Source: Gemmatimonadales bacterium
Lineage (GTDB): Bacteria > Gemmatimonadota > Gemmatimonadetes > Gemmatimonadales > GWC2-71-9
Direction of reading: 5' to 3'
DNA length: 64,000 bases
Assembly: GCA_037189525.1 (NCBI GenBank)
Contig: JBBCJC010000002.1
Span: forward strand, 928,001 to 992,000
Shown here: piece by piece, positions 1 through 64,000 of the stretch
Layout of the letters: the number at the start of each line of letters is the position of its first letter
Numbering within the stretch: position 1 is the first letter of the stretch
Notes under the pieces: model-generated
The model's database searches: none
Told to the model about the DNA's origin: nothing
Seen by the model: the letters and a program-made list of their open reading frames with translations, nothing else
Program-made: the position numbers and the translations under genes

Positions 1-1731
1 GACCGGGACGGGCGCTCGCAGTTGTATGTGATTCGGGCGGCGGGCGGCGAGGCCAAGCGCGTCACCTTCCAGCGTGACGGGGTGGCCGACTTCCGCTGGG
101 CGCCAAGCGGGTCGCGAGTGGCGTTGCGGATTACCGACGCGGAGTCCGATTCGGCCCGGAAAACCAAAGCGCAGTATGGCGACTTTTACGCCGAGGATCG
201 TGACTTCCGACAGAGCCAGCTCTGGTCGCTCGACTTCGATCCGGCACGGTTGGACGGCGATAGCGCCGCGACGCCCAAGCCGGTTCGGCTGACGGACGGA
301 GCCTACACGGTCGGCAGCTTTGCATGGTCGCCCGATGGGACGAAGCTCGCGTTCGATTTCCGGCGCGATCCGATTGCGCATTCCGGCGCGACGGCCGACA
401 TCTCGATCATCGATGTCGCAAGCAAGCGTATCACTCCGCTGGTAGCGCGTCCCGGGTCGGACGCCGGGCCGGTCTGGTCGCCCGATGGCCAGTGGATTGC
501 CTTCACGACCTCGGCGGGCGATTCCGTCGAGAATTTCTTCCGTAACAATCAGCTGGCCAAGATTCGCGCGACCGGCGGCGAGCCGGTGCGCATGGCGGCC
601 AATTTCGATGAAACGATCGGCGGGCTGCTCTGGACCCCGCGCGGTCTCTGGTTCGCGGCGTGGGACAGCACCCGATACAGCTATGTCCGCGTCGATCCCG
701 AGAACGGCCGCGCCACGCGTGAGCGGTGGCCCGGCTTCCAGTCGTCCGGCGGGGCGGATGTGTCCCCGGATGGTCGCTGGTGGGCGTTCTCCGGTCAGAA
801 GGACGGGCAGTCGCTGTCCGAGTTGTATCGCCGCGATGCGACGGCTTCGGGCGCGCCGCTCGCGATCACGGAGCTCGGTGCGCAGATTGCCGGCTGGACC
901 ATTCCCGCCAATGAACTGGTGCAGTGGAAGAGCCAGGATGGCGCGCAAATCGAGGGCGTGCTGCACAAGCCGCGTGATTTCGACCCCAAGAAAAAGTATC
1001 CGCTCCTGGTCGTCATTCACGGCGGCCCTACGGGAATCGACACGCCGCAGCCGCTGCCGTTCTATGTCTATCCGATTCCGCAGTGGGTCGCGAAAGGTGC
1101 GCTGGTGCTGCGGCCCAACTATCGCGGCTCCGCCGGCTATGGCGAGAAGTTCCGTTCGCTCAACGTTCGGAATCTCGGCGTGGGCGACATGTGGGACGTG
1201 ATGTCCGGGGTCGACCATCTGATCCGGCAGGGCATCGTGGACTCGACCAAAATGGGCGTGATGGGTTGGAGCCAGGGCGGGTATATCTCCGCGTTTCTGA
1301 CCACCAACACCGATCGCTTCCGGGCGGTCTCGGTCGGAGCGGGGATTTCCAACTGGGTGACCTACTACGTCTCGACCGACATCTATCCCTTCACGCGCCA
1401 GTATCTCAAGGCGACGCCGTGGGATGATATGGAGATCTACCTCAAGACCTCGCCGATGACGAACATCAAGCGGGCCAAGACGCCGACCTTGATTCAGCAC
1501 GGCGAGTTCGACCGGCGGGTGCCGCTGCAGAACGCGTACGAACTGCATCAGGGCTTGCAGGACCAGGGCGTGCCGACGGAACTGCTGATCTATCGCGGCT
1601 TCGGCCACGGGATCAACAAGCCCAAGGAGCAGCTGGCCGCGGTCTGGCACAACTGGGCCTGGTTCGGGAAATACGTGTTCGGCGAGTCGATCTCGGTGCC
1701 GCTCACGGAGACCAAGCCGAGTGCGCAGTAA
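1..1731 (+). CDS. S9 family (prolyl oligopeptidase/acylaminoacyl peptidase) serine peptidase, 5' partial
   Basis: Frame open from base 1; TolB/PD40-like WSPDG repeats, IHGGP, PNYRGSAGYG, nucleophile GWSQGG, HGEFDRRV (Asp) and GFGHG (His). Confidence 0.93.
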   Translation, partial: DRDGRSQLYVIRAAGGEAKRVTFQRDGVADFRWAPSGSRVALRITDAESDSARKTKAQYGDFYAEDRDFRQSQLWSLDFDPARLDGDSAATPKPVRLTDGAYTVGSFAWSPDGTKLAFDFRRDPIAHSGATADISIIDVASKRITPLVARPGSDAGPVWSPDGQWIAFTTSAGDSVENFFRNNQLAKIRATGGEPVRMAANFDETIGGLLWTPRGLWFAAWDSTRYSYVRVDPENGRATRERWPGFQSSGGADVSPDGRWWAFSGQKDGQSLSELYRRDATASGAPLAITELGAQIAGWTIPANELVQWKSQDGAQIEGVLHKPRDFDPKKKYPLLVVIHGGPTGIDTPQPLPFYVYPIPQWVAKGALVLRPNYRGSAGYGEKFRSLNVRNLGVGDMWDVMSGVDHLIRQGIVDSTKMGVMGWSQGGYISAFLTTNTDRFRAVSVGAGISNWVTYYVSTDIYPFTRQYLKATPWDDMEIYLKTSPMTNIKRAKTPTLIQHGEFDRRVPLQNAYELHQGLQDQGVPTELLIYRGFGHGINKPKEQLAAVWHNWAWFGKYVFGESISVPLTETKPSAQ

Positions 1732-1734
1732 GCG

Positions 1735-2685
1735 ATGAATCCTCCCGGGGCGGCGGCCATCGCCGCCGCCCGCGCTCGCCTCGATGGATTTGCCATCCGC
1801 ACGCCCACGATCCGCTGGCAGGAAGGGTCGGGGGACATCTGGCTCAAGCTGGAGACCCTCCAGCCGATCGGTTCCTTCAAGATTCGCGGAGCTCGTAACG
1901 CCATTGCCGAGGCGCCTGCCGGGGCGCTTCGGGATGGCGTCGTCACGGCCAGCGCGGGCAACATGGCGCAAGGGGTTGCTTGGTGCGCGCGCGAGTCGGG
2001 AATCGCGTGCGCGGTGGTCGTGCCGGATCATGCGCCGCGCACCAAGCTCGACGCGATCGAGCGGCTGGGCGCGCGCGTGGTGGCGGTGCCCTTCGAGTGG
2101 TGGTGGCGGGTGCTGCAGGAGCGGCGCTTCGAGGATCTCCCGGGGTTTTTCGTTCATCCGGTGTCGGATCCCGCGGTCATCGCCGGGAACGCGACGATTG
2201 GGCTCGAGCTGGTGGAAGACTTGCCTCAGCTGGAGGAAGTGTACGTCCCATATGGTGGCGGCGGGTTGGCGTGCGGGATCGCGGCCGGCCTCAGAGCGGC
2301 AGGTTCCGAGGCGCGTGTCATTGCGGTGGAGCCGGAGACGGCAGCTCCGCTCACGGCGTCACTGGCTGCCGGCGCTCCTGTCGCCATCGACTATCGCGCC
2401 AGCTTCGTCGACGGCGCGGGTGGCCGATCTGTTCTGGCCGAAATGTGGCCGCTGGTGCGGGAACTGGTGACCGACGCGCGCACCGTGTCGCTGGCCGAGA
2501 CGGCCGAAGCGGTGCGTCTGCTGGCGGAGCGGGCGCGGATCGTGGCGGAGGGAGCCGGTGCGCTCGCCTTAGCGGCTGCCCGGGCAGCCGCCGGACGAGG
2601 ACGTCGCGCCGTGGCGATCGTGTCCGGCGGCAATATCGATGCTGCTCGCCTGGCGGCAATTCTGCGGGGTGAGGTGCCCGCCTGA
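1735..2685 (+). CDS. PLP-dependent threonine/serine dehydratase or serine racemase family protein (no regulatory domain)
   Basis: KLETLQPIGSFKIRGA (PLP lysine), ASAGN, PYGGGGL, SGGNID; 316 aa. Confidence 0.9.
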   Translation: MNPPGAAAIAAARARLDGFAIRTPTIRWQEGSGDIWLKLETLQPIGSFKIRGARNAIAEAPAGALRDGVVTASAGNMAQGVAWCARESGIACAVVVPDHAPRTKLDAIERLGARVVAVPFEWWWRVLQERRFEDLPGFFVHPVSDPAVIAGNATIGLELVEDLPQLEEVYVPYGGGGLACGIAAGLRAAGSEARVIAVEPETAAPLTASLAAGAPVAIDYRASFVDGAGGRSVLAEMWPLVRELVTDARTVSLAETAEAVRLLAERARIVAEGAGALALAAARAAAGRGRRAVAIVSGGNIDAARLAAILRGEVPA

Positions 2686-2686
2686 C

Positions 2687-3034
2687 TTATTTGATGACCT
2701 TGGCGTAGGTCGCTTCGTCGAATCCCACCACCACCGTCCGCCCTTTCCGAATCGTCGGCGCCCGAAGGTTGCCACTCGGTCCGATCATCAATTTTTCGAG
2801 CTCTTCCCGCGAAGGTTTGTCGCGGGCGAGGTTCAGGTGGAACACCTTGGTGCCGCGGGTTGCGTAGAGCTCATCGGCGTCTTTGAGGACGTTGAGCGCC
2901 TTGGCGCCCGGGATGGTGTCCTTCTTGGCGTTGGTGGTTTCGCGGATGGTCGCCTGCTTCCGCTCCATGAATCCCTGGGCGCGTTTGCAGGTGATGCATC
3001 CGGCGCGGAGATAGGCCCAATCGAGAGTCGGCAT
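2687..3034 (-). CDS. ArsC/Spx-like thioredoxin-fold protein with CxxC
   Basis: N-terminal GCITCKRA and C-terminal GPSGNLRAPTIRKGRTVVVGFDE typical of ArsC-family proteins. Confidence 0.8.
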   Translation of the reverse strand: MPTLDWAYLRAGCITCKRAQGFMERKQATIRETTNAKKDTIPGAKALNVLKDADELYATRGTKVFHLNLARDKPSREELEKLMIGPSGNLRAPTIRKGRTVVVGFDEATYAKVIK

Positions 3035-3063
3035 AATTCGGTCAGTGGTGCAAGGGAATCGGT

Positions 3064-4125
3064 TTACCGCTGCTGCGGTGTGGGTTGTCCGCCGGGCTTC
3101 CAGGTCGGACGCTCGCCATCGGCGAGGATCCGAACGGCGCGCACGGTCGCGTCGATCACGTGAGCCATGTGCACCGCGTCGACCTTGTCCACCTCATCGC
3201 TCGGCCGATGATAGTCGGTGTGCAGATTGAAGGTGGACAGCGTGTGCGCCACGACACCCAGAACGGCAAAGCGATAGTTGTCGCTGCGGCGGAAAAAATT
3301 CTGGGACAGCCGTTTGTCCGGGCCGATCGGCACGCCGTTGGCGGCCAGCATGTCGCCCATGGTGCTGCGTTCGTAGCCGGTGAGCCAGGCGCGGCCGGGT
3401 CCGCCGGCCAGGGAGTCGGGGCGGCCGATCATTTCGATCTGCAGGTTGGCCGCCATCTGGTTGAGCGGACGGGCCGGGTGATCGGAGTACCAGCGCGCAC
3501 CCAGTCCGCCGACTTCTTCTCCCGTCCAGGCGGCAAAGTAGACGGTGCGTTTGGGCCGGGGGCCGCGGGCGATCTGTTCCGCCGTCTTGAGAACCGCGAC
3601 CACGCCGGAGGCATCGTCATCGGCGCCGTTGTAGATCGAATCGCCGTCGACGGGATTGCGGATCCCGACGTGATCGTAGTGCGCGCTGACCACGACGTGC
3701 TCGTTGGCGAGCGCCGGATCGCTGCCCGGAATCATGCCGATCACGTTGACGGCCGGCCGCCAGCGCGATCGTTCGATCGTTTCGCGCGCGGCAAAGCTCT
3801 CGGCCAGCATCGGGCCGGTGAACTCGCGGTCGCCCACTTTGCGAGTGCCGATCACGACGGGGAGTGGCTGGAAATAGCCACTGTCGCCCGCGGGCTGCAG
3901 GCCGGCGCGTTCCATTTCCCGCGCAATGATTCGGGCGGCTTTGGCCGACCCGGGTTCTCCGGTGGCGCGGCCCTTGAGTGAGTCGTGTGCGAGCGCCGAG
4001 AGCAGAGCCAGGGCAGCGTCCGGCGAGGTCGAAGGCGGCGCCGTCAGCGCGGGCTGTTTGCCGCTGCCGCCGCACCCGACGGCGAGGAGAAACACGGCGT
4101 ATCCGCCCAACCTACGTTTCGACAT
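3064..4125 (-). CDS. M28 family metallopeptidase, lipoprotein
   Basis: SAHYDHVG, NGADDDASG, TGEEVG, RSDN and YHRPSDE motifs; ATG 4125 with GAAAGGA RBS; lipobox LAVGC. Confidence 0.92.
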   Translation of the reverse strand: MSKRRLGGYAVFLLAVGCGGSGKQPALTAPPSTSPDAALALLSALAHDSLKGRATGEPGSAKAARIIAREMERAGLQPAGDSGYFQPLPVVIGTRKVGDREFTGPMLAESFAARETIERSRWRPAVNVIGMIPGSDPALANEHVVVSAHYDHVGIRNPVDGDSIYNGADDDASGVVAVLKTAEQIARGPRPKRTVYFAAWTGEEVGGLGARWYSDHPARPLNQMAANLQIEMIGRPDSLAGGPGRAWLTGYERSTMGDMLAANGVPIGPDKRLSQNFFRRSDNYRFAVLGVVAHTLSTFNLHTDYHRPSDEVDKVDAVHMAHVIDATVRAVRILADGERPTWKPGGQPTPQQR

Positions 4126-5329
4126 AGTCGAGGTCCTTTCCGTACGTCTCATCGAGCCCGATCAGCGAAAGGTACGCAATTCCGAGGGCGACGGCACCCA
4201 CCGCCGCCGCGCTGCCGGCAATGCCCAGTCCGGGACGGAGCGCCTGGAAGAGCAGGGTGAGCGGCACCACGGCTCCGCGCACGAAGTTCGGCGCTGTCGA
4301 GGCCACCGTCCCGCGGAGGTTGGTGCCGAACTGCTCGGCGGCGACCGTTACGAACACCGCCCAGTATCCCGCGGTTGCGCCGAGGAGGGCGCAGGCAAAG
4401 TAGAACAGGCCCAGCGACATCCCGCCGATGATGAAATAGGTCACGATGCCCAGGCCGCAGAGCGTGATGAAGAGCGTGAGCGCCTTCTTGCGGCTGCGGA
4501 GCAACTGGCTCAGCACGCCGCTCACGATGTCGCCGAGCGTGGCGCCGATGTAGCCGAATGCAATGGCGCGTCCGGCACTCGGCGCTTCGGCCAATCCGAG
4601 GGCGGGGCCGATTTCCGGCGAGAACGTCACCAGGATGCCCATCACGAACCAGGTCGGCAGCCCGACCATCACGACCGACAGGTATCGCCGGATGCGCGCG
4701 CCGTTGGTGAAGAGCAGCAGGAAGTTGCCCTTCCCGACCGCCTTGGGCTTGATGGTCTGGAACATGGTCGATTCATGGACACCGATCCGGAGCAGCAGCA
4801 GGGCCAGACCCATGAAGCCGCCGATGTAGTACGCGGTGCGCCAGGGAAAGTGATCGCCGACGTACCCGGCGGTCACCGCGCCGAGCAGTCCCAGGCTCGC
4901 GACGATGGTGGTGCCGTAGCCGCGGGATTCCTTCGACATGATCTCGGCGACCAGAGTGATGCCGGCGCCGAGTTCACCGGCCAGGCCGATCCCGGCGATG
5001 AAACGGAGCCAGGTGTACTGCTCGACGGTTTGGACCATCCCGTTGGCCAGGTTGGCCAGCGAGTAGAGCAGGATCGAGCCGAAAAGCACCGACCGGCGCC
5101 CCATGTTGTCGGCCAGGATGCCCCAGAGGAGGCCGCCGATCAGGAGGCCCGCCATCTGTGAGTTGAGCAGGGTCACCCCGACATCCAGGACTTCGGACTG
5201 CGGCACGCCGAGATCCAGCAGGCTGCGAATCCGGACGGTGCTGAACAGCAGCAGGTCGTAGACATCGACGAAATAGCCGAGCGCTGCGACCAGCACGGCG
5301 AGCGAAATGCTGCGTCGATCGTGACTCAC
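4112..5329 (-). CDS. MFS transporter
   Basis: About 12 hydrophobic segments; motif A GILADNMGRR; LRFIAGIGLAGE; GTG start at 5329 chosen from the start of MFS-like sequence. Confidence 0.9.
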   Translation of the reverse strand: MSHDRRSISLAVLVAALGYFVDVYDLLLFSTVRIRSLLDLGVPQSEVLDVGVTLLNSQMAGLLIGGLLWGILADNMGRRSVLFGSILLYSLANLANGMVQTVEQYTWLRFIAGIGLAGELGAGITLVAEIMSKESRGYGTTIVASLGLLGAVTAGYVGDHFPWRTAYYIGGFMGLALLLLRIGVHESTMFQTIKPKAVGKGNFLLLFTNGARIRRYLSVVMVGLPTWFVMGILVTFSPEIGPALGLAEAPSAGRAIAFGYIGATLGDIVSGVLSQLLRSRKKALTLFITLCGLGIVTYFIIGGMSLGLFYFACALLGATAGYWAVFVTVAAEQFGTNLRGTVASTAPNFVRGAVVPLTLLFQALRPGLGIAGSAAAVGAVALGIAYLSLIGLDETYGKDLDYVET

Positions 5330-5447
5330 GGGCGGATTGGGTTCGGGGTGACCGAGGGCGAAGGGCCGGCGACAAGGATACGGGAGCCGGCCGCTCGCCG
5401 ATAGGGTCACGAGCTGGGAAGGGTGGTTCCGGCGGGCGGGACGCCAT

Positions 5448-5476
5448 TTGACAAGTTTCGGGTTGCGCCCCACTAT
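5448..5476 (+). promoter_or_regulatory. Sigma70-type promoter of the EF-G paralogue/udk operon
   Basis: TTGACA-N17-CACTAT about 30 nt upstream of ATG 5507, which has a GGAGGT RBS. Confidence 0.6.
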
Positions 5477-5506
5477 CCCAGGGTCTCAAACGCCGGAGGT
5501 GGCCCG

Positions 5507-7552
5507 ATGAAGGTCTACGGCTCGGACGCAGTTCGGAACGTGGCGGTCGTCGGCCACGGATCCGCTGGAAAGACGACGCTGGTCGACGCTCTCGCCTTCG
5601 TTTCAGGCTCGATCAAGCGACACGGTTCGATCAAGGAAGGCAACACGCTCACCGATACCTCACCCGACGAAATCGAACGACAACACTCCATTACGCTGGG
5701 GCTCGGCTTTGCCGAGTGGATGGATACCAAGATCAACCTGCTGGACACGCCGGGTTATCTCGAATTCTATGGTGACGTCGCGGCCGCGCTGGCGGTGGCG
5801 GATGCGGCGATCGTCGTGTTGAGCGGCACCAGCGGCGTCGAAGTGGGGACCGAGAAGGTCTGGGCCTTCTGCGATCATCATCACTTGCCGCGCATCCTGT
5901 TCGTCTCACAGATGGACAAGGAGCATGCCGACTTCGGGCGGGTCTTCGACGATGTGCGCGATCATCTGACGCCCAAGGTGCTGCCGGTGGAGATTCCCGT
6001 CGGTGACGGGCCGAACTTCACCGGAATCATCAATCTGTTTACCGGGACCTACCAGCGCTTCGCGCCCGGCTCCAAGGCCGGCGAGTTCGAAGAGGGGCCG
6101 ATTCCCGAGGAGTACCGGGACACGTTCGGACGGTACATGGAGCAGTTCACCGAGACGATTGCCGGGACCGACGACACCCTGATCGAGAAGTTCCTGTCGG
6201 GAGACGCGCTGTCGCGCGAGGAGATCGTTCCGGCCCTCAAGCGCGCCATGCTGGCGGGGGAGATCGTACCGCTGTTCTGCGGCAGCGGCGACCGCTTGCT
6301 GGGGATCAGGACGCTGCTGACCGAGCTGGTCGAGTTGCTGCCCTCGCCGCTCGAGGCGCCGAAGCCGGCCGACGGTCCTCTGGTGGGGCGGGTCTTCAAA
6401 ATCGTATCCGAACCGCATGTCGGCGACATCAGCCTGTTCCGGCTCTACAGTGGCGGAGTCAAGAACGGCGCCGATGTCTGGAATCACGAACACAACGTGG
6501 CCGAGCGATTGGGGCATCTCTCGGTCCAGCAGGGGCGGGACCGGCTGGAAGTTGCGGAGCTTGCGGCAGGCGATATCGGGTCCGTCGCCAAACTCAAGGA
6601 CACCCATACCAACGATACTTTCTGTCATCGTGACCACCCTGTACATCTCGATCCGATCGAGTTCCCGGATGCGGAAGCCACCTCGGCCGTGCTGGTCAAG
6701 CAGCGGGGTGAGGAGGACAAGCTCGCGGGCGGATTGCACAAGCTGCACGAGGAGGATCCGACTTTCCACTTCGAGTACAATTCCGAACTGGGACAAACCC
6801 TGATCCACGGCCTGGGTGAGCGGCATTTCGAGGTGATCCTCGGCCGGCTGGCGCGCAAGTACGGCGTCCATGCGGAGCTGGTGCGCCCACGGATTGCCTA
6901 TCGGGAAACCATCAAGGGAACGGCGGAGGGGCAGGGCAAGCACAAGAAGCAATCCGGAGGGCGGGGTCAGTATGGTGACTGCTGGATTCGTCTGGCGCCT
7001 CGGCCGCGGGGGGCGGGATACGAATTTGTCGACAAGATTGTCGGCGGCGTGATTCCGGGGAAGTACATCCCTGCCGTCGATCGCGGTGTGCAGGAAGCGG
7101 CTGAGCGAGGCGCGCTGGCCGGCTATCCCCTGGTGGATTTCCGGGTCGAGTGTTTCGACGGGAGTTACCACGACGTCGATTCCAACGAGATGTCATTCAA
7201 GATGGCCGGGATTCTCGCGTTTCGAACCGTGGCATCCAAGGCGAGCCCCGTGCTGCTCGAACCGATCGTGCAGATCGAGGTCGACACGCCGAGCGAACTG
7301 ATGGGCGATGTTCTGGGCGATCTGACGCCGCGCCGCGGACAGGTGCAGCACACGGAAGCCGTCGGGCGGCTGACGCGGGTAACGGCACTGGTGCCCCAGG
7401 CCGAGCTGTACAAGTATTCGACCACGTTACATTCGATCACCCACGGGCGCGGCACCCATCGGGAGCGATTCCACGGGTATGCCGAGGCACCGCCGCACAT
7501 TGCCGCCAAAGTCGCCGCGGAGAATGCAGACAGACGAACCAGTGAAGCATGA
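5507..7552 (+). CDS. fusA: Elongation factor G paralogue (EF-G2-like)
   Basis: GHGSAGKTT, DTPGY, KKQSGGRGQYG, GSYHDVDS and LLEPI; divergent G motifs; not in an rpsL-rpsG-tuf context. Confidence 0.93.
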   Translation: MKVYGSDAVRNVAVVGHGSAGKTTLVDALAFVSGSIKRHGSIKEGNTLTDTSPDEIERQHSITLGLGFAEWMDTKINLLDTPGYLEFYGDVAAALAVADAAIVVLSGTSGVEVGTEKVWAFCDHHHLPRILFVSQMDKEHADFGRVFDDVRDHLTPKVLPVEIPVGDGPNFTGIINLFTGTYQRFAPGSKAGEFEEGPIPEEYRDTFGRYMEQFTETIAGTDDTLIEKFLSGDALSREEIVPALKRAMLAGEIVPLFCGSGDRLLGIRTLLTELVELLPSPLEAPKPADGPLVGRVFKIVSEPHVGDISLFRLYSGGVKNGADVWNHEHNVAERLGHLSVQQGRDRLEVAELAAGDIGSVAKLKDTHTNDTFCHRDHPVHLDPIEFPDAEATSAVLVKQRGEEDKLAGGLHKLHEEDPTFHFEYNSELGQTLIHGLGERHFEVILGRLARKYGVHAELVRPRIAYRETIKGTAEGQGKHKKQSGGRGQYGDCWIRLAPRPRGAGYEFVDKIVGGVIPGKYIPAVDRGVQEAAERGALAGYPLVDFRVECFDGSYHDVDSNEMSFKMAGILAFRTVASKASPVLLEPIVQIEVDTPSELMGDVLGDLTPRRGQVQHTEAVGRLTRVTALVPQAELYKYSTTLHSITHGRGTHRERFHGYAEAPPHIAAKVAAENADRRTSEA

Positions 7553-8210
7553 ATCGGAGTCGGAGACGCCGCGACCCCTCATCATCGGGGTCGTGGGCGG
7601 CTCCGGTTCCGGTAAGACGACGGTGGCGCGCGCTATCTATGGGGCGTTGGGTCTCGATGCGGCGTTCATCGATCAGGATGCCTATTATCGCGATCTGGCC
7701 CATCTGCCGATGGCCGAACGCGTCAAACTCAACTTCGATCATCCCGAAGCTTTCGATACCGATCTCCTGATCCGTCACCTGGAGGCGATTCGGCGCGGGG
7801 CGCCCGTGTCCAAGCCGACCTACGATTTTGCGGCGCACACCCGGGCGGCGCAGACGGTGCTGATCGAGCCCAAGGAGATCGTCATCGTCGACGGCATCAT
7901 GCTGTTTGCGGACCAACGGATTCGCGACCTGCTCGACATCAAGATTTACGTGGATGTGGCGGACGATATCCGTTTCATCCGCCGGCTGGAGCGGGACGTG
8001 GCCGAGCGGGGGCGCACGATGGCGGGGGTGATTCGTCAGTATCTCGACACCGTGCGTCCGATGCACCTCGAGTTCGTCGAGCCGTCGAAGCGGTACGCCG
8101 ATGTGATCCTTCCGCAGGGCGGGCACAATCAGGTCGGGGTCGACATGATCCTCGCCAGGGTGTTCATGGAGTTGGCGCGCCGGCGCCAGCGCGCCGACCT
8201 GCCGAGCTAG
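7542..8210 (+). CDS. udk: Uridine kinase
   Basis: IIGVVGGSGSGKTT, QDAYY, NFDHPEAFD, RRLERDVAERGR, FVEPSKRYADVI; start may be GTG 7542 or ATG 7524. Confidence 0.93.
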   Translation: MKHESESETPRPLIIGVVGGSGSGKTTVARAIYGALGLDAAFIDQDAYYRDLAHLPMAERVKLNFDHPEAFDTDLLIRHLEAIRRGAPVSKPTYDFAAHTRAAQTVLIEPKEIVIVDGIMLFADQRIRDLLDIKIYVDVADDIRFIRRLERDVAERGRTMAGVIRQYLDTVRPMHLEFVEPSKRYADVILPQGGHNQVGVDMILARVFMELARRRQRADLPS

Positions 8211-9262
8211 GGAATGACGCCGATGGCTTGGGAGACGGTGCGGTAGACAGCCGTTTCCGCAGCGACGAATTCCTCGAACTCCCGGCCGGTGAGCAGAAAC
8301 GGGCGCAGTCCGTTTCGGGCGAGCAGGGCATTCCACTCGGGCGATTTGGCCACGCGAGTCAGTCGCTCGACCCAGTGATCGTAGACCTCGTCCGGAACCC
8401 CGGGCGGGGCGTAGAATCCGCGCCAGACTTCCCACGACACCGGCACCCCTTGTTCGCGCGCGGTCGGCACATCGGCCAGCGGACCGGATCCTCGGGTATC
8501 ACCCAGGACGGCCAGGACGCGGACCTCCTTGGAATCGAACTGGCGCCGGATCTCCGAAATTTCTCCGGGGAAGAGCTGGATGCCGTCCGACCGCAGCGAG
8601 TCGATGGCTTCCGCGGGGCGGTTGAGCGGCAGATAGCGAACCGCCCGGAGGTCGATGCCCGCAACCTCGGCCAGCAGCAAAACTTTGACGTGGTCCTGTC
8701 CTCCCGCGACCGAGACGCCGCCGGTGATCACCTTGTCGGGGTTGGCGCGCCAATAGCGAATCAGGTCCGGGAGCGTGCGCCACGGCGCGTTCGCCCGGAC
8801 GGCGAGCACGCTGGGCTCGGCGCCCACGGCCGCGAGCCACCGCACGTCGCGCTCCGTCAGCGTACCGTAATGTTGCTGGGCGAGGCCGAGTAAGGTGGAG
8901 GGGCTGGCGGCGATGACAGTCTGCTGATCGCCGCGCATCTCGGCGACCACGCGCGCAAAGGCGACCCCGCCGCCTTCTCCGGCGATGTTGATGGTTCGCA
9001 TCGAGGTCGAATCCGGCTCGGCCAGGGCAATAGCCTCCGCCATGGCGCGGCAGGTGAAGTCCCATCCGCCGCCGGGATTGGCCGGGGCAATACAGGTGGA
9101 CCCGGCCTTCGATTCGGATGCGCATCCGGCGAGACCGACGATGAGCCCGGCCCAGAAGACCGCCCGACCCAGACGTGACCCTGTCGGATGGGCGCGAGGT
9201 GTTGCAGGGGCGGACGCTGAAACGGTCCGCAGGGGGTTGCAGGACAGGGGGCCGGTCGACAC
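8207..9262 (-). CDS. tctC: Tripartite tricarboxylate transporter substrate-binding protein (TctC/Bug family), predicted lipoprotein
   Basis: CIAPANPGGGWDFTCR, NIAGEGG, GGQDH, VPTAREQG, WRGFYAPPG; lipobox LAGC; start uncertain. Confidence 0.88.
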   Translation of the reverse strand: MSTGPLSCNPLRTVSASAPATPRAHPTGSRLGRAVFWAGLIVGLAGCASESKAGSTCIAPANPGGGWDFTCRAMAEAIALAEPDSTSMRTINIAGEGGGVAFARVVAEMRGDQQTVIAASPSTLLGLAQQHYGTLTERDVRWLAAVGAEPSVLAVRANAPWRTLPDLIRYWRANPDKVITGGVSVAGGQDHVKVLLLAEVAGIDLRAVRYLPLNRPAEAIDSLRSDGIQLFPGEISEIRRQFDSKEVRVLAVLGDTRGSGPLADVPTAREQGVPVSWEVWRGFYAPPGVPDEVYDHWVERLTRVAKSPEWNALLARNGLRPFLLTGREFEEFVAAETAVYRTVSQAIGVIP

Positions 9263-9269
9263 GCTCGGC

Positions 9270-9298
9270 AATTTAGAAGCCCGGTCGCGGCGACGCAA
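9270..9298 (-). promoter_or_regulatory. Sigma70-type promoter of tctC-like gene (possibly leaderless)
   Basis: Minus strand TTGCGT-N17-TAAATT, then 7 nt to in-frame GTG at 9262 with no SD. Confidence 0.5.
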
Positions 9299-9485
9299 AA
9301 CGCCGGATGGCGTTCGTCACTGGCTGCGCATAGATGTCCTGCCGGTTGACCGTGCCGTCCGGACCGGACGACAGTTGCATCTGGCGGCAGGGTTATTATC
9401 TGATACGGCATGGCGGCGTCGGGGCGGGTGAAGGGGAACGCTGCCGCCGGTTGTCGTTGCGGGTCCATCACTCCGGATCGATTCT

Positions 9486-10178
9486 ATGCGGCTTCTCCTG
9501 GTGGAAGACGACGAGGCGTTGTCCGAGACGCTGGCGGGCGGCCTGCGGGAGCAGGCGTATGCCGTGGATGCGGTGGCAGACGGTGAAGCCGCGTTGTCGT
9601 ACAGCCGGATCACGCCGTATGACGTGATCGTCCTCGACATCAACATCCCGCGGCTGGACGGTCTGACGCTCTGCCGGACCTTGAGGAGTGACGGATCGGC
9701 GGTGCGGATCCTGATGCTGACGGCGCGTGCGAGCACGGCAGATCGGATTCGGGGGCTCGACAGCGGCGCGGACGACTATCTCGCCAAGCCGTTCGAATTC
9801 GAGGAACTGCTGGCGCGGCTTCGGGCCTTGCTGCGCCGGCGAGGCGATCAGGTCGATCCGGCGCGCGTCACGCTGGTCGATCTGGAGATCGACTTCGATG
9901 CGCAGCAAGTCAGCCGAGGTGGCGTAGCCATCGATCTGACGACCAAGGAATACACTCTCCTTGCCTATCTGGCCCGGCATGTGGGCAAAGTCATCGGCCG
10001 TGCGGAGCTGACGGAGCACGTCTGGGACGACAATCACGATCCGGGGACCAACGCGGTCGAGGTGTACATCAATCGTCTCCGGAAGAAGATCGATACGTCG
10101 GGAGTACCGTTGATCCATACCCGTCGTGGGGCGGGATACTACCTGGCGCTGCCGGACGGGCGATCGGTCGGGCCCTAG
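9486..10178 (+). CDS. OmpR-family response regulator
   Basis: MRLLLVEDD, VLDINIP (phospho-Asp), LMLTAR, GADDYLAKPF, winged helix with VEVYINRLRKK and TRRGAGY. Confidence 0.95.
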   Translation: MRLLLVEDDEALSETLAGGLREQAYAVDAVADGEAALSYSRITPYDVIVLDINIPRLDGLTLCRTLRSDGSAVRILMLTARASTADRIRGLDSGADDYLAKPFEFEELLARLRALLRRRGDQVDPARVTLVDLEIDFDAQQVSRGGVAIDLTTKEYTLLAYLARHVGKVIGRAELTEHVWDDNHDPGTNAVEVYINRLRKKIDTSGVPLIHTRRGAGYYLALPDGRSVGP

Positions 10179-10179
10179 C

Positions 10180-11667
10180 ATGGCGGGTCGCGCGCCGCTG
10201 CTCCGATCGCTTCGGACCCGTCTGGCCCTCTGGCATGCCGGCACGCTGGGTCTGGTCCTGATCATCTTCGCGGCGGCGACCTGGGCGTATCTGGAGCGGA
10301 TCACGCAGGAGCGGGTGGATCAGTCGCTCGCCGATGCGGTCCGGTCGTTCTATCAGGCGGTTCTGGCCGAAGTGCAGGAAGGAACCCCGCCCGAAGATGC
10401 GGCGGCCAAGGCAGCTCGAGAATTTCGATTCAGCGAGCGGCGGGTGCTCGTGTACGGCAGCGGCCATCGCCTGATTGCGGTATCCGACTCGGCCAACGAC
10501 GTCCTGACACGGGCCATCTCCGCGATCGAAGACGCCGACGACTCACCGATCCATCCGCTGTTTGCCTCGCTGATTCCCGGCAGCTCCGCATATGCCATGG
10601 TTGGCGACGCGGGCGAACCGATTCGCAGCTATGCGCGGAGCGTGCCGGTTGCCGGCGAATATCTCACCATCGTCGCGTTGCAGCTGGGACTCTCCGAGCG
10701 GCTGATCGTGGCCACCTTCTGGCAGGCTGCGCTGGTCGCGATTCCGCTCGCGCTCCTGGTGGCCGGTGTCGGCGGGTATCTCCTGGCGCGGCGCAGTTTC
10801 GATCCGGTCGTGACCATGGGGCGTGAGGTGGCCGCGATCGATTCCGAACATCTCGCGGCCCGGGTCAGGGTTCGCGGGAGCGGCGACGAAATGGACGAGC
10901 TGGCCGCGGTCTTCAATGACATGCTGGCCCGACTCGAGCGATCATTCGTCCAGCAGCGCCAGTTCATGGCGGATGCCTCGCACGAACTGCGCACGCCGGT
11001 GGCGAGCCTCAGAGCGGCCGCCGACATCGCGCTGTCGCAGCCGCGCTCGGCGGCGGAGTACACGGCGGCGCTTCGCCATGTTCGGGACGAGGCGAGGCAC
11101 CTGAGCGATACCGTGGCCGACGTCTTTACCCTGGCCCGTCTCGACGACGAAGAACACGTTCTACATCGCGAAGAATTCTTTCTCGAAGAGATCGTGATGC
11201 GCTCTGTCAGCGCCATCTATCCGCTGGCGCAGGAGCGCGGGCAGCGACTGCAGTTCACGCCGTCACGTGAAGCCCGGTGCGAAGGGGAACCGCTGCTGAT
11301 CGAGCGGCTGGTGAGCAACCTCCTGGACAACGCCATCAAGTATACGCCGGCCGGCGGAGAGGTCCGGGTCGAACTCGATGGTGAGCCCGGCTGGCATATC
11401 GTGCGCGTCGGGAACGAGGGAGAGGGCATTCCTCCCGAGGCGCAGGCGCACATTTTCGATCGCTTCTATCGCGCCGATGCCGCTCGGACTCGATCGGGCA
11501 GCCGGCCCGGCGGAGCGGGGCTCGGTCTTGCGATTGCATGGAAGATTGCCCGCGCGCACGGCGGCTCGCTGGAGCTGACTGCATCGGACGGTCTGGCCAC
11601 GGTTCTCACGTTTCGTCTTCCCGCCCATCATCGACCCGTCACGGTCGTTAATCCTGTGTCTAGGTAA
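10180..11667 (+). CDS. Sensor histidine kinase (two TM segments, periplasmic domain, HAMP, HisKA, HATPase)
   Basis: DASHELRTP H-box, NLLDNAIKY N-box, IFDRFYR, GAGLGLAI; ATG 10180 just after the regulator stop. Confidence 0.95.
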   Translation: MAGRAPLLRSLRTRLALWHAGTLGLVLIIFAAATWAYLERITQERVDQSLADAVRSFYQAVLAEVQEGTPPEDAAAKAAREFRFSERRVLVYGSGHRLIAVSDSANDVLTRAISAIEDADDSPIHPLFASLIPGSSAYAMVGDAGEPIRSYARSVPVAGEYLTIVALQLGLSERLIVATFWQAALVAIPLALLVAGVGGYLLARRSFDPVVTMGREVAAIDSEHLAARVRVRGSGDEMDELAAVFNDMLARLERSFVQQRQFMADASHELRTPVASLRAAADIALSQPRSAAEYTAALRHVRDEARHLSDTVADVFTLARLDDEEHVLHREEFFLEEIVMRSVSAIYPLAQERGQRLQFTPSREARCEGEPLLIERLVSNLLDNAIKYTPAGGEVRVELDGEPGWHIVRVGNEGEGIPPEAQAHIFDRFYRADAARTRSGSRPGGAGLGLAIAWKIARAHGGSLELTASDGLATVLTFRLPAHHRPVTVVNPVSR

Positions 11668-11783
11668 CGCACCCTAGATTCTCGCTCCTGGCTCTCATTC
11701 GATCATCGGCGTACCTGCTATCGGCGACAATCCGGTGCGCCCATCGCGGCATTCCACTCCTTTCCCTGCCGGGAGACGACCGC

Positions 11784-14700
11784 ATGTCGAACTGTACTCC
11801 GTTCGTCGCGACGCTGGTCCTTGCCATCCAATTCCAGGCGGCGCTTGGTGCGTCGCAGGCGCTCAGCGCGACTTCGACCGCCGGTGGGCCTGCTCCGCCG
11901 GCGGTTTCGCGTGTCTTTGCCGGGACGGTCGCCGGCAAGGTGACCGATGAGCGGACGGGTGAAGCGATCGTCGGCGTCCACGTTTCCGTCGTCGGCACCG
12001 CGTTGGCGACGGTAACGGATGCGAACGGCCAGTATCGCATCACCGGGGTGGCGGCGGGGAATGTGATGCTCCGGCTCCGCCGGATCGGATATCAGGCGCC
12101 GCCCGATCGTCCGATCACGGTCGTCGATAACGGGACAGTGACGGTCGACTTTACCCTTGCCATGGCGCCGCTCTCGCTCGACGCGCTGGTCGTGACCGGC
12201 ACGCCGGGCGGAACCCAGGTCCGAGCCATCGGCAATGCCGTCGATCGTCTCGATATGGCGGCCGCTGCGGAGCTGTCGCCGGCGGTCAACGTTCAACAGC
12301 TGCTGGGCCAGCGGAGTACGGGGGTCATCAGTCTCCCCAACTCGGGCATGGTCGGCACCGGCTCGGCGATCCGGATTCGGGGCGCTGTTTCGCTCTCCCT
12401 GACCAGCCAGCCGCTGATCTATGTCGACGGCGTGCGGGTCGACAACAATCCATCGGCGGGACCGAACATCCGGCAGGGTCGCCAGGCCTCCCGGCTCAAT
12501 GACTTCGATCCGGAAGACATCGAGTCGATGGAGATCATCAAGGGCCCCGCCGCCGCAACGCTCTACGGGACCGAAGCATCGAACGGGGTCATCCAGATCA
12601 TCACCAAGCGCGGCAAGAGCGGTAAGCCGGAATTGTCCGTGACGGCGCGCGAAGGCCGCAACTGGCTCAACAACGCCGAGCAGCGGTTACGGTACGTCTA
12701 TGGGGTCAACCCGAATACGCAGCAGGTCGACAGCGTCAACCTGATTGCCCATTGGCGCAGCCTCACGGGCGAGGAAATCTTCACCACCGGCGCCATGCAC
12801 GGGGTCGACGCGAGCCTGAGCGGCGGAACCGACGCGGTCCGCTACTACGTCTCGGGTGATTATCTCGATAACACCGGCCTGGTCGACTACAACTGGCAGA
12901 AGAATGCCGGTCTCCGGGCCAACATGTCGCTGCTGCCGTCGAGCAACTGGTCCGTCAACGTGACGACTGCCTTTGCCCGCAACGAAACCCGGTTTGCGCA
13001 GGCAGCGGATCAGTTCGGGGTCTGGGAAATGCTGGTGTATGGATCGCCGGCTCTGTTCAACTCGGCGACGCAGGGGTTCCGCTACGCCAACCCGACGGTG
13101 GCATCGCAGGTCGATTCCCGTTCCAAGATCAACCGCTTTACGGGCGGTGTCGAGATCAAGCACGAACCGTTGCCGTGGCTGACCCACCAGCTCAAGGCCG
13201 GCGCCGACATCGGCATGACCACCAATCAGATTCTGTTTGCCCGACCCGCGGCGGAGTACGCCACGTTTTACGGCGCCCGGTCGGTTGGCGAAAAGACACT
13301 GGAACAGGTCAACGCGAACTATACCACGCTCGACTACGCGATTACCGCCAAGGCCCCGCTGTTCGGCTTCGAGACCTCCACGTCGGTCGGTGCGCAGTAC
13401 TATCGCAAGCAAACCACCTTCACCAGCGAATTCGGCCGGAACTTCCCGACGGCCGATGTGACGACCATCGGTGGCGCCGCGACCACGCAGGCCGGCGAAG
13501 ACTACGTCGAGAACAAGACCCTCGGCTTCTATGTGCAGGAGCAGCTCGGCTGGAAGGATCGCCTCTATCTGACCGCGGCGCTGCGTGGCGACGGGAACAG
13601 CGCCTTCGGCCGCGACTTCAAGGCAGCCTACTATCCCAAGTTCAGCGCGACGTGGGTCCTGTCGGACGAACCGTTCTTCAATGTCGGCGCGGTCAACACC
13701 GTACGGCTCCGCGGTGCCTGGGGACAAGCCGGCCAGCAGCCGGACGCGTACGACGCGGTCACGCTGTACGCTCCCTCCACCGGCCCCGGCGACTCGCCGA
13801 TCGTTACGCCAGGCTCGCTCGGCAATCCGACGCTCAAGCCGGAGCGGAGTACCGAACTCGAGTTGGGGATTGACCTCGGGTTCTGGAACGACCGGGTCAC
13901 GGCGACCTACACCCGGTACGACCGGCGGACGCGAGATGCCATCGTGCGCCAGCCGGTGCTTCCCTCGGAAGGGTTCCCGGGTGTCCGCGTCGTCAACCTG
14001 GGTGAGGTCAAGGCGTGGGGCAACGAACTCAGCGTCAACGCCCGCGTGCTCGAAGGGAACACGCTGAGCTGGGATCTCGGCGTCAACTACGCCACGGCCA
14101 AGAACCGGATCGAGAGCCTGGGCGGGCTGCCGCCCATCGTGCTTAGCGCGTCGCAGGAACATCGCGTGGGGTATCCGGTCGGCGGGAGCTGGTCGCAGAA
14201 AGTGCTGAGCGCGAGCTTCACGCCGACCGGCGCGCCGACCAATGCGATGTGTGACGGCGGGGTCGAGGCCAATCATGCGCCGGTGCCGTGCGCGGACGCG
14301 CCCAAGGTGTACTGGGGGCAGCCGACGCCCACCTGGCAGGGAAGCGTGATCAACACGTTCACCGTGATGCGGAATCTCCGCTTGTCTGCGCTGGTCGACT
14401 TCCAGGGCGGCATGCTGTACGAAGACGGCGAAATTCAGGCCGGGCATCAGAACTTCCGCAACACCGCCCAGTCCAATCGGGGCGACGACCCGATCTTCGC
14501 GGCGTATCAGACGCTGGTGCCGCGGGCGCCGCTCGGCTTCTTCGATGCCGGATTCGCGAAGCTGCGCGAGTTGTCCGTGAGCTACACGGTTCCGTCCTCA
14601 GTGGTACGGCGTTTCGGGATGCAGCGAGCCTCGATCAGTGGCGCCTGGCGTAACGTCGGATTGGTCTGGCAGGCGCAGGACCAGATCTGGGGAACCAAGC

Positions 14701-14807
14701 TGTTCGATTCGGAGATGCGCACGCCGGGCTCGGAATTGGGCAGCCGGTACCAGACGATGATTCCTCCTGCTTCGCAGGTCGTGTTCACCCTGCGGACCTC
14801 CTTCTGA
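11784..14807 (+). CDS. SusC/RagA-family TonB-dependent outer membrane receptor (SusC1)
   Basis: Signal peptide, carboxypeptidase-regulatory-like domain, LDALVVTG, plug PLIYVDGVRV and DIESMEIIKGPAAATLYGTEASNGVIQIITKRG, GNPTLKPE, C-terminal Phe. Confidence 0.93.
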   Translation: MSNCTPFVATLVLAIQFQAALGASQALSATSTAGGPAPPAVSRVFAGTVAGKVTDERTGEAIVGVHVSVVGTALATVTDANGQYRITGVAAGNVMLRLRRIGYQAPPDRPITVVDNGTVTVDFTLAMAPLSLDALVVTGTPGGTQVRAIGNAVDRLDMAAAAELSPAVNVQQLLGQRSTGVISLPNSGMVGTGSAIRIRGAVSLSLTSQPLIYVDGVRVDNNPSAGPNIRQGRQASRLNDFDPEDIESMEIIKGPAAATLYGTEASNGVIQIITKRGKSGKPELSVTAREGRNWLNNAEQRLRYVYGVNPNTQQVDSVNLIAHWRSLTGEEIFTTGAMHGVDASLSGGTDAVRYYVSGDYLDNTGLVDYNWQKNAGLRANMSLLPSSNWSVNVTTAFARNETRFAQAADQFGVWEMLVYGSPALFNSATQGFRYANPTVASQVDSRSKINRFTGGVEIKHEPLPWLTHQLKAGADIGMTTNQILFARPAAEYATFYGARSVGEKTLEQVNANYTTLDYAITAKAPLFGFETSTSVGAQYYRKQTTFTSEFGRNFPTADVTTIGGAATTQAGEDYVENKTLGFYVQEQLGWKDRLYLTAALRGDGNSAFGRDFKAAYYPKFSATWVLSDEPFFNVGAVNTVRLRGAWGQAGQQPDAYDAVTLYAPSTGPGDSPIVTPGSLGNPTLKPERSTELELGIDLGFWNDRVTATYTRYDRRTRDAIVRQPVLPSEGFPGVRVVNLGEVKAWGNELSVNARVLEGNTLSWDLGVNYATAKNRIESLGGLPPIVLSASQEHRVGYPVGGSWSQKVLSASFTPTGAPTNAMCDGGVEANHAPVPCADAPKVYWGQPTPTWQGSVINTFTVMRNLRLSALVDFQGGMLYEDGEIQAGHQNFRNTAQSNRGDDPIFAAYQTLVPRAPLGFFDAGFAKLRELSVSYTVPSSVVRRFGMQRASISGAWRNVGLVWQAQDQIWGTKLFDSEMRTPGSELGSRYQTMIPPASQVVFTLRTSF

Positions 14808-14861
14808 TCGGAGGCCATCATGATCCCGACCTTATCGACGGCTTCCGGAGAGACCGCAGCC

Positions 14862-16124
14862 ATGACACACCGGATTCGATCGGCTCGCCGCGGCGCGGCG
14901 GCCGCTGCTCTGATGCTCTCGACCCAGCTGCTGGCGGCCTGCGGCGGCATTCTCGATGTGGACCTGCCCGGACGTGTGCGCGAAGAATCGCTCGACAATC
15001 CCGTGCTCGCCCCGACGCTCGTCAATAGCGCCCAGGCCGATTTCGAATGCGCTTACGGCGAGTTCGTCTACAGTACCGGCGCCTGGGCCAACGAGTTCCT
15101 GAACAGTTCGGGCGGCGCAGAAGTGATCGGCTGGGGGGCTCGACTACCGAACTACGAATCGGGCAACGGAACCTGCCAGACCACGACATCGACCCGCGGG
15201 GCGTTTGCAGTGTACCTGCCACTGCAGATCGCCCGTAGCCAGGCGGACGGAGCCATCGCCCGCCTCGAGGGCTTCACGGATGCGCAGGTGGCCAATCGGG
15301 CCCTGCTGATTGCCACGGCGGCGCTGTACAGCGGCTTTACCCATGCGCTGCTGGGCGAAGCGTACTGCGAAATGGCGCTCTCGCCGACCGAGCCGCTGGT
15401 GTCGCGTACGCAGGTACTGACTCGCGCCGAGGAGCGATTTACCAAGGCGATCGAGACGGCCACCTCGGTGACCGGTGCAAACGCGACCAACGTCTTGAAT
15501 GCGGCGCGGGTCGGCCGAGCTCGGGTGCGTCTCGGTCTCAACCGGCTCACCGAGGCGGCGACCGATGCCGCGCTGGTGCCGGCGAATTTCGTGTACAACG
15601 CCACCTATTCCGGCGCTACCTTCCGGAGGAACAATCCGGTCTTTCTCGTCAACAATGCCAACTTCCATCTTTCCGTGGCGCCGGAGTATCGGGGTCTCAC
15701 GGTCGACGGAACGGCCGATCCGAGAGTGCCGGTCACCAATGCCAACCGTCAGGGTCAGGACGCACTGACGCCGCTCTGGCTCCAGGGCAAGTACACGGCC
15801 ATCACCTCGCCGATTCCGCTCGCGACCTGGGACGAAGCGCAGTTGATTCTGGCCGAGGCTCGTGGTGGTCAGGAGGCCGTCGATGCGATCAATCGGATTC
15901 GCGCGCGGTATTCGCTACCGGCGTTCGGCGGAGGCGATGCGGAGACGATTCGCGCCCAGATCATCGAGGAACGCCGCCGAACGCTGTTCCTGACCGGGCA
16001 TCGCGTGGGTGATCAGCTGCGTTACGGTATTCCCTTTGCGACCGGTACCAACCAGAAGGGTGTGGCGTACGGTGTGGCAACCTGCCTGCCCTTGCCGCCC
16101 GCCGAGAGTGACGCACGAGGCTAA
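14862..16124 (+). CDS. RagB/SusD-like outer membrane lipoprotein (SusD1)
   Basis: Lipobox LLAAC; EAQLILAEA, INRIRAR, EERRRTLFLTGHRVGD; directly after SusC; alternative start 14820. Confidence 0.85.
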   Translation: MTHRIRSARRGAAAAALMLSTQLLAACGGILDVDLPGRVREESLDNPVLAPTLVNSAQADFECAYGEFVYSTGAWANEFLNSSGGAEVIGWGARLPNYESGNGTCQTTTSTRGAFAVYLPLQIARSQADGAIARLEGFTDAQVANRALLIATAALYSGFTHALLGEAYCEMALSPTEPLVSRTQVLTRAEERFTKAIETATSVTGANATNVLNAARVGRARVRLGLNRLTEAATDAALVPANFVYNATYSGATFRRNNPVFLVNNANFHLSVAPEYRGLTVDGTADPRVPVTNANRQGQDALTPLWLQGKYTAITSPIPLATWDEAQLILAEARGGQEAVDAINRIRARYSLPAFGGGDAETIRAQIIEERRRTLFLTGHRVGDQLRYGIPFATGTNQKGVAYGVATCLPLPPAESDARG

Positions 16125-16142
16125 CATCGTCAGGTGTGCAGA

Positions 16143-16173
16143 GCCGGCGCCGGGGGTCGAACCCGGCATCGGC
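16143..16173. repeat. Intergenic 12-bp GC-rich hairpin; minus strand resembles a tRNA acceptor/T-arm minihelix
   Basis: GCCGGCG-CCGGG-ggtcgaa-CCCGG-CATCGGC; minus-strand loop TTCGACC. Confidence 0.6.
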
Positions 16174-16190
16174 GCCACCGCAACCTCAGG

Positions 16191-18122
16191 ATGAACATCA
16201 TGAGCCGCCTGTACTTCGCAGCCCTGGTCGGGGCACTCTCCCTCCTTGCCGACGGAAGCCAGTCGTTGCTGGTCGGTCAGCGAACGGCCCCGCCGTCGCG
16301 GACCTCGCTCGAGGCGTCGACGATTCCCGCTCAGTTCGAGGCCGTCCTGGCGCAGGCAAACGTCATGGTCCCAATGCGGGACGGCGTCAAGCTGGCGACG
16401 GATATCTACCGCCCGGCCCGCAACGGAACGCCTGTGACCGAGCGGCTTCCTGTCCTCTTGATGCGAACGCCGTATGACAAGTCCGCCGGCGGCGGGGCGA
16501 CGGCCAAGTTCTTCACCGAGCGCGGGTATGTGGTTGCCGTGCAGGATATTCGGGGGACCTATCGATCCGAAGGCGAGTTTGCCAAGGTGCAGCCGGCGGA
16601 TGCGCCCGACGGATTCGATACGGTGGAATGGTTGGCCAAGCAGTCCTGGTCGAACGGCTCGATCGGCATGTGGGGTACCTCCTACGCCGCCCACATGCAG
16701 GCGGCGGCTGCGCAAACTCGGCCGCCGGGTCTCAAGACGCTGATCCTCAACATGGGCGGGATGTCGAACGCCTGGGATCACGGGGTCCGGTACCGGGGCA
16801 CCTATGAAATGGGCCGGCAGCTGACCTGGGCGTGGGCCCAGATGCGCGGCAACGGCAAGACCGCCGAGGCGCGCAAGATCGTCGAGGTGGAGAAGGTCGA
16901 AGACTGGTACGACGTCCAGCCGCTCCGGCGCGGCCTCAGCCCGCTGGCTGCGGACCCGCAGTACGAGGGCTGGTACCTCGACTGGTTCGAAATGGCGGAC
17001 TACGGCCCGTACTGGAAAGATCCCGTGATGGCGTGGGATGAGCACTATCACGAAACCTCCGACATCCCGATGCTGCACGTCGGCGGATGGTTCGACATCT
17101 TCCTGGCGGGAACTTTCAAGAATTTCGTCGAGCTTGGCAAGCGGAACAAAACGCCGCAGCGGATCATGGTCGGTCCGTGGACCCATGGCGGCAACAACCG
17201 CACCTTTGCGGGCGATGTCGACTTCGGTCCCGACGCGGCGGTGCGCGACTTCTACAACGATCTGCACCTCCGCTGGTTCGACACCTTCCTCAAGCAGAAG
17301 GCCACCGGTGTCGAGAAAGCGGCCGCCGCTCGGCTCTTCGTGATGGGAACCGGTGACGGAAAGAAGAGTGCCGAAGGCCGGCTGCAGCACGGCGGGTACT
17401 GGGTCGACAGTAACGAGTGGCCGCTCGCCGGGACGCGGCTGGTGCCGTACTACTTCCATGCCGATGGGTCGCTGTCGCCCAACCGGCCGACAGCCTCGTC
17501 GTCGTCGACCACCTACACCTTCGATCCGCATAACCCGGTGCCGACCATTGGTGGCGGGGCATCGACCCGTCTCAAAGATGGCGCGTACGATCAGCGCGAA
17601 GGCGAACGGTTCCCGCCCTCGAAGCCGCCCTACCTTCCGCTCAGTGCGCGCTCGGACGTGGTTGTCTTCCAGACCCCGCCGCTGACGGAGGATGTGACGG
17701 TCATTGGCCCCATCAAAGTGGTGGTGCACGCATCGTCATCGGCGGTCGATACGGACTTTACGGCCAAGCTGGTCGACGTCTACCCGCCAAGCGCCGACTG
17801 GCCGAGCGGTTTCGATATGAATGTCACCGATGCGATCATCCGTGGGCGGTACCGCGCCACGCGCGAGAGCGCGGTGATGCTCACTCCGGGCCAAGTCTAC
17901 GAGTTCACCATCGATCCGTTTCCGACGGCCAACGTCTTCAAGAAGGGGCATCGCATCCGGGTGGATATCTCGAGCAGCAACTTCCCGCGCTTCGACGTCA
18001 ATCCCGGCACGGGTGAGCCGCTCGGCAAGAACCGGAGAATGATTTCTCAGGACAACACGGTTCATCACAGCGCGACCTATCCGTCGCACATCGTGTTGCC
18101 GATCGCGCCGGCGCGTCGATAG
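16191..18122 (+). CDS. CocE/NonD family hydrolase (S15-type acylase/esterase), secreted
   Basis: MRDGVKLATDIYRP, RTPYDK, QDIRGTYRSEG, nucleophile GTSYAA, GGWFD, GPWTH, PepX_C-like SSSNFPRFD; signal peptide; start 16191 or 16200. Confidence 0.93.
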   Translation: MNIMSRLYFAALVGALSLLADGSQSLLVGQRTAPPSRTSLEASTIPAQFEAVLAQANVMVPMRDGVKLATDIYRPARNGTPVTERLPVLLMRTPYDKSAGGGATAKFFTERGYVVAVQDIRGTYRSEGEFAKVQPADAPDGFDTVEWLAKQSWSNGSIGMWGTSYAAHMQAAAAQTRPPGLKTLILNMGGMSNAWDHGVRYRGTYEMGRQLTWAWAQMRGNGKTAEARKIVEVEKVEDWYDVQPLRRGLSPLAADPQYEGWYLDWFEMADYGPYWKDPVMAWDEHYHETSDIPMLHVGGWFDIFLAGTFKNFVELGKRNKTPQRIMVGPWTHGGNNRTFAGDVDFGPDAAVRDFYNDLHLRWFDTFLKQKATGVEKAAAARLFVMGTGDGKKSAEGRLQHGGYWVDSNEWPLAGTRLVPYYFHADGSLSPNRPTASSSSTTYTFDPHNPVPTIGGGASTRLKDGAYDQREGERFPPSKPPYLPLSARSDVVVFQTPPLTEDVTVIGPIKVVVHASSSAVDTDFTAKLVDVYPPSADWPSGFDMNVTDAIIRGRYRATRESAVMLTPGQVYEFTIDPFPTANVFKKGHRIRVDISSSNFPRFDVNPGTGEPLGKNRRMISQDNTVHHSATYPSHIVLPIAPARR

Positions 18123-19451
18123 ATGCTGACGCTGCTGGCGTTTGCCATGGTCAGCACCTTCATGGTGCTGATCATGACGAAGCGGATGTCGCCGATGACG
18201 TCGCTGATCCTGGTGCCGATCGTCTTCGGTGTCATCGGCGGGTTCACGACCGAGTTGGGCCCGATGATGCTGGACGGGATCAGGAATCTGGCCCCGACGG
18301 GCGTCATGCTCATGTTCGCGATTCTCTACTTCGCGGTCATGATCGATGCCGGTCTGTTCGAGCCGTTCGTCCGGGTGGTGGTTCGCGCGGTACACGGCGA
18401 TCCGATGAAAGTCGTGGTCGGAACGGCGGTACTGGCGCTCTTCGTCTCGCTGGATGGCGACGGCTCGACCACCTACATGATCACGACGGCCGCGATGTTT
18501 CCTCTCTATCGTCGCCTCGGTATCCGTCCGCTGATCCTCCCGTGTGTGACCATGCTGGCATCCGGCGTGATGAACATTACGCCGTGGGGCGGTCCGACCG
18601 CGCGCGCCGCCAGTGCCCTACAGGTGGATTCGGCCGATCTCTTCCTGCCGTTGATTCCGGCCATGATCGGCGGGGCGATCGGTGTCGTGCTGGTCGCCTA
18701 CCGGCTCGGGCTGGCGGAGCGGCGGCGGCTCGGTTCGCTCACGTTGCAGGACATCGCCGCCTCGACCGAACCCGATCTCACGCTGGTCGGGGCCGATGAC
18801 GACCTCTCCTGCCGTCGTCCCGGCCTGATCAAGGTCAATGCGGTTCTCACCGCGGCACTGATGACGGCATTGATTGCAGGTGTCATGCCCCTTCCGGTGC
18901 TGTTCATGATCGGCTTTGCGGTGGCCATCATGATCAACTACCCGTCGGTTGCCGAGCAGAAGGCGCGGATTGCGGCGCACGCCGGCAACGTCCTGGCCGT
19001 GGTGGGACTGATCTTTGCCGCCGGTATCTTCACCGGCATTCTGTCCGGAACGGCAATGGTCGATGCCATGGCCGAGAGTGTGATCCGGATCGTGCCGGAC
19101 AGCATGGGACCCTATCTGGCGATCGTCACCGGACTGCTGAGCATTCCGTTCACGTTCTTCATTTCGAACGACGCGTTCTATTTCGGGGTGCTGCCGATTC
19201 TGGCCAAGGCCGGCGAGGTCTATGGCATCAGCGCGGCCGAGATGGGGCGGGCATCGCTGATCGGCCAGCCCTTCCACCTGTTGAGCCCGCTGGTGCCGTC
19301 GACCTATCTCCTGGTCGGACTGGTCGGGGTCGAGTTCGGAGACCACCAGCGCTTTACCATGAAATGGGCGTTGCTGGTCAGTCTTATCCTGCTGGCGTTC
19401 GGACTTTTGACGGCGGTGATTCCGTGGGTCGGTCGACTGGCGGGCGGGTGA
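18123..19451 (+). CDS. CitMHS family citrate/metal-citrate:H+ symporter
   Basis: FAILYFAVMIDAGLF, SLDGDGSTTY, NITPWGGPTARA, SNDAFYFGVLP, HLLSPLVP; starts immediately after the CocE stop. Confidence 0.92.
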   Translation: MLTLLAFAMVSTFMVLIMTKRMSPMTSLILVPIVFGVIGGFTTELGPMMLDGIRNLAPTGVMLMFAILYFAVMIDAGLFEPFVRVVVRAVHGDPMKVVVGTAVLALFVSLDGDGSTTYMITTAAMFPLYRRLGIRPLILPCVTMLASGVMNITPWGGPTARAASALQVDSADLFLPLIPAMIGGAIGVVLVAYRLGLAERRRLGSLTLQDIAASTEPDLTLVGADDDLSCRRPGLIKVNAVLTAALMTALIAGVMPLPVLFMIGFAVAIMINYPSVAEQKARIAAHAGNVLAVVGLIFAAGIFTGILSGTAMVDAMAESVIRIVPDSMGPYLAIVTGLLSIPFTFFISNDAFYFGVLPILAKAGEVYGISAAEMGRASLIGQPFHLLSPLVPSTYLLVGLVGVEFGDHQRFTMKWALLVSLILLAFGLLTAVIPWVGRLAGG

Positions 19452-19519
19452 CGCTGTTTCGCTGTGAGCGGGTGCCACGCGTCTTCTGAAGCACGGGGTG
19501 CCGGGTTATCATGCGCGTC

Positions 19520-20167
19520 ATGATCACCGCACTCGAAGCTCTCAAGCGGCTCCAGGAAGGTAACCGTCGTTTCGTCGCCGATGCTCGATCGTCCGAGGTC
19601 TTTCTCGGTCGCGCCCGTCGGGCCGAGCTCACCAGGAGCCAGGAACCGTTCGCCATCATTCTGGGATGCTCCGACTCCCGTGTCCCGGCCGAATTCGTTT
19701 TCGATCAGGGGCTCGGCGACCTGTTCGTGATCCGGGTGGCTGGTAACATCGTCGCCACCTCGCAGGTCGGCAGTGTCGAGTTTGCCGCGGCCCGTTTCGG
19801 CACCCCGCTGGTCGTGGTGCTCGGCCATACGCGTTGCGGCGCCATTCTCGCCACGCTCGAAGAGCTGCGCCGTCCGACGGAGAACCAGTCCCGGAATCTC
19901 CAGGCCATCGTCGATCGGGTCCGTCCGTCGGTCGAGGGATTCCTGGAGACGGAATTGCGCAACGACGAACCCGCGCTGGTTCGTGCGGCCGTACGCGCCA
20001 ACATTCGCGCGTCCGTCAACCATCTGCGGCACGGGTCGCCCGTGCTGGAGCAGCTGGTGCGCGACAACAATCTGATGGTGGTGGGTGCCGAGTATTCGCT
20101 CGAAACGGGCGCGGTCGATTTCTTCGAGGGGATTCCGCCGGAACTTGCTACCGCCCCGCCCGCGTAA
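19520..20167 (+). CDS. Beta-class carbonic anhydrase
   Basis: LQEGNRRF, GCSDSRVP, IRVAGN, GHTRCGA zinc ligands; start 19520 or 19511. Confidence 0.93.
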   Translation: MITALEALKRLQEGNRRFVADARSSEVFLGRARRAELTRSQEPFAIILGCSDSRVPAEFVFDQGLGDLFVIRVAGNIVATSQVGSVEFAAARFGTPLVVVLGHTRCGAILATLEELRRPTENQSRNLQAIVDRVRPSVEGFLETELRNDEPALVRAAVRANIRASVNHLRHGSPVLEQLVRDNNLMVVGAEYSLETGAVDFFEGIPPELATAPPA

Positions 20168-20176
20168 GGACGAGAA

Positions 20177-20575
20177 CTAGCGGACCGGGTCGCGGGTGAT
20201 GCGGGAGAGAATCAGCGAATAGATCAGCACCAGCACGGCAAACACCGCCAGTACGGGTGTGCGAGCCTGCGCGGCTACCGCACCGAATTCTTCCCGCGAA
20301 GTGCTCGACAGGAGAATGACGCCTGGCAGGAAGAGGAGCCAGTGGAGCCAGGGCTTCCAGGCGGCCCTTCGGCTCGGAAACAGCGCCAACAGCAATCCTC
20401 CCAGCGCACCGTACCATGCCCCCGATGCGAGGATCTCGATCGTTCCGCCGGGCGTGTAGATCGGCGTGCTGCCGGTGATCAGGGTCACGCCCCGCATCAA
20501 TGCCCGGCTGCCGAGTCCCAATACAACGAGTCCGGTACCCACGCCAATCAGACCATACCGCAGAATCCGATTCAC
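20177..20575 (-). CDS. Hypothetical membrane protein (about 4 TM segments)
   Basis: Four hydrophobic segments; GTG start with AGGGG RBS just downstream of the transporter stop. Confidence 0.65.
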   Translation of the reverse strand: MNRILRYGLIGVGTGLVVLGLGSRALMRGVTLITGSTPIYTPGGTIEILASGAWYGALGGLLLALFPSRRAAWKPWLHWLLFLPGVILLSSTSREEFGAVAAQARTPVLAVFAVLVLIYSLILSRITRDPVR

Positions 20576-20582
20576 ACGTCCC

Positions 20583-22061
20583 CTAAAAGAACGAACTGGC
20601 CGAGAGCACGGCAAAGAAGCCGTAGAAAATGGCCATGCCTACCAGTCCGAGGCGCGGCCAGAGGCCGGGGCGCAGTTCCCTGGGCAGCAAGCGGGTGTTG
20701 ACGTAGAGCAGATGAATACTCGCAATGACGAACACGATGGCCGCCAGATTGGCCGAGATTTGCAGCAGCACGATCGGCTGCGCGAGCTTGAGGGCAATGA
20801 CGCCCCAGATCACGATCAGCCCCAGCACGGTATAGTAGACCGCGCGGACGTCGCCGCCGCGCCAGGTGCGGACCCGCTCGCTCCCGGTCCAGAGCATGTC
20901 GGTCGTGGCCCGGGTCAACCCTTCCACGATGTCGAGCTGGGTCTTGAAGAGAACCCAGGCGCCGAGAAACGCCACCACGCCGCCGATCAGGGGCATCCGC
21001 GCTTCCATTCCGTTGGCCAGCGCGGCGGCAATGCCGAAACCGCGGATGTCCTGTCCGGGCTCGAGGAAGGTGACATAGAGGAGTGCCGGCAGCGCCATGC
21101 CGAGTACCGCGCCGATGAAGAAGATGCCCCATTGATCGACCCGGACGATCCGCCACCAGCCGCGCCATCGTGCCATGGCCGGTTCGTCCGGCCGGAAGGT
21201 AAAGCCCGTCGGCGCCAGGCCGACCTTGCCGCCCGCAGCGGCAGACGGGATGTAGCCGGCCACGCTTCCCATGCCGTAGCCTTTGTCGCGCGCCCAGTTG
21301 GACAGGGTGATGTTGATCACCCCGCCGGCGCCACTATACGCAGCAACCGCACCCAGCAGAAAGAAGTCGGCGCCCTCCGGCAGGAACGAGAAGGTTCGGG
21401 AAACGGGGTCGAACCCGAAGTATCCGGTCAGCGCGGCGAGCCACGTGGCCGGGGCCACGAAGAGGACGGCCAGTACGACGAAACTGCCGAGGATGGCGGC
21501 GACCAGGATCCAGTTGAGGATTTCGAGGGTACGTTCGATCCGGCGTCCGATGAGCAGGATGGCAACGCAGACGAGGAAGGTCCCGATCCCGATTGCGTAG
21601 ACCACGCTCGCGTCCTGAGGCCCGGCCATGCGCCGGGTGGCCAGGAAGAAGAAGGCGCCCGACGCTGCTCCTGCCCACGCCGGCCAGCCCAGCTGCAGGA
21701 AATAGAGCGCCGCGTAGATCCAGGCCCAGAAGCGCGAACCTGGCTTGGTACGCATGAATCCGGTGCAGGCCGGCTCGCCGGTGGCCAGCGTGTATCGCAT
21801 CAGCTCCAGATTGAAGACGGTCTGCAGTACCGCTGCCACGCCCGCAATCCAGAGCAGGGTGAGCCCGTAGCGTACGAAGGTGGCCGGGCCCAGGAGAAAC
21901 TCGCCGCTGCCGATCGATGCGCCGAGCACGATGACACCGGGACCGATGACACCGAACCATTGCAGGCCCCGTGGTTGGGGTGGCGCAGGCAACTCGGCCT
22001 GACGCCACGGCGCGAGGCCCGAGCGGGCTTCGATCGGTGTATCGGATTGGGATGGGGTCAT
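20583..22061 (-). CDS. Nramp-like/APC superfamily transporter
   Basis: GPGVIVLGASIGSGEFLLGP, RYTLATGE, 11-12 TM segments; ATG 22061 with AGGGGA RBS; lacks MntH DPGN. Confidence 0.8.
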   Translation of the reverse strand: MTPSQSDTPIEARSGLAPWRQAELPAPPQPRGLQWFGVIGPGVIVLGASIGSGEFLLGPATFVRYGLTLLWIAGVAAVLQTVFNLELMRYTLATGEPACTGFMRTKPGSRFWAWIYAALYFLQLGWPAWAGAASGAFFFLATRRMAGPQDASVVYAIGIGTFLVCVAILLIGRRIERTLEILNWILVAAILGSFVVLAVLFVAPATWLAALTGYFGFDPVSRTFSFLPEGADFFLLGAVAAYSGAGGVINITLSNWARDKGYGMGSVAGYIPSAAAGGKVGLAPTGFTFRPDEPAMARWRGWWRIVRVDQWGIFFIGAVLGMALPALLYVTFLEPGQDIRGFGIAAALANGMEARMPLIGGVVAFLGAWVLFKTQLDIVEGLTRATTDMLWTGSERVRTWRGGDVRAVYYTVLGLIVIWGVIALKLAQPIVLLQISANLAAIVFVIASIHLLYVNTRLLPRELRPGLWPRLGLVGMAIFYGFFAVLSASSFF

Positions 22062-22189
22062 GGGTCCCCTAAGCTGCAGCGTGGAGGAAGATCCGGCAAG
22101 GTCCCGAGGCCGTCGCATCTGGCCGGCAATGTCGCTTGTGGATACAATCCTGAATCCCGTCCATTCTCGTCTGCTTCCGGAGGCTCCCC

Positions 22190-23761
22190 GTGGAACGTTT
22201 CGCAGGTCCCTCGGCATTGGTGGTGCTCCTGGCCGCATCAGCGGCTTGCACCCCGGCGCCGGCTCCCGCACCCTCGCGGCCCGTCATCACCACGACCACT
22301 GATGCCGCGTTTACCGCGAAAGACATCGCCGCCTATCAGGGCGATCACGCCGACATCTATGCGCATATCACGCGCAGCCTGCCGGGCCACGTTGCCAATA
22401 TCCAGCGCTGGATCCGCCAGCCGTCGGTCAGCGCCCTCAACATTGGTGTCGCGCAGATGGCCGAACTGGTGCGCGGCGACTATCAGAAGCTGGGTTGCCA
22501 GGAAAGCGCCCTGGTCCCCACCTCGGGCCACCCGGGCGTCTTTGCGTCCTGCGATTTCGGCGCGCCCAAGACCCTGGTCGTCTACATGATGTACGACGTG
22601 CAGCCGGTCGAGCCCGCCGATTGGCGGTCGCCGCCGTTCGAGGCGCGGTTGGTCGAGCACGAGCTCGGGACCGTCGTGATGGGGCGGGGGGCTACGAACC
22701 AGAAGGGGCCCCAGCGCGCCCTCCTGAACGCGCTCGAGTCGGTCATTGCGGTGCGCGGCAAGCTGCCGGTCAATCTCCTGTTTGCCGCGGAGGGCGAGGA
22801 GGAACTCGGCTCGCCGCACTATCCCGAGATCATCGACAAGTATGCGGAGCGGCTCGGTCGCGCCGATGGCGTGCTCTTCCCTTCGCTGAGCCAGGACCCG
22901 TCGGGGCTCGTCTCCATGTCGCTCGGCGTGAAGGGCATCGTGTATTTCGAGTTGGAGGCGCAGGGCGGCGAGCAGGGCGGCCCGAGCCGCGCGGAGATCC
23001 ACGGTTCCTACAAGGCCATTACCGACTCGCCCACCTGGCGGCTGGTGCAGGCGCTCGGTACGCTGACCTCGCCTGACGGGAACACCATCACGGTGCCCGG
23101 CTTTTACGATGCGATCCGCGCGCCGAACGACGAAGAGCAGCGGCTCCTGAACGGTCTGCTGCCCGACTGGGAGCGCCGGGAACCCACCATGCGGCAGACC
23201 ATGGGTGTCTCCCGCTGGATCGATGGCTGGACCGGCAAGGATACCCAGCTCCAGCTGCTCTTCAATACCACGCTCAACATCGACGGGATCGGCTCGGGTT
23301 ACACCGGCGAGGGGGTCAAGACCATCCTGCCGCATCGCGCCTTGGCCAAGATCGACTCGCGCCTGGTGCCCGACCAGCATCCCGACACGATCATCGCTCT
23401 GGTACGGCGCCATCTCGATTCGCTTGGCTTTACCGACATCAAGCTCACCAAGCTGGCAGGCTATCCGCCGGCGCAGTCGAGTATCGAGGCGCCCTTGGTG
23501 CGCGCGGCGATCGGAGTCTTTAACAAGTACAGCCAGCAGGTCAGCGTGTCGCCGCGGCTCGCGGGCAGCGCACCGTACTACGTCTTTACCGACCGGCTCA
23601 AGCTGCCGCTCGTGTCGGCCGGGTTGGGCTTCGGTACTGGCGCCCACGCTCCGAACGAGATCATGCTGATCACGCCGAAGGACGGCTCACCGGTAGCCGG
23701 GCTGGCCGAGTTGGAGCGGTTCTACGTCGACCTGCTGTACGCGCTGGCCGAGGCGAAATAG
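22190..23761 (+). CDS. M20/M25/M40 family metallohydrolase, lipoprotein
   Basis: YDVQP, GRGATNQKG, EGEEELGS, GVKG, IHGS, AHAPNE; lipobox SAAC; GTG start with GGAGG RBS. Confidence 0.88.
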   Translation: MERFAGPSALVVLLAASAACTPAPAPAPSRPVITTTTDAAFTAKDIAAYQGDHADIYAHITRSLPGHVANIQRWIRQPSVSALNIGVAQMAELVRGDYQKLGCQESALVPTSGHPGVFASCDFGAPKTLVVYMMYDVQPVEPADWRSPPFEARLVEHELGTVVMGRGATNQKGPQRALLNALESVIAVRGKLPVNLLFAAEGEEELGSPHYPEIIDKYAERLGRADGVLFPSLSQDPSGLVSMSLGVKGIVYFELEAQGGEQGGPSRAEIHGSYKAITDSPTWRLVQALGTLTSPDGNTITVPGFYDAIRAPNDEEQRLLNGLLPDWERREPTMRQTMGVSRWIDGWTGKDTQLQLLFNTTLNIDGIGSGYTGEGVKTILPHRALAKIDSRLVPDQHPDTIIALVRRHLDSLGFTDIKLTKLAGYPPAQSSIEAPLVRAAIGVFNKYSQQVSVSPRLAGSAPYYVFTDRLKLPLVSAGLGFGTGAHAPNEIMLITPKDGSPVAGLAELERFYVDLLYALAEAK

Positions 23762-23835
23762 GGGCGGGTGACAGGGGACGCCTGCATTCGCGTGTCGGTC
23801 AGGCGGAGGCAGGTATCTGAAACGTCGGGGGAGCG

Positions 23836-24318
23836 ATGGAGTATTTCGATCAGCTGATCGCTCCCTGGGCGCGCTGGTACGGCGAGTCCACCGCCGTCTC
23901 GAATGCCGTCGTCATGGTTCATCTGGCCGGACTGCTCTGGGGCGGCGGCCGGGCAGTCACGGCCGACCTCTTCGTGCTCAGGTCCGCGGGGCCTGAGCGG
24001 TTCCGGGAGCAATCGGGTGTCGAGTTTCTCGCGGCGAGCCACCGGCAGATCCTGGCCGGGCTCGCCGCGATCGTCGTTTCGGGGGTAGCGATGGTCCTGG
24101 CCGATCGGGCCCACTATTTCGGCACCCCGGTGTACTGGATCAAGATGAGCGCGGTGGGATTGCTGCTCGTCAATGGTGCAGTGCTGACTCGCCTGCACCG
24201 CGGCCTGGGTGGCGAGGTCGAACTGCGAGGGCGTTGGGATCGAATCCGGCTGAGTTCGGCGGCCAGTCTTTTGCTGTGGTTCGTCATCCTCGGCCTGGGC
24301 GTCTGGCTGGGATCCTGA
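23836..24318 (+). CDS. Hypothetical 4-TM membrane protein (DUF6644-like)
   Basis: VHLAGLLWGGG, SGVAM, YWIKM and SLLLWF pattern; GGGGAG RBS. Confidence 0.65.
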   Translation: MEYFDQLIAPWARWYGESTAVSNAVVMVHLAGLLWGGGRAVTADLFVLRSAGPERFREQSGVEFLAASHRQILAGLAAIVVSGVAMVLADRAHYFGTPVYWIKMSAVGLLLVNGAVLTRLHRGLGGEVELRGRWDRIRLSSAASLLLWFVILGLGVWLGS

Positions 24319-24337
24319 GTGTGGGTGGGGAGACGGC

Positions 24338-24874
24338 ATGGATCGGAACGGGCTGATCGGGGAGTCTGGCGACAACGGCAGGTGTGCAGGCTGTGATGCA
24401 TTCCGCGGCCGCCGCGCCTTTCTAGCCGATCTCGTCGGGACGGTGACAGGCGCACTGCTCGGTCTGGGAATGTCGTCGCGGTCGGCGAACGCGATGCCGA
24501 TCCGGGCGGGCATGGGCCACCCGGCGGGCGATACGGTCCGGTATCCTGTTCCCGAGTCGGATCAGGTCGTGGTCGACCAGCAGCACGAGGTGATCCTGGT
24601 GCGCCGCGGCAGCTCCGTATACGCGTTTGCATTGGCGTGCCCGCATCAGAATACGGCGCTCCGCTGGCACCAGGACGTCGATCAGTTCGTCTGTCCCAAA
24701 CACAAATCGCGCTATCGCCCCGATGGCGCTTTCATTGCGGGGCGGGCCACGCGGAACATGGATCGCCTGCCGATCCGCCGGGACGGCGATGCGGTGGTGG
24801 TGGACGTCAGCAGCGCGTTCCGGAGCGATGAGGATGCCACCGGGTGGTCCAAGGCGGTCGTGATCCTCTCCTGA
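24338..24874 (+). CDS. Rieske 2Fe-2S domain protein with Tat signal
   Basis: GRRAFL twin-arginine motif; Rieske boxes CPHQ and CPKHKSRY..DG; ATRNMDR. Confidence 0.85.
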   Translation: MDRNGLIGESGDNGRCAGCDAFRGRRAFLADLVGTVTGALLGLGMSSRSANAMPIRAGMGHPAGDTVRYPVPESDQVVVDQQHEVILVRRGSSVYAFALACPHQNTALRWHQDVDQFVCPKHKSRYRPDGAFIAGRATRNMDRLPIRRDGDAVVVDVSSAFRSDEDATGWSKAVVILS

Positions 24875-24959
24875 GTGGTTGCCCGACGCCTCATCGCGAA
24901 GTATCGTCCACGATGGACGTGTCCTGCGGTACCCTCTCCAGTCATTCGGAACCACACCC

Positions 24960-27026
24960 ATGAAGCACACGGCCCGTATCCTGACCTGTGTCGTGCTGGC
25001 AGCCGCTGGAAGTCTCAGCGCGCAGGTCCGCCCGACCGATACGCTCTTTACCGTCGAACGGTATCTCGATTACGAAACGGTGGCGTCACCGCGCATCTCG
25101 CCGGATGGGAACTCGGTCGTGTATGCGCGGAGTACAGTCGATCGCCAGAAGGACAGCTGGGAGTCCACCCTCTGGATCATGAACATCGACGGCTCCAACC
25201 AGCGGTTCCTCGTCAAAGGCTCGAATCCGATCTGGTCGCCGGACGGCACCAGGATCGCATACGTTGCGCCGGGCGAGCCGGGTGGAGCGCAGATCTTCGT
25301 CCGATACATGGATGCCGAAGGGGCGACGACGCAGATCACGCATTTGTCCCAGTCGCCGTCGGATCTCAAGTGGTCTCCGGACGGCAAATCAATCGGGTTC
25401 GCGATGGTCGTGCCGAGCGGGCCGGAGTGGAATGTACGGCTGCCGTCGCCGCCGCCGGGCGCCACCTGGACCAAGGCGCCGCGGGTGGTCGACAAGCTGC
25501 ATTACCGGGCCGATCGGCGTGGCTGGCTGGTGGACGGCTATACCCATCTGTTCGTGGTGCCGGCCACCGGTGGAACCCCGCGTCAGATTACCAGCGGTAA
25601 CTGGAACGTCGGCGCTCGCGGGATCGGGATTCCGGGCGGCGTCGGCTGGGACTGGTTTCCCGATGGCCGCAGCATCGTGGTCGACGGCAACGACGATCCC
25701 GACGCCGAGCGGCAGCGGCAGGTGTCGAACCTGTACCGGATCGACCTCACCACGCTTGCCAAGCAGGCGCTGATCGAGACCCGCGGCAACTGGACCAGCC
25801 CCACCGTCTCGCCGCACGGGAAGACCATTGCCTATCTCGGCTTCCCGTTCACCCGGCAGACGTATCGGGTGGCCGATCTCTACACCGTGCCGGCGGCAGG
25901 TGGGCAGCCGACGCTGCGCTCGGGCGGATTCGACCGGACGCCGAGTCAGCTGGTCTGGGCGCCGGACAACTCCGGGCTCTACTTCGTCGCCGACGATCGC
26001 GGGACCTCGAACCTGCACTTTGCGCCGGCCAACGGTGGCGTGCGGCAACTCACCAACGGCACCCACATGCTGACGTCGCCGTCGATTGCGCGGCGCAATC
26101 AGGCCGTGGCGGTGCGCAGCCATTCGACCGCGCCGACCGATATCGTCCGAATCGATCTTAAGAAGCCGACCGATATCGTACAGCTCACTGACGTCAATGC
26201 CGACCTGCTGACGGGTACGCAGCTCGGAGAAGTCGAGGAGATCTGGTACGAGTCCGCGCCCGGCGTCAAAGTGCAGGGGTGGATCGTCAAGCCGCCGTTC
26301 TTCACACCCGATCGGAAGTGGCCGCTCATTTTCGAGATCCATGGCGGGCCGCACGGGATGTACAACGTCGCTTTCAATCCGATGTACCAGAATTTCGTCG
26401 CCAACGGATTCGTCGTCCTCTACACCAACCCGCGGGGCAGCACCGGATACGGCACGGATTTCGGCAATGCGATCGACAAGGCCTATCCCAGCGTCGATTA
26501 CGACGACCTGATTGCGGGGATCGACTCGTTGGTGGGCCGAGGCTATATCGATGAGAAGCGGATGTTCGTGGGCGGGTGCAGTGGCGGCGGGGTGCTCTCG
26601 AGTTGGGTGATCTCGCACACCGATCGGTTTGCCGCCGCCGCGGTGCGTTGTCCGGTCACCAACTGGATCAGCTTTGCGGGCACCAGTGACATTCCGTTGT
26701 TCGGATTCAACTGGTTCGAGAAGCCGTATTGGGAAGATCCGATGCCGTGGTTACAGCGGTCGACGCTCTATCATGTCGGCAAGGTCAAGACGCCCGTCAT
26801 GCTGATGACCGGCGAACTCGATCTTCGGACTCCGATGGCGCAGACGGATGAGTACTTCGCAGCGCTCAAGTATCGCGGCATTCCGACCACGATGGTCCGG
26901 TTCGAGGGCGAGTATCACGGCACCGGATCGAAACCATCGAACTGGATGCGGACGCAGATCTATATGATGGAGTGGTACAAGCGCTGGGGCGGCGCGACGC
27001 AGGCGCGGACCAGTCAGGAGCAGTAG
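24960..27026 (+). CDS. S9 family peptidase, secreted
   Basis: Signal peptide, SPDG repeats, EIHGGPHG, NPRGSTGYG, GCSGGG nucleophile, GELDLRTP, EYHG. Confidence 0.93.
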   Translation: MKHTARILTCVVLAAAGSLSAQVRPTDTLFTVERYLDYETVASPRISPDGNSVVYARSTVDRQKDSWESTLWIMNIDGSNQRFLVKGSNPIWSPDGTRIAYVAPGEPGGAQIFVRYMDAEGATTQITHLSQSPSDLKWSPDGKSIGFAMVVPSGPEWNVRLPSPPPGATWTKAPRVVDKLHYRADRRGWLVDGYTHLFVVPATGGTPRQITSGNWNVGARGIGIPGGVGWDWFPDGRSIVVDGNDDPDAERQRQVSNLYRIDLTTLAKQALIETRGNWTSPTVSPHGKTIAYLGFPFTRQTYRVADLYTVPAAGGQPTLRSGGFDRTPSQLVWAPDNSGLYFVADDRGTSNLHFAPANGGVRQLTNGTHMLTSPSIARRNQAVAVRSHSTAPTDIVRIDLKKPTDIVQLTDVNADLLTGTQLGEVEEIWYESAPGVKVQGWIVKPPFFTPDRKWPLIFEIHGGPHGMYNVAFNPMYQNFVANGFVVLYTNPRGSTGYGTDFGNAIDKAYPSVDYDDLIAGIDSLVGRGYIDEKRMFVGGCSGGGVLSSWVISHTDRFAAAAVRCPVTNWISFAGTSDIPLFGFNWFEKPYWEDPMPWLQRSTLYHVGKVKTPVMLMTGELDLRTPMAQTDEYFAALKYRGIPTTMVRFEGEYHGTGSKPSNWMRTQIYMMEWYKRWGGATQARTSQEQ

Positions 27027-27039
27027 GCAGGCAGTAGGC

Positions 27040-27089
27040 AAACAAAAGCGGGGGCGACCACGTGTCAGGTCGCCCCCGCTTTTGTTTTT
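27040..27089. terminator. Bidirectional intrinsic terminator
   Basis: Perfect 20-bp inverted repeat AAACAAAAGCGGGGGCGACC / GGTCGCCCCCGCTTTTGTTT between convergent genes. Confidence 0.9.
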
Positions 27090-27094
27090 GAGAC

Positions 27095-28255
27095 TCAGCG
27101 AGCGAAGCGTTCCAGGTACTGCAGGTCGTCCTCGCTGTCGGTGCGCACCACGTAGATGGCACCCTTACCGAAGCCGACCAGCTGCCGGTCGCGGCTCATC
27201 GAGACCTTGCGGGCGAGTTTGCCGCTTCGGTCGAACACATCATAGGTGACTTCGGCCTGCCCGGCCGGCCCGGTGCGGCGGACCCAGACCTCTCCTTCGG
27301 GCGCCACCAGCACGGCTCCTTGGCCAACGAACGGAGGCTTGGTGGGCTCGAAGTCGTCGGGGCCGAGCGCCGGAGCCGCCGGCGGTCGCGCCGCGCCACG
27401 TCCTCCGCCGATTGCAATGATCGTGGGTACGGCCCGTTTCCGTCGTTCGTTTTCTTCGTCCCGGTCGGCGTCGGTCACCTTGAGGGGCGTGTATGTCTGG
27501 GTCGGACCCGCCACGCCCTTGGTCGATGCCGCAGGGTACCAGATGACCCGGTACGGAGAGGGAATCACCCGCGCGACCGAGCCGTCGGCCGCGACGCCCC
27601 AGACCTCGAGCGGCGCAAATGCCTTCCCGCCTCCCACCCTGACCTGGACGCTGCGATTGCCGGCGCCGCCGGACGACTGGACCGATGTCCTGGGCCCGAT
27701 GAACCAGGCCACCGTGTCGAAGTTTTCTTGCGTGGGCTTCCACCGGTGGATGGCCAGCGAGTCGGGGCTGGCGGCACTGGGGCCACCCAGATTGAACGGT
27801 GATGCTTGCAAATACACATTCCCGGCCGCATCGGCGGCCGTCCCGCGTCCGGCGAAGCTGATCCCACCCGACCCGCTACTCGGGAGGGTAATGGTGCGTC
27901 CAGGTTTGCCGGTGGCATCGATCGACAGGAACCGGCGACCCATCAGATCGTTGACCCAGGTTTCCCCGTTGGGCATCGCGATCAGTTCCGCGGGGACTGC
28001 ATACTCTCCGGGGCCCTGGCCCTCGCGGCCGACCTTGACCTGGGTGCCGGCGCTCAAGTCGAGCAACTGCACGACCTTATCGCGCGGGTCGGCAACGATC
28101 ACCTTGCCGTTCGGCAACTCGCGGATACTCGCGACCTGGGTGAACGGTTCCGGAAAAGTCGCGTCGGGCTTGGTCAGCTTGGTGACGGCTTGCGCCTGGA
28201 GCGCAGTGCCGGCCATCAGAAATGCCGATGACAGGACGAGGGCAGTTGGCTTCAC
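27095..28255 (-). CDS. Secreted hypothetical protein, probable 6-bladed (NHL-like) beta-propeller
   Basis: Signal peptide ending ALQA; GREGQGPGEY, DAAGNVY, APEGEVWV, YDVFDRSG repeats; GTG start with GAGG RBS. Confidence 0.75.
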   Translation of the reverse strand: MKPTALVLSSAFLMAGTALQAQAVTKLTKPDATFPEPFTQVASIRELPNGKVIVADPRDKVVQLLDLSAGTQVKVGREGQGPGEYAVPAELIAMPNGETWVNDLMGRRFLSIDATGKPGRTITLPSSGSGGISFAGRGTAADAAGNVYLQASPFNLGGPSAASPDSLAIHRWKPTQENFDTVAWFIGPRTSVQSSGGAGNRSVQVRVGGGKAFAPLEVWGVAADGSVARVIPSPYRVIWYPAASTKGVAGPTQTYTPLKVTDADRDEENERRKRAVPTIIAIGGGRGAARPPAAPALGPDDFEPTKPPFVGQGAVLVAPEGEVWVRRTGPAGQAEVTYDVFDRSGKLARKVSMSRDRQLVGFGKGAIYVVRTDSEDDLQYLERFAR

Positions 28256-28335
28256 GGCTCGATCCTCGAATGGTGGGAAGTCGTGCCGGGAATGATGCTC
28301 GGCCATTGCCAATGGTCGCACCACTAGCTTTGGGC

Positions 28336-29265
28336 ATGCCTCCAGCCTGGATTCAGCGCCTTTCCGAGCGCCCCGTCACCCGGTACGCGCCGAGCCCGAC
28401 TGGTCGGCTGCATCTGGGACATGTGGTCAATGCGGTCTGGGTCTACGGTATTGCCCAGGCAACGTCCGGGCGGGTCGTGCTCCGGATGGAAGACCACGAT
28501 CGGGGCCGCTGCCGTCCCGACTACGAGCGCGGGATCCTCGAGGATCTGGCCTGGCTGGGCCTCAGGGCCGATGGGGACTCGGAGAAGTCCTTGGCGGCAG
28601 GCGGGCCGTCGTCCTACCGGCAGAGCGACAACGAGACGCGCTATCGGGAGGCCGTCGAACGGCTCGAGGCGGCAGGTGCTCGACTGTACTGGTGCGACTG
28701 TTCCCGACGCGCGGTGCTCCAGGCGCTTGGTGAGGACGCTCCGGGCGCGGGTGAAGATTTGCGCTACCCGGGCACCTGTCGTGACAAGGGATTGGCCCCG
28801 GGGCCGGGGCGCGGTCTCCGCCTGGTCTTGCCGGAGGACGACGTCGCGTTCGAGGACCTCCGGCTCGGCGGGCTGATGCAAACGCCTGCGCGCCAGTGCG
28901 GTGATTTATTGTTGCGGGACGCGACCGGGAACTGGACCTATCAGTTCTGTGTTGTGGTCGATGATCTCGAACATGGCATCAACTTGGTCGTGCGCGGCGA
29001 AGATCTGCTTGGCTCGACCGGGCGACAGTTACTGCTTCGGCGCTTGCTGGGCAGTTCGAATGTCCTGCAGTTTCTGCACCATCCGCTCATCCTCGACGAG
29101 ACGGGGGCTAAGCTCAGCAAGCGGGACGGCGCGACGGGGATCGCCGAGCTGCGGGCGGCCGGCATCACGCCCGATGAGGTGCTGGGCCGCGCTGCGTACT
29201 GTTCGAGGCTCCTTTCCTCTCCCGGGTTCATCAGCGCCGGTACCCTGGGGAACTTGTTTGGCTGA
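28336..29265 (+). CDS. gluQ: Glutamyl-Q tRNA(Asp) synthetase-like (truncated GluRS paralogue)
   Basis: TRYAPSPTGRLHLGH, LRMEDHD, YRQS, zinc motif CDC...YPGTC, VVRGEDL, KLSKR; about 310 aa with no anticodon-binding domain. Confidence 0.88.
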   Translation: MPPAWIQRLSERPVTRYAPSPTGRLHLGHVVNAVWVYGIAQATSGRVVLRMEDHDRGRCRPDYERGILEDLAWLGLRADGDSEKSLAAGGPSSYRQSDNETRYREAVERLEAAGARLYWCDCSRRAVLQALGEDAPGAGEDLRYPGTCRDKGLAPGPGRGLRLVLPEDDVAFEDLRLGGLMQTPARQCGDLLLRDATGNWTYQFCVVVDDLEHGINLVVRGEDLLGSTGRQLLLRRLLGSSNVLQFLHHPLILDETGAKLSKRDGATGIAELRAAGITPDEVLGRAAYCSRLLSSPGFISAGTLGNLFG

Positions 29266-29436
29266 CGCGGGGGAGACCGCTTCCGCAATGTGCCAACGAG
29301 CCGAGTTTAGGGGGGAGGTCAATTCGTGCTGCATGTGTTTAGGGAATGCTGGGTGGTCATCTATCGCGTGGTGCGCCGAGGGGCGAGCTAGGCAAATGCG
29401 AGGGTGGTGTGACCGCTGTTTCAGGCCGGCACATGC

Positions 29437-29474
29437 GAAAAGACCTCGGCGACCATTGGTCGCCGAGGTCTTTC
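29437..29474 (-). terminator. Intrinsic terminator downstream of the SusC2/SusD2 operon (probably bidirectional)
   Basis: 17-bp inverted repeat AAAGACCTCGGCGACCA / TGGTCGCCGAGGTCTTT with short T tracts on both strands. Confidence 0.8.
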
Positions 29475-29486
29475 GGTAATGTGCGG

Positions 29487-30722
29487 CTAGTTGATGTTGG
29501 GGTTGTTGAGCCGCTCGTTGTCCGGAAGCGGAAAACATTTCTGATCCCGATACGTTCCGCCGCCGTCCTTGAAAGGAACACCGGGAGCGGGCGTAAGAGG
29601 CAGACCGTACTGCCGGACATCGCCCAGATGATGGCCTTCGAGGAAGAACGTGCGGCGGCGCTCCTCGACCAGTTGCGCTTGAATCGCCGCGGGGTCGGTG
29701 CTCGAGAAGTGCGGCAACCCGACTCGGTCATGCAGCTCGTTGATGATGTCCACGGCTGTCTGTCCTCCGGCCGCTTCCGCTACGATCAGACGCGCCTCCA
29801 CGCCGGTGGCGAGGGGAATCGACGCCGATGGCCCGTCGAACTTGTTCGTGATCCACAACGGCGTCACGCCGTCCGACGCCATGGCAACCGGCCCGGGCAC
29901 GACCTGCACCCTCGGGTCGGCGACACCGTCGAACGTGAGGTCGCGATAGGAGGGATCGATCACGAACAGTCGGCTGCGCTGCCCGTTGACCCAGACCGTG
30001 TTCTCCCGCCGCGGTACCTCGGTCGAATAGGTCGCCGTCTTCACGAAACCGATCGGTACACCTTGCGCATCCGTGGCAGCGGCGGCGGCATTGCCTTGAC
30101 GCAGGCGAGCGCGCGCCCGCCCGACGCGGGCCCAGTTGGTGAGATCGGCGTTACCCTGCGCGGCGGCGAGCGCTTTCGTGAATCGCGCCTCCGCTTCCTG
30201 AAACAGCTGCGCGGGCGTGACCTCGGGTCCCGTGTCGATCGCCGCCGAGCACATCGATTCGCCCAGGAGGAGCAGGCTGTACCCGGCGTAGTTCGCCACC
30301 GTGGCGATCAACGCCTGCCGGTTGGCGACCTCGGTGTCGCTCCATCCTTCGAGCAGTCTTGTGGTGTTGTCGCCCTGGAACCGCGCGGTCTGGAGCGGCT
30401 TGTAGACGCCCAGGCCCGTGCATGCGGCGGTGGAGTACAGTGACGCGCTCGGGTTGAAGTCACGCTTGTCGTATTCCTTCACGGCAATGCCCGTGCTGCC
30501 GATCTCCAGCTCGTTACCGACCAGGCCGGCGGCGACGATATAGCTGGCCAGCGCGCACTCGTAGTCGGCGCCCGTGCTGTTGACGAGAAGGGTGGCGTTG
30601 GACGGGTGATCGAGCTTGTCCGCCGCCACGCGCGACGGAGCGTCCACTTCGATCAGGGAGGTACAGGCGCTCGCGGTGAGCGTCAGCGTGGCGACGACGA
30701 TCGACATCCATCGGGTCGGCAT
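29487..30722 (-). CDS. RagB/SusD-like outer membrane lipoprotein (SusD2)
   Basis: Lipobox TASAC; EARLIVAEA, EERRRTFFLEGHHLGD, CFPLPDNERLNNPN; clear paralogue of SusD1; start 30722 (GGAG RBS) or 30734. Confidence 0.85.
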   Translation of the reverse strand: MPTRWMSIVVATLTLTASACTSLIEVDAPSRVAADKLDHPSNATLLVNSTGADYECALASYIVAAGLVGNELEIGSTGIAVKEYDKRDFNPSASLYSTAACTGLGVYKPLQTARFQGDNTTRLLEGWSDTEVANRQALIATVANYAGYSLLLLGESMCSAAIDTGPEVTPAQLFQEAEARFTKALAAAQGNADLTNWARVGRARARLRQGNAAAAATDAQGVPIGFVKTATYSTEVPRRENTVWVNGQRSRLFVIDPSYRDLTFDGVADPRVQVVPGPVAMASDGVTPLWITNKFDGPSASIPLATGVEARLIVAEAAGGQTAVDIINELHDRVGLPHFSSTDPAAIQAQLVEERRRTFFLEGHHLGDVRQYGLPLTPAPGVPFKDGGGTYRDQKCFPLPDNERLNNPNIN

Positions 30723-30747
30723 GAGAGTCTCCATGGTGTCCACGCGG

Positions 30748-33690
30748 TCAGAAGGACAGGTTGATGCGCAGCACGAACTGCCGCAGCTGCGGCACCTCGT
30801 TCTGCTCGAAGGGGGTGCCGCCGCCGGTCTCGGCGAAGGCGCCGTAACTCTCGGGGTCCAGTCCTTCGAACTTGGTCCAGGTGTGGAGATTACGACCCGA
30901 GAGTGAGACCGCCGCCCGATTGGCGCCGAACCGGCGCGCCATGGCATCCGGCAACTGGTAGCTCACCGACACCTCGCGCAGCTTGACGAAGCTCATGTCG
31001 CGCCACCACTCCGCGTCGTCGGTATAGCCGAGCACGGACGAGGCGGCCTTCACGGGATCGGCCCGCTCGGGGTAGATCTCCTCTTCGCATCCCAAGATGC
31101 CGGGACACCAGAGACTCGAGGTCCAGTTACGGTGGCCGCGCTTGAAGTCGAGCAGACCCGAGATGGCGAGCCGCTGCTTGATACGGATCGTCGACGATAC
31201 CGCTCCATCGATCTTGGGGTCGACCTGCCCGATGTACACGCGAGGAGCCGTACCGCACGGCACGCCCTGGCCGCCCGGAAGGCCTTCGGCGGTGCCGCCG
31301 TCGCACAGGATGTTGATCGGCACGCCGTTGGCATCGCGGTCCGCGCTGATGACCTTGCGGGCGAAGATCCCGTAGACGGGGAATCCCGCCTGGAAACGGT
31401 TGCCGTAGCCGAACGACAGAAACGGCGTTCCCGAGAGGCCGATGTCGAGGACCTCGTTCTTGTTGCGCGAGAGGTTGAGACCAACTTCCCAACCGAACGA
31501 ACGGGATTCGATGATCCGTCCGTCGAGCAGCAACTCGAAGCCGCGATTCTGCACGGTGCCCGCATTCACATACTGCTGTTGCGGGAAACCGGAGGACGGG
31601 GCCACGTCGCGGAGGAGAATGGCGTCCCGCGTCGTTTGCGCGTAGTAGGTGAAGTCGATGCCGACCCGCTGGTTGAAGAGGCTCGCGTCCAGACCGATTT
31701 CGATTTCGCGCGAGCGCTCCGGGCCGAGTTCGGGGTTGCCCACGAATTGTGGGGTAACCGCGGACTGTCCCGCCTGTCCGGTAATCGGCTGATAGGTGCG
31801 GAGTGCGGCGAAGCTCTGCGGCTGCTGGCCCGATTCACCCCAGGCGGCGCGGAGGCGGAAATTGTCGATCGCGCCGAGTTTCCAGAACGGTTCTTCGCTG
31901 AGCACCCAGGACGCGCTCACCTTGGGGTAGGTGACGAAATCGAACTCCTGTCCGAATGCGCTGTTGTCATCGCCGCGGATCGCGCCCGTCAGGAAGAATC
32001 GGTTCTTCCACGCCACCTGGAGCTGGCCGAAGACGCCGACGGAGATGTTCTCGACCTGGTCGTCGCTCCCCAGCCGCGTTGCCGCACCGATGATGGAAGT
32101 GATATCGGAGGACGGGAAGATCTGGCCCGAGGCGCCGAGCGACGTGAGGTTCTGGCGGTAGTACTGCGCACCAGCCGAGGTCGACAGCTGGAGGGAGGAG
32201 CCCAGTTCGCGGGTTGCCGTCGCGCTGTAGTCCACCGTCGTGCTCACGAGCCCGCGTTGATTGTAGCTCTTGGCGCCCTGGGCCTGGGCCGGACTGAAGA
32301 ACACACTGCTTTCCGGGCCCATCCGTCGGGTCAGGCTGATCGCGTCGGTCCGGCTCAGGTCCAGGCCCACCTTGAGTCGATGACTCAACCAGGAGGCGGG
32401 CCGGTGACGCAGCTCGCCGCCGGTGGTCAGACGATCGACGTTCTCCAGGAGTTCGAACTCCCGTTCCCAGATTTCCGAAGGCGCGGTGAAAAATCCGCGC
32501 TGGGGCAGGTCGCGCACCTGAGGCCGGCTGAGCACGGTCCCGAAGATGTAGTTGCTGTTCGGAAAGGAGGTCCTGAGCGTGTTGAAGCCGAGCTGGATAT
32601 TCGCATCCCACGCGGCGCGAGGCGATACACTCAGGTTGAGGCGCGCACCGTATTTCTTGGACCAGTTGGAGCCGATGGCGCCCTGGTCGTCGTCATAGTG
32701 GACCGCGGCGAAGTACTGGGCGCCCTCGCTGCCGCCGCTCACGTCCAGCGAATATCCCTGGAGAAGACCGGTTCGGAATAGCGGGGTGCCCCGATCGGTT
32801 TCCTGCTGGGCAATGTTGAACTCCACCACCTCGCCGTTCGGCTGGCGAAAGTAGTTGATGGGCCAGCGTCCTTCGGGATCCGCGACGAACGCGGCGCCGG
32901 TGCGGGTCGAGAGCTGGACCTGGGTTGCTCCCGGTTTGCCACGGCGCGTGATGATCTGGACCACGCCACTCGACGCCTCCGTGCCGTAGAGCGTCGCGGC
33001 CGCCGGGCCCTTGATGATCTCGATCGATTCGATGTCATCGGGGTTGAAGTCGTTCAGCCGGGAGGTCGCACCCGTCCCGCTGCCGCCGGTCGGAGAGCGA
33101 TCGTCCACGCGGACGCCGTCGACGTAGATGAGCGGAGTGAGCCGAAGCGAGAGCGACGACCGCCCGCGGATCATGATCCGTTCGCCGCCGCCGACCAACC
33201 CGCCGGGCGGGGTGACCTGAACGCCAGGCGCCCGCGCGTTCACGAGCTGACCGATCGACAGCACGGGCGCCGATTCCAGTTGCTCGGTCACCCGCACCGT
33301 TGCCACGGCGTTGGCGATCTCGCGGCGCTGCTGGCCCTCGCCGGCGGTGCCGGTGATGACGATGTCGTCGAGGGTCACCGCCATGCGGGTCAACTCGAGG
33401 CGGAGATCGGTCCGGCCCACGGCCACCGTGGTTTCCAGGGGGCGGAACGGGATCAGCCGCACCACGAGTGTCACCGATCCGCCGGTTAATCCACGCAACT
33501 CGAACCGACCCTCGGGATCGGTTCTGGCGGACAGGGTTCCGCCGCGGAGCGACACCACGGCTCCCGCGGCTGGTGCGCCGGTATTGTCGACGACGACGCC
33601 CGATACGGCTCCCTGCTGGGCTGCGGCAGGGAGCGTCCAGAGCAATGCCAGAACCGCCACGACACTGAACCATCGCAGGCGTGCCACCAT
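30748..33690 (-). CDS. SusC/RagA-family TonB-dependent receptor (SusC2)
   Basis: Signal peptide, LDDIVITG, PLIYVDGVRV, DIESIEIIKGPAAATLYGTEASSGVVQIITRRG, GNPELGPE, C-terminal Phe. Confidence 0.93.
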   Translation of the reverse strand: MVARLRWFSVVAVLALLWTLPAAAQQGAVSGVVVDNTGAPAAGAVVSLRGGTLSARTDPEGRFELRGLTGGSVTLVVRLIPFRPLETTVAVGRTDLRLELTRMAVTLDDIVITGTAGEGQQRREIANAVATVRVTEQLESAPVLSIGQLVNARAPGVQVTPPGGLVGGGERIMIRGRSSLSLRLTPLIYVDGVRVDDRSPTGGSGTGATSRLNDFNPDDIESIEIIKGPAAATLYGTEASSGVVQIITRRGKPGATQVQLSTRTGAAFVADPEGRWPINYFRQPNGEVVEFNIAQQETDRGTPLFRTGLLQGYSLDVSGGSEGAQYFAAVHYDDDQGAIGSNWSKKYGARLNLSVSPRAAWDANIQLGFNTLRTSFPNSNYIFGTVLSRPQVRDLPQRGFFTAPSEIWEREFELLENVDRLTTGGELRHRPASWLSHRLKVGLDLSRTDAISLTRRMGPESSVFFSPAQAQGAKSYNQRGLVSTTVDYSATATRELGSSLQLSTSAGAQYYRQNLTSLGASGQIFPSSDITSIIGAATRLGSDDQVENISVGVFGQLQVAWKNRFFLTGAIRGDDNSAFGQEFDFVTYPKVSASWVLSEEPFWKLGAIDNFRLRAAWGESGQQPQSFAALRTYQPITGQAGQSAVTPQFVGNPELGPERSREIEIGLDASLFNQRVGIDFTYYAQTTRDAILLRDVAPSSGFPQQQYVNAGTVQNRGFELLLDGRIIESRSFGWEVGLNLSRNKNEVLDIGLSGTPFLSFGYGNRFQAGFPVYGIFARKVISADRDANGVPINILCDGGTAEGLPGGQGVPCGTAPRVYIGQVDPKIDGAVSSTIRIKQRLAISGLLDFKRGHRNWTSSLWCPGILGCEEEIYPERADPVKAASSVLGYTDDAEWWRDMSFVKLREVSVSYQLPDAMARRFGANRAAVSLSGRNLHTWTKFEGLDPESYGAFAETGGGTPFEQNEVPQLRQFVLRINLSF

Positions 33691-33746
33691 GCCCGATCCT
33701 TTCTGTGCGTGAGGACAGCCCGAGGCCGGAATCAGCCCCTTCCTCG

Positions 33747-33802
33747 GTCTACAATATGGTCAACCTTAATTTCACGATACCTGAATCATAGGGAGCTGGC
33801 AA
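33747..33802 (-). promoter_or_regulatory. Sigma70 promoter of susC2 with downstream candidate GntR operator
   Basis: Minus strand TTGCCA-N17-TATCGT, then 6 nt, then AAGGTTGACCATATTGTAGAC. Confidence 0.65.
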
Positions 33803-33825
33803 GAGGTGCCAATCGGTGAGCGTGG

Positions 33826-33856
33826 AAAGCGAAACGCCGGCCATCGGGGCCGGCGT
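33826..33856 (-). terminator. Probable terminator of the gntR-family gene
   Basis: 9-bp stem ACGCCGGCC/GGCCGGCGT followed on the minus strand by TTCGCTTT. Confidence 0.55.
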
Positions 33857-33945
33857 GGTGACGGGGTTACGGGAACGGCTCGTTCGATCGGTGATGTGAG
33901 CAGCCCGGTACGGGCGCCTGTCCAGTCGGGTGGCGGCCTCGCCGG

Positions 33946-34770
33946 TTAGAAACTCCCGCGTTCTCCGGCTGTCGCAATCACCCGCCGGAATCGGTCCGCG
34001 GCTTGCCGCCAGTTGCGCACGGCTGCGCGTTCGGCGGCCTCGGAATCGCCGGCTCTGATGGCATCGATGATGACCTGATGCTCCGTGATCGAACTGGTGA
34101 CGGGTCCGGGGAGGGTTGCGGCTCCCATGGCACTCGCGTAGGCGCGCCCGTATCGCTCATGCTGCGAGCCGACCGCTGCGCACAAAGTGCGCAATCGCGG
34201 GCCCCCGGCCGTGTCGATGTAGCAATTGTGCAGCTGCTGATCGATCTCGTAGAGTGCGGCGGCGGCTTCGGCTCCGGACGGATGGGCACATACCTGGTCC
34301 GGTGTCATGCCAGACGAGAGGGCGGCTTCCTCGTCGATGCTGGTGTGGATCAGTCGATGGAGCTGGTCGTTCAGCCGTTGCATGTTGTCCGCGATGCGCA
34401 GCCGCTCGACCGCCTGCAGACGTGCCGCTTGCTCGGCGGCAGCCCCGTTCAAGGCGGCTGCCAGCGTATAGATGTCGTCCATGTCGGCGACGGTGAGCGG
34501 AGTGACGACCGCGCGCGTGTACAGCCCGGCGCTCGTCGGTTGGATGAACCCCTCATGGCTGAGCCGCTGCAGCGCCGAGCGGAGGCTACCCCGACTCACC
34601 TCCAGGCGTTCGGCGAGGCGGCGCTCGATCAGGGGGGCGCCCGGTGCCAGGACGCCCTGAATGATCATTGCGCGGAGGTCATGATAGGCATCATGGACCG
34701 TCGTGGTCCGCGTTCCGTTCCGGCTGCGGCTGCTCGTGCGTGGGGTGGGGCGTTTCGTCGGCATGCTCAT
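33946..34770 (-). CDS. GntR family transcriptional regulator (FadR/FCD type)
   Basis: HTH LAPGAPLIERRLAERLEVSRGSLRSALQRL; FCD-like DQQLH and EHQVIIDAIRAGD. Confidence 0.9.
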   Translation of the reverse strand: MSMPTKRPTPRTSSRSRNGTRTTTVHDAYHDLRAMIIQGVLAPGAPLIERRLAERLEVSRGSLRSALQRLSHEGFIQPTSAGLYTRAVVTPLTVADMDDIYTLAAALNGAAAEQAARLQAVERLRIADNMQRLNDQLHRLIHTSIDEEAALSSGMTPDQVCAHPSGAEAAAALYEIDQQLHNCYIDTAGGPRLRTLCAAVGSQHERYGRAYASAMGAATLPGPVTSSITEHQVIIDAIRAGDSEAAERAAVRNWRQAADRFRRVIATAGERGSF

Positions 34771-34843
34771 CCATCATGAAGGCACCCTAACCTATGCGAA
34801 AAACGGTCCTTGGGGAGTCCCGGAGGGTCTGTCGAGGGCCGTC

Positions 34844-34900
34844 TTGCGGAAAGTTACATCCCGGCGTTATTGTCGTCAAAAAGGTTAACCATTTTGAGAC
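34844..34900 (+). promoter_or_regulatory. Promoter of the serine hydrolase with candidate GntR operator
   Basis: TTGCGG-N18-TATTGT, then 7 nt, then AAGGTTAACCATTTTGAGAC (palindromic core GGTTAACC), near-identical to the susC2 motif. Confidence 0.6.
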
Positions 34901-34911
34901 GAGGTCCTCCG

Positions 34912-36270
34912 ATGGCATCGGTCCGGTTCCTTTCAGGTCCTACCACCCTGGCCTTTTCGATCGTCGTCGCCGCCTCATCGACGCTTCAAGCCCAGCAGGG
35001 CGACCCCGTGACTCGCGCGGTTGACTCCCTCTTCACGGGATGGGCCAAGCCGGGTGCTCCGGGGTGCGGACTCGGCGTGATCCGGGATGGGAAGTTCGTC
35101 TACCGCGCCGACTACGGCACGGCCGACCTGGCACGAAACATCCCGATCGGCACCCGGACGACCTACTACATGGCGTCGGTTTCCAAGCAGTTTGCGGCGG
35201 CCGCAGTGGCGCTTGCCTCGCTGCAGGGACATCTCTCACTCGACGACGAAGTGCGCAAGTACATTCCGGAACTCCCGGCCTACGCCGCCGGGATCACGGT
35301 TCGTCATCTCGTGCACCACACCAGCGGGTTGCGCGACTATCTGGGGCTACTCGGTCTGGCCGGCCGACTCGATGCGGTTCACGACGACGCTGCGGTGATC
35401 CGGCTGATCAGCCAGCAGCGGGCGCTCAACTTTCCCATGGGCACCCGCTACTCGTACAGCAACTCGGGCTACATGTTGCTGTCGGTCGTGGTGAAACGGG
35501 CCACCGGGCGCTCGCTCCGCGATTTTGCCCAGCAGGAAATGTTTGGCCCGCTCGGCATGCATGACACCTACTTCTACGACGACCACACGGCCTCCCATCC
35601 CGCCGGTGATCGTCGGACCATCGGGTATCAGCCGACCCGCGGGGGAGGATTCGAAAGCGGTGTGTTGCCGAACTTCGAGCAGGTGGGCGACGGTGGCCTC
35701 TTCTCGACGGTCGAGGACGTGCTGCGCTGGGATCAGAATTTCTATGACGCGAAGGTGGGTGGAGCGCGCTTTCTGGATCTGATTCACACCACCGGCCGGC
35801 TGGCTGACGGAACTGCCCTGGAGTACGCGTTTGGGCTTCAAGTCACGAACTATGGCGGGCTGCGGTTAGTGACACACGGAGGCTCATTCATGGGCTATCG
35901 TACGGTCATCCACCGGTTCCCGGAACAGCGGTTCTCGGTCGTGGTCCTCTGCAATCTGGGAACGGCATCGCCCGAGCAGCTGGCCTCAGCCGTTGCGGAT
36001 CTCTATCTCGCCGATGCACTCCAGCGGGCACAGCAGGATCTCGCCGGCGAATATCGGAGTGGCGAGCTCGACGTCACTCGACGGATCACGATCAAGGAGG
36101 GGCGGCTGTTCGCGCACGATGCGAGCGGCGAGGTGCCACTCCGGTCGCAGGGTAAGGACGTCTACGGGATGCGAGGCGCGACGGTGCGTTTTACCCGCGA
36201 GAATGGACGGGTCACCGGCTTCGATCTCGATCAGGGACTGATGCGGGGCTTCCGCTTCGACCGCCAGTGA
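34912..36270 (+). CDS. Serine hydrolase of the beta-lactamase class C/PBP (S12) family, D-aminopeptidase-like, secreted
   Basis: SxxK ASVSKQF, YxN YSYSNSG, THGG, LVHHTSG, C-terminal beta-rich extension; signal peptide; GAGG RBS. Confidence 0.9.
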   Translation: MASVRFLSGPTTLAFSIVVAASSTLQAQQGDPVTRAVDSLFTGWAKPGAPGCGLGVIRDGKFVYRADYGTADLARNIPIGTRTTYYMASVSKQFAAAAVALASLQGHLSLDDEVRKYIPELPAYAAGITVRHLVHHTSGLRDYLGLLGLAGRLDAVHDDAAVIRLISQQRALNFPMGTRYSYSNSGYMLLSVVVKRATGRSLRDFAQQEMFGPLGMHDTYFYDDHTASHPAGDRRTIGYQPTRGGGFESGVLPNFEQVGDGGLFSTVEDVLRWDQNFYDAKVGGARFLDLIHTTGRLADGTALEYAFGLQVTNYGGLRLVTHGGSFMGYRTVIHRFPEQRFSVVVLCNLGTASPEQLASAVADLYLADALQRAQQDLAGEYRSGELDVTRRITIKEGRLFAHDASGEVPLRSQGKDVYGMRGATVRFTRENGRVTGFDLDQGLMRGFRFDRQ

Positions 36271-36401
36271 TCGTACCCGGACTCAGGTAGGCGGCGGGCG
36301 TCGGTCCCGCAATCGATGGGGTGCGTCGTCTAACGCCATGCCGAAGCTGCATCGGAGCTAACGTGATGCCGCCCGTTGCGGACGGTATCGCGCGCCAGAG
36401 T

Positions 36402-38639
36402 CTAATTACCGTTTCCGGTTCCCCAGAGTGCGGTGTACACCGCCTGGTTGCGTAGCACCTTCCGGACGTAGTCGCGGGTCTCGACGTAGGGAATCCGCTC
36501 CACGAAAATCTCGGGGTCGTCATCCACGCCCCGGATACTCCGCCAGCGGGCCACCCGGTGGGTACCCGCGTTATACGCAGCCAGCGCGCGCTCCGGCCAT
36601 TCGAGACTCTTGAAGGCGTCGGCCAGGTGCTCGATCCCGAAGGCCAGATTCACATCCGGCTGATAGAGCAGCACGACATCCCAATCCGGGAGCCCGGCCT
36701 GCTTGGCCAGCTGCGCGCCGAGCGGGGGGATGACCTGCATCAGGCCGCGGGCATCGGCGATGGAGCGCGCCTCGGGGTCGAAGAGCGATTCCTGACGGAT
36801 CAGAGCAGCCACCAGCATCGGGTCGAGATTAGCGCCCGCGGCCTCGTGACGCAGCGTTTCCCGATAGGGCAGCGGGTGGAGCAGGTCGATCACCTGCCGG
36901 TCGGCGCTGGCGCGCTGGGCCAGCCGAACCGAGCGGGCGTGCCAGTTGCCATCCGCCAGGGCCCGCGCCGCGGTGCGAAGGCTGGAGGTGGTCCCGGCGG
37001 CGCTGCGCTCGAAGGCGTCGAGTTCGAAGCGCGCTTCGACCCGCATGCCCAGGTCGGTCAGGGCGCGGGCCCGGAGCAACTCCGCGGGCAAAGCGCCTGG
37101 CGCGCTGGTGTCGGGGCGTCCCATCGACGGCCAGAAGGTGGTGCCCAGCCGGCGGGAGACGAGCAGCGCATAGTACGAGTCCGGCGCCCGCCGCGCGACG
37201 TCGTTCCAGCGCTGGTGCGCCGCAGCCGAGTCGCCGCGTGCGGACCAGGCGCGTCCGGCCCAGTACCGGGCCGCCAGCGCCTCGCCCGAGGATGACGTGG
37301 AAATCCGGTCGAATTCCTGAGCCGCCGTGGCATAATCGCGATCGAGGAACGCGATAATCGCTGCTTGAAAGGCGGCCCGCTGGCCGAAGCCGGTCGTCGG
37401 GTATCGGGTGGCCGCCGTGACCCAGAGCGTCCGCGCCGAGTCGTCGGCCGCGTGGTCGGCACGCAGGTCGCCGGCCAGGAAGAGCGCGGAGGCCGCCGGC
37501 ACCGAATCATTCGGGAACTTGACGGGAAGCTCGGCCAGGGACCGTTCGGCGGCCTGTCGCTGTCCGGCGCGCACCAGCAGGCGGGCCCGTTCGTAGGCGG
37601 CGCGGGCGCGCAGGTCGTGGGTCGAGAGCCGATCGAAGAGTGAAACGGCCTCGGCGCCCCGGCCCAGCCGGAGCAGCACGGTGGCGTAGGTGAATCGGTC
37701 GTTGTCGCTCAACATCGAGCGGGCGGCTGCGAAGCCGGCAGCGGCGCGTTCGTTCTGGGTCAGTTGCGCCGCTCGACGGGCAATCCGCAATTCTTCCGCG
37801 GCGGTGCGGGTGGGGAAGTACCGGTCGAAGAGAGTAATGGCGTCGGCGGACTCGTCCCGGTTCACATTGGCGGCCAGGAAGGCCGAGAGGTCTTTGCGCG
37901 CCGCAACCCGCTGGGCTGCATCGCCGTGGGCCAACCGGAGCCGGGTCGCTGCCAGCCGGGCACCGACCGCCTGGTACGCATTGATGGCGCCGCGCCAGTC
38001 GCCGGTGCGCTCCCGGGCCAATGCCTCGGTCCAGGGCAGCCGCGGCTTGGCAGCGGCGAGTGAGACCTGCCGTGCCAGCGCGGCCCGCTCAGTCGAGTCT
38101 TTGGTGACGCCCATGGCGCGGAGCAGGACCCAGTCACGAACCTCCGGCAGGTGCGCGGCCGCCTGACGATAGATCGCGGCCGCGGAGTCGAGCTGGCCCA
38201 CCCGGTCGAGCGCGCGGGCATGATAGAGGAGCCGTTCGCCCCGGGTTGCGTCGGTGGCCGTGGCCAGAGAGCGACGGGTATGGAGGACCGCTTCGGGCGC
38301 GCTGCCGCGCTCCAGATAGGCCCGCCCGAGCAAGGCGCGGCCGGCGCCGTTGTCCTCGCGATCGAGCCAGGTCTCGCCGTGCAGCAATCGGATCACGGCG
38401 TTCCATCCCTGCCAACCTGCCGCAGCCCGAGCGGCGAGAATGGTCACGGTGGGCGCCGGGGTGCCGCGGGTCAGCGGTGTGACCAGCCGGCTGGCCTGCC
38501 AGGGACGTCCCTCCAGCATCGCCTGCTCGGCGCGCAGCGCAATCGAGTCGGGCGCAGCCGAACCTGGCGCGAGTTGCGCGGCGAGTCCGAACGGCAGGAC
38601 GAACGTCGCGAATCCGGTGACGAGGCGGGAGCGGTTCAC
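36402..38639 (-). CDS. Soluble lytic murein transglycosylase (Slt70-like, TPR plus SLT domain)
   Basis: IRQESLF (catalytic Glu), ARGLMQV, ALAAYNAG, IPYVETRDYV; helical-repeat N-terminus; signal peptide. Confidence 0.92.
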   Translation of the reverse strand: MNRSRLVTGFATFVLPFGLAAQLAPGSAAPDSIALRAEQAMLEGRPWQASRLVTPLTRGTPAPTVTILAARAAAGWQGWNAVIRLLHGETWLDREDNGAGRALLGRAYLERGSAPEAVLHTRRSLATATDATRGERLLYHARALDRVGQLDSAAAIYRQAAAHLPEVRDWVLLRAMGVTKDSTERAALARQVSLAAAKPRLPWTEALARERTGDWRGAINAYQAVGARLAATRLRLAHGDAAQRVAARKDLSAFLAANVNRDESADAITLFDRYFPTRTAAEELRIARRAAQLTQNERAAAGFAAARSMLSDNDRFTYATVLLRLGRGAEAVSLFDRLSTHDLRARAAYERARLLVRAGQRQAAERSLAELPVKFPNDSVPAASALFLAGDLRADHAADDSARTLWVTAATRYPTTGFGQRAAFQAAIIAFLDRDYATAAQEFDRISTSSSGEALAARYWAGRAWSARGDSAAAHQRWNDVARRAPDSYYALLVSRRLGTTFWPSMGRPDTSAPGALPAELLRARALTDLGMRVEARFELDAFERSAAGTTSSLRTAARALADGNWHARSVRLAQRASADRQVIDLLHPLPYRETLRHEAAGANLDPMLVAALIRQESLFDPEARSIADARGLMQVIPPLGAQLAKQAGLPDWDVVLLYQPDVNLAFGIEHLADAFKSLEWPERALAAYNAGTHRVARWRSIRGVDDDPEIFVERIPYVETRDYVRKVLRNQAVYTALWGTGNGN

Positions 38640-38724
38640 CCCCGCAATGTAGTAGGGTCGCGGGTCGGGTGAGACTGGCCGAAAACGCGATCTCTGTCGA
38701 ATTTTCAGCCCTGGCGCCGCGGCG

Positions 38725-38913
38725 TTAGGCGACGCGCGACGCGGGTGCCAGGCCTTTGGGCTGACGGCTCAGAAAAACGGTACCTCGGGTCGGACCGAAG
38801 GGGCGAGCCTGTTTGGGCAGGATGACCCGCCCGACGGAATTCCCCTGGTCGTCGTAAACTTCGTATCCTTCGAATCGGTCCTGCGTAATCTCGACCGGCA
38901 TCATCTTCACCAT
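38725..38913 (-). pseudogene. Probable C-terminal remnant of a beta-propeller protein gene
   Basis: YEVYDDQGNSVGRVILPKQARPFGPTRGTVFLSR aligns by eye to the C-terminus of 27095..28255 (YDVFDRSGKLARKVSMSRDRQLVGFGKGAIYVVR). Confidence 0.45.
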
Positions 38914-38944
38914 GTTGCGTTGACTGTTCATCGGATTGGATGCC

Positions 38945-40564
38945 ATGACTTTCGAAAAGGTTGCACGCGCGGTAACTCGCCGACACTTCGTGCATTCGCT
39001 GGCGTGGGTGCCTGCCGGGCTGGTCTGGGTGCGGCAGGCGCCCCGGTACGATCTGGTGGTGCGCGGCGCCCTCGTCTATGATGGGCGATCGCTCGAGGGG
39101 CGAGAACTGGATGTGGGGATTCGGGGTGACCGGATCGTTGCCCTGGGCCGGCGCCTGGCCGGCCGGGGCGCCGAGGAGATCGATGCGCGCGACCGGGTCG
39201 TGGCGCCCGGGTTCATCGATCTCCATTCCCACGCGGACGGCACCCTCGACGAAGATCCTCGGCTCGAGTCGGTGGTCCGCCAGGGCATCACCACGGCGGT
39301 GGTCGGCGCCGACGGCGGATCCCGAGTGCCCGACCGGCGCGGCCGAACTCGGATGTCCGACTGGTTTGCCGAGGTGGACCGGCTGGCTCCCGGCGCCAAC
39401 ATCGCGTCGATGGTCGGACTGGGCCGAGTCCGTCAGGTCGTGGTGGGTGACGACGATCGGCCGGCGACGCCGGAAGAATTGACGCGGATGGTGGCGCTGG
39501 TCGAGGCCGCGCTGGCCTCGGGAGCGGTCGGAGCGTCGGCGGGGCTCGAATACACTCCGGGCGGTTTTGCCTCGGAGGCGGAGTTGGTGGCGCTCTGCCG
39601 GCCCTTGGCCAAACGCCGGCTCTGCTATTCGCCCCACATGCGGAACGAAGATGACCGCCTGGTCGAGGCGGTCGACGAAAGCCTGACCATCGGCCGCCTG
39701 GCCGGATGCGCCGTTCACATGGCCCACCTCAAGACTTCGGGGCCGCGGAACTGGGGCAAAATCGATCTGGTCCTCGACCGGGTCGACCGGGCCCGGAAGG
39801 CCGGGCGCGATGTCACGTTCGATCGTTATCCCTATGTCGCCTATCAGACCGGGCTCACCAACCTGTTCCCCCTCTGGAGCCGGGACGGGGGCACGGAAGG
39901 GTTCCTGACCCGGCTCGACGATCCAGCGCTGGACGCTCGATTGCGCGCGGCGGTCGAGGCCAAGGTCGAACTGATCGGCGGCTGGGATCGTGTCCTGGTC
40001 GCCAGCGTTGCGGCCGAGCCCGATCGTGGAGCCGAAGGGAAGCGAATTCCCGATCTGGATGGCCCCGCCTCGATGTACGATCGCGCGGCCGGTCTGCTCC
40101 GTCGCAATCAGGGCCGGGTCGGGATGGTCGGGTTTGCCATGAGCGAAGAAAATCTCGAGCGCTTGCTGCGCCATCCGCACGCGATGGTGTCGAGCGACGG
40201 GGGCGCGGTGGCGATCGAAGGCCCGGCCCGACGGGCGCACCCGCATCCGCGCAGCCTCGGCACCTTTCCGCGGGTCCTGGGACGCTACGTGCGCGAGCGG
40301 AAGACGCTGCCGCTCGGTGAGGCAATCCGGAAGATGACCTGGGCGCCGGCGGAGCGGCTTCGGCTCGACCGGCGGGGACGGGTGGCCGAGGGGTGGTATG
40401 CGGACCTGGCGATCTTCGACCCGGCCACGGTGCTCGATCAGGCGACGTTCGAAGCGCCGTTTGCCTATCCGGTTGGGATGGAGACCGTGATCGTCAACGG
40501 AAAAGTGGCGCTCAGGGAAGGCCAGCGGAGCCCGGGCTCCGGTCGTGCCGTAGGCCCGGGCTGA
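38945..40564 (+). CDS. N-acyl-D-amino-acid deacylase (D-aminoacylase family amidohydrolase), Tat-like signal
   Basis: PGFIDLHSH, QGITT, GLEYTPG, HMRNE, AHLK, SSDG, PHPRSLGTFPRVLGRYVRE; N-terminal TRRHF. Confidence 0.92.
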   Translation: MTFEKVARAVTRRHFVHSLAWVPAGLVWVRQAPRYDLVVRGALVYDGRSLEGRELDVGIRGDRIVALGRRLAGRGAEEIDARDRVVAPGFIDLHSHADGTLDEDPRLESVVRQGITTAVVGADGGSRVPDRRGRTRMSDWFAEVDRLAPGANIASMVGLGRVRQVVVGDDDRPATPEELTRMVALVEAALASGAVGASAGLEYTPGGFASEAELVALCRPLAKRRLCYSPHMRNEDDRLVEAVDESLTIGRLAGCAVHMAHLKTSGPRNWGKIDLVLDRVDRARKAGRDVTFDRYPYVAYQTGLTNLFPLWSRDGGTEGFLTRLDDPALDARLRAAVEAKVELIGGWDRVLVASVAAEPDRGAEGKRIPDLDGPASMYDRAAGLLRRNQGRVGMVGFAMSEENLERLLRHPHAMVSSDGGAVAIEGPARRAHPHPRSLGTFPRVLGRYVRERKTLPLGEAIRKMTWAPAERLRLDRRGRVAEGWYADLAIFDPATVLDQATFEAPFAYPVGMETVIVNGKVALREGQRSPGSGRAVGPG

Positions 40565-40576
40565 GATGCTGGGCGG

Positions 40577-41293
40577 TTAGCGGCCGCCCCGGCATTCCGA
40601 CAGGTCGACCTCGCCGACTTCCGGCAGCAGATCGGCGCGCGGCGCCACCAGCCAGCGCCCCGCTTTGAGCCGGAGTTCCATCACACTCAGATCGCCGCCT
40701 GCCCAGGTAGGGGCGTCGTTGCCCTGCGCTTCGCGGAACACGGCGTAGGTCACGCCGCCCGTGGGCTCCAGCACACCGACCAGGGTCCGGCGCGGCGCCG
40801 CAATGTTGCCCAGATCGGACGGCACCGGACATCCGGCCTGCTGGAACTGCATCCGGACCTGCCATTCGGGATCCCGGCTCTCGATCCAGCGGGCGGCCGC
40901 TTCTGCGGACGAGAGCGCCGCCAGCGCAGCTGCCGAATTGACCCGGGCAAATTCCCATGGCGTCGGATCGGCAAAGCGGCGCCGCTGTTCTTCCATCATG
41001 CGAACCTGATACTCGGCAACCTCGCGTGGCATGGACGGGTCGTATCGCCGCAGGTCCTCGACGGTCATACGAGGCGCGTCGTCGCTGCCTTTAGCAGCGC
41101 GGGCGGCGAAATCACGCCGGAATGTTTCGAATTGATCCAGATCGAGCAGGCGGGCCGCCTCGGTCCAGCGGCGGGCGTTCCAGGCATTCAGAAAGCCGGT
41201 GGCCGCTTCCGCAGCGGTGGTCTGCGCGGCAAGGGGCGATGTCGCCAGCAGGGCAAGGGCCCAAGCGGCGCCAACCAACGAACGAGTGTTCAT
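40577..41293 (-). CDS. Secreted hypothetical protein
   Basis: Sec signal ending LAA; GAGGAG RBS; two Cys; no recognisable family. Confidence 0.7.
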   Translation of the reverse strand: MNTRSLVGAAWALALLATSPLAAQTTAAEAATGFLNAWNARRWTEAARLLDLDQFETFRRDFAARAAKGSDDAPRMTVEDLRRYDPSMPREVAEYQVRMMEEQRRRFADPTPWEFARVNSAAALAALSSAEAAARWIESRDPEWQVRMQFQQAGCPVPSDLGNIAAPRRTLVGVLEPTGGVTYAVFREAQGNDAPTWAGGDLSVMELRLKAGRWLVAPRADLLPEVGEVDLSECRGGR

Positions 41294-41405
41294 GAGCGAG
41301 TGCTCCTCTCGACTCGCACGGCCTCCGACATCCGAATGATACTCGGCCGGCCGGGCGACCGGTATCCGGGAGCGTCAGGATGAGGGAACGACGGCGAGCG
41401 GTAGC

Positions 41406-43817
41406 TCAGGGTCGGATTTCGATGCCGATCAGAACCGACCGGCCGACCGATCGGGTGCCGGTGTAGGAGTCGAAGCGGACGGCATTGGTGAGGTTGTCGA
41501 TGCTCAGGTAGCCCGACAGCTCGTCGAGCAGGTCGGCCGACAGATGGAGGTACGGCATCACCAGCCCCGGGTGTCGGCGAAGCAGCGTCTGGGTCGCGGG
41601 TACCCGGTTGGCGCCGGCGCCGGCGCTGGCCAGGCCGATCATGTTCCAGTCGTAACCGGTCCACGAGCCCTGATAGTGGACGCCCGTCCCGAACCGCAGC
41701 TTGGGCAGACCGTAGCTCAGGCGGAGCGAACCCGACGACGACGGAATCTCGGGCAACTGGTCGCCGACCCGGAGCGATCCCGAGTAGTTGCGGGCCAGCC
41801 GTTCGACCCGGCTGCTGGTCGCATAGAACTGCGCATCGAGCGAGAGCCGGCGATGGCGCACCCCGGCCTCCAGTTCGAAGCCCCGGTTCCGGATGGCGCC
41901 GACGTTCTGGTACTGGAATCCCGTGATGGCGCCGGACACGTCGGGGATCATGACCGACTGGATCAGGTCCGAGGCCAGCTGATCGAAGTAGGTGGTGCGG
42001 ACATAGGCGGCCGGGCCGGCATACAGATCGGCGCCGAACTCGACCCCCGCCTGCGACTCGGGCGCCAGGTCCGGATTGGCAATCTGATCGTAGGTGCCGG
42101 ACACCAGGCCGTGGCTCATGCCGGGTTCGGGCGGCCGAATGCCTCGGCCCCAGCCGGTGCGGAGCCGGAGTGCCCAGCTGCCGATCGGCTGGGTCCAGGC
42201 GGCGCCGACGCTGGGCGACCACGCGGCGCCGCGGTCGTCGCCGAAGCTGCTGCTCCGCTCGGCGCGCAGACCCGCGCTCAGCGTCAGCGGCCCCGTGGCC
42301 AGCTTCGATTGCATGAAGGTGCCGACGTTGCGCACCTGGTCGTCGTAGGAACTGATGGCCAGGTTCGACGACGAGGCCGAGGATAGCGAGGCCATGGTTT
42401 GCCAGGTACCGCGATTGCGGGTCAGCCGGGTGACCTCCACCCCCGTCGTCGTCGACAGTTCGTTGCCCTCGCCCAGGTCGGCCGTGAACGCCGAGCTGTA
42501 CCGCAACGAGGCGCGGGAGGCCCATTCCTGGTTGCTGCCCGGCTGCGGCGCGCGGTTGGCGTACAGGTAGCTGCGCGGGGTGCCGAGGGCTCCGCTGGTG
42601 ATGTCGTAGCCCACCACCATCCGCTGACTCCACCAGTCGGCGGTCTGATGCGACGCGGTCAGGCCCAGGGTGGCCACCGCGATACTCGCCGTCATCGCGG
42701 CCACCGGGGCCGAGGAGATCTCGAATCGGCGATACTCGCTCTGGGCAAAGTCGTACTGCCCGCCGCGGGCCATCCCGCTCACCACCAGTGAACCCAACAC
42801 GGTCTTGGCGCCGGCGTGCGCGTTCCAGGTCCGGGCGCCGGGGAGAGGTTGGTCGCTACCGACCCGGGCCATGCTGCCCGAGAGCGCGCCGGCGCCCCAG
42901 CCGGTTCCGCCGCTCAGCAGGCCGGCGTAGTCGTGCCGCAGCACGGTCGACAGCGCGGACTGGTCGAACGAGCCCGCGGCCACTTCGGCCGAACCCTGGA
43001 GCCGGACCGCTTCGCCGAGGTTGCCCTTCCGGGTGGTAATCTGAATTACGCCGTTGATGGCATCGGACCCGTAGAGCGCCGCGCCCTGGGGGCCGCGAAT
43101 CACTTCGATCCGCTCGATACTCCGGGGGTCGACCAGCGTCACCAGGGTCGGCGAGGCCATCTCGACCCCGTCGATGTACGCCTTGAGGCCCCGGGCTGTG
43201 AAGGAACTCGCCCCGCGCACCGCCAGCACCTCGGCCGGGGCGCCGCTCGGCCCCTGGTCGCGGAGGACCAGACCGGGGAGGGTGGCGCGGAACAGATCGG
43301 CGGCGCGGGAGAATCGCTGGCCGTCCAGATCGTCGGTCCGGATCATGGTGACGCTGCCGGGCTCGTCGGTCGGGAACGAGGTGGCATTGGTTGCGGCGCC
43401 GGTTACGACCAGCTGTTCGAGGGTGCGAACCCCGGATGCGATGGTCCCGCCCGAAGGCGACCGGGTGGTGTCCGCCCCGGTGGCGGCCGGTCGTGCGATG
43501 ACCAGCGCGCCGCCCGTGACCGGGAAGATCCGGAGTCCGGTGCCGTCCAGCATCCGGTCGAGGACCTGGTGGACCGGCTCTTCGCGAGCGGCAACCGACA
43601 CCGGCCGGTTACCTGGCAGGGCATCGGAACTGAAGGCCAGCGGAATACCGTATCGAGTGCGGAGCTGGGTCAGCGCGGTGGCGAGATCGACCCGGTCGAA
43701 CGAGACCGAAATCTTCCGATCGAGGGCCGTGCGGGTCGAATCGGTGGAATTTTGGGCGTACCCCGGCGTCGCTGCGAGCAGCAGGACCGCAGTCAACAGC
43801 CGGGTGGGCAGGGTCAC
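41406..43817 (-). CDS. TonB-dependent receptor with N-terminal STN signalling domain
   Basis: Signal peptide; STN-like LDRKISVSF..LAFSS..VLDRMLDGTGL; plug IERIEVIRGPQGAALYGSDAINGVIQITTRKG; NPDLAPE; start overlaps the FecR stop. Confidence 0.88.
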   Translation of the reverse strand: MTLPTRLLTAVLLLAATPGYAQNSTDSTRTALDRKISVSFDRVDLATALTQLRTRYGIPLAFSSDALPGNRPVSVAAREEPVHQVLDRMLDGTGLRIFPVTGGALVIARPAATGADTTRSPSGGTIASGVRTLEQLVVTGAATNATSFPTDEPGSVTMIRTDDLDGQRFSRAADLFRATLPGLVLRDQGPSGAPAEVLAVRGASSFTARGLKAYIDGVEMASPTLVTLVDPRSIERIEVIRGPQGAALYGSDAINGVIQITTRKGNLGEAVRLQGSAEVAAGSFDQSALSTVLRHDYAGLLSGGTGWGAGALSGSMARVGSDQPLPGARTWNAHAGAKTVLGSLVVSGMARGGQYDFAQSEYRRFEISSAPVAAMTASIAVATLGLTASHQTADWWSQRMVVGYDITSGALGTPRSYLYANRAPQPGSNQEWASRASLRYSSAFTADLGEGNELSTTTGVEVTRLTRNRGTWQTMASLSSASSSNLAISSYDDQVRNVGTFMQSKLATGPLTLSAGLRAERSSSFGDDRGAAWSPSVGAAWTQPIGSWALRLRTGWGRGIRPPEPGMSHGLVSGTYDQIANPDLAPESQAGVEFGADLYAGPAAYVRTTYFDQLASDLIQSVMIPDVSGAITGFQYQNVGAIRNRGFELEAGVRHRRLSLDAQFYATSSRVERLARNYSGSLRVGDQLPEIPSSSGSLRLSYGLPKLRFGTGVHYQGSWTGYDWNMIGLASAGAGANRVPATQTLLRRHPGLVMPYLHLSADLLDELSGYLSIDNLTNAVRFDSYTGTRSVGRSVLIGIEIRP

Positions 43818-44791
43818 GGGGCTAGTTCACTCTTCATCTTCAGGGAGACGCTGCTTCCCGTACGTGTCACCACCACCTCGGGGAACGCCGCGCCCAAGAT
43901 TTCCAGCGCTTCCGGCAGTTGCCCCGTCGGAATCGGGCCGGTGAACCGCTTGTCGGCCAGGTCGGTGCCCAGATCGAACGAAACCGCATACCAGCGTTCG
44001 AGTTCCGTCGTGACGTCGCGGAGCGGGCGGTCCTCGAAGTCGAGCGTGCCCTGGCGCCAGCTGGTGAACCGGTCGACGGCTACGGCATGGTCGACCAGGG
44101 TCTGGCCGGGTCCGTCCACCCGGGCGACGTCGCCGGGGCCCAGGGTGACCGATGCCGCATCCTCGCGATGGATCGCCACGGCGCCCTCGGCCACCGCCAC
44201 CCGGACGGCGGTTCCCGTGGTCTGGATTTCGAAGGCGGTGCCCAAGTCTTCGACCAGGGCGCCATCGGTGGCGACCTGGAAGGGTTTGGCCTCGTCGTGG
44301 GTGACCACGAACCAGGCGCGGCCGGTCAGGCTCACTTTGCGGGTCGGCCGTCCGAACTTGGGATCGACCACCAGGCGGGAAGCGGGGGCCAGGGTCACCG
44401 CCGAGCCATCGGCCAGGGTGATTTCCCGCTGTTCGCCGACGCCGGTGGCGTATTCGACGGCTCGGTCTGGCCGCAGGAGCCAGGTCCCGGCGCCGGCGGC
44501 GAGGATGACCGCGGCGGCGGCCAGCCACTTCACGAACGGCCGGCGGATCGGAATGATATCGGCGGAGGTGTCGCCGGGGGCCGTATCGAGCCGGGTACTG
44601 ACCCGGGCCCAGGCGGCGTCGACGTTCCAGCTCTCCGGGGCGGTTTCCGGGGTCAGGGCAACCGCCAGGCGTTCGAGCTCCCGCTGGTGATCGGGATTGG
44701 CCCGGGACCAGGTATCCACCCGGTTCCGTTCCTCCGCCGAGGCCTCTCCGGCCAGATATCGAGCCAGCTGCTCCGAGTCCATACGCTCCAT
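43814..44791 (-). CDS. FecR family anti-sigma factor
   Basis: LARYLAGEAS, single TM segment, ITLADGSAVTLAPASRL, LTGRAWFVV, DLGTAF, WRQGTLDF, LERWY. Confidence 0.92.
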   Translation of the reverse strand: MERMDSEQLARYLAGEASAEERNRVDTWSRANPDHQRELERLAVALTPETAPESWNVDAAWARVSTRLDTAPGDTSADIIPIRRPFVKWLAAAAVILAAGAGTWLLRPDRAVEYATGVGEQREITLADGSAVTLAPASRLVVDPKFGRPTRKVSLTGRAWFVVTHDEAKPFQVATDGALVEDLGTAFEIQTTGTAVRVAVAEGAVAIHREDAASVTLGPGDVARVDGPGQTLVDHAVAVDRFTSWRQGTLDFEDRPLRDVTTELERWYAVSFDLGTDLADKRFTGPIPTGQLPEALEILGAAFPEVVVTRTGSSVSLKMKSELAP

Positions 44792-44909
44792 TGCTACCTT
44801 GTCGCGGGGGTACGCCCCGGAGACACCGGGATACTCCGCCACCCTGACGTGACGGCCTCCCATCCTATCATATTAGGCCCTGTGACTGATTCCGTCTACG
44901 ATCCCGTCG

Positions 44910-45473
44910 ATGTCCGAGCCGGTTAAGCCGCTGCCGCTGCGCCGCGAGCTGATCGAACGCATCCGGGAGGGCGACCGGGACGCGTTCGAGATCGTCTTTC
45001 GGGCCTACTACAGCAAGCTGACCGACTATGCCAACGGCCTGGTGCGGACGCGGGACGGGGCTGAAGATGTGGTGCAGGAGGTCTTCGTGGCGCTCTGGAC
45101 CCAGCGGGAGCGGCTGACCACGCCCGACAATCTGGTCGGCTATCTCTATCGCGCGGTGCGGAATCGCAGCCTCAATCAGTTGCGGCATCGGCGGATGGTG
45201 GCCGATTGGCAGGCGCGATCGGCGGCGGAGGACCGCAACGACGCGCCGCCGGCCGATCGCGAGGCGGAGCGGGCCGAAATCCGTGAGGCAGTCCGCGCGG
45301 CCGTGGCGACTTTGTCGCCCCGGTGCCAGGAAGTGTTCGGCTTGAGCCGCAACCAGGGGCTCACCTATCCTGAGATCGCGGCCACGCTCGGGATCTCGAT
45401 CAAAACGGTGGAGACCCTGATGGGCCGGGCGCTCAAGGGCATCCGCGAGCGTCTCGCGGGCTGGCGCGACTAG
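44910..45473 (+). CDS. ECF RNA polymerase sigma-70 factor (FecI-like)
   Basis: AEDVVQEVFVALW, YLYRAVRN, region 4 LTYPEIAATLGISIKTVE; divergent from FecR. Confidence 0.93.
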   Translation: MSEPVKPLPLRRELIERIREGDRDAFEIVFRAYYSKLTDYANGLVRTRDGAEDVVQEVFVALWTQRERLTTPDNLVGYLYRAVRNRSLNQLRHRRMVADWQARSAAEDRNDAPPADREAERAEIREAVRAAVATLSPRCQEVFGLSRNQGLTYPEIAATLGISIKTVETLMGRALKGIRERLAGWRD

Positions 45474-45563
45474 CTCCACTCGGCTTGCCTCGGTTGCCGC
45501 CGCGCGACACCTTTCGCGAGTTCGGCTCCGTGGCGCTCACCTTTCCAACTGCAGCGGTGCTCC

Positions 45564-46751
45564 ATGCACGACGCCGTCATCGTTTCGACTGCCCGCACGC
45601 CCATCGGCAAGGCGTACACCGGCGGTCTCAATAACACGCACGGGGCCGAGCTTGGTGGGCATGTGATCCGCCATGCGGTGGAACGCGCGGGGATCGACCC
45701 GGGCGAGGTCGAGGACGTCATTCTCGGTTGCGGGCTGCCCGAAGGCGCCACCGGATCCAACATTGCCCGGCAAGCGGCCATCCGCGCCGGACTGCCCGTC
45801 ACGACCAGCGGGGTAACCGTCAATCGCTTCTGCTCCTCGGGGCTGCAGACCATCGCGATGGCTGCGCATCGGGTCATGGTTGACGGCGTGCCGATCATGG
45901 TGGCCGGCGGGCTCGATTCGATCAGCCTGGTGCAGAACGAGCATGCCAACCGCTTCCGGCACGACGATGCCTGGCTCCTGGCGCACAAGCCGGCGATCTA
46001 CATGGCGATGATCGACACGGCCGAGGTAGTGGCCAAGCGGTACGGGATCGGGCGGGACCAGCAGGACGAGTACGCCTTGCAGAGCCAGACCCGCAACGGC
46101 GCAGCCATGCGCGAGGGCCGCTTCGACCGGGAAATCGCGCCGATAACGGCGCGGAAAGTTTTGTTCGACAAGAAAACCAAACAGATCGCCGGCGAAGCGG
46201 ACGTGACGCTGGCGGCCGACGAGGGACCGCGTCCCGACACGACGGCCGAGGGCCTGGCCGGGCTCAAGCCGGTACGGGGCGAGGGGTTCACCATCACGGC
46301 CGGCAATGCGAGCCAGCTGTCGGACGGCGCTTCGGCCTGCGTGGTGATGAATGCCAAGCTGGCGGAGCAGCGCGGCCTGGAACCGCTCGGCATTTTCCGC
46401 GGCTTTACCGTGGCGGGGTGCGAACCGGACGAGATGGGTATCGGGCCGGTCTTTGCGGTGCCGCGGCTGTTGCAGCGGGCCGGTCTTCGGATGGGCGACA
46501 TCGGGCTTTGGGAACTCAACGAAGCCTTTGCGGTGCAGGTGGTGTACTGCCGCGATCGGCTCGGGATTCCGAACGAATTGCTCAACGTCGACGGCGGCGC
46601 CATTTCGATCGGCCATCCCTACGGGATGAGCGGTGCGCGGCTGGCGGGGCATGCCCTGATCGAGGGTAAGCGGCGCGGCGCGCGGTATGTGGTCGTCACC
46701 ATGTGCGTAGGCGGCGGAATGGGCGCCGCCGGCCTGTTCGAGGTGGTATGA
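45564..46751 (+). CDS. Acetyl-CoA C-acyltransferase (thiolase)
   Basis: [38 protein letters not shown]. Confidence 0.95.
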
Positions 46752-46786
46752 CGCCGGCGAGCCGCGCGCGGCGGGGCGGGTAGGCC

Positions 46787-47245
46787 ATGGAGCTTCGGCT
46801 CGACCGCTCCCTGACCGATCCGGCGGGGTTTTCCTTCTGGACGCCGATCGTGGTTCGTTTCAGCGACCTCGATCTGCTGGGCCACGCCAATAACGTCCGG
46901 ATTGCCGGGTGGCTGGAGGACGGGCGGGTCGCGCTGGAGTTGCCGATTCAGCCCTGCACGCCAGACTACGACGGTCCGGTGGTGGTGCTGGTGGACTTCC
47001 ATATCCAGTACCTTGCCGAGGTCCGGCTCGGAGACGAGGTCGCGGTCGGGACGCGGGTCCAGCGGATCGGGACCTCGTCGATTACGCTGGGTCAGGCGGT
47101 CTTTGTCAACGGCCGATGCGCAGCTATTGCTGAGTCGGTCGAGGTGCTGATCGGCGCTACCTCGCGCCGGCCGGAGGGATGGCCGCCCAAGTTTCTGGCG
47201 CACTTCGAGCAGTACCTGGTCGGCTTGCCGGACGGCGCGGCCTGA
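46787..47245 (+). CDS. Acyl-CoA thioesterase (4HBT/YbgC hotdog fold)
   Basis: VRFSDLDLLGHANN, RIGTSS. Confidence 0.85.
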   Translation: MELRLDRSLTDPAGFSFWTPIVVRFSDLDLLGHANNVRIAGWLEDGRVALELPIQPCTPDYDGPVVVLVDFHIQYLAEVRLGDEVAVGTRVQRIGTSSITLGQAVFVNGRCAAIAESVEVLIGATSRRPEGWPPKFLAHFEQYLVGLPDGAA

Positions 47246-47742
47246 TGCTGTGGTATCTGCTGCTGGTCATTGCCCAGCTGGCGGGGCTCGTGATGGTCGG
47301 CTTGGGGCTGCCGGGGCTCTGGTTGATGCTGCTGGCCGGGGTGGTCTACAAGCTGGCGGCGGCGCCCGCGCTGCTCAGTTGGGGTGTGCTGGGCGTGGCG
47401 GCCGCGGTGGCGGTGCTGGCCGAGGTGCTCGAGTTCGTGTTGTCGCTGCGGTACACCCGGCGATATGGCGGGACCCGACGCGGAGGCTGGGGCGGCGTGT
47501 TCGGGGGCATTGCCGGCGCGATCATCGGGCTGCCGATTCCGATCATCGGCTCGGTCGTGGGCGCGTTCGTCGGCACCTTTCTCGGTGCGCTCCTGGCGGA
47601 GTATTCGGCCCAGCCCGACTCGGCGGCGGCCGGACGGTCGGCGTGGGGCGCTCTGGTTGGCCGGGTGGTGGCGACGGCGGTCAAGGGCGCGCTTGGTGCG
47701 GCCATGGCAGCCGGTATTCTGATCGCGGGCTGGCCGCGATGA
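47245..47742 (+). CDS. DUF456-like membrane protein
   Basis: LPGLWL, RRYGGTRRGGWGG, IGSVVGAFVG..LAEY; TGATG coupling with the thioesterase. Confidence 0.8.
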   Translation: MLWYLLLVIAQLAGLVMVGLGLPGLWLMLLAGVVYKLAAAPALLSWGVLGVAAAVAVLAEVLEFVLSLRYTRRYGGTRRGGWGGVFGGIAGAIIGLPIPIIGSVVGAFVGTFLGALLAEYSAQPDSAAAGRSAWGALVGRVVATAVKGALGAAMAAGILIAGWPR

Positions 47743-47819
47743 TCGGTTAGTTTTGCCTGGGGTGGCGCATCGCGGGCAGATCCGCGTCGCGGCAGGTAAT
47801 GATGGGGGGTAGAACGGCT

Positions 47820-48911
47820 ATGAAACAGCAACTCTTGCTTGGTGTGCTGGCGATTCTGATCGTCGGCTGTGATTCGGGGCAGTCACGGCGGCGGACGGAA
47901 GCGGTACCGGTCGAGCCTTTGCCGATCGGGGCCGATACCGTGGTGGTGCCGTGGACGGACCTGCCGGAGGCCGGTTGGCTCGGTGGCCGGCGGTGGGTCG
48001 TCGTCGGCGCCGATTTCGATGCGGCTTTGCTGGTCGACTTTTCCACGCGGCAGACCCGGCCGATCGGCGCCGGGCGCACCCCGGAGCTGGCCAAGCCGTT
48101 CGGCGTCTTTACGGTGGGCGACACGGCCTTCATCGCCGATTGGGGGCGCCGTCGCCTCACGATCTGGTCGCCGGAGGGGCAGTTGCTCGATACGGTTCCG
48201 GCGCCGGCGGCGACCCGGGGAATGTTGCCGCGCGGGCGTGACGCGGCGGGACAGTACTACTTCGAGGTGCCGCCGGTGGCGGGCGCCAACGGTCGCGGTC
48301 TGCTCGACTCCGCCGTGGTGGTCCGATCGAATCCGGCGCTCACCGTGTTCGATACGGTTGCTCGACTGACGCCGCTCGATGTGGTGGAGATTTCGGAAGC
48401 GCGGGGCAAGCGGTTCGAGCGGCTGGTCTTCAGCGGGTCCGACTGGTGGGGCGTCCTGCCCGATGGCCGGCTGTGGGTCGCGCGGGTTCGCCGGAGCGAG
48501 GTCTCGACCATCGAGAACCGTCGTGAGCGTCGCGGTGAACGTCTGCCGGACGCGGTCATCGAAGTAACCCCGGCCGATCGCGAGCAATACACGTCGACCT
48601 TCCCGCCGGAACTGCGTTCGATGGCCGAGCAGTTGCCCTATGCTCCGTTTCATGCGGCGTTCGAGCGGGGATTCGGCGGGGCGGACGGACTGATCTGGCT
48701 TCGCAAAGCGCGGCCCGCTCTCGATTCGGTGCGGCGGTATCAGGTGGTCGATTCCGCGGGTCGCCTGGCCCGGGTCTTCAGCACGCTGGGTCAGGGCGTC
48801 ATCGTCGCAGCCGGTCGGGATGCCGTTCTCTTCGCGGAACAGTTTCGCGACGGCGTCCGACTGATGGAAATTCGCCTGCCGTCTCCACCTCCCCCGGCTG
48901 CTGAGCCGTGA
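47820..48911 (+). CDS. Lipoprotein, probable beta-propeller, paralogue of 27095..28255
   Basis: Lipobox LIVGC; shared blocks DAAGQYY, FDTVA, WGVLPDG, VTPADRE, YQVVDSAG. Confidence 0.75.
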   Translation: MKQQLLLGVLAILIVGCDSGQSRRRTEAVPVEPLPIGADTVVVPWTDLPEAGWLGGRRWVVVGADFDAALLVDFSTRQTRPIGAGRTPELAKPFGVFTVGDTAFIADWGRRRLTIWSPEGQLLDTVPAPAATRGMLPRGRDAAGQYYFEVPPVAGANGRGLLDSAVVVRSNPALTVFDTVARLTPLDVVEISEARGKRFERLVFSGSDWWGVLPDGRLWVARVRRSEVSTIENRRERRGERLPDAVIEVTPADREQYTSTFPPELRSMAEQLPYAPFHAAFERGFGGADGLIWLRKARPALDSVRRYQVVDSAGRLARVFSTLGQGVIVAAGRDAVLFAEQFRDGVRLMEIRLPSPPPPAAEP

Positions 48912-48971
48912 GCCGGGGGCAACGGGGTCCTTCGTTAGGCAGAGGCCAACGGTAACATTCACGAGGTATTC

Positions 48972-50633
48972 ATGCGCTTTGGTTTGACCGCGCTCCTGCT
49001 GGGGGTCATGGCGGGGTGCGGTGGTCCCGGTCCGGTCGCTCATCGTGAAGTTCTGCTGTACAACGGAAAAATCTTTACCGCCGACTTCGATCATCCCTGG
49101 GTCGAGGCGCTGCTGCTGCGCGGCGACCGAGTCGTGGCGATCGGGACGAACGATGAACTGCTGGCCGGGGCCGGTACGTCGGCGACGGCCATCGACCTCC
49201 GAGGTAGGGTGGTGGTGCCCGGCTTCGACGATGCGCACGACCATGTGACGCCGGGCATTTCCTCGCAGCACGTGGCGACCTCAGGCGGGCCGATGCCGGA
49301 TCCGACGCTGCGGGAGGTTGCGGACAGTATCCGGGCCGCGGTGGCTCGGGTGCCGGCCGGGACGCGGCTGGTGGTGCGGGTCGGGGAGCGCATCCTGAGC
49401 GACTATCGGGCCCGGCGTCAGGTGCTCGACGCCATTGCCCCCGCGCATCCGGTGCAGTTGCGCGGCTGGTCGGGGCACGGGCTGGTCGTCAACAGTGCGG
49501 AGCTTGCGGCCGCCGGGATCGGCGATACGGTGCGCGATCCGCAGGGGGGCTGGTTCGAGCGCGGCGGGAGCGGGCGCTTGACGGGCCGGATGGACGAGTA
49601 CGCCATGTTCAACCTGACGGTGCGGCAAACCGGCCAGGATCTCTCGGCCGCCGTGGAGGCGCTGCGGGCGCGCGCGGCGGAGGCGGTGGCCTGGGGTACC
49701 ACGAGCATCCAGAACATGCCGATCGGTCTCGAGCCGAGTACGGTGGCGCAGCTGGTCGACTCGCTGGAGCTGCCGATCCGGATTCGGATGATTGCGTTTC
49801 CGGCAACTACGCCGGTCGGTCGCGAACCGGCGCCATGGCGGGCGATTCGGTCCGGACCGGTCGATCGCGTCGAGGTGTCGGGCGTCAAGTACATTCTCGA
49901 CGGGACACCGATCGAGCGGCTGGCGCTGCATCGGCGGCCGTACACCGACCGTCCCGGTTGGTACGGACGCGCCAATTTTTCGCCCGATACGGTGCGCGTC
50001 ATCCTGCAGGAGGCGTTGGCCTCCCGGGAACAGCCGCTCTTTCACGCAGCTGGCGACTCGGCCATTGCGGTCGTCCTGGACGCCATGGCGGACCTGGCGC
50101 CGGATTCGGTCTGGAGGCGGATTCGGGTTCGGCTAGAGCACGCCGACGGACTGGCGCCCGATCAATACGAACTGGTGCGCCGCCTGGGCATCGTCGTGGT
50201 TCAGAATCCCAGTCATCTGACGCTCGGCCCGATGGTCTCGGCGCGCTACGGCGCCCAGCGGAGCCGGACCTACCAGCCGATGCGCAGCTTGCTCGACGAG
50301 GGGATCATGCTTGCCTTGGGGAGTGACGGACCCACCAATCCGTTCCTCAACCTGATGTTTGCCGTGACCCATCCGGATAACCCGGCAGAGGCCCTGACCA
50401 TGGAGCAGGCAGTCCGGGCGTACACGCTGGGCTCGGCGTATGCGCAGGGCAAAGAGGGAGTGCGTGGCCGGTTGGTCATCGGGATGATGGCGGATCTGGC
50501 CGTCTTGTCGCAGGACATCTTTACCGTGGCCCCGGAGGCGCTTCCCGCTACGGTCAGTCTGTTGACCCTGCGTGGCGGAGAACCGGTGCATGATCCGGAG
50601 GGGTGGTTTACGCCGTTCCCGACCGGGTCCTGA
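48972..50633 (+). CDS. Amidohydrolase 3 (YtcJ-like) family lipoprotein
   Basis: Lipobox MAGC; PGFDDAHDH, GVKYILDG, HAAGD, RLEHA, GSDG, ADLAVLSQD. Confidence 0.9.
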   Translation: MRFGLTALLLGVMAGCGGPGPVAHREVLLYNGKIFTADFDHPWVEALLLRGDRVVAIGTNDELLAGAGTSATAIDLRGRVVVPGFDDAHDHVTPGISSQHVATSGGPMPDPTLREVADSIRAAVARVPAGTRLVVRVGERILSDYRARRQVLDAIAPAHPVQLRGWSGHGLVVNSAELAAAGIGDTVRDPQGGWFERGGSGRLTGRMDEYAMFNLTVRQTGQDLSAAVEALRARAAEAVAWGTTSIQNMPIGLEPSTVAQLVDSLELPIRIRMIAFPATTPVGREPAPWRAIRSGPVDRVEVSGVKYILDGTPIERLALHRRPYTDRPGWYGRANFSPDTVRVILQEALASREQPLFHAAGDSAIAVVLDAMADLAPDSVWRRIRVRLEHADGLAPDQYELVRRLGIVVVQNPSHLTLGPMVSARYGAQRSRTYQPMRSLLDEGIMLALGSDGPTNPFLNLMFAVTHPDNPAEALTMEQAVRAYTLGSAYAQGKEGVRGRLVIGMMADLAVLSQDIFTVAPEALPATVSLLTLRGGEPVHDPEGWFTPFPTGS

Positions 50634-50722
50634 CCCGAGGCCTGGCAGGTGGTAGATTAGAAGATTCCGGTAGTTCCCAATGACAGAGGCCCGCCGATGG
50701 CGGGCCGAAAGGATCCAGTTCC

Positions 50723-51181
50723 ATGGCGACGATCAGCGTGAACGGCCAGGCCCGTGAAGTCGACGCGGATCCGGCCATGCCCTTGCTGTGGGTCCTTCGG
50801 GACGTCCTGGGCATGACGGGCACCAAGTTCGGATGTGGGATTGCCCAGTGCGGCGCCTGCACCGTGCATCTCGATGGGAACCCGGTGCGCTCGTGCGTGA
50901 CGCCCTGGTCGGCGGTAGGTGCGAAGAAGGTCACCACCATCGAAGGCCTGTCCGATTCCGGCAACCATCCGGTCCAGCAAGCGTGGGTCGAGATGCAGGT
51001 GCCGCAGTGCGGCTACTGCCAGAGCGGCCAGATCATGTCGGCCGTTGCATTGCTCGAGGCCACGCCCAAGCCGACCGATGCCGAAATCGACCAGGCCATG
51101 GCGGGCAACATCTGCCGCTGCGGAACCTATCAGCGGATCCGCGCGGCGATTCACCACGCGGCCGAAACGCGGAGGGCCTGA
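50723..51181 (+). CDS. iorA: (2Fe-2S)-binding small subunit, isoquinoline 1-oxidoreductase alpha-like
   Basis: [34 protein letters not shown]. Confidence 0.92.
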
Positions 51182-51184
51182 GCC

Positions 51185-53341
51185 ATGACCTCTCGTGCAT
51201 GGAGCCGCCGGGATTTTGTGCGCACCGGCATTGCGGTTGGTGGCGGGCTGCTGGTCACCGTCTACGGCACCGGGTGCGCTCCCAAAGGTGGCACCAGTTC
51301 GGCCGGGCCGAACGAGATCTGGGATGCGAATGCATTCATTCGGCTGGGTGACGACGGCAGTGTCACCATCTTTTCCAAACATCTCGAAATGGGGCAGGGC
51401 GCCTATACCGGCCTGGCCACCATCGTGGCCGATGAACTCGATGCGGACTGGAGCCGGGTGCGGGTCGAAGGGGCGCCGGCCGACGCCCAGCGCTACGGCA
51501 ACAGCGCCTTCGGCGGGATCCAGGGTACCGGCGGGTCGACGGCCGTGGCCAACTCGTGGGAGCAGCACCGCCAGGCGGGCGCCACGGCGCGGGCGCTGCT
51601 GCTCGCGGCGGCTGCGCAGCAGTGGAGCGTGCCCGTCGAGGAATTGAGCACCGAGCCGAATACGGTGGTGCATACCAAGAGCCGGCGCAAGGCTGCCTAT
51701 GGCTCGCTGGTCACCGCGGCGGCTGCCTTACCCGTGCCCGAGAACGTGCCGCTCAAGGATCCCAAGGACTTCCGCTACATCGGCAAGGACAGGGCGGCGC
51801 TGCGCACCGACGCGCGCGACAAGACGACCGGCCAGGCGCAGTTTACCCAGGACGTTCGGTTGCCGGGCATGTTGACGGCGGTGGTTGCGCATCCGCCGCT
51901 CTTCGGCGCCACCGTCAAGTCGTTCGATGCGAGCAAAGCCAAGGCGGTTCGGGGCGTCGTCGACGTGGTCCAGATTCCGAACGGGGTTGCGGTACTGGCG
52001 GACAACACCTGGGCCGCGAAGCAAGGGCGGGATGCGCTCGCAGTCGAGTGGGATACCGGGAAGGCCAACACGCTGGGCGACGCCGAGATCATGGCGGAGC
52101 TGCGCCGACTGGCGGGACGCCCGGGCACCGAGATCCGGCGTGACGGCAATGCGGCGCGGGCGCTGGCCGGCGCGGCCAAGACGGTCGAGGCGAGTTACGA
52201 GTTTCCGTACCTGTCGCACGCGTGCATGGAGCCGATGAATTGTGTCATCGACCTCAAGGCGGATCGGGTCGAAATCTGGAACGGCGAGCAGTTTCAGACC
52301 CCGGATCAGATGGCGGTGGCCGCGGCGACGGGATTCAAGCCGGAGCAGATCAAGATCAACATGCTGTATGCCGGTGGCAGCTTCGGCCGGCGTGCCAATC
52401 CGAAAGCCGACTACATCCTGGAAGCGCTCTCGATTGCCAAGGCCATCGAAGGCCGAGTGCCGGTCAAACTGGTCTGGACGCGCGAAGACGACTCGGCGGC
52501 GGGGTACTTCCGCCCGGCGTTCCTCCACAAGATCAGCGCGGGGCTCGACGCCGACGGGAAGCCGGTGGCCTGGTCGCATCGGGTGGTCGGACAGTCGATT
52601 TCGGCGGGGACGATGTTCGACTCCGGGACCGGCAAAGATCCGGCTTCGTTCGAGGGCGCCGCGGATCATCCGTATGACATCCCCAACGTCTATGTCGACC
52701 TGCACTCTCCGGTTTTTGGGGTGCCGACGCAGTGGTGGCGCTCGGTCGGTCATACCCATACCGGGTTTGCGGTCGAGATGTTCGTCGACGAACTGGCCCG
52801 GAGCGCCGGCGCCGATCCCGTCGAGTTCCGGCGCAGCTTGCTGGGCAAAGAGCCGCGCTGGCTGGGCGTCCTCAACCTTGCTGCGGAGAAAGCGGGGTGG
52901 GGCGGCCCGCTTCCCGAAGGACGGGCGCGCGGTGTCGCCGTACACAAGTCCTTCAATTCGTATGTCGCGGAAGTCGCCGAGGTCTCGCTGGAGGATGGCA
53001 AACCGCGGGTGCATCGGGTGGTCTGTGCCGTCGACTGCGGCATCGTGGTCAATCCCGATGTCGTGCGGATGCAGATGGAAAGCGGGATTGCGTACGGGTT
53101 GAGCGCGGCGTTGTACGGACGGATTGCAATCGACAAGGGCAAGGTGGTGTCGACCAACTTCGATCGCTACCGGGTGCTCCGGATCAATGAAATGCCGGCG
53201 GTCGAAGTCCACATCGTTCCGTCGACCGAAAAGCCCACCGGCGTCGGTGAGCCGGGCACGCCGCCGATCGGTCCGGCGGTGGCCAACGCGGTGGCGGTGT
53301 TGACGGGAAGTCCGGTACGGACGCTGCCATTCAGCGTCTGA
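51185..53341 (+). CDS. iorB: Molybdopterin-binding large subunit, isoquinoline 1-oxidoreductase beta-like, Tat-exported
   Basis: SRRDFV Tat motif; [37 protein letters not shown]. Confidence 0.9.
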
Positions 53342-53364
53342 GTTTGTTGCACGGCAGGCGGCGG

Positions 53365-53401
53365 CGCGGTGAGAGAGCGATCTCTCACCGCGTTTTTTTT
53401 T
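53365..53401 (+). terminator. Intrinsic terminator of the iorAB-like operon
   Basis: 12-bp stem CGCGGTGAGAGA/TCTCTCACCGCG with GCGA tetraloop and T9 tail. Confidence 0.92.
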
Positions 53402-53817
53402 CAGGGCATCCGAACGGTCCAGGCGCGCTGGATCAGCCCGCCGCGGATCTCATACATCCAGATCGAGTGATCGCGTTCGCCGGGTTTGGCCTTCCAGCGT
53501 TCGAGTTCGAACACGAACGGTCCGCTGGCGACGCGCGGGTCGACCGTGATGATCAGGCGCTCGGGCCGAGCCAGCATGGTCGCGAAACGCTCGCGGATGG
53601 TGGCTTTGTCTTTGGCGATCAGATTGCCGGAGGGAAATTCCGTCATCGTGGCCGATTCGGCAAAGAGCACCATCATGCCGTCGACGTCGCCGCGGTTGAA
53701 GGCGTCGATCTGCTTCTCGGCAACACGGAGCGGCAGCGTGTCCGACGTTGCTTGCTGCGCAGTGGCGCCGGCGGGCGCGCAGACGAGAGTGGCCAGAAGG
53801 GCAAAGCGCACGGGCAT
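53401..53817 (-). CDS. Secreted SnoaL/NTF2-like protein
   Basis: Signal peptide; QIDAFNRGDVDGM, MYEIRGGLIQRAW. Confidence 0.8.
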   Translation of the reverse strand: MPVRFALLATLVCAPAGATAQQATSDTLPLRVAEKQIDAFNRGDVDGMMVLFAESATMTEFPSGNLIAKDKATIRERFATMLARPERLIITVDPRVASGPFVFELERWKAKPGERDHSIWMYEIRGGLIQRAWTVRMP

Positions 53818-53996
53818 GTCCTGGTGGAGTTGTCAAAAAGTTAATCTCCCGTCCACAAAAGGCGATCGGGGCGCCGGCAATTGTCGTCGACCGCGAAAAT
53901 GGCAGCGCCTTGACGACTCCGTGATCCGTCTGTTTCATTGCGTGCGCCGACGCGATTCTTCTGCATCGGTCAGACTCCCGCACAATCCGGTGCAGC

Positions 53997-54617
53997 ATGA
54001 CGCGACGCTTTCAGCTCGGGCTTGGCATATTCCGGCGGCAGACTCCTGCGCCGTCGGGTGCGCGTGAGACCGCGCTGCTCGAGCGTGTCATGCACGAGTA
54101 TTGGGCGCCGTTGGTTGCCTACGCGACCCGTCTCCTGGGCGACGGCGCGACGGCCGAAGATCTGGTGCAGCGCGGATTCGTTCGTTTGTGGGAACGCGGG
54201 CACTCGTTGCCGGAAGGCGCGGAACTGCGGCCGTTCCTGTATCGGGTAGTTCGCAATCTGGTAGCCAATGAATGGCGCCGGGTTCGCAATCGGGCGCACT
54301 GGATCGAAGACGAGGCGCTCGACGCGCCTTGTCTCCTGACCACCGATGGTCTGCTCGATGCCCGGGAACTCGAAACGGCCGTTGAACTTGCGGTCGAGCA
54401 ACTGCCGCCCCGGCGTCGCGAAATCTTCGTGCTGTCCCGCTACCACGGTCTCTCGAACGCCGAGATCGCGAGTCTGCTCGATCTGTCGCCGCAGACCGTT
54501 GCCAATACGATGGTTACCGCGCTCCGGGACCTCCGGCGCCTGTTGGCCGTCCACCTCGAAAGCTCGTCCTCCAACCCCACCCTCCAGATCGTCCGCCGGA
54601 ACGCGTCCTCCCGATAG
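53997..54617 (+). CDS. ECF RNA polymerase sigma-70 factor
   Basis: AEDLVQRGFVRLW, FLYRVVRN, LPPRRREIFVLSRYHGLSNAEIA; upstream of FecR and SusC. Confidence 0.92.
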   Translation: MTRRFQLGLGIFRRQTPAPSGARETALLERVMHEYWAPLVAYATRLLGDGATAEDLVQRGFVRLWERGHSLPEGAELRPFLYRVVRNLVANEWRRVRNRAHWIEDEALDAPCLLTTDGLLDARELETAVELAVEQLPPRRREIFVLSRYHGLSNAEIASLLDLSPQTVANTMVTALRDLRRLLAVHLESSSSNPTLQIVRRNASSR

Positions 54618-54701
54618 TATCCGTCCGGTTCTCGCGGGTTCTCCTCACGACGAGGGGCATGCCGGGTTGTGGTCCGGTACCCTCCGGACCTTCGGAGCCC
54701 T

Positions 54702-55646
54702 ATGGACGAGTACATCCTCGCGGAACTACAGGACCGGATTGCGCCGGCCGATGCCGCTCGACTGAGCGCCTGGCGTCGCGCCGCGCCCGCGAATGAAGCC
54801 CGATACCAGCAACTCGCGCAGCTTTGGCGCGTTACCAATCGCCCTGATCCGTGGCTGCCGGCATCGCACCCGCCGGCCCTCGGGGCCATCCTCGATCGGC
54901 GCAAAACTCTCAGGCGGCGTTACGCCCTAACGGGCCTCGCGGCCGCGGCCGTGATCATCCTCGCCGTGGGCCAGTTCTGGCGCGGCCCCGGCGCCGTGCC
55001 GTCGTCCAACCCCGCCGGGCTCGGCGCCGCCGAATTCATCACGGAAATCGAAGAACTCGCGACCGCGCGTCTCGACGACGGAAGCATGGTGCGCCTCGCG
55101 CCCAAGAGCCGGCTGCGCGTTTCGCCCACCCGGGCGCGTCGTGAAGTCTGGCTCGACGGCCAGGCCTTCTTTGCCGTGGCGCGCGACACCGCTCGGCCGT
55201 TCACGGTGCGCACCCGGATCGGCGATGTCGAAGTGCTGGGCACCCGTTTCGACGTTCGGGTCGAGGGTACGGCGCTCCGGCTGGTGGTTACGGAGGGCCA
55301 AGTAGCCCTGACCGCGGGCGGACGGCGTGAGATCGTGGTGGCCGGACAGATCGCGACGGTCACCGACGGCGAGGCGCCGCTGGTGATTCGCGGGGCCAAT
55401 CCCGACACGGCGCTGACCTGGATGCGCGGCTTCCTGGTGTTCCAGGATACGCCGTTGCGTCAGGCGGCCCGGGAAATCGAGCGACGGTACGGCATCCAGA
55501 TTCTGCTGCCCGATACGGTCGTTGCCGAACGATTGGTCACGGCCTGGTTCACCTCGCAGGAGGTGGGTCAGGTGTTGGACGCCGTCTGCCGCGCGGTGGA
55601 GGCTCACTGCACGCTGCATAACGGTGTAGCGAGTATCGAGCCATGA
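54702..55646 (+). CDS. FecR family anti-sigma factor
   Basis: TM segment, LDDGSMVRLAPKSRL, LDGQAFFAV, EVLGTRFDV, WMRGFLVF, IERRY; GGAG RBS. Confidence 0.92.
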   Translation: MDEYILAELQDRIAPADAARLSAWRRAAPANEARYQQLAQLWRVTNRPDPWLPASHPPALGAILDRRKTLRRRYALTGLAAAAVIILAVGQFWRGPGAVPSSNPAGLGAAEFITEIEELATARLDDGSMVRLAPKSRLRVSPTRARREVWLDGQAFFAVARDTARPFTVRTRIGDVEVLGTRFDVRVEGTALRLVVTEGQVALTAGGRREIVVAGQIATVTDGEAPLVIRGANPDTALTWMRGFLVFQDTPLRQAAREIERRYGIQILLPDTVVAERLVTAWFTSQEVGQVLDAVCRAVEAHCTLHNGVASIEP

Positions 55647-55705
55647 GGCACGCGACACGCGAACGCGGGAACGATGCGATGTCAGACACGAGGAGGAGAA
55701 CCAGG

Positions 55706-58700
55706 ATGTTGCAGATCCCCTTAGCACTGGTATTCATGACCGCCGCGGCCGCATCCAGCGATGCCCAGCTTGCGATGTCGGTGGTCGATGCCGGCCCGCT
55801 GGCTCGGCCGGCCCGACTGAACCTCGAGCGTGTCCCGCTGGCCAACGGCTTGCAGCTCCTGCACGAGCGATCCGGCGTCGCGCTGGCCTTCAGCTCGCGT
55901 CTGGTGCCGGCGCGCCAACTGGTGAGTTGCCCGTGCGAGAGCGCCACGGTGGGTCAGGCGCTCGATCATATGCTGGCCGGCCTGGGGCTCAAGGCCACCG
56001 AGCTGGGCGGTGACATGGTCATCATTGCGCCGGCCCGGAACGATCGCGCGCGGAATCCCGAGGATGCGCGGCTGCCGAGTGCGGGGCCCGACGCCCTCGA
56101 ATCGGTGCGCGCGGACGACATCGCCGGCCGGATCGTGGGCCGAGTGGTCGCGTCGAGCGGCGAGCCCGTCGGTGAGGCGCAGATCGCGATCGACGGGACC
56201 GGGTTCCGGACCACCAGCGGACCTGACGGGCGATATGCCATTGCCGGCGTTCCGGATGGCACCCATCGGGTCATCGCCCGTCGGATCGGGTACGCGGCCG
56301 AGTCGCGGACCGTGACGGTGGCCGGCGGCGACGTGACGCTGGATTTCACGATGAATCCGGTCTCGATCCGGCTCGATGAAGTCGTGGTGACCGGTACCGC
56401 CGGGCAGGCGCGGCGGCGTGAGGTGGGCAACAGCATCGGGACCATCGACAACGAGCGCCTCGCCGCCGCGCCCCGCACCACGATGAGCGAGATGCTGCAG
56501 GGTCAGGTGGCCGGCGTACAGCAGTTTGCCAACGAGGGCCAGGTCGGCTCGGGCAGCACTATCACGATTCGCGGGCTGAGCAGCCTGACGCAGAGTTCCG
56601 AGCCGCTGATCTACATCGACGGCGTGCGGGTCAACAACGCGACCTACATGAACAACTCGCTCACCCGCACCACGGCAACCGGGAATCCGGGCGCCAACGG
56701 CGCGCAGAACTCGCCCAAGCCGCTCGACAACATCAACCCCGACGACGTGCTCCGGATCGAAGTGATCCGCGGGCCTGCGGCGACCACGCTGTACGGAACC
56801 GAAGCCGCGGCCGGTGTGATCCAGGTCTTTACCAAGCGGGGCCAGTTCGGCACCCGGCCGCAGTGGAACCTGACGCTGGGCGGCGGCGTGCGGACTCAGA
56901 CGGCCAACAGTCTCGGCCCCGTGGTAGGCAAGGACCCGACCTTCCTCGGTCTCAAGCCCTTCCTCCGGAACGGTGCGCAGCACGAGGCCGATCTGTCGGT
57001 GGCGGGCGGCAACGACGTGATCCGGTACTTCGTCGCGGCCAATCACGAGTACGCCGAAGGTACCTTGCCCAAGAACGACTCGCGGCGGGCGGGCCTCCGG
57101 GCCAACTTCGATTTCCAGCCGCAGGACAAGTTGTCAATCCACGTGTCGAGCGCCTTCTCGAACCGGACCAGTCACTTCCTCGAAAGCGGCGACAACACCT
57201 ACGGCTTCCTGCTCAACGTCTTCCGCGGCTCGCAGGACTACACCGGCGGCAATCACGCCATGCTGCTGGACATCGACAACGCGAGCCGGACCGATCACCT
57301 GGTCACCGGCGTGACGCTGACGCATACCGGAATCCGGAACGTCACGAGCAAGTTGACCGTCGGTATCGACTATACCAACTCGTTCAACGACGAGACGCTG
57401 CCGTTCGACTTCCCCTTGCTGCGGACGGGACAGCGGAACACCAGTTCCTGGACTCATCGGACCCTGACGGCCGACCTGGCCAGCACCTGGTCCAAGTCGC
57501 TCGGCTCGAAGCTGTCGTCCTCCTTCTCGGCGGGCGGCCAGTTCTACCACGACTATGACCACACCCTGATCGGAACCGCGGAAAACTTTGGTGGCCCCGG
57601 CCAGGTGACGCTCAGCTCGGGCGCCAACACCCGCGCGAGCGAGGCGCAGCTCACGGTCGTCAACGCCGGCTTCTTCGTCCAGGAGATGCTCGGCTTCAAC
57701 GATCGGTTCTTCGTGACGGTCGGTGCGCGCGCCGACGGGAACAGCGCCTTCGGCAGCAACCTCGGCTTGCAGCTCTATCCCAAGGTCAGCGCGTCGTACG
57801 TGATCTCGGACGAGTCCTTCTGGCCCAAGTGGTGGCAGACCATGAAGCTGCGTGGCGCCTGGGGTCAGGCCGGTAAGGCGCCGGGGGCGTTCGATGCCGT
57901 GCGCACCTGGACGCCGGTTGCCGGGTACGACGGCCAGCCGGGTGTGACCCCGGCCAACGTCGGTAATCCCGATCTTGGCCCGGAACGGACCAGCGAGGTC
58001 GAACTGGGCTTCGAAACCTCTGTGCTGGACGATCGCCTCTCGGCGGACGTCTCGTACTATCGCCGGACGACCAACGATGCGCTCTTCCGGGTCACGGCGC
58101 CGCCGTCGGAAGGTTTCCTTATCTCGTCGCTGCGGAACGTCGGGACGCTGCGCAGCAACGGGCTCGAGCTGTCGGTCACCGGTGTGGTGCTGCAGAAGCG
58201 GAACGTCGAGTTGAGCCTGACCGGCCAGTACAGCACCAACGAGAGCGAGGTCGTGGACCTGGGTGGCGCGCCGGCCTTCACGGTCGGGTTCGCGTCGCTG
58301 GGCCAGTGGGTTCGCCAGGGCTATCCGATGGTCTCGGTATTCGGACGGCAGGTCACCAATCCGGATGACATCGCGGAGCCGCAGTATGCCACCGACCAGT
58401 ATCTCGGTTCGGTCTACCCGACCTTCAACTATGGATTCAGCATGAATCTGCGGCTCTTCCAGCGCTTCACGCTGACGGCGCTCGGCGAGGGGGCGGGAGG
58501 CCATGTGGCGCTCAACAACTTCCCGTGGCAGTCGGCGCGCCGGAACCTCTGGCCCGAGTGCAACGATCGCCAGCCGCTGACCGACCAGGCCGCGATCTGG
58601 CGTGCTCGCTGCGCCGGTCCGCTGCAGGATCGTGAATCGTGGATTCGGCCGGCGGATTACTTCAAGCTGCGCACCATCGGGGCGACCTATCAGGTTCCCA

Positions 58701-58894
58701 AGGGCGTCGTGCCTGGTGCGGAGAGCGCGTCGCTGTCGCTGCAGATCCAGAATCCGTGGAAGTGGTCCAAGCATCCCGGTCTCGATCCGGAGCTGACCCG
58801 CGGCGGCACCTTCGCGGTCTTCCCGGCCCGTTACGAGTATTACCAGCTGTCGCCGGCCCGGCTCGTCACGGTCGCCGCGCGTCTGTCTTACTGA
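55706..58894 (+). CDS. SusC/RagA-family TonB-dependent transducer with STN domain (SusC3)
   Basis: STN-like N-terminus, carboxypeptidase-like domain, LDEVVVTG, IEVIRGPAATTLYGTEAAAGVIQVFTKRG, GNPDLGPE, terminal Tyr; ATG 55706 has AGGAGG RBS (alternative 55643). Confidence 0.93.
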   Translation: MLQIPLALVFMTAAAASSDAQLAMSVVDAGPLARPARLNLERVPLANGLQLLHERSGVALAFSSRLVPARQLVSCPCESATVGQALDHMLAGLGLKATELGGDMVIIAPARNDRARNPEDARLPSAGPDALESVRADDIAGRIVGRVVASSGEPVGEAQIAIDGTGFRTTSGPDGRYAIAGVPDGTHRVIARRIGYAAESRTVTVAGGDVTLDFTMNPVSIRLDEVVVTGTAGQARRREVGNSIGTIDNERLAAAPRTTMSEMLQGQVAGVQQFANEGQVGSGSTITIRGLSSLTQSSEPLIYIDGVRVNNATYMNNSLTRTTATGNPGANGAQNSPKPLDNINPDDVLRIEVIRGPAATTLYGTEAAAGVIQVFTKRGQFGTRPQWNLTLGGGVRTQTANSLGPVVGKDPTFLGLKPFLRNGAQHEADLSVAGGNDVIRYFVAANHEYAEGTLPKNDSRRAGLRANFDFQPQDKLSIHVSSAFSNRTSHFLESGDNTYGFLLNVFRGSQDYTGGNHAMLLDIDNASRTDHLVTGVTLTHTGIRNVTSKLTVGIDYTNSFNDETLPFDFPLLRTGQRNTSSWTHRTLTADLASTWSKSLGSKLSSSFSAGGQFYHDYDHTLIGTAENFGGPGQVTLSSGANTRASEAQLTVVNAGFFVQEMLGFNDRFFVTVGARADGNSAFGSNLGLQLYPKVSASYVISDESFWPKWWQTMKLRGAWGQAGKAPGAFDAVRTWTPVAGYDGQPGVTPANVGNPDLGPERTSEVELGFETSVLDDRLSADVSYYRRTTNDALFRVTAPPSEGFLISSLRNVGTLRSNGLELSVTGVVLQKRNVELSLTGQYSTNESEVVDLGGAPAFTVGFASLGQWVRQGYPMVSVFGRQVTNPDDIAEPQYATDQYLGSVYPTFNYGFSMNLRLFQRFTLTALGEGAGGHVALNNFPWQSARRNLWPECNDRQPLTDQAAIWRARCAGPLQDRESWIRPADYFKLRTIGATYQVPKGVVPGAESASLSLQIQNPWKWSKHPGLDPELTRGGTFAVFPARYEYYQLSPARLVTVAARLSY

Positions 58895-58911
58895 GGAGCG
58901 AGGAGCAACCG

Positions 58912-60147
58912 ATGCAGTCCAGCAACATATCCAGGAACGTGAACGGCAACCTGGTTCGGTGGACGGCGGCGTCGTGGCTCTGCCTGGGTGTACTGACAGG
59001 CTGCGACATCACGAATCCGGGTCCGATTCAGGATGATGCGCTCGAAGTGCCCGCCGCGGGCAAAACCGTGCTGGTCGGGTTGGTGTCCGACGTCGAAGTC
59101 TCGGCATCGGTCGCGGCCTATTACTCCGGCGTTGCCAGCACCGACCTCAACGCGGATGCGACGCAGGGATGGGTGCAGAACTTCGGCGCCGGCCGCATCA
59201 AGATCGAAGAGTCGAGCTACCTCTGGGATGAGGCCCAGGCGGCGCGCTGGACGGCCGAGCATGGAATCGAACGGCTGCGACGGACCCAGACCTCGCCCGA
59301 TCAGAGCCCGCTCCTCGCAGCGGCGCATCTGTGGGCCGGGTACGCCAACCGGATCCTGGGCGACGTCGCCTGCATGGCGATCTTCGACGGCGGCGCTCCC
59401 GAGGACAATGCCGAGTACTATCGGCGCGCCGTCGGGCATTTCCAGAACGCGATCACGATTGCCGGAGCCGTCGGTGCCACGGCGGATTCCACCGCCGCGC
59501 GCGCTCGGGCCGGATTGGCGCAAGCCTATCTGATCCTGGGCGACTACCCCCGCGCCGCCCAGTTTGCCGGGCTGGTGCCGGACGACTTCCTGTTCGTTGC
59601 GCACCGATCGGGCAACAGCGTCCGGGAGAACAACCGGATCTGGGAAGCCACGGTCGTCTCGTCGATGGCCACGGTCCACGGCACGATCAGCGCCGAACTG
59701 GGCCCGAACGGCGACCCGCGGACGCCCTGGCTCGATCTCAACAAGACCGGCGCTGGCGGCGCCCGTCCGTACTACCAGCAGCGGAAATATGTCGACCGTG
59801 GAACCGACACCCCGCTTGCCAAGGGCGCCGAGATGCGGCTGATTGAAGCCGAGGTGCTGCTTCGCGCCGGCGAGGTGACTGCGGCGATGGACAAGATCAA
59901 TGCGGTGCGGACCGCCGCCGGCGTCACGCCGGTGTCGGCCACCACGCCCGCCCAGGCCTGGGTTGCCCTCGATCGGGAGCGTCACTTTACGCTCTGGCTC
60001 GAGGGGCGCCGGCTGCGTGACAACGCTCGGCTCGGCACGACCGCGCTGAGCAGTTGGAGCGCCGGGTTCATCCAGGGCCGGGACTTGTGCTTCCCGCCCA
60101 GCCTGACCGAAGTCGCCTCCAACCCGAACCTGGAGGATCTGCGATGA
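58912..60147 (+). CDS. RagB/SusD-like lipoprotein (SusD3)
   Basis: AGGAG RBS; lipobox LTGC; EMRLIEAE, INAVR, ERHFTLWLEGRRLRD, EVASNPNL. Confidence 0.87.
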   Translation: MQSSNISRNVNGNLVRWTAASWLCLGVLTGCDITNPGPIQDDALEVPAAGKTVLVGLVSDVEVSASVAAYYSGVASTDLNADATQGWVQNFGAGRIKIEESSYLWDEAQAARWTAEHGIERLRRTQTSPDQSPLLAAAHLWAGYANRILGDVACMAIFDGGAPEDNAEYYRRAVGHFQNAITIAGAVGATADSTAARARAGLAQAYLILGDYPRAAQFAGLVPDDFLFVAHRSGNSVRENNRIWEATVVSSMATVHGTISAELGPNGDPRTPWLDLNKTGAGGARPYYQQRKYVDRGTDTPLAKGAEMRLIEAEVLLRAGEVTAAMDKINAVRTAAGVTPVSATTPAQAWVALDRERHFTLWLEGRRLRDNARLGTTALSSWSAGFIQGRDLCFPPSLTEVASNPNLEDLR

Positions 60148-61115
60148 TCGTTTGCTCCGCACGGCGGCTGGCGCCGATGCTCGTCATCGGCGCGGCGCTG
60201 GCCGGCTGTGGCCCCAAGACAGCCGAGGCTCCCCCGGCTTCCGAGCCGGCGAGCCCCAAGCCGGAAGCGGTTTCACTGCTCGGTACCAACCTGTATCCGA
60301 GAACCATCTCGGCGGCGGCGCGCGAGAAGTACGAAGCGGACCTTGCCGTGGCCAAACGCGCCCTGGACAACGCGCCGAACGATGCCGATTCGATCATCTG
60401 GTATGGTCGCCGGCTGGCCTATCTCGAGCGGTACCAGGATGCCATCGCGGCATTTTCCGACGGGATTGCCAAGCATCCGAACGATTCGCGGCTGTATCGC
60501 TTCCGGGGTCATCGATACATCACGGTGCGTGAGTTCGACAAGGCGCTTGCGGATCTGAGCCGCGCTGCTGAACTCATCAAGGGCGAGACCAACGAGCTCG
60601 AACCGGATGGCGCGCCGAACGCGCACGGCATTCCGACCAGCACCAAGCACGGCAACATTTTTTATCACCTTGCGCTGGCGCATTATCTCAAAGGGGACTA
60701 TCAGCAGGCGCTCGCGGCGTGGGACGAGGCCTACAGGATTGCCACTAACGACGACAGCCGCGTCTCGGTCAACGACTGGCGCTACATGACGCTGCGCCGG
60801 TTGGGTCGCCATGACGATGCGAAGAAGCTGCTCGGCCAGGTGAGCAAGGACATGAAGATCCTGGAGAATACGGCCTACTTCCGGCGGATGCTGATGTACA
60901 AGGGCGAGATTCCGCCGGACAGCCTGCTGGCTCAGGGCGAGACCGATCCGCTGCAGTACGTGACGCAGGGATACGGGGTGGGGAACTGGTACCTCGCCAA
61001 CGGCGACAGCACCAAGGCCTTCGAGATCTTCCAGAAGGTTCTCGATGGCGGTTACTGGGCAGCGTTCGGCTTCATTGCGGCCGAAGCCGATATTGCCCGA
61101 AAGCAGGGCCGGTAG
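60144..61115 (+). CDS. Tetratricopeptide-repeat lipoprotein
   Basis: ATGA overlap with SusD3; lipobox LAGC; TPR helices YQDAIAAF, FDKALADL, GDYQQALAAW. Confidence 0.82.
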   Translation: MIVCSARRLAPMLVIGAALAGCGPKTAEAPPASEPASPKPEAVSLLGTNLYPRTISAAAREKYEADLAVAKRALDNAPNDADSIIWYGRRLAYLERYQDAIAAFSDGIAKHPNDSRLYRFRGHRYITVREFDKALADLSRAAELIKGETNELEPDGAPNAHGIPTSTKHGNIFYHLALAHYLKGDYQQALAAWDEAYRIATNDDSRVSVNDWRYMTLRRLGRHDDAKKLLGQVSKDMKILENTAYFRRMLMYKGEIPPDSLLAQGETDPLQYVTQGYGVGNWYLANGDSTKAFEIFQKVLDGGYWAAFGFIAAEADIARKQGR

Positions 61116-61199
61116 GACGATCTCTCTGCCTGGCAGTCGGTGCGGACGCCATGGGTTGGACTGTCGGGTGCGGTAACCCTCACAACCCTCCTGCATATG

Positions 61200-61246
61200 C
61201 AAACGCTCCTCGGTCGTGACGACGGTCGAGGAGCGTTTGGTTTGTT
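61200..61246. terminator. Probable bidirectional terminator between convergent genes
   Basis: Inverted repeat CAAACGCTCCTCG...CGAGGAGCGTTTG followed by GTTTGTT. Confidence 0.75.
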
Positions 61247-62423
61247 AGAGCATTTTCCAGAGAGAATCGGCCGGTTTACTCTGCTTGACGCTGCGGTACC
61301 AGAGGCAGATCGGGTACAGCAACGCCAGGCCCAGCAACCAGATCAGGTACATGACCGGTCGCCCGGTACCGGCCGGGAAGAACAGGCCGATCGCGGCAAA
61401 GAGATATAGATGTGCCAGATAGAATCCGAGGGCCGTCTGGCCGAATACCAGCAGCGGGAATTGCTGGCTGCGCACTCGGTCTCTCACGGTGTCGATCGCG
61501 GCCAGGAGCAGGAGATTCGACCCCAGGGTGAGCAACAGGAAAGCCAGGCTCGGCGGGTACTTCGTGACATTGAGAAAGTTGATCCAGCCGGGGCCGGTGA
61601 CGGGATGGATATTTCCGAAGCCACCGCTCATCCGGATCAGGACGAATCCCGCCAACAGACCGATGCCTGCCAGCGCACCCGTTCGAACGGCCCGACGCGG
61701 GTCGGCACGCATCAGCCGACCGAATGCCATGCCCAGCAGCGTGACGCCGAACCAGGGCAGGAAAGGGTAGAAGACCTGCCAGGCGTTGCTATGCCCCGGA
61801 ATGGCAAACAGGCGCCACGCCGGCGAGAATAGAATGGTGGTCTGCTCCGGGCCCGGTGTCAGGTACTGACTGAGCAGGATGGCGGCGGTTCCGAATCCGA
61901 GCATCGCTCCGGCAGGCGCGCGCAGGAAGGCCGCTGACGCGATCATCGATGCGCCCAGGCCATAGAGCACGCCGAAGTGGAGCATCACCTCGCTGCCTCC
62001 TCCCGGAACCATCGGTGCCGGTTGGTGTCCTCCGAGTGTGCCGATCAGCCAGGCAGGGTTCTCGACCAGGTGCTGCAACAGGATGAGCAGCGCACCTCTC
62101 GTTATCAGATAGCGCGCAATTCTGCTGTCGGACCACCCCGATCGGCGTCGCGTGTTCGTCAGGAAGACGATCGAAGCACCCATCAGCAGAAAGAATCCGG
62201 GCGCCGCGAGATGGGTCACCAATCGTGTCAGGAATCCGGCTGCACTGTCGTATGTCGGCAGCGGAATACCCCAGAACTCTCCGGGGTGTACTTTGGCGAC
62301 GAAATAGCTGGCGTGATCGATCGCCATCAGGACCATGATCAGGCCGCGCAGCAGATCGAGCGACACGAATCGATCGGAGCCGCCTCCGGCGGTTGCACGC
62401 GGGGCGTCGGATGGAGATCTCAT
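61245..62423 (-). CDS. DUF1624/heparan-alpha-glucosaminide N-acetyltransferase-like membrane protein
   Basis: SLDLLRGLIMVLMAIDH, TRLVTHLAAPGF, TKYPPSL, FYLAHLY, LYPICLWY. Confidence 0.85.
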   Translation of the reverse strand: MRSPSDAPRATAGGGSDRFVSLDLLRGLIMVLMAIDHASYFVAKVHPGEFWGIPLPTYDSAAGFLTRLVTHLAAPGFFLLMGASIVFLTNTRRRSGWSDSRIARYLITRGALLILLQHLVENPAWLIGTLGGHQPAPMVPGGGSEVMLHFGVLYGLGASMIASAAFLRAPAGAMLGFGTAAILLSQYLTPGPEQTTILFSPAWRLFAIPGHSNAWQVFYPFLPWFGVTLLGMAFGRLMRADPRRAVRTGALAGIGLLAGFVLIRMSGGFGNIHPVTGPGWINFLNVTKYPPSLAFLLLTLGSNLLLLAAIDTVRDRVRSQQFPLLVFGQTALGFYLAHLYLFAAIGLFFPAGTGRPVMYLIWLLGLALLYPICLWYRSVKQSKPADSLWKML

Positions 62424-62527
62424 CGTTCTGGATTGTCCGGATCGGGTCTCGCCGAGTCACTCCGCTCGATAGGAAGGGAGCCCTGGCGACGGGCGGAGAA
62501 GTTGGTACGGGAGAGCAGGCCCCGCAA

Positions 62528-62554
62528 GCCCGCCGCACTCGAGGTGCGGCGGGC
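62528..62554 (-). terminator. GC-rich hairpin just after the amidohydrolase stop (possible terminator)
   Basis: 11-bp stem GCCCGCCGCAC/GTGCGGCGGGC; only a weak T tail. Confidence 0.5.
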
Positions 62555-62563
62555 CCGGGAAGA

Positions 62564-63853
62564 TCATGGGGTCGAACGGTAGTTGGGCGGTAACGTCTTG
62601 TAGCGATGCATCAGGTCGTCCCGGCGCGAGCGCGACTTGATCTGCTCACCGCGGATCAGGATCGTCTCTGCCCGGCTGGCAAACTCGAACGGGTCGCCGG
62701 TCCAGACGACGACGTTGGCCTGCCGTCCCGGCGCGAGCGACCCCACCCGGTCGGCGACACCCAGCGCCTCGGCCGGAGAGAGCGTCACCGCGCGGAGCGC
62801 GTCGTCCCAGGTCATCCCGGCCGCAACGGCCATCCCCGCTTCGTAGCGGATATTGCCCGCGTTGTAGGTGCCCGGATCGACGGTGCCTGGCTCGCCGATG
62901 ATGCCGACCGTCACGCCAGCTGCGCGCAGCAGGCCGGCATTCTCGCGGCGTCCGCCCAGCTCGGCAAAGCTGATGGGGCTGTTGTTCGACGCTCCGGTGA
63001 GCACTATGGCGCCGGCACTCGCGAGGGTCTTGGCCACCTGCCATCCTTCGGCGGCGCCGGTAACGACGAGCCGAAGTTTGAACTCCTGCGCCAGGCGTAC
63101 CGCGGCTTCGATGTCCGTCGCTCGCTCGGCGGTGACATAGAGCGGGATACGGCCTTCGAGCACGGGCGCCAGTGCCGCGAGATCGCGCCGGCTCGCGGCG
63201 AGGTCGCCGGAAGCACGGGTGTCCGCGGCCTCGCGCCGAAGCACGGATCGCGCGTCGGTCAGGATGGCCCTGAGCCGGGCAATCTGTTCACCGCGTGCGG
63301 AGGCGCCGGCGGAGGCAGCATCCCCGATCTGCGCGGCAATCGCGGCCGGCGTTTTGATCAGCAGGTCGGTCACGGCGCGATCGGGCAGCAGGTCGATTAC
63401 CGCCGCTTGCCCCGCAATCAGCCCGCCCTGCGGGACGACGCCGACAGTGGTGACGCCGAGGTTTCGGGCCGGAGGGATATGGACGGAGGCGGGGTTGATC
63501 CCTTCCCAAACCGGGAACGAGGCGGCCACGTGGTCCTTCCCGGTCGCGCGCCGGTCGACCGTGTTGGGCATCAGGCCGATTTCATGCACGCCAAGCCCGC
63601 TGTAGCCGTGAACCAGGCCGGGTGTGACCCATTTGCCCGAGGCGTCGATGCGCCGCGCGTCGGCCGGGATCGTCACGTTGGCGCCCACGGCAACGATGCG
63701 GCCGTCACGGATCAGCACGGTGCCGTTTTCGATCGGGGCGCTGCTGACCGGGAAGACCTTGCCGCCGGTGATGGCGATGGTTTGCGCACCGGTCGGAAGC
63801 GCAGCAACCGTACCGAGCAGAGTCGCGATGGTATATGTGGTGGTTCGGCTCAT
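62564..63853 (-). CDS. Amidohydrolase-fold protein with degenerate metal site, secreted
   Basis: Signal peptide; GTVLIRDGRIVAVG, IDASGKWVTPG, ALRAVTLSPAEALG, GSLAPGRQANVVVW; HxH motif absent. Confidence 0.88.
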   Translation of the reverse strand: MSRTTTYTIATLLGTVAALPTGAQTIAITGGKVFPVSSAPIENGTVLIRDGRIVAVGANVTIPADARRIDASGKWVTPGLVHGYSGLGVHEIGLMPNTVDRRATGKDHVAASFPVWEGINPASVHIPPARNLGVTTVGVVPQGGLIAGQAAVIDLLPDRAVTDLLIKTPAAIAAQIGDAASAGASARGEQIARLRAILTDARSVLRREAADTRASGDLAASRRDLAALAPVLEGRIPLYVTAERATDIEAAVRLAQEFKLRLVVTGAAEGWQVAKTLASAGAIVLTGASNNSPISFAELGGRRENAGLLRAAGVTVGIIGEPGTVDPGTYNAGNIRYEAGMAVAAGMTWDDALRAVTLSPAEALGVADRVGSLAPGRQANVVVWTGDPFEFASRAETILIRGEQIKSRSRRDDLMHRYKTLPPNYRSTP

Positions 63854-64000
63854 CGGGTCCCCCGCGCGGCAGTCGAAACGAAACCCAGCTCGAAATCGGT
63901 GCGCCAGCGCTGGGCGGGATCAGTCCGGTCGAACAGCATTGCGCCGTCGATCCAGACCTTCTCGGCCAGGCTGTAGACGCTGAACGGATTGCCCGACCAG
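63850..64000 (-). CDS. Amidohydrolase family protein, C-terminal end only (continues beyond the window)
   Basis: Manual translation WSGNPFSVYSLAEKVWIDGAMLFDRTDPAQRWRTDFELG; stop overlaps the next ATG (ATGA). Confidence 0.8.
   Translation of the reverse strand, partial: WSGNPFSVYSLAEKVWIDGAMLFDRTDPAQRWRTDFELGFVSTAARGTR

Follow-up and report, generated by a model that had tools for sequence, protein, structure and literature searches.

A CocE-family hydrolase linked to carboxylate transporters joins a SusC/SusD-TctC accessory module in a Gemmatimonadales bacterium

Introduction

Seven neighboring genes in a 64,000-nucleotide stretch of the genome of a Gemmatimonadales bacterium (the window) make up a locus in which two conserved modules are joined. 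In the core module, one CocE/NonD hydrolase subfamily adjoins a carboxylate transporter whose family varies (CitMHS, MFS TcuC/CitA, DASS and, once, TctCBA), while the accessory module consists of SusC/SusD, an orphan TctC, an OmpR-family two-component pair and a direct repeat upstream of susC. We suggest with moderate confidence, from sequence comparison, that the locus serves carbon scavenging from a bound citrate-type tricarboxylate (an ester or amide), by periplasmic hydrolysis followed by uptake of the acid. Such a mode of growth on bound citrate may be new, and we found no description of such a locus in the open-access literature.

In this model, the exported CocE-family serine hydrolase would cleave the ester or amide conjugate in the periplasm, with its basic pocket holding the anionic acyl part. 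The families of the adjacent CitMHS protein and of aconitase suggest that the former would carry the freed acid to the cytoplasm and the latter would pass it on to the TCA cycle. In this and a few other genomes, SusC/SusD would raise outer-membrane uptake, the orphan TctC lipoprotein would sense the acid, and the neighboring kinase would relay the signal to the regulator. The regulator may in turn act at the direct repeat and so activate the promoter that precedes susC. BctC-BctE is a precedent for such co-sensing by a binding protein (PMC5812351). A bolder version, which we hold only tentatively, makes this CocE subfamily a dedicated citryl amidase/esterase for dismantling citrate-based natural products (the citrate siderophores of other microbes among them) as a carbon source, and also makes the orphan TctC a pure sensor for a new, non-TctE kinase family controlling a SusC/SusD importer of a non-glycan organic-acid conjugate.

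For one subfamily of a hydrolase family that is large and mostly unassigned, the model narrows the substrate to a class that can be tested, and it does the same for one SusC/SusD pair from a phylum with few cultured members. The locus would also allow a clean test of whether an orphan TctC can work in signaling only. If the substrates include citrate siderophores, the hydrolase would be an enzyme for siderophore turnover in soils and sludge, of which we found none described; if they include citrate ester plasticizers or tricarballylate esters, it would be of applied value.

Results and Discussion

Organization of the locus

Profile matches confirmed that the seven genes are real and lie where the sequence-only reading had placed them. 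The orphan TctC-family binding lipoprotein (8207..9298; PF03401, 77 bits, cut-off 27) is encoded on the reverse strand from an uncertain start, TTG 9298 or GTG 9262, and its lipobox cysteine (9122-9124, by eye) is invariant in all seven aligned rows. On the forward strand follow an OmpR-family response regulator (9486..10178; PF00072 and PF00486), a HAMP-HisKA-HATPase histidine kinase (frame 10126-11667, likely start ATG 10180), a SusC/RagA TonB-dependent transporter (11784..14807; TIGR04056, 414 bits, cut-off 368), a SusD-family lipoprotein (14820..16124; PF07980, 29 bits, cut-off 23.1), a CocE/NonD serine hydrolase (frame 16134-18122, likely start ATG 16200; TIGR00976, 416 bits) and a member of the CitMHS citrate:proton symporter family (18123..19451), which scored 593 bits against TIGR00784 (cut-off 260). 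The ATG of this transporter at 18123 comes directly after the hydrolase stop ending at 18122, as had been claimed. Signal peptides were judged by eye, being Sec-like in the hydrolase and lipoboxes in SusD and TctC. The tandem susC-susD that defines a SusC/SusD utilization locus is present, and none of the scanned genes of 7479-27026 encodes a carbohydrate-active enzyme. A scan for sigma-70 promoters and terminators gave matches at chance level only. A beta-carbonic anhydrase gene (19511-20167) was rejected as part of the locus: of 69 loci, L077 alone has an orthologue in the neighboring position.

The locus is not an assembly artefact, because two contigs from another study, each about 96% identical, span 9230-14572 and 14629-20400, and L077 has identical gene order at 83-94% identity. 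Chance juxtaposition, later inherited, is suggested by the abundance of these families in the source genome (G000; 4.65 Mb, 98% complete), which encodes 19 full-length SusC and 17 CocE proteins (with at least 400 aligned residues), as well as one TctC and two CitMHS. SusC beside CocE is in fact ordinary on its own, with 4 of the 17 CocE genes at most 10 kb from a SusC gene. However, when transporter and TctC queries were searched genome-wide, the only CocE and the only SusC gene with a hit at most 10 kb away were those of the locus, so that the clustering exceeds chance, and the linkage outlasts gene-order changes and swaps to unrelated transporter families. We therefore consider this explanation extremely improbable and already largely refuted.

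Linkage of the hydrolase to carboxylate transporters

We examined gene order in a sample of 301 genomes, taking hydrolases of at least 68% identity as close orthologues. All 16 other close orthologues adjoined a carboxylate transporter (12 CitMHS, two TcuC, one co-oriented DASS and one convergent DASS), 15 of them co-oriented, and CitMHS orthologues and TcuC were present in only 24 of 300 order genomes. Conversely, 7 of 25 transporter copies lacked the hydrolase; such an asymmetry would follow from a dependence of the hydrolase on the transporter. The hydrolase clade as a whole (37 rows; SH-aLRT 98 in a quick tree built, like that of TctC, without bootstrap) had 24 CitMHS neighbors, seven TcuC/CitA, one co-oriented and one convergent DASS, and four rows with none; nearly all orthologues come from one family, and counts among such kin are not independent. 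Among metagenome loci, 4 of 36 lacked a transporter despite adequate flanks, L278 carried cocE-tctC-tctB-tctA, and in L247-L249 a TonB-dependent receptor and a two-component pair accompanied cocE-tcuC. In L070, a regulator/kinase pair is encoded divergently from citM; with a kinase of 36% identity and flanking MprF and VirJ genes, it was not counted.

The sequence-only reading had proposed that the hydrolase frees a citrate-type acid, which the transporter next to it then takes up. This proposal now has strong comparative support, since the transporter family has been repeatedly swapped beside the same hydrolase. From family membership, the CitMHS protein itself would transport citrate or metal-citrate; DASS members also handle dicarboxylates.

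The predicted active site of the hydrolase

Alignment to cocaine esterase placed the catalytic triad at S183-D321-H351 and the oxyanion tyrosine at Y114 (numbering from 16134), which, with the TIGR00976 match and the three-domain fold, make the protein a CocE/NonD member. The predicted structure matched cocaine esterase with a TM score of about 0.8, and PDB sequence and fold searches returned no closer relative. The catalytic residues and fold are thus those of Rhodococcus CocE and the alpha-amino acid ester hydrolases, at about 30% identity. In place of the hydrophobic cocaine-esterase active-site positions V121, W151 and L407, however, the locus hydrolase has an invariant His, Arg and Ser, a set absent from the 12 paralogues compared from its own genome, and K151, H187, H216, R219, R228 and R479 are invariant basic residues. 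The pocket geometry was taken from the alignment, in which gaps adjoin the Arg positions; the confidence of the model is low in the regions of these residues.

The basic pocket is not citrate-specific, because these residues are retained where citrate transporters are absent. In an outer subfamily of 21 rows, the basic residues are kept, yet none of the 21 adjoins CitMHS, TcuC or DASS; plasmid homologues (37-44% identity) have K/H/R/K at four of the positions, with ABC transporters or other genes as neighbors. The linkage counts exclude a convergent TctCBA that lies close to a 42% homologue on a plasmid of Ponticoccus.

The accessory module

The accessory module was found in five genomes, with its gene order rearranged and paired with CitMHS or TcuC, and tctC and the two-component pair occurred together in all five loci. 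In L143, all seven genes recur in rearranged order. The SusC/SusD of the locus accompanied only 3 of the 37 hydrolase loci and was not intact in the other 34. Conversely, cocE is missing from the regulator-SusCD-TctC-TcuC loci L022 and L162, a search of G362 (92% complete) found the module but no hydrolase, and L161 has a SusC/SusD orthologue beside a penicillin-amidase-family gene and DctA. SusC/SusD is therefore dispensable to the hydrolase loci and also occurs without the hydrolase, and the seven genes do not form a single obligate unit.

These hydrolase-free loci raise the question of whether two functions are loosely joined, such that SusC/SusD, TctC, the pair and the transporter serve the uptake of citrate in free or metal-bound form, while the hydrolase is co-regulated only and cleaves a conjugate of some other anionic acyl group, such as a succinyl or glutaryl amide. 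The DASS neighbors and the basic pocket shared with unlinked homologues are consistent with this possibility, as is FecA, which imports ferric citrate. FecA also weakens the argument, made in the sequence-only reading, that free citrate needs no TonB-dependent importer. However, two loosely joined functions would leave unexplained why a transporter neighbor was kept through repeated swaps, with CitMHS or TcuC in 31 of the 37 clade loci. In G043, a second TcuC adjoins that genome's separate cocE. We regard this alternative as unlikely.

TctC grouped with Salmonella TctC (SH-aLRT 98, quick tree; 35% identity) and has the domain-1 pincer motif as in Salmonella TctC, defined in PMC5812351. TctA (PF01970) was absent from all five module genomes, including the 98% complete source genome, and tblastn found no TctB in the latter; given the absence of TctA, this TctC has no transporter partner. 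Four of the five orphan TctC copies have lost the second glycine-rich loop, and the ligand may therefore have changed; TctC homologues also handle dicarboxylates (PMC5812351). Aconitase-family genes were present in all five module genomes.

The two-component pair and the direct repeat

The pair had been taken for a TctDE-type system, and our comparisons did not bear this out. The kinase had no match to 2CSK_N (PF08521), and its periplasmic sensor region, although conserved, matched no Pfam family and failed to align with Salmonella TctE, whereas a true TctE homologue aligned over 464 residues; the resemblance to TctE is confined to the cytoplasmic core. The best NCBIfam models for the pair were CusS/CusR-like and below cut-off, and the regulator scored 183 bits against the TctD model NF012023 (cut-off 337), with six other models scoring higher. 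An Atlas search with the sensor region returned, as a lead only, a cluster with 11% 2CSK_N members at a score of 0.93. Three predictions of a complex between TctC and the sensor region scored 0.00, 0.55 and 0.00 and were given no weight in either direction. Regulator orthologues in L077, L143, L022 and L162 were 61-88% identical.

On the forward strand, 137 nt upstream of susC, lies an imperfect 19-nt direct repeat with an 11-nt period (11647..11665), a candidate binding site of the response regulator. It overlaps the final kinase codons at this locus and is also found upstream of susC in L077, L022 and L143, being non-coding in the latter two; L162 has it with four mismatches, and it is absent in L161. 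The pattern was derived from these same loci; when no more than one mismatch was allowed, it occurred once in the 4.65-Mb genome.

Which conjugate, and to what end

The suggestion that the substrate is a siderophore was left unsupported, as nothing that we found favors siderophores over other citrate esters or amides. In a related proposal, iron piracy, SusC/SusD would import ferric citrate siderophores and the hydrolase would destroy the ligand for its iron, citrate uptake being a by-product. None of the five module genomes encodes an IucA/IucC synthetase, so that any citrate siderophore would be foreign, and some CocE-family members are amide hydrolases. On the other hand, the best Fur-box match in five upstream regions reached 8-10 of 19 positions of a consensus that may not hold in this phylum, no iron-handling family occurred among the annotated recurrent neighbors (selected genes scanned), and 34 of the 37 hydrolase loci lack an intact copy of this SusC/SusD, as described above. 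The siderophore amidases known so far, moreover, provide carbon and nitrogen and have no role in iron uptake (PMC11800396). We regard iron piracy as improbable.

The released acid might instead be tricarballylate or trans-aconitate, from fumonisin-type esters or aconitate methyl esters. The name TcuC denotes a tricarballylate symporter, L128 has TcuA immediately upstream of its 61% homologue, in L080 cocE is followed by a 22-residue TcuA-like relic, and the Sphingopyxis fum cluster couples an esterase with tricarballylate uptake (PMC3136697). A trans-aconitate methyltransferase gene also lies near outer homologues in 11 genome and 10 metagenome loci, but this link counts once, because it represents one lineage within housekeeping synteny (groEL, glnE-like). 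TcuA was found in only 1 of 43 genomes tested, PrpF in none of the five module genomes. As the source genome yielded no TcuA, we rejected tricarballylate catabolism there, and consider this identity of the acid, in general, improbable.

Relation to known systems

FumD is a carboxylesterase of another family than CocE/NonD. The fum cluster of Sphingopyxis sp. MTA144 is the closest in functional logic to our locus: FumD acts on a larger ester to free a tricarboxylic acid, and the cluster also encodes FumG, a tricarballylate symporter (PMC3136697). It has tricarballylate dehydrogenase genes, which the locus lacks, whereas the locus has TctC and SusD, neither of which appears in the cited description of that cluster (PMC3136697).

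The locus TctC belongs to the same clade as those of Salmonella TctDE-TctCBA and Bordetella BctDE-BctCBA, and in the Salmonella record tctC is likewise divergent from an OmpR-family pair. Unlike these systems, the locus lacks TctA and TctB and its kinase lacks 2CSK_N; module loci would take up the acid via CitMHS or TcuC, with SusC/SusD and the hydrolase added. We know of no hydrolase or SusC/SusD in the Xanthomonas citH system, whose transporter CitH we take to be a CitMHS member. That system resembles the locus in placing a citrate transporter under a two-component system, there TctDE (PMC3321045), whereas the locus kinase is not a TctE. Co-sensing by BctC has been described in Bordetella (PMC5812351, PMC8050422).

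As in the polysaccharide utilization loci of Bacteroidota, SusC/SusD (a pair as defined in bioRxiv 10.1101/2023.03.17.533168), a hydrolase, an inner-membrane transporter and a regulator stand together here. The locus differs from them in having no carbohydrate-active enzyme and a predicted product that is an organic acid, in the dispensability of its SusC/SusD, and in belonging to the phylum Gemmatimonadota.

Gene content and integrity of the locus

The seven genes and positions proposed in the sequence-only reading, namely tctC (8207-9298, minus strand) and, on the plus strand, genes for a regulator, a kinase, SusC, SusD, a CocE/NonD hydrolase (cocE) and a CitMHS transporter (citM, ending at 19451), were confirmed; the products passed their family models, except the regulator and kinase, for which none of the 25 best-scoring NCBIfam models reached its cut-off. 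The claimed hydrolase-transporter junction was also correct, with the stop ending at 18122 and the citM ATG at 18123. Taking 10180 and 16200 as likely starts, the plus-strand intergenic gaps are 1, 116, 12, 75 and 0 nt. The locus is not a chimera, since independent contigs of another study cover nearly all of it at ~96% identity. Its G+C content resembles the remainder of the genome (G000, 98% complete), and the named relatives of the hydrolase are from Gemmatimonadota. G000 encodes 19 full-length SusC and 17 CocE proteins, and SusC lies near 4 of the 17 CocE genes, so SusC-CocE pairing is ordinary in this genome; only this CocE and this SusC are near a citrate-transporter or TctC gene.

A carboxylate transporter adjoins the hydrolase

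The sequence-only reading had called for a search for co-localized genes in other genomes. We scanned species genomes for hydrolase relatives and obtained 69 loci, of which 57 were aligned with the window (58 rows, with 12 of the genome's own paralogues as outgroup); 11 loci with stops or short matches and L088, a partial match, were left out. In a quick tree all 58 rows formed one subfamily (SH-aLRT 100), within which 37 formed an inner clade (98). CitMHS adjoined the hydrolase, 5' or 3', in 24 of these 37 loci, an MFS transporter in seven (above the TcuC cut-off in 4/4 tested, plus L022) and DASS in two (one co-oriented, one convergent), and the CitMHS and TcuC loci were interleaved in the tree. 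Four inner-clade loci (L080, L096, L098 and L102) had no such transporter; in two of them the sequence stops within 700 nt. Neither CitMHS nor TcuC nor DASS adjoined the hydrolase in any of the 21 outer rows. Among the 12 left-out loci, L088 and L145 adjoined CitMHS and L111 TcuC. In L089 (7500-9005) and L132 (7489-8958), cocE is separated from tcuC by an inserted gene whose product has repeated carboxypeptidase-regulatory-like domains, and a UxuA-like dehydratase gene lies 5' of cocE in seven loci.

An order-wide sample of 301 genomes, chosen irrespective of context and sharing some loci with the species-genome scan, contained the hydrolase in 17 other genomes (E up to 1e-170). Sixteen of these orthologues had at least 68% identity, and they adjoined CitMHS (12), TcuC (2), a co-oriented DASS (1) or a convergent DASS (1); the other, at 57% identity, had no such transporter within 1.5 kb. 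CitMHS orthologues occurred in 19 sampled genomes and TcuC above cut-off in five (six copies). Of these 25 transporter copies, 15 were beside the hydrolase (one frameshifted), two beside a 44-45-residue hydrolase relic, one within the accessory module described below, and seven stood alone. All 17 carriers belong to one family, so these linkage counts are not independent. That family is not the window's own, in which the hydrolase was matched in 0 of 136 sampled genomes; this distribution suggests lateral gain.

Among the best 80 of 463 metagenome hydrolase matches, 36 had at least 65% identity, with CitMHS adjoining in 17, TcuC in six (in one case just a 26-residue stub where the contig ends) and DASS in one; eight were cut by contig ends, and four had flanks without a transporter. 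One of the other 44, L278, has the order cocE-tctC-tctB-tctA. Thus, four transporter families alternate beside one hydrolase subfamily. CitMHS, CitA/TcuC and the DASS protein CitT handle citrate. TctCBA does so as well (PMC5812351), and citrate is the substrate common to all four families. In L245 and L247-L249, cocE-tcuC has a divergent TonB-dependent receptor gene, and L247-L249, near-identical copies from an unassigned metagenome lineage (56% G+C), form a parallel architecture with an orphan NMT1-family binding protein and a regulator/kinase pair.

An accessory module with an orphan TctC

SusD orthologues (57-59% identity) were found in 3 of 400 other genomes, which with L077, L143 and the window gives six loci. 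Five of these (the window, L077, L143, L022 and L162) combine SusC, SusD, TctC, regulator, kinase and transporter. The window and its closest relative L077 have identical gene order, L143 reads susC-susD-cocE-citM-RR-HK-tctC 3' of a tRNA-Met gene, and L022 and L162 read RR-HK-susC-susD-tctC-tcuC without cocE. Genomes G043 and G308 carry cocE-tcuC elsewhere, and a genome search found no hydrolase orthologue in G362. In L161 (9531-17948), the SusC/SusD orthologue is transcribed away from DctA and a gene of the penicillin-amidase family, an arrangement that might be the counterpart for dicarboxylates.

TctA was absent from all five module genomes. The five orphan TctC proteins cluster together (SH-aLRT 87) inside a Salmonella-TctC-like clade (98); all carry Pro at a position that is Ser or Thr in transporter-linked copies, and the second glycine-rich loop has been lost from four. 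Across the five loci the kinase sensor region shows good conservation but no relationship to TctE; the pair is not of the TctDE type. Four loci contain an imperfect 19-nt direct repeat 92-190 nt 5' of susC, which is degenerate in L162 and has one site in G000 at one mismatch or fewer. As the pattern was derived from these loci, weight attaches only to its uniqueness and its non-coding conservation. Its 11-nt period would fit an OmpR-family regulator.

Hydrolase residues and candidate substrates

The predicted hydrolase fold (pLDDT 83) resembles cocaine esterase (TM about 0.8, about 30% identity), and Y114, S183, D321 and H351 are retained (numbering from 16134). K151, H187, H216, R219, R228, S477 and R479 are invariant in all 58 rows, and this set is absent from 12/12 own paralogues; two of the invariant Arg fall in low-confidence regions of the model. 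In pairwise alignment, H187, R219 and S477 replace V121, W151 and L407, which are listed among the cocaine-esterase active-site residues (PMC9064048). The invariant basic residues would fit an anionic acyl group. The set is not citrate-specific, because outer rows share it and part of it is retained in plasmid homologues (37-44%) that have other gene neighbors.

Three classes of citrate conjugate are candidate substrates: alkyl esters, citryl amides and siderophores. The released acid might instead be tricarballylate, as TcuA is encoded beside the L128 hydrolase and a TcuA-like relic occurs in L080, but the L128 gene was the sole TcuA among 43 genomes tested and none was found in G000, making tricarballylate unlikely there; PrpF was absent from all five module genomes. 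In L128 (4337-11839), genes for a TonB-dependent receptor, an M20 peptidase and TcuA lie directly 5' of the 61% hydrolase homologue. The L080 hydrolase has a 44-residue SusD relic upstream (5884-6015) and the 22-residue TcuA-like relic downstream (about 7913-7978), suggesting a decayed larger locus. In L126 (10001-13582) and related Steroidobacteraceae-like loci, a trans-aconitate 2-methyltransferase gene lies within a few kb of an outer homologue, often with an alpha/beta hydrolase gene between them. Concerning siderophores, IucA/IucC were absent from the five module genomes, and no Fur-like box was seen in the upstream regions using a consensus that may not hold in this phylum.

Proposed mechanism and precedents

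We propose that a citrate conjugate would enter the periplasm, via SusC/SusD where present, that the hydrolase would liberate the tricarboxylate, and that CitMHS would import it, while TctC may signal the acid's presence to the kinase, in the manner of BctC with BctE. Aconitase-family genes were present in all five module genomes. Every single element has precedent: TctC co-sensing in BctC signaling to BctE (PMC5812351, PMC8050422), a Xanthomonas citrate transporter under TctDE (PMC3321045), the esterase and tricarballylate symporter of the fum cluster (PMC3136697, PMC4843849), SusC/SusD loci (bioRxiv 10.1101/2023.03.17.533168) and siderophore amidases serving carbon use (PMC11800396). The sequence-only reading knew of no described system of this composition, and the mostly open-access literature searched yielded no description of the gene combination or the hydrolase-transporter link, nor a publication on CocE/NonD with citrate and a transporter or on citrate-siderophore degradation. 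The locus is real and conserved, and probably undescribed so far.

Neighboring genes and paralogues

A beta-carbonic anhydrase gene (19511-20167, plus strand) lies 59 nt 3' of citM, with an adjacent orthologue in L077 only. A second CitMHS, 40% identical, is encoded in G000 (C2:665631-666890, locus L076) in unrelated context with no hydrolase adjoining, and has a counterpart in a same-genus genome (L075). The window also contains a membrane protein gene (20583-22271, minus strand) without a Pfam match that exceeds the NCBIfam Nramp_1 (NF037982) cut-off and is divergent from an M20 peptidase gene, another SusC/SusD pair behind a GntR/FCD regulator (29487-34770, minus strand), FecR with a TonB-dependent receptor bearing an STN domain (41406-44863, minus strand), and an ECF sigma-FecR-SusC-SusD set (53997-60147, plus strand).
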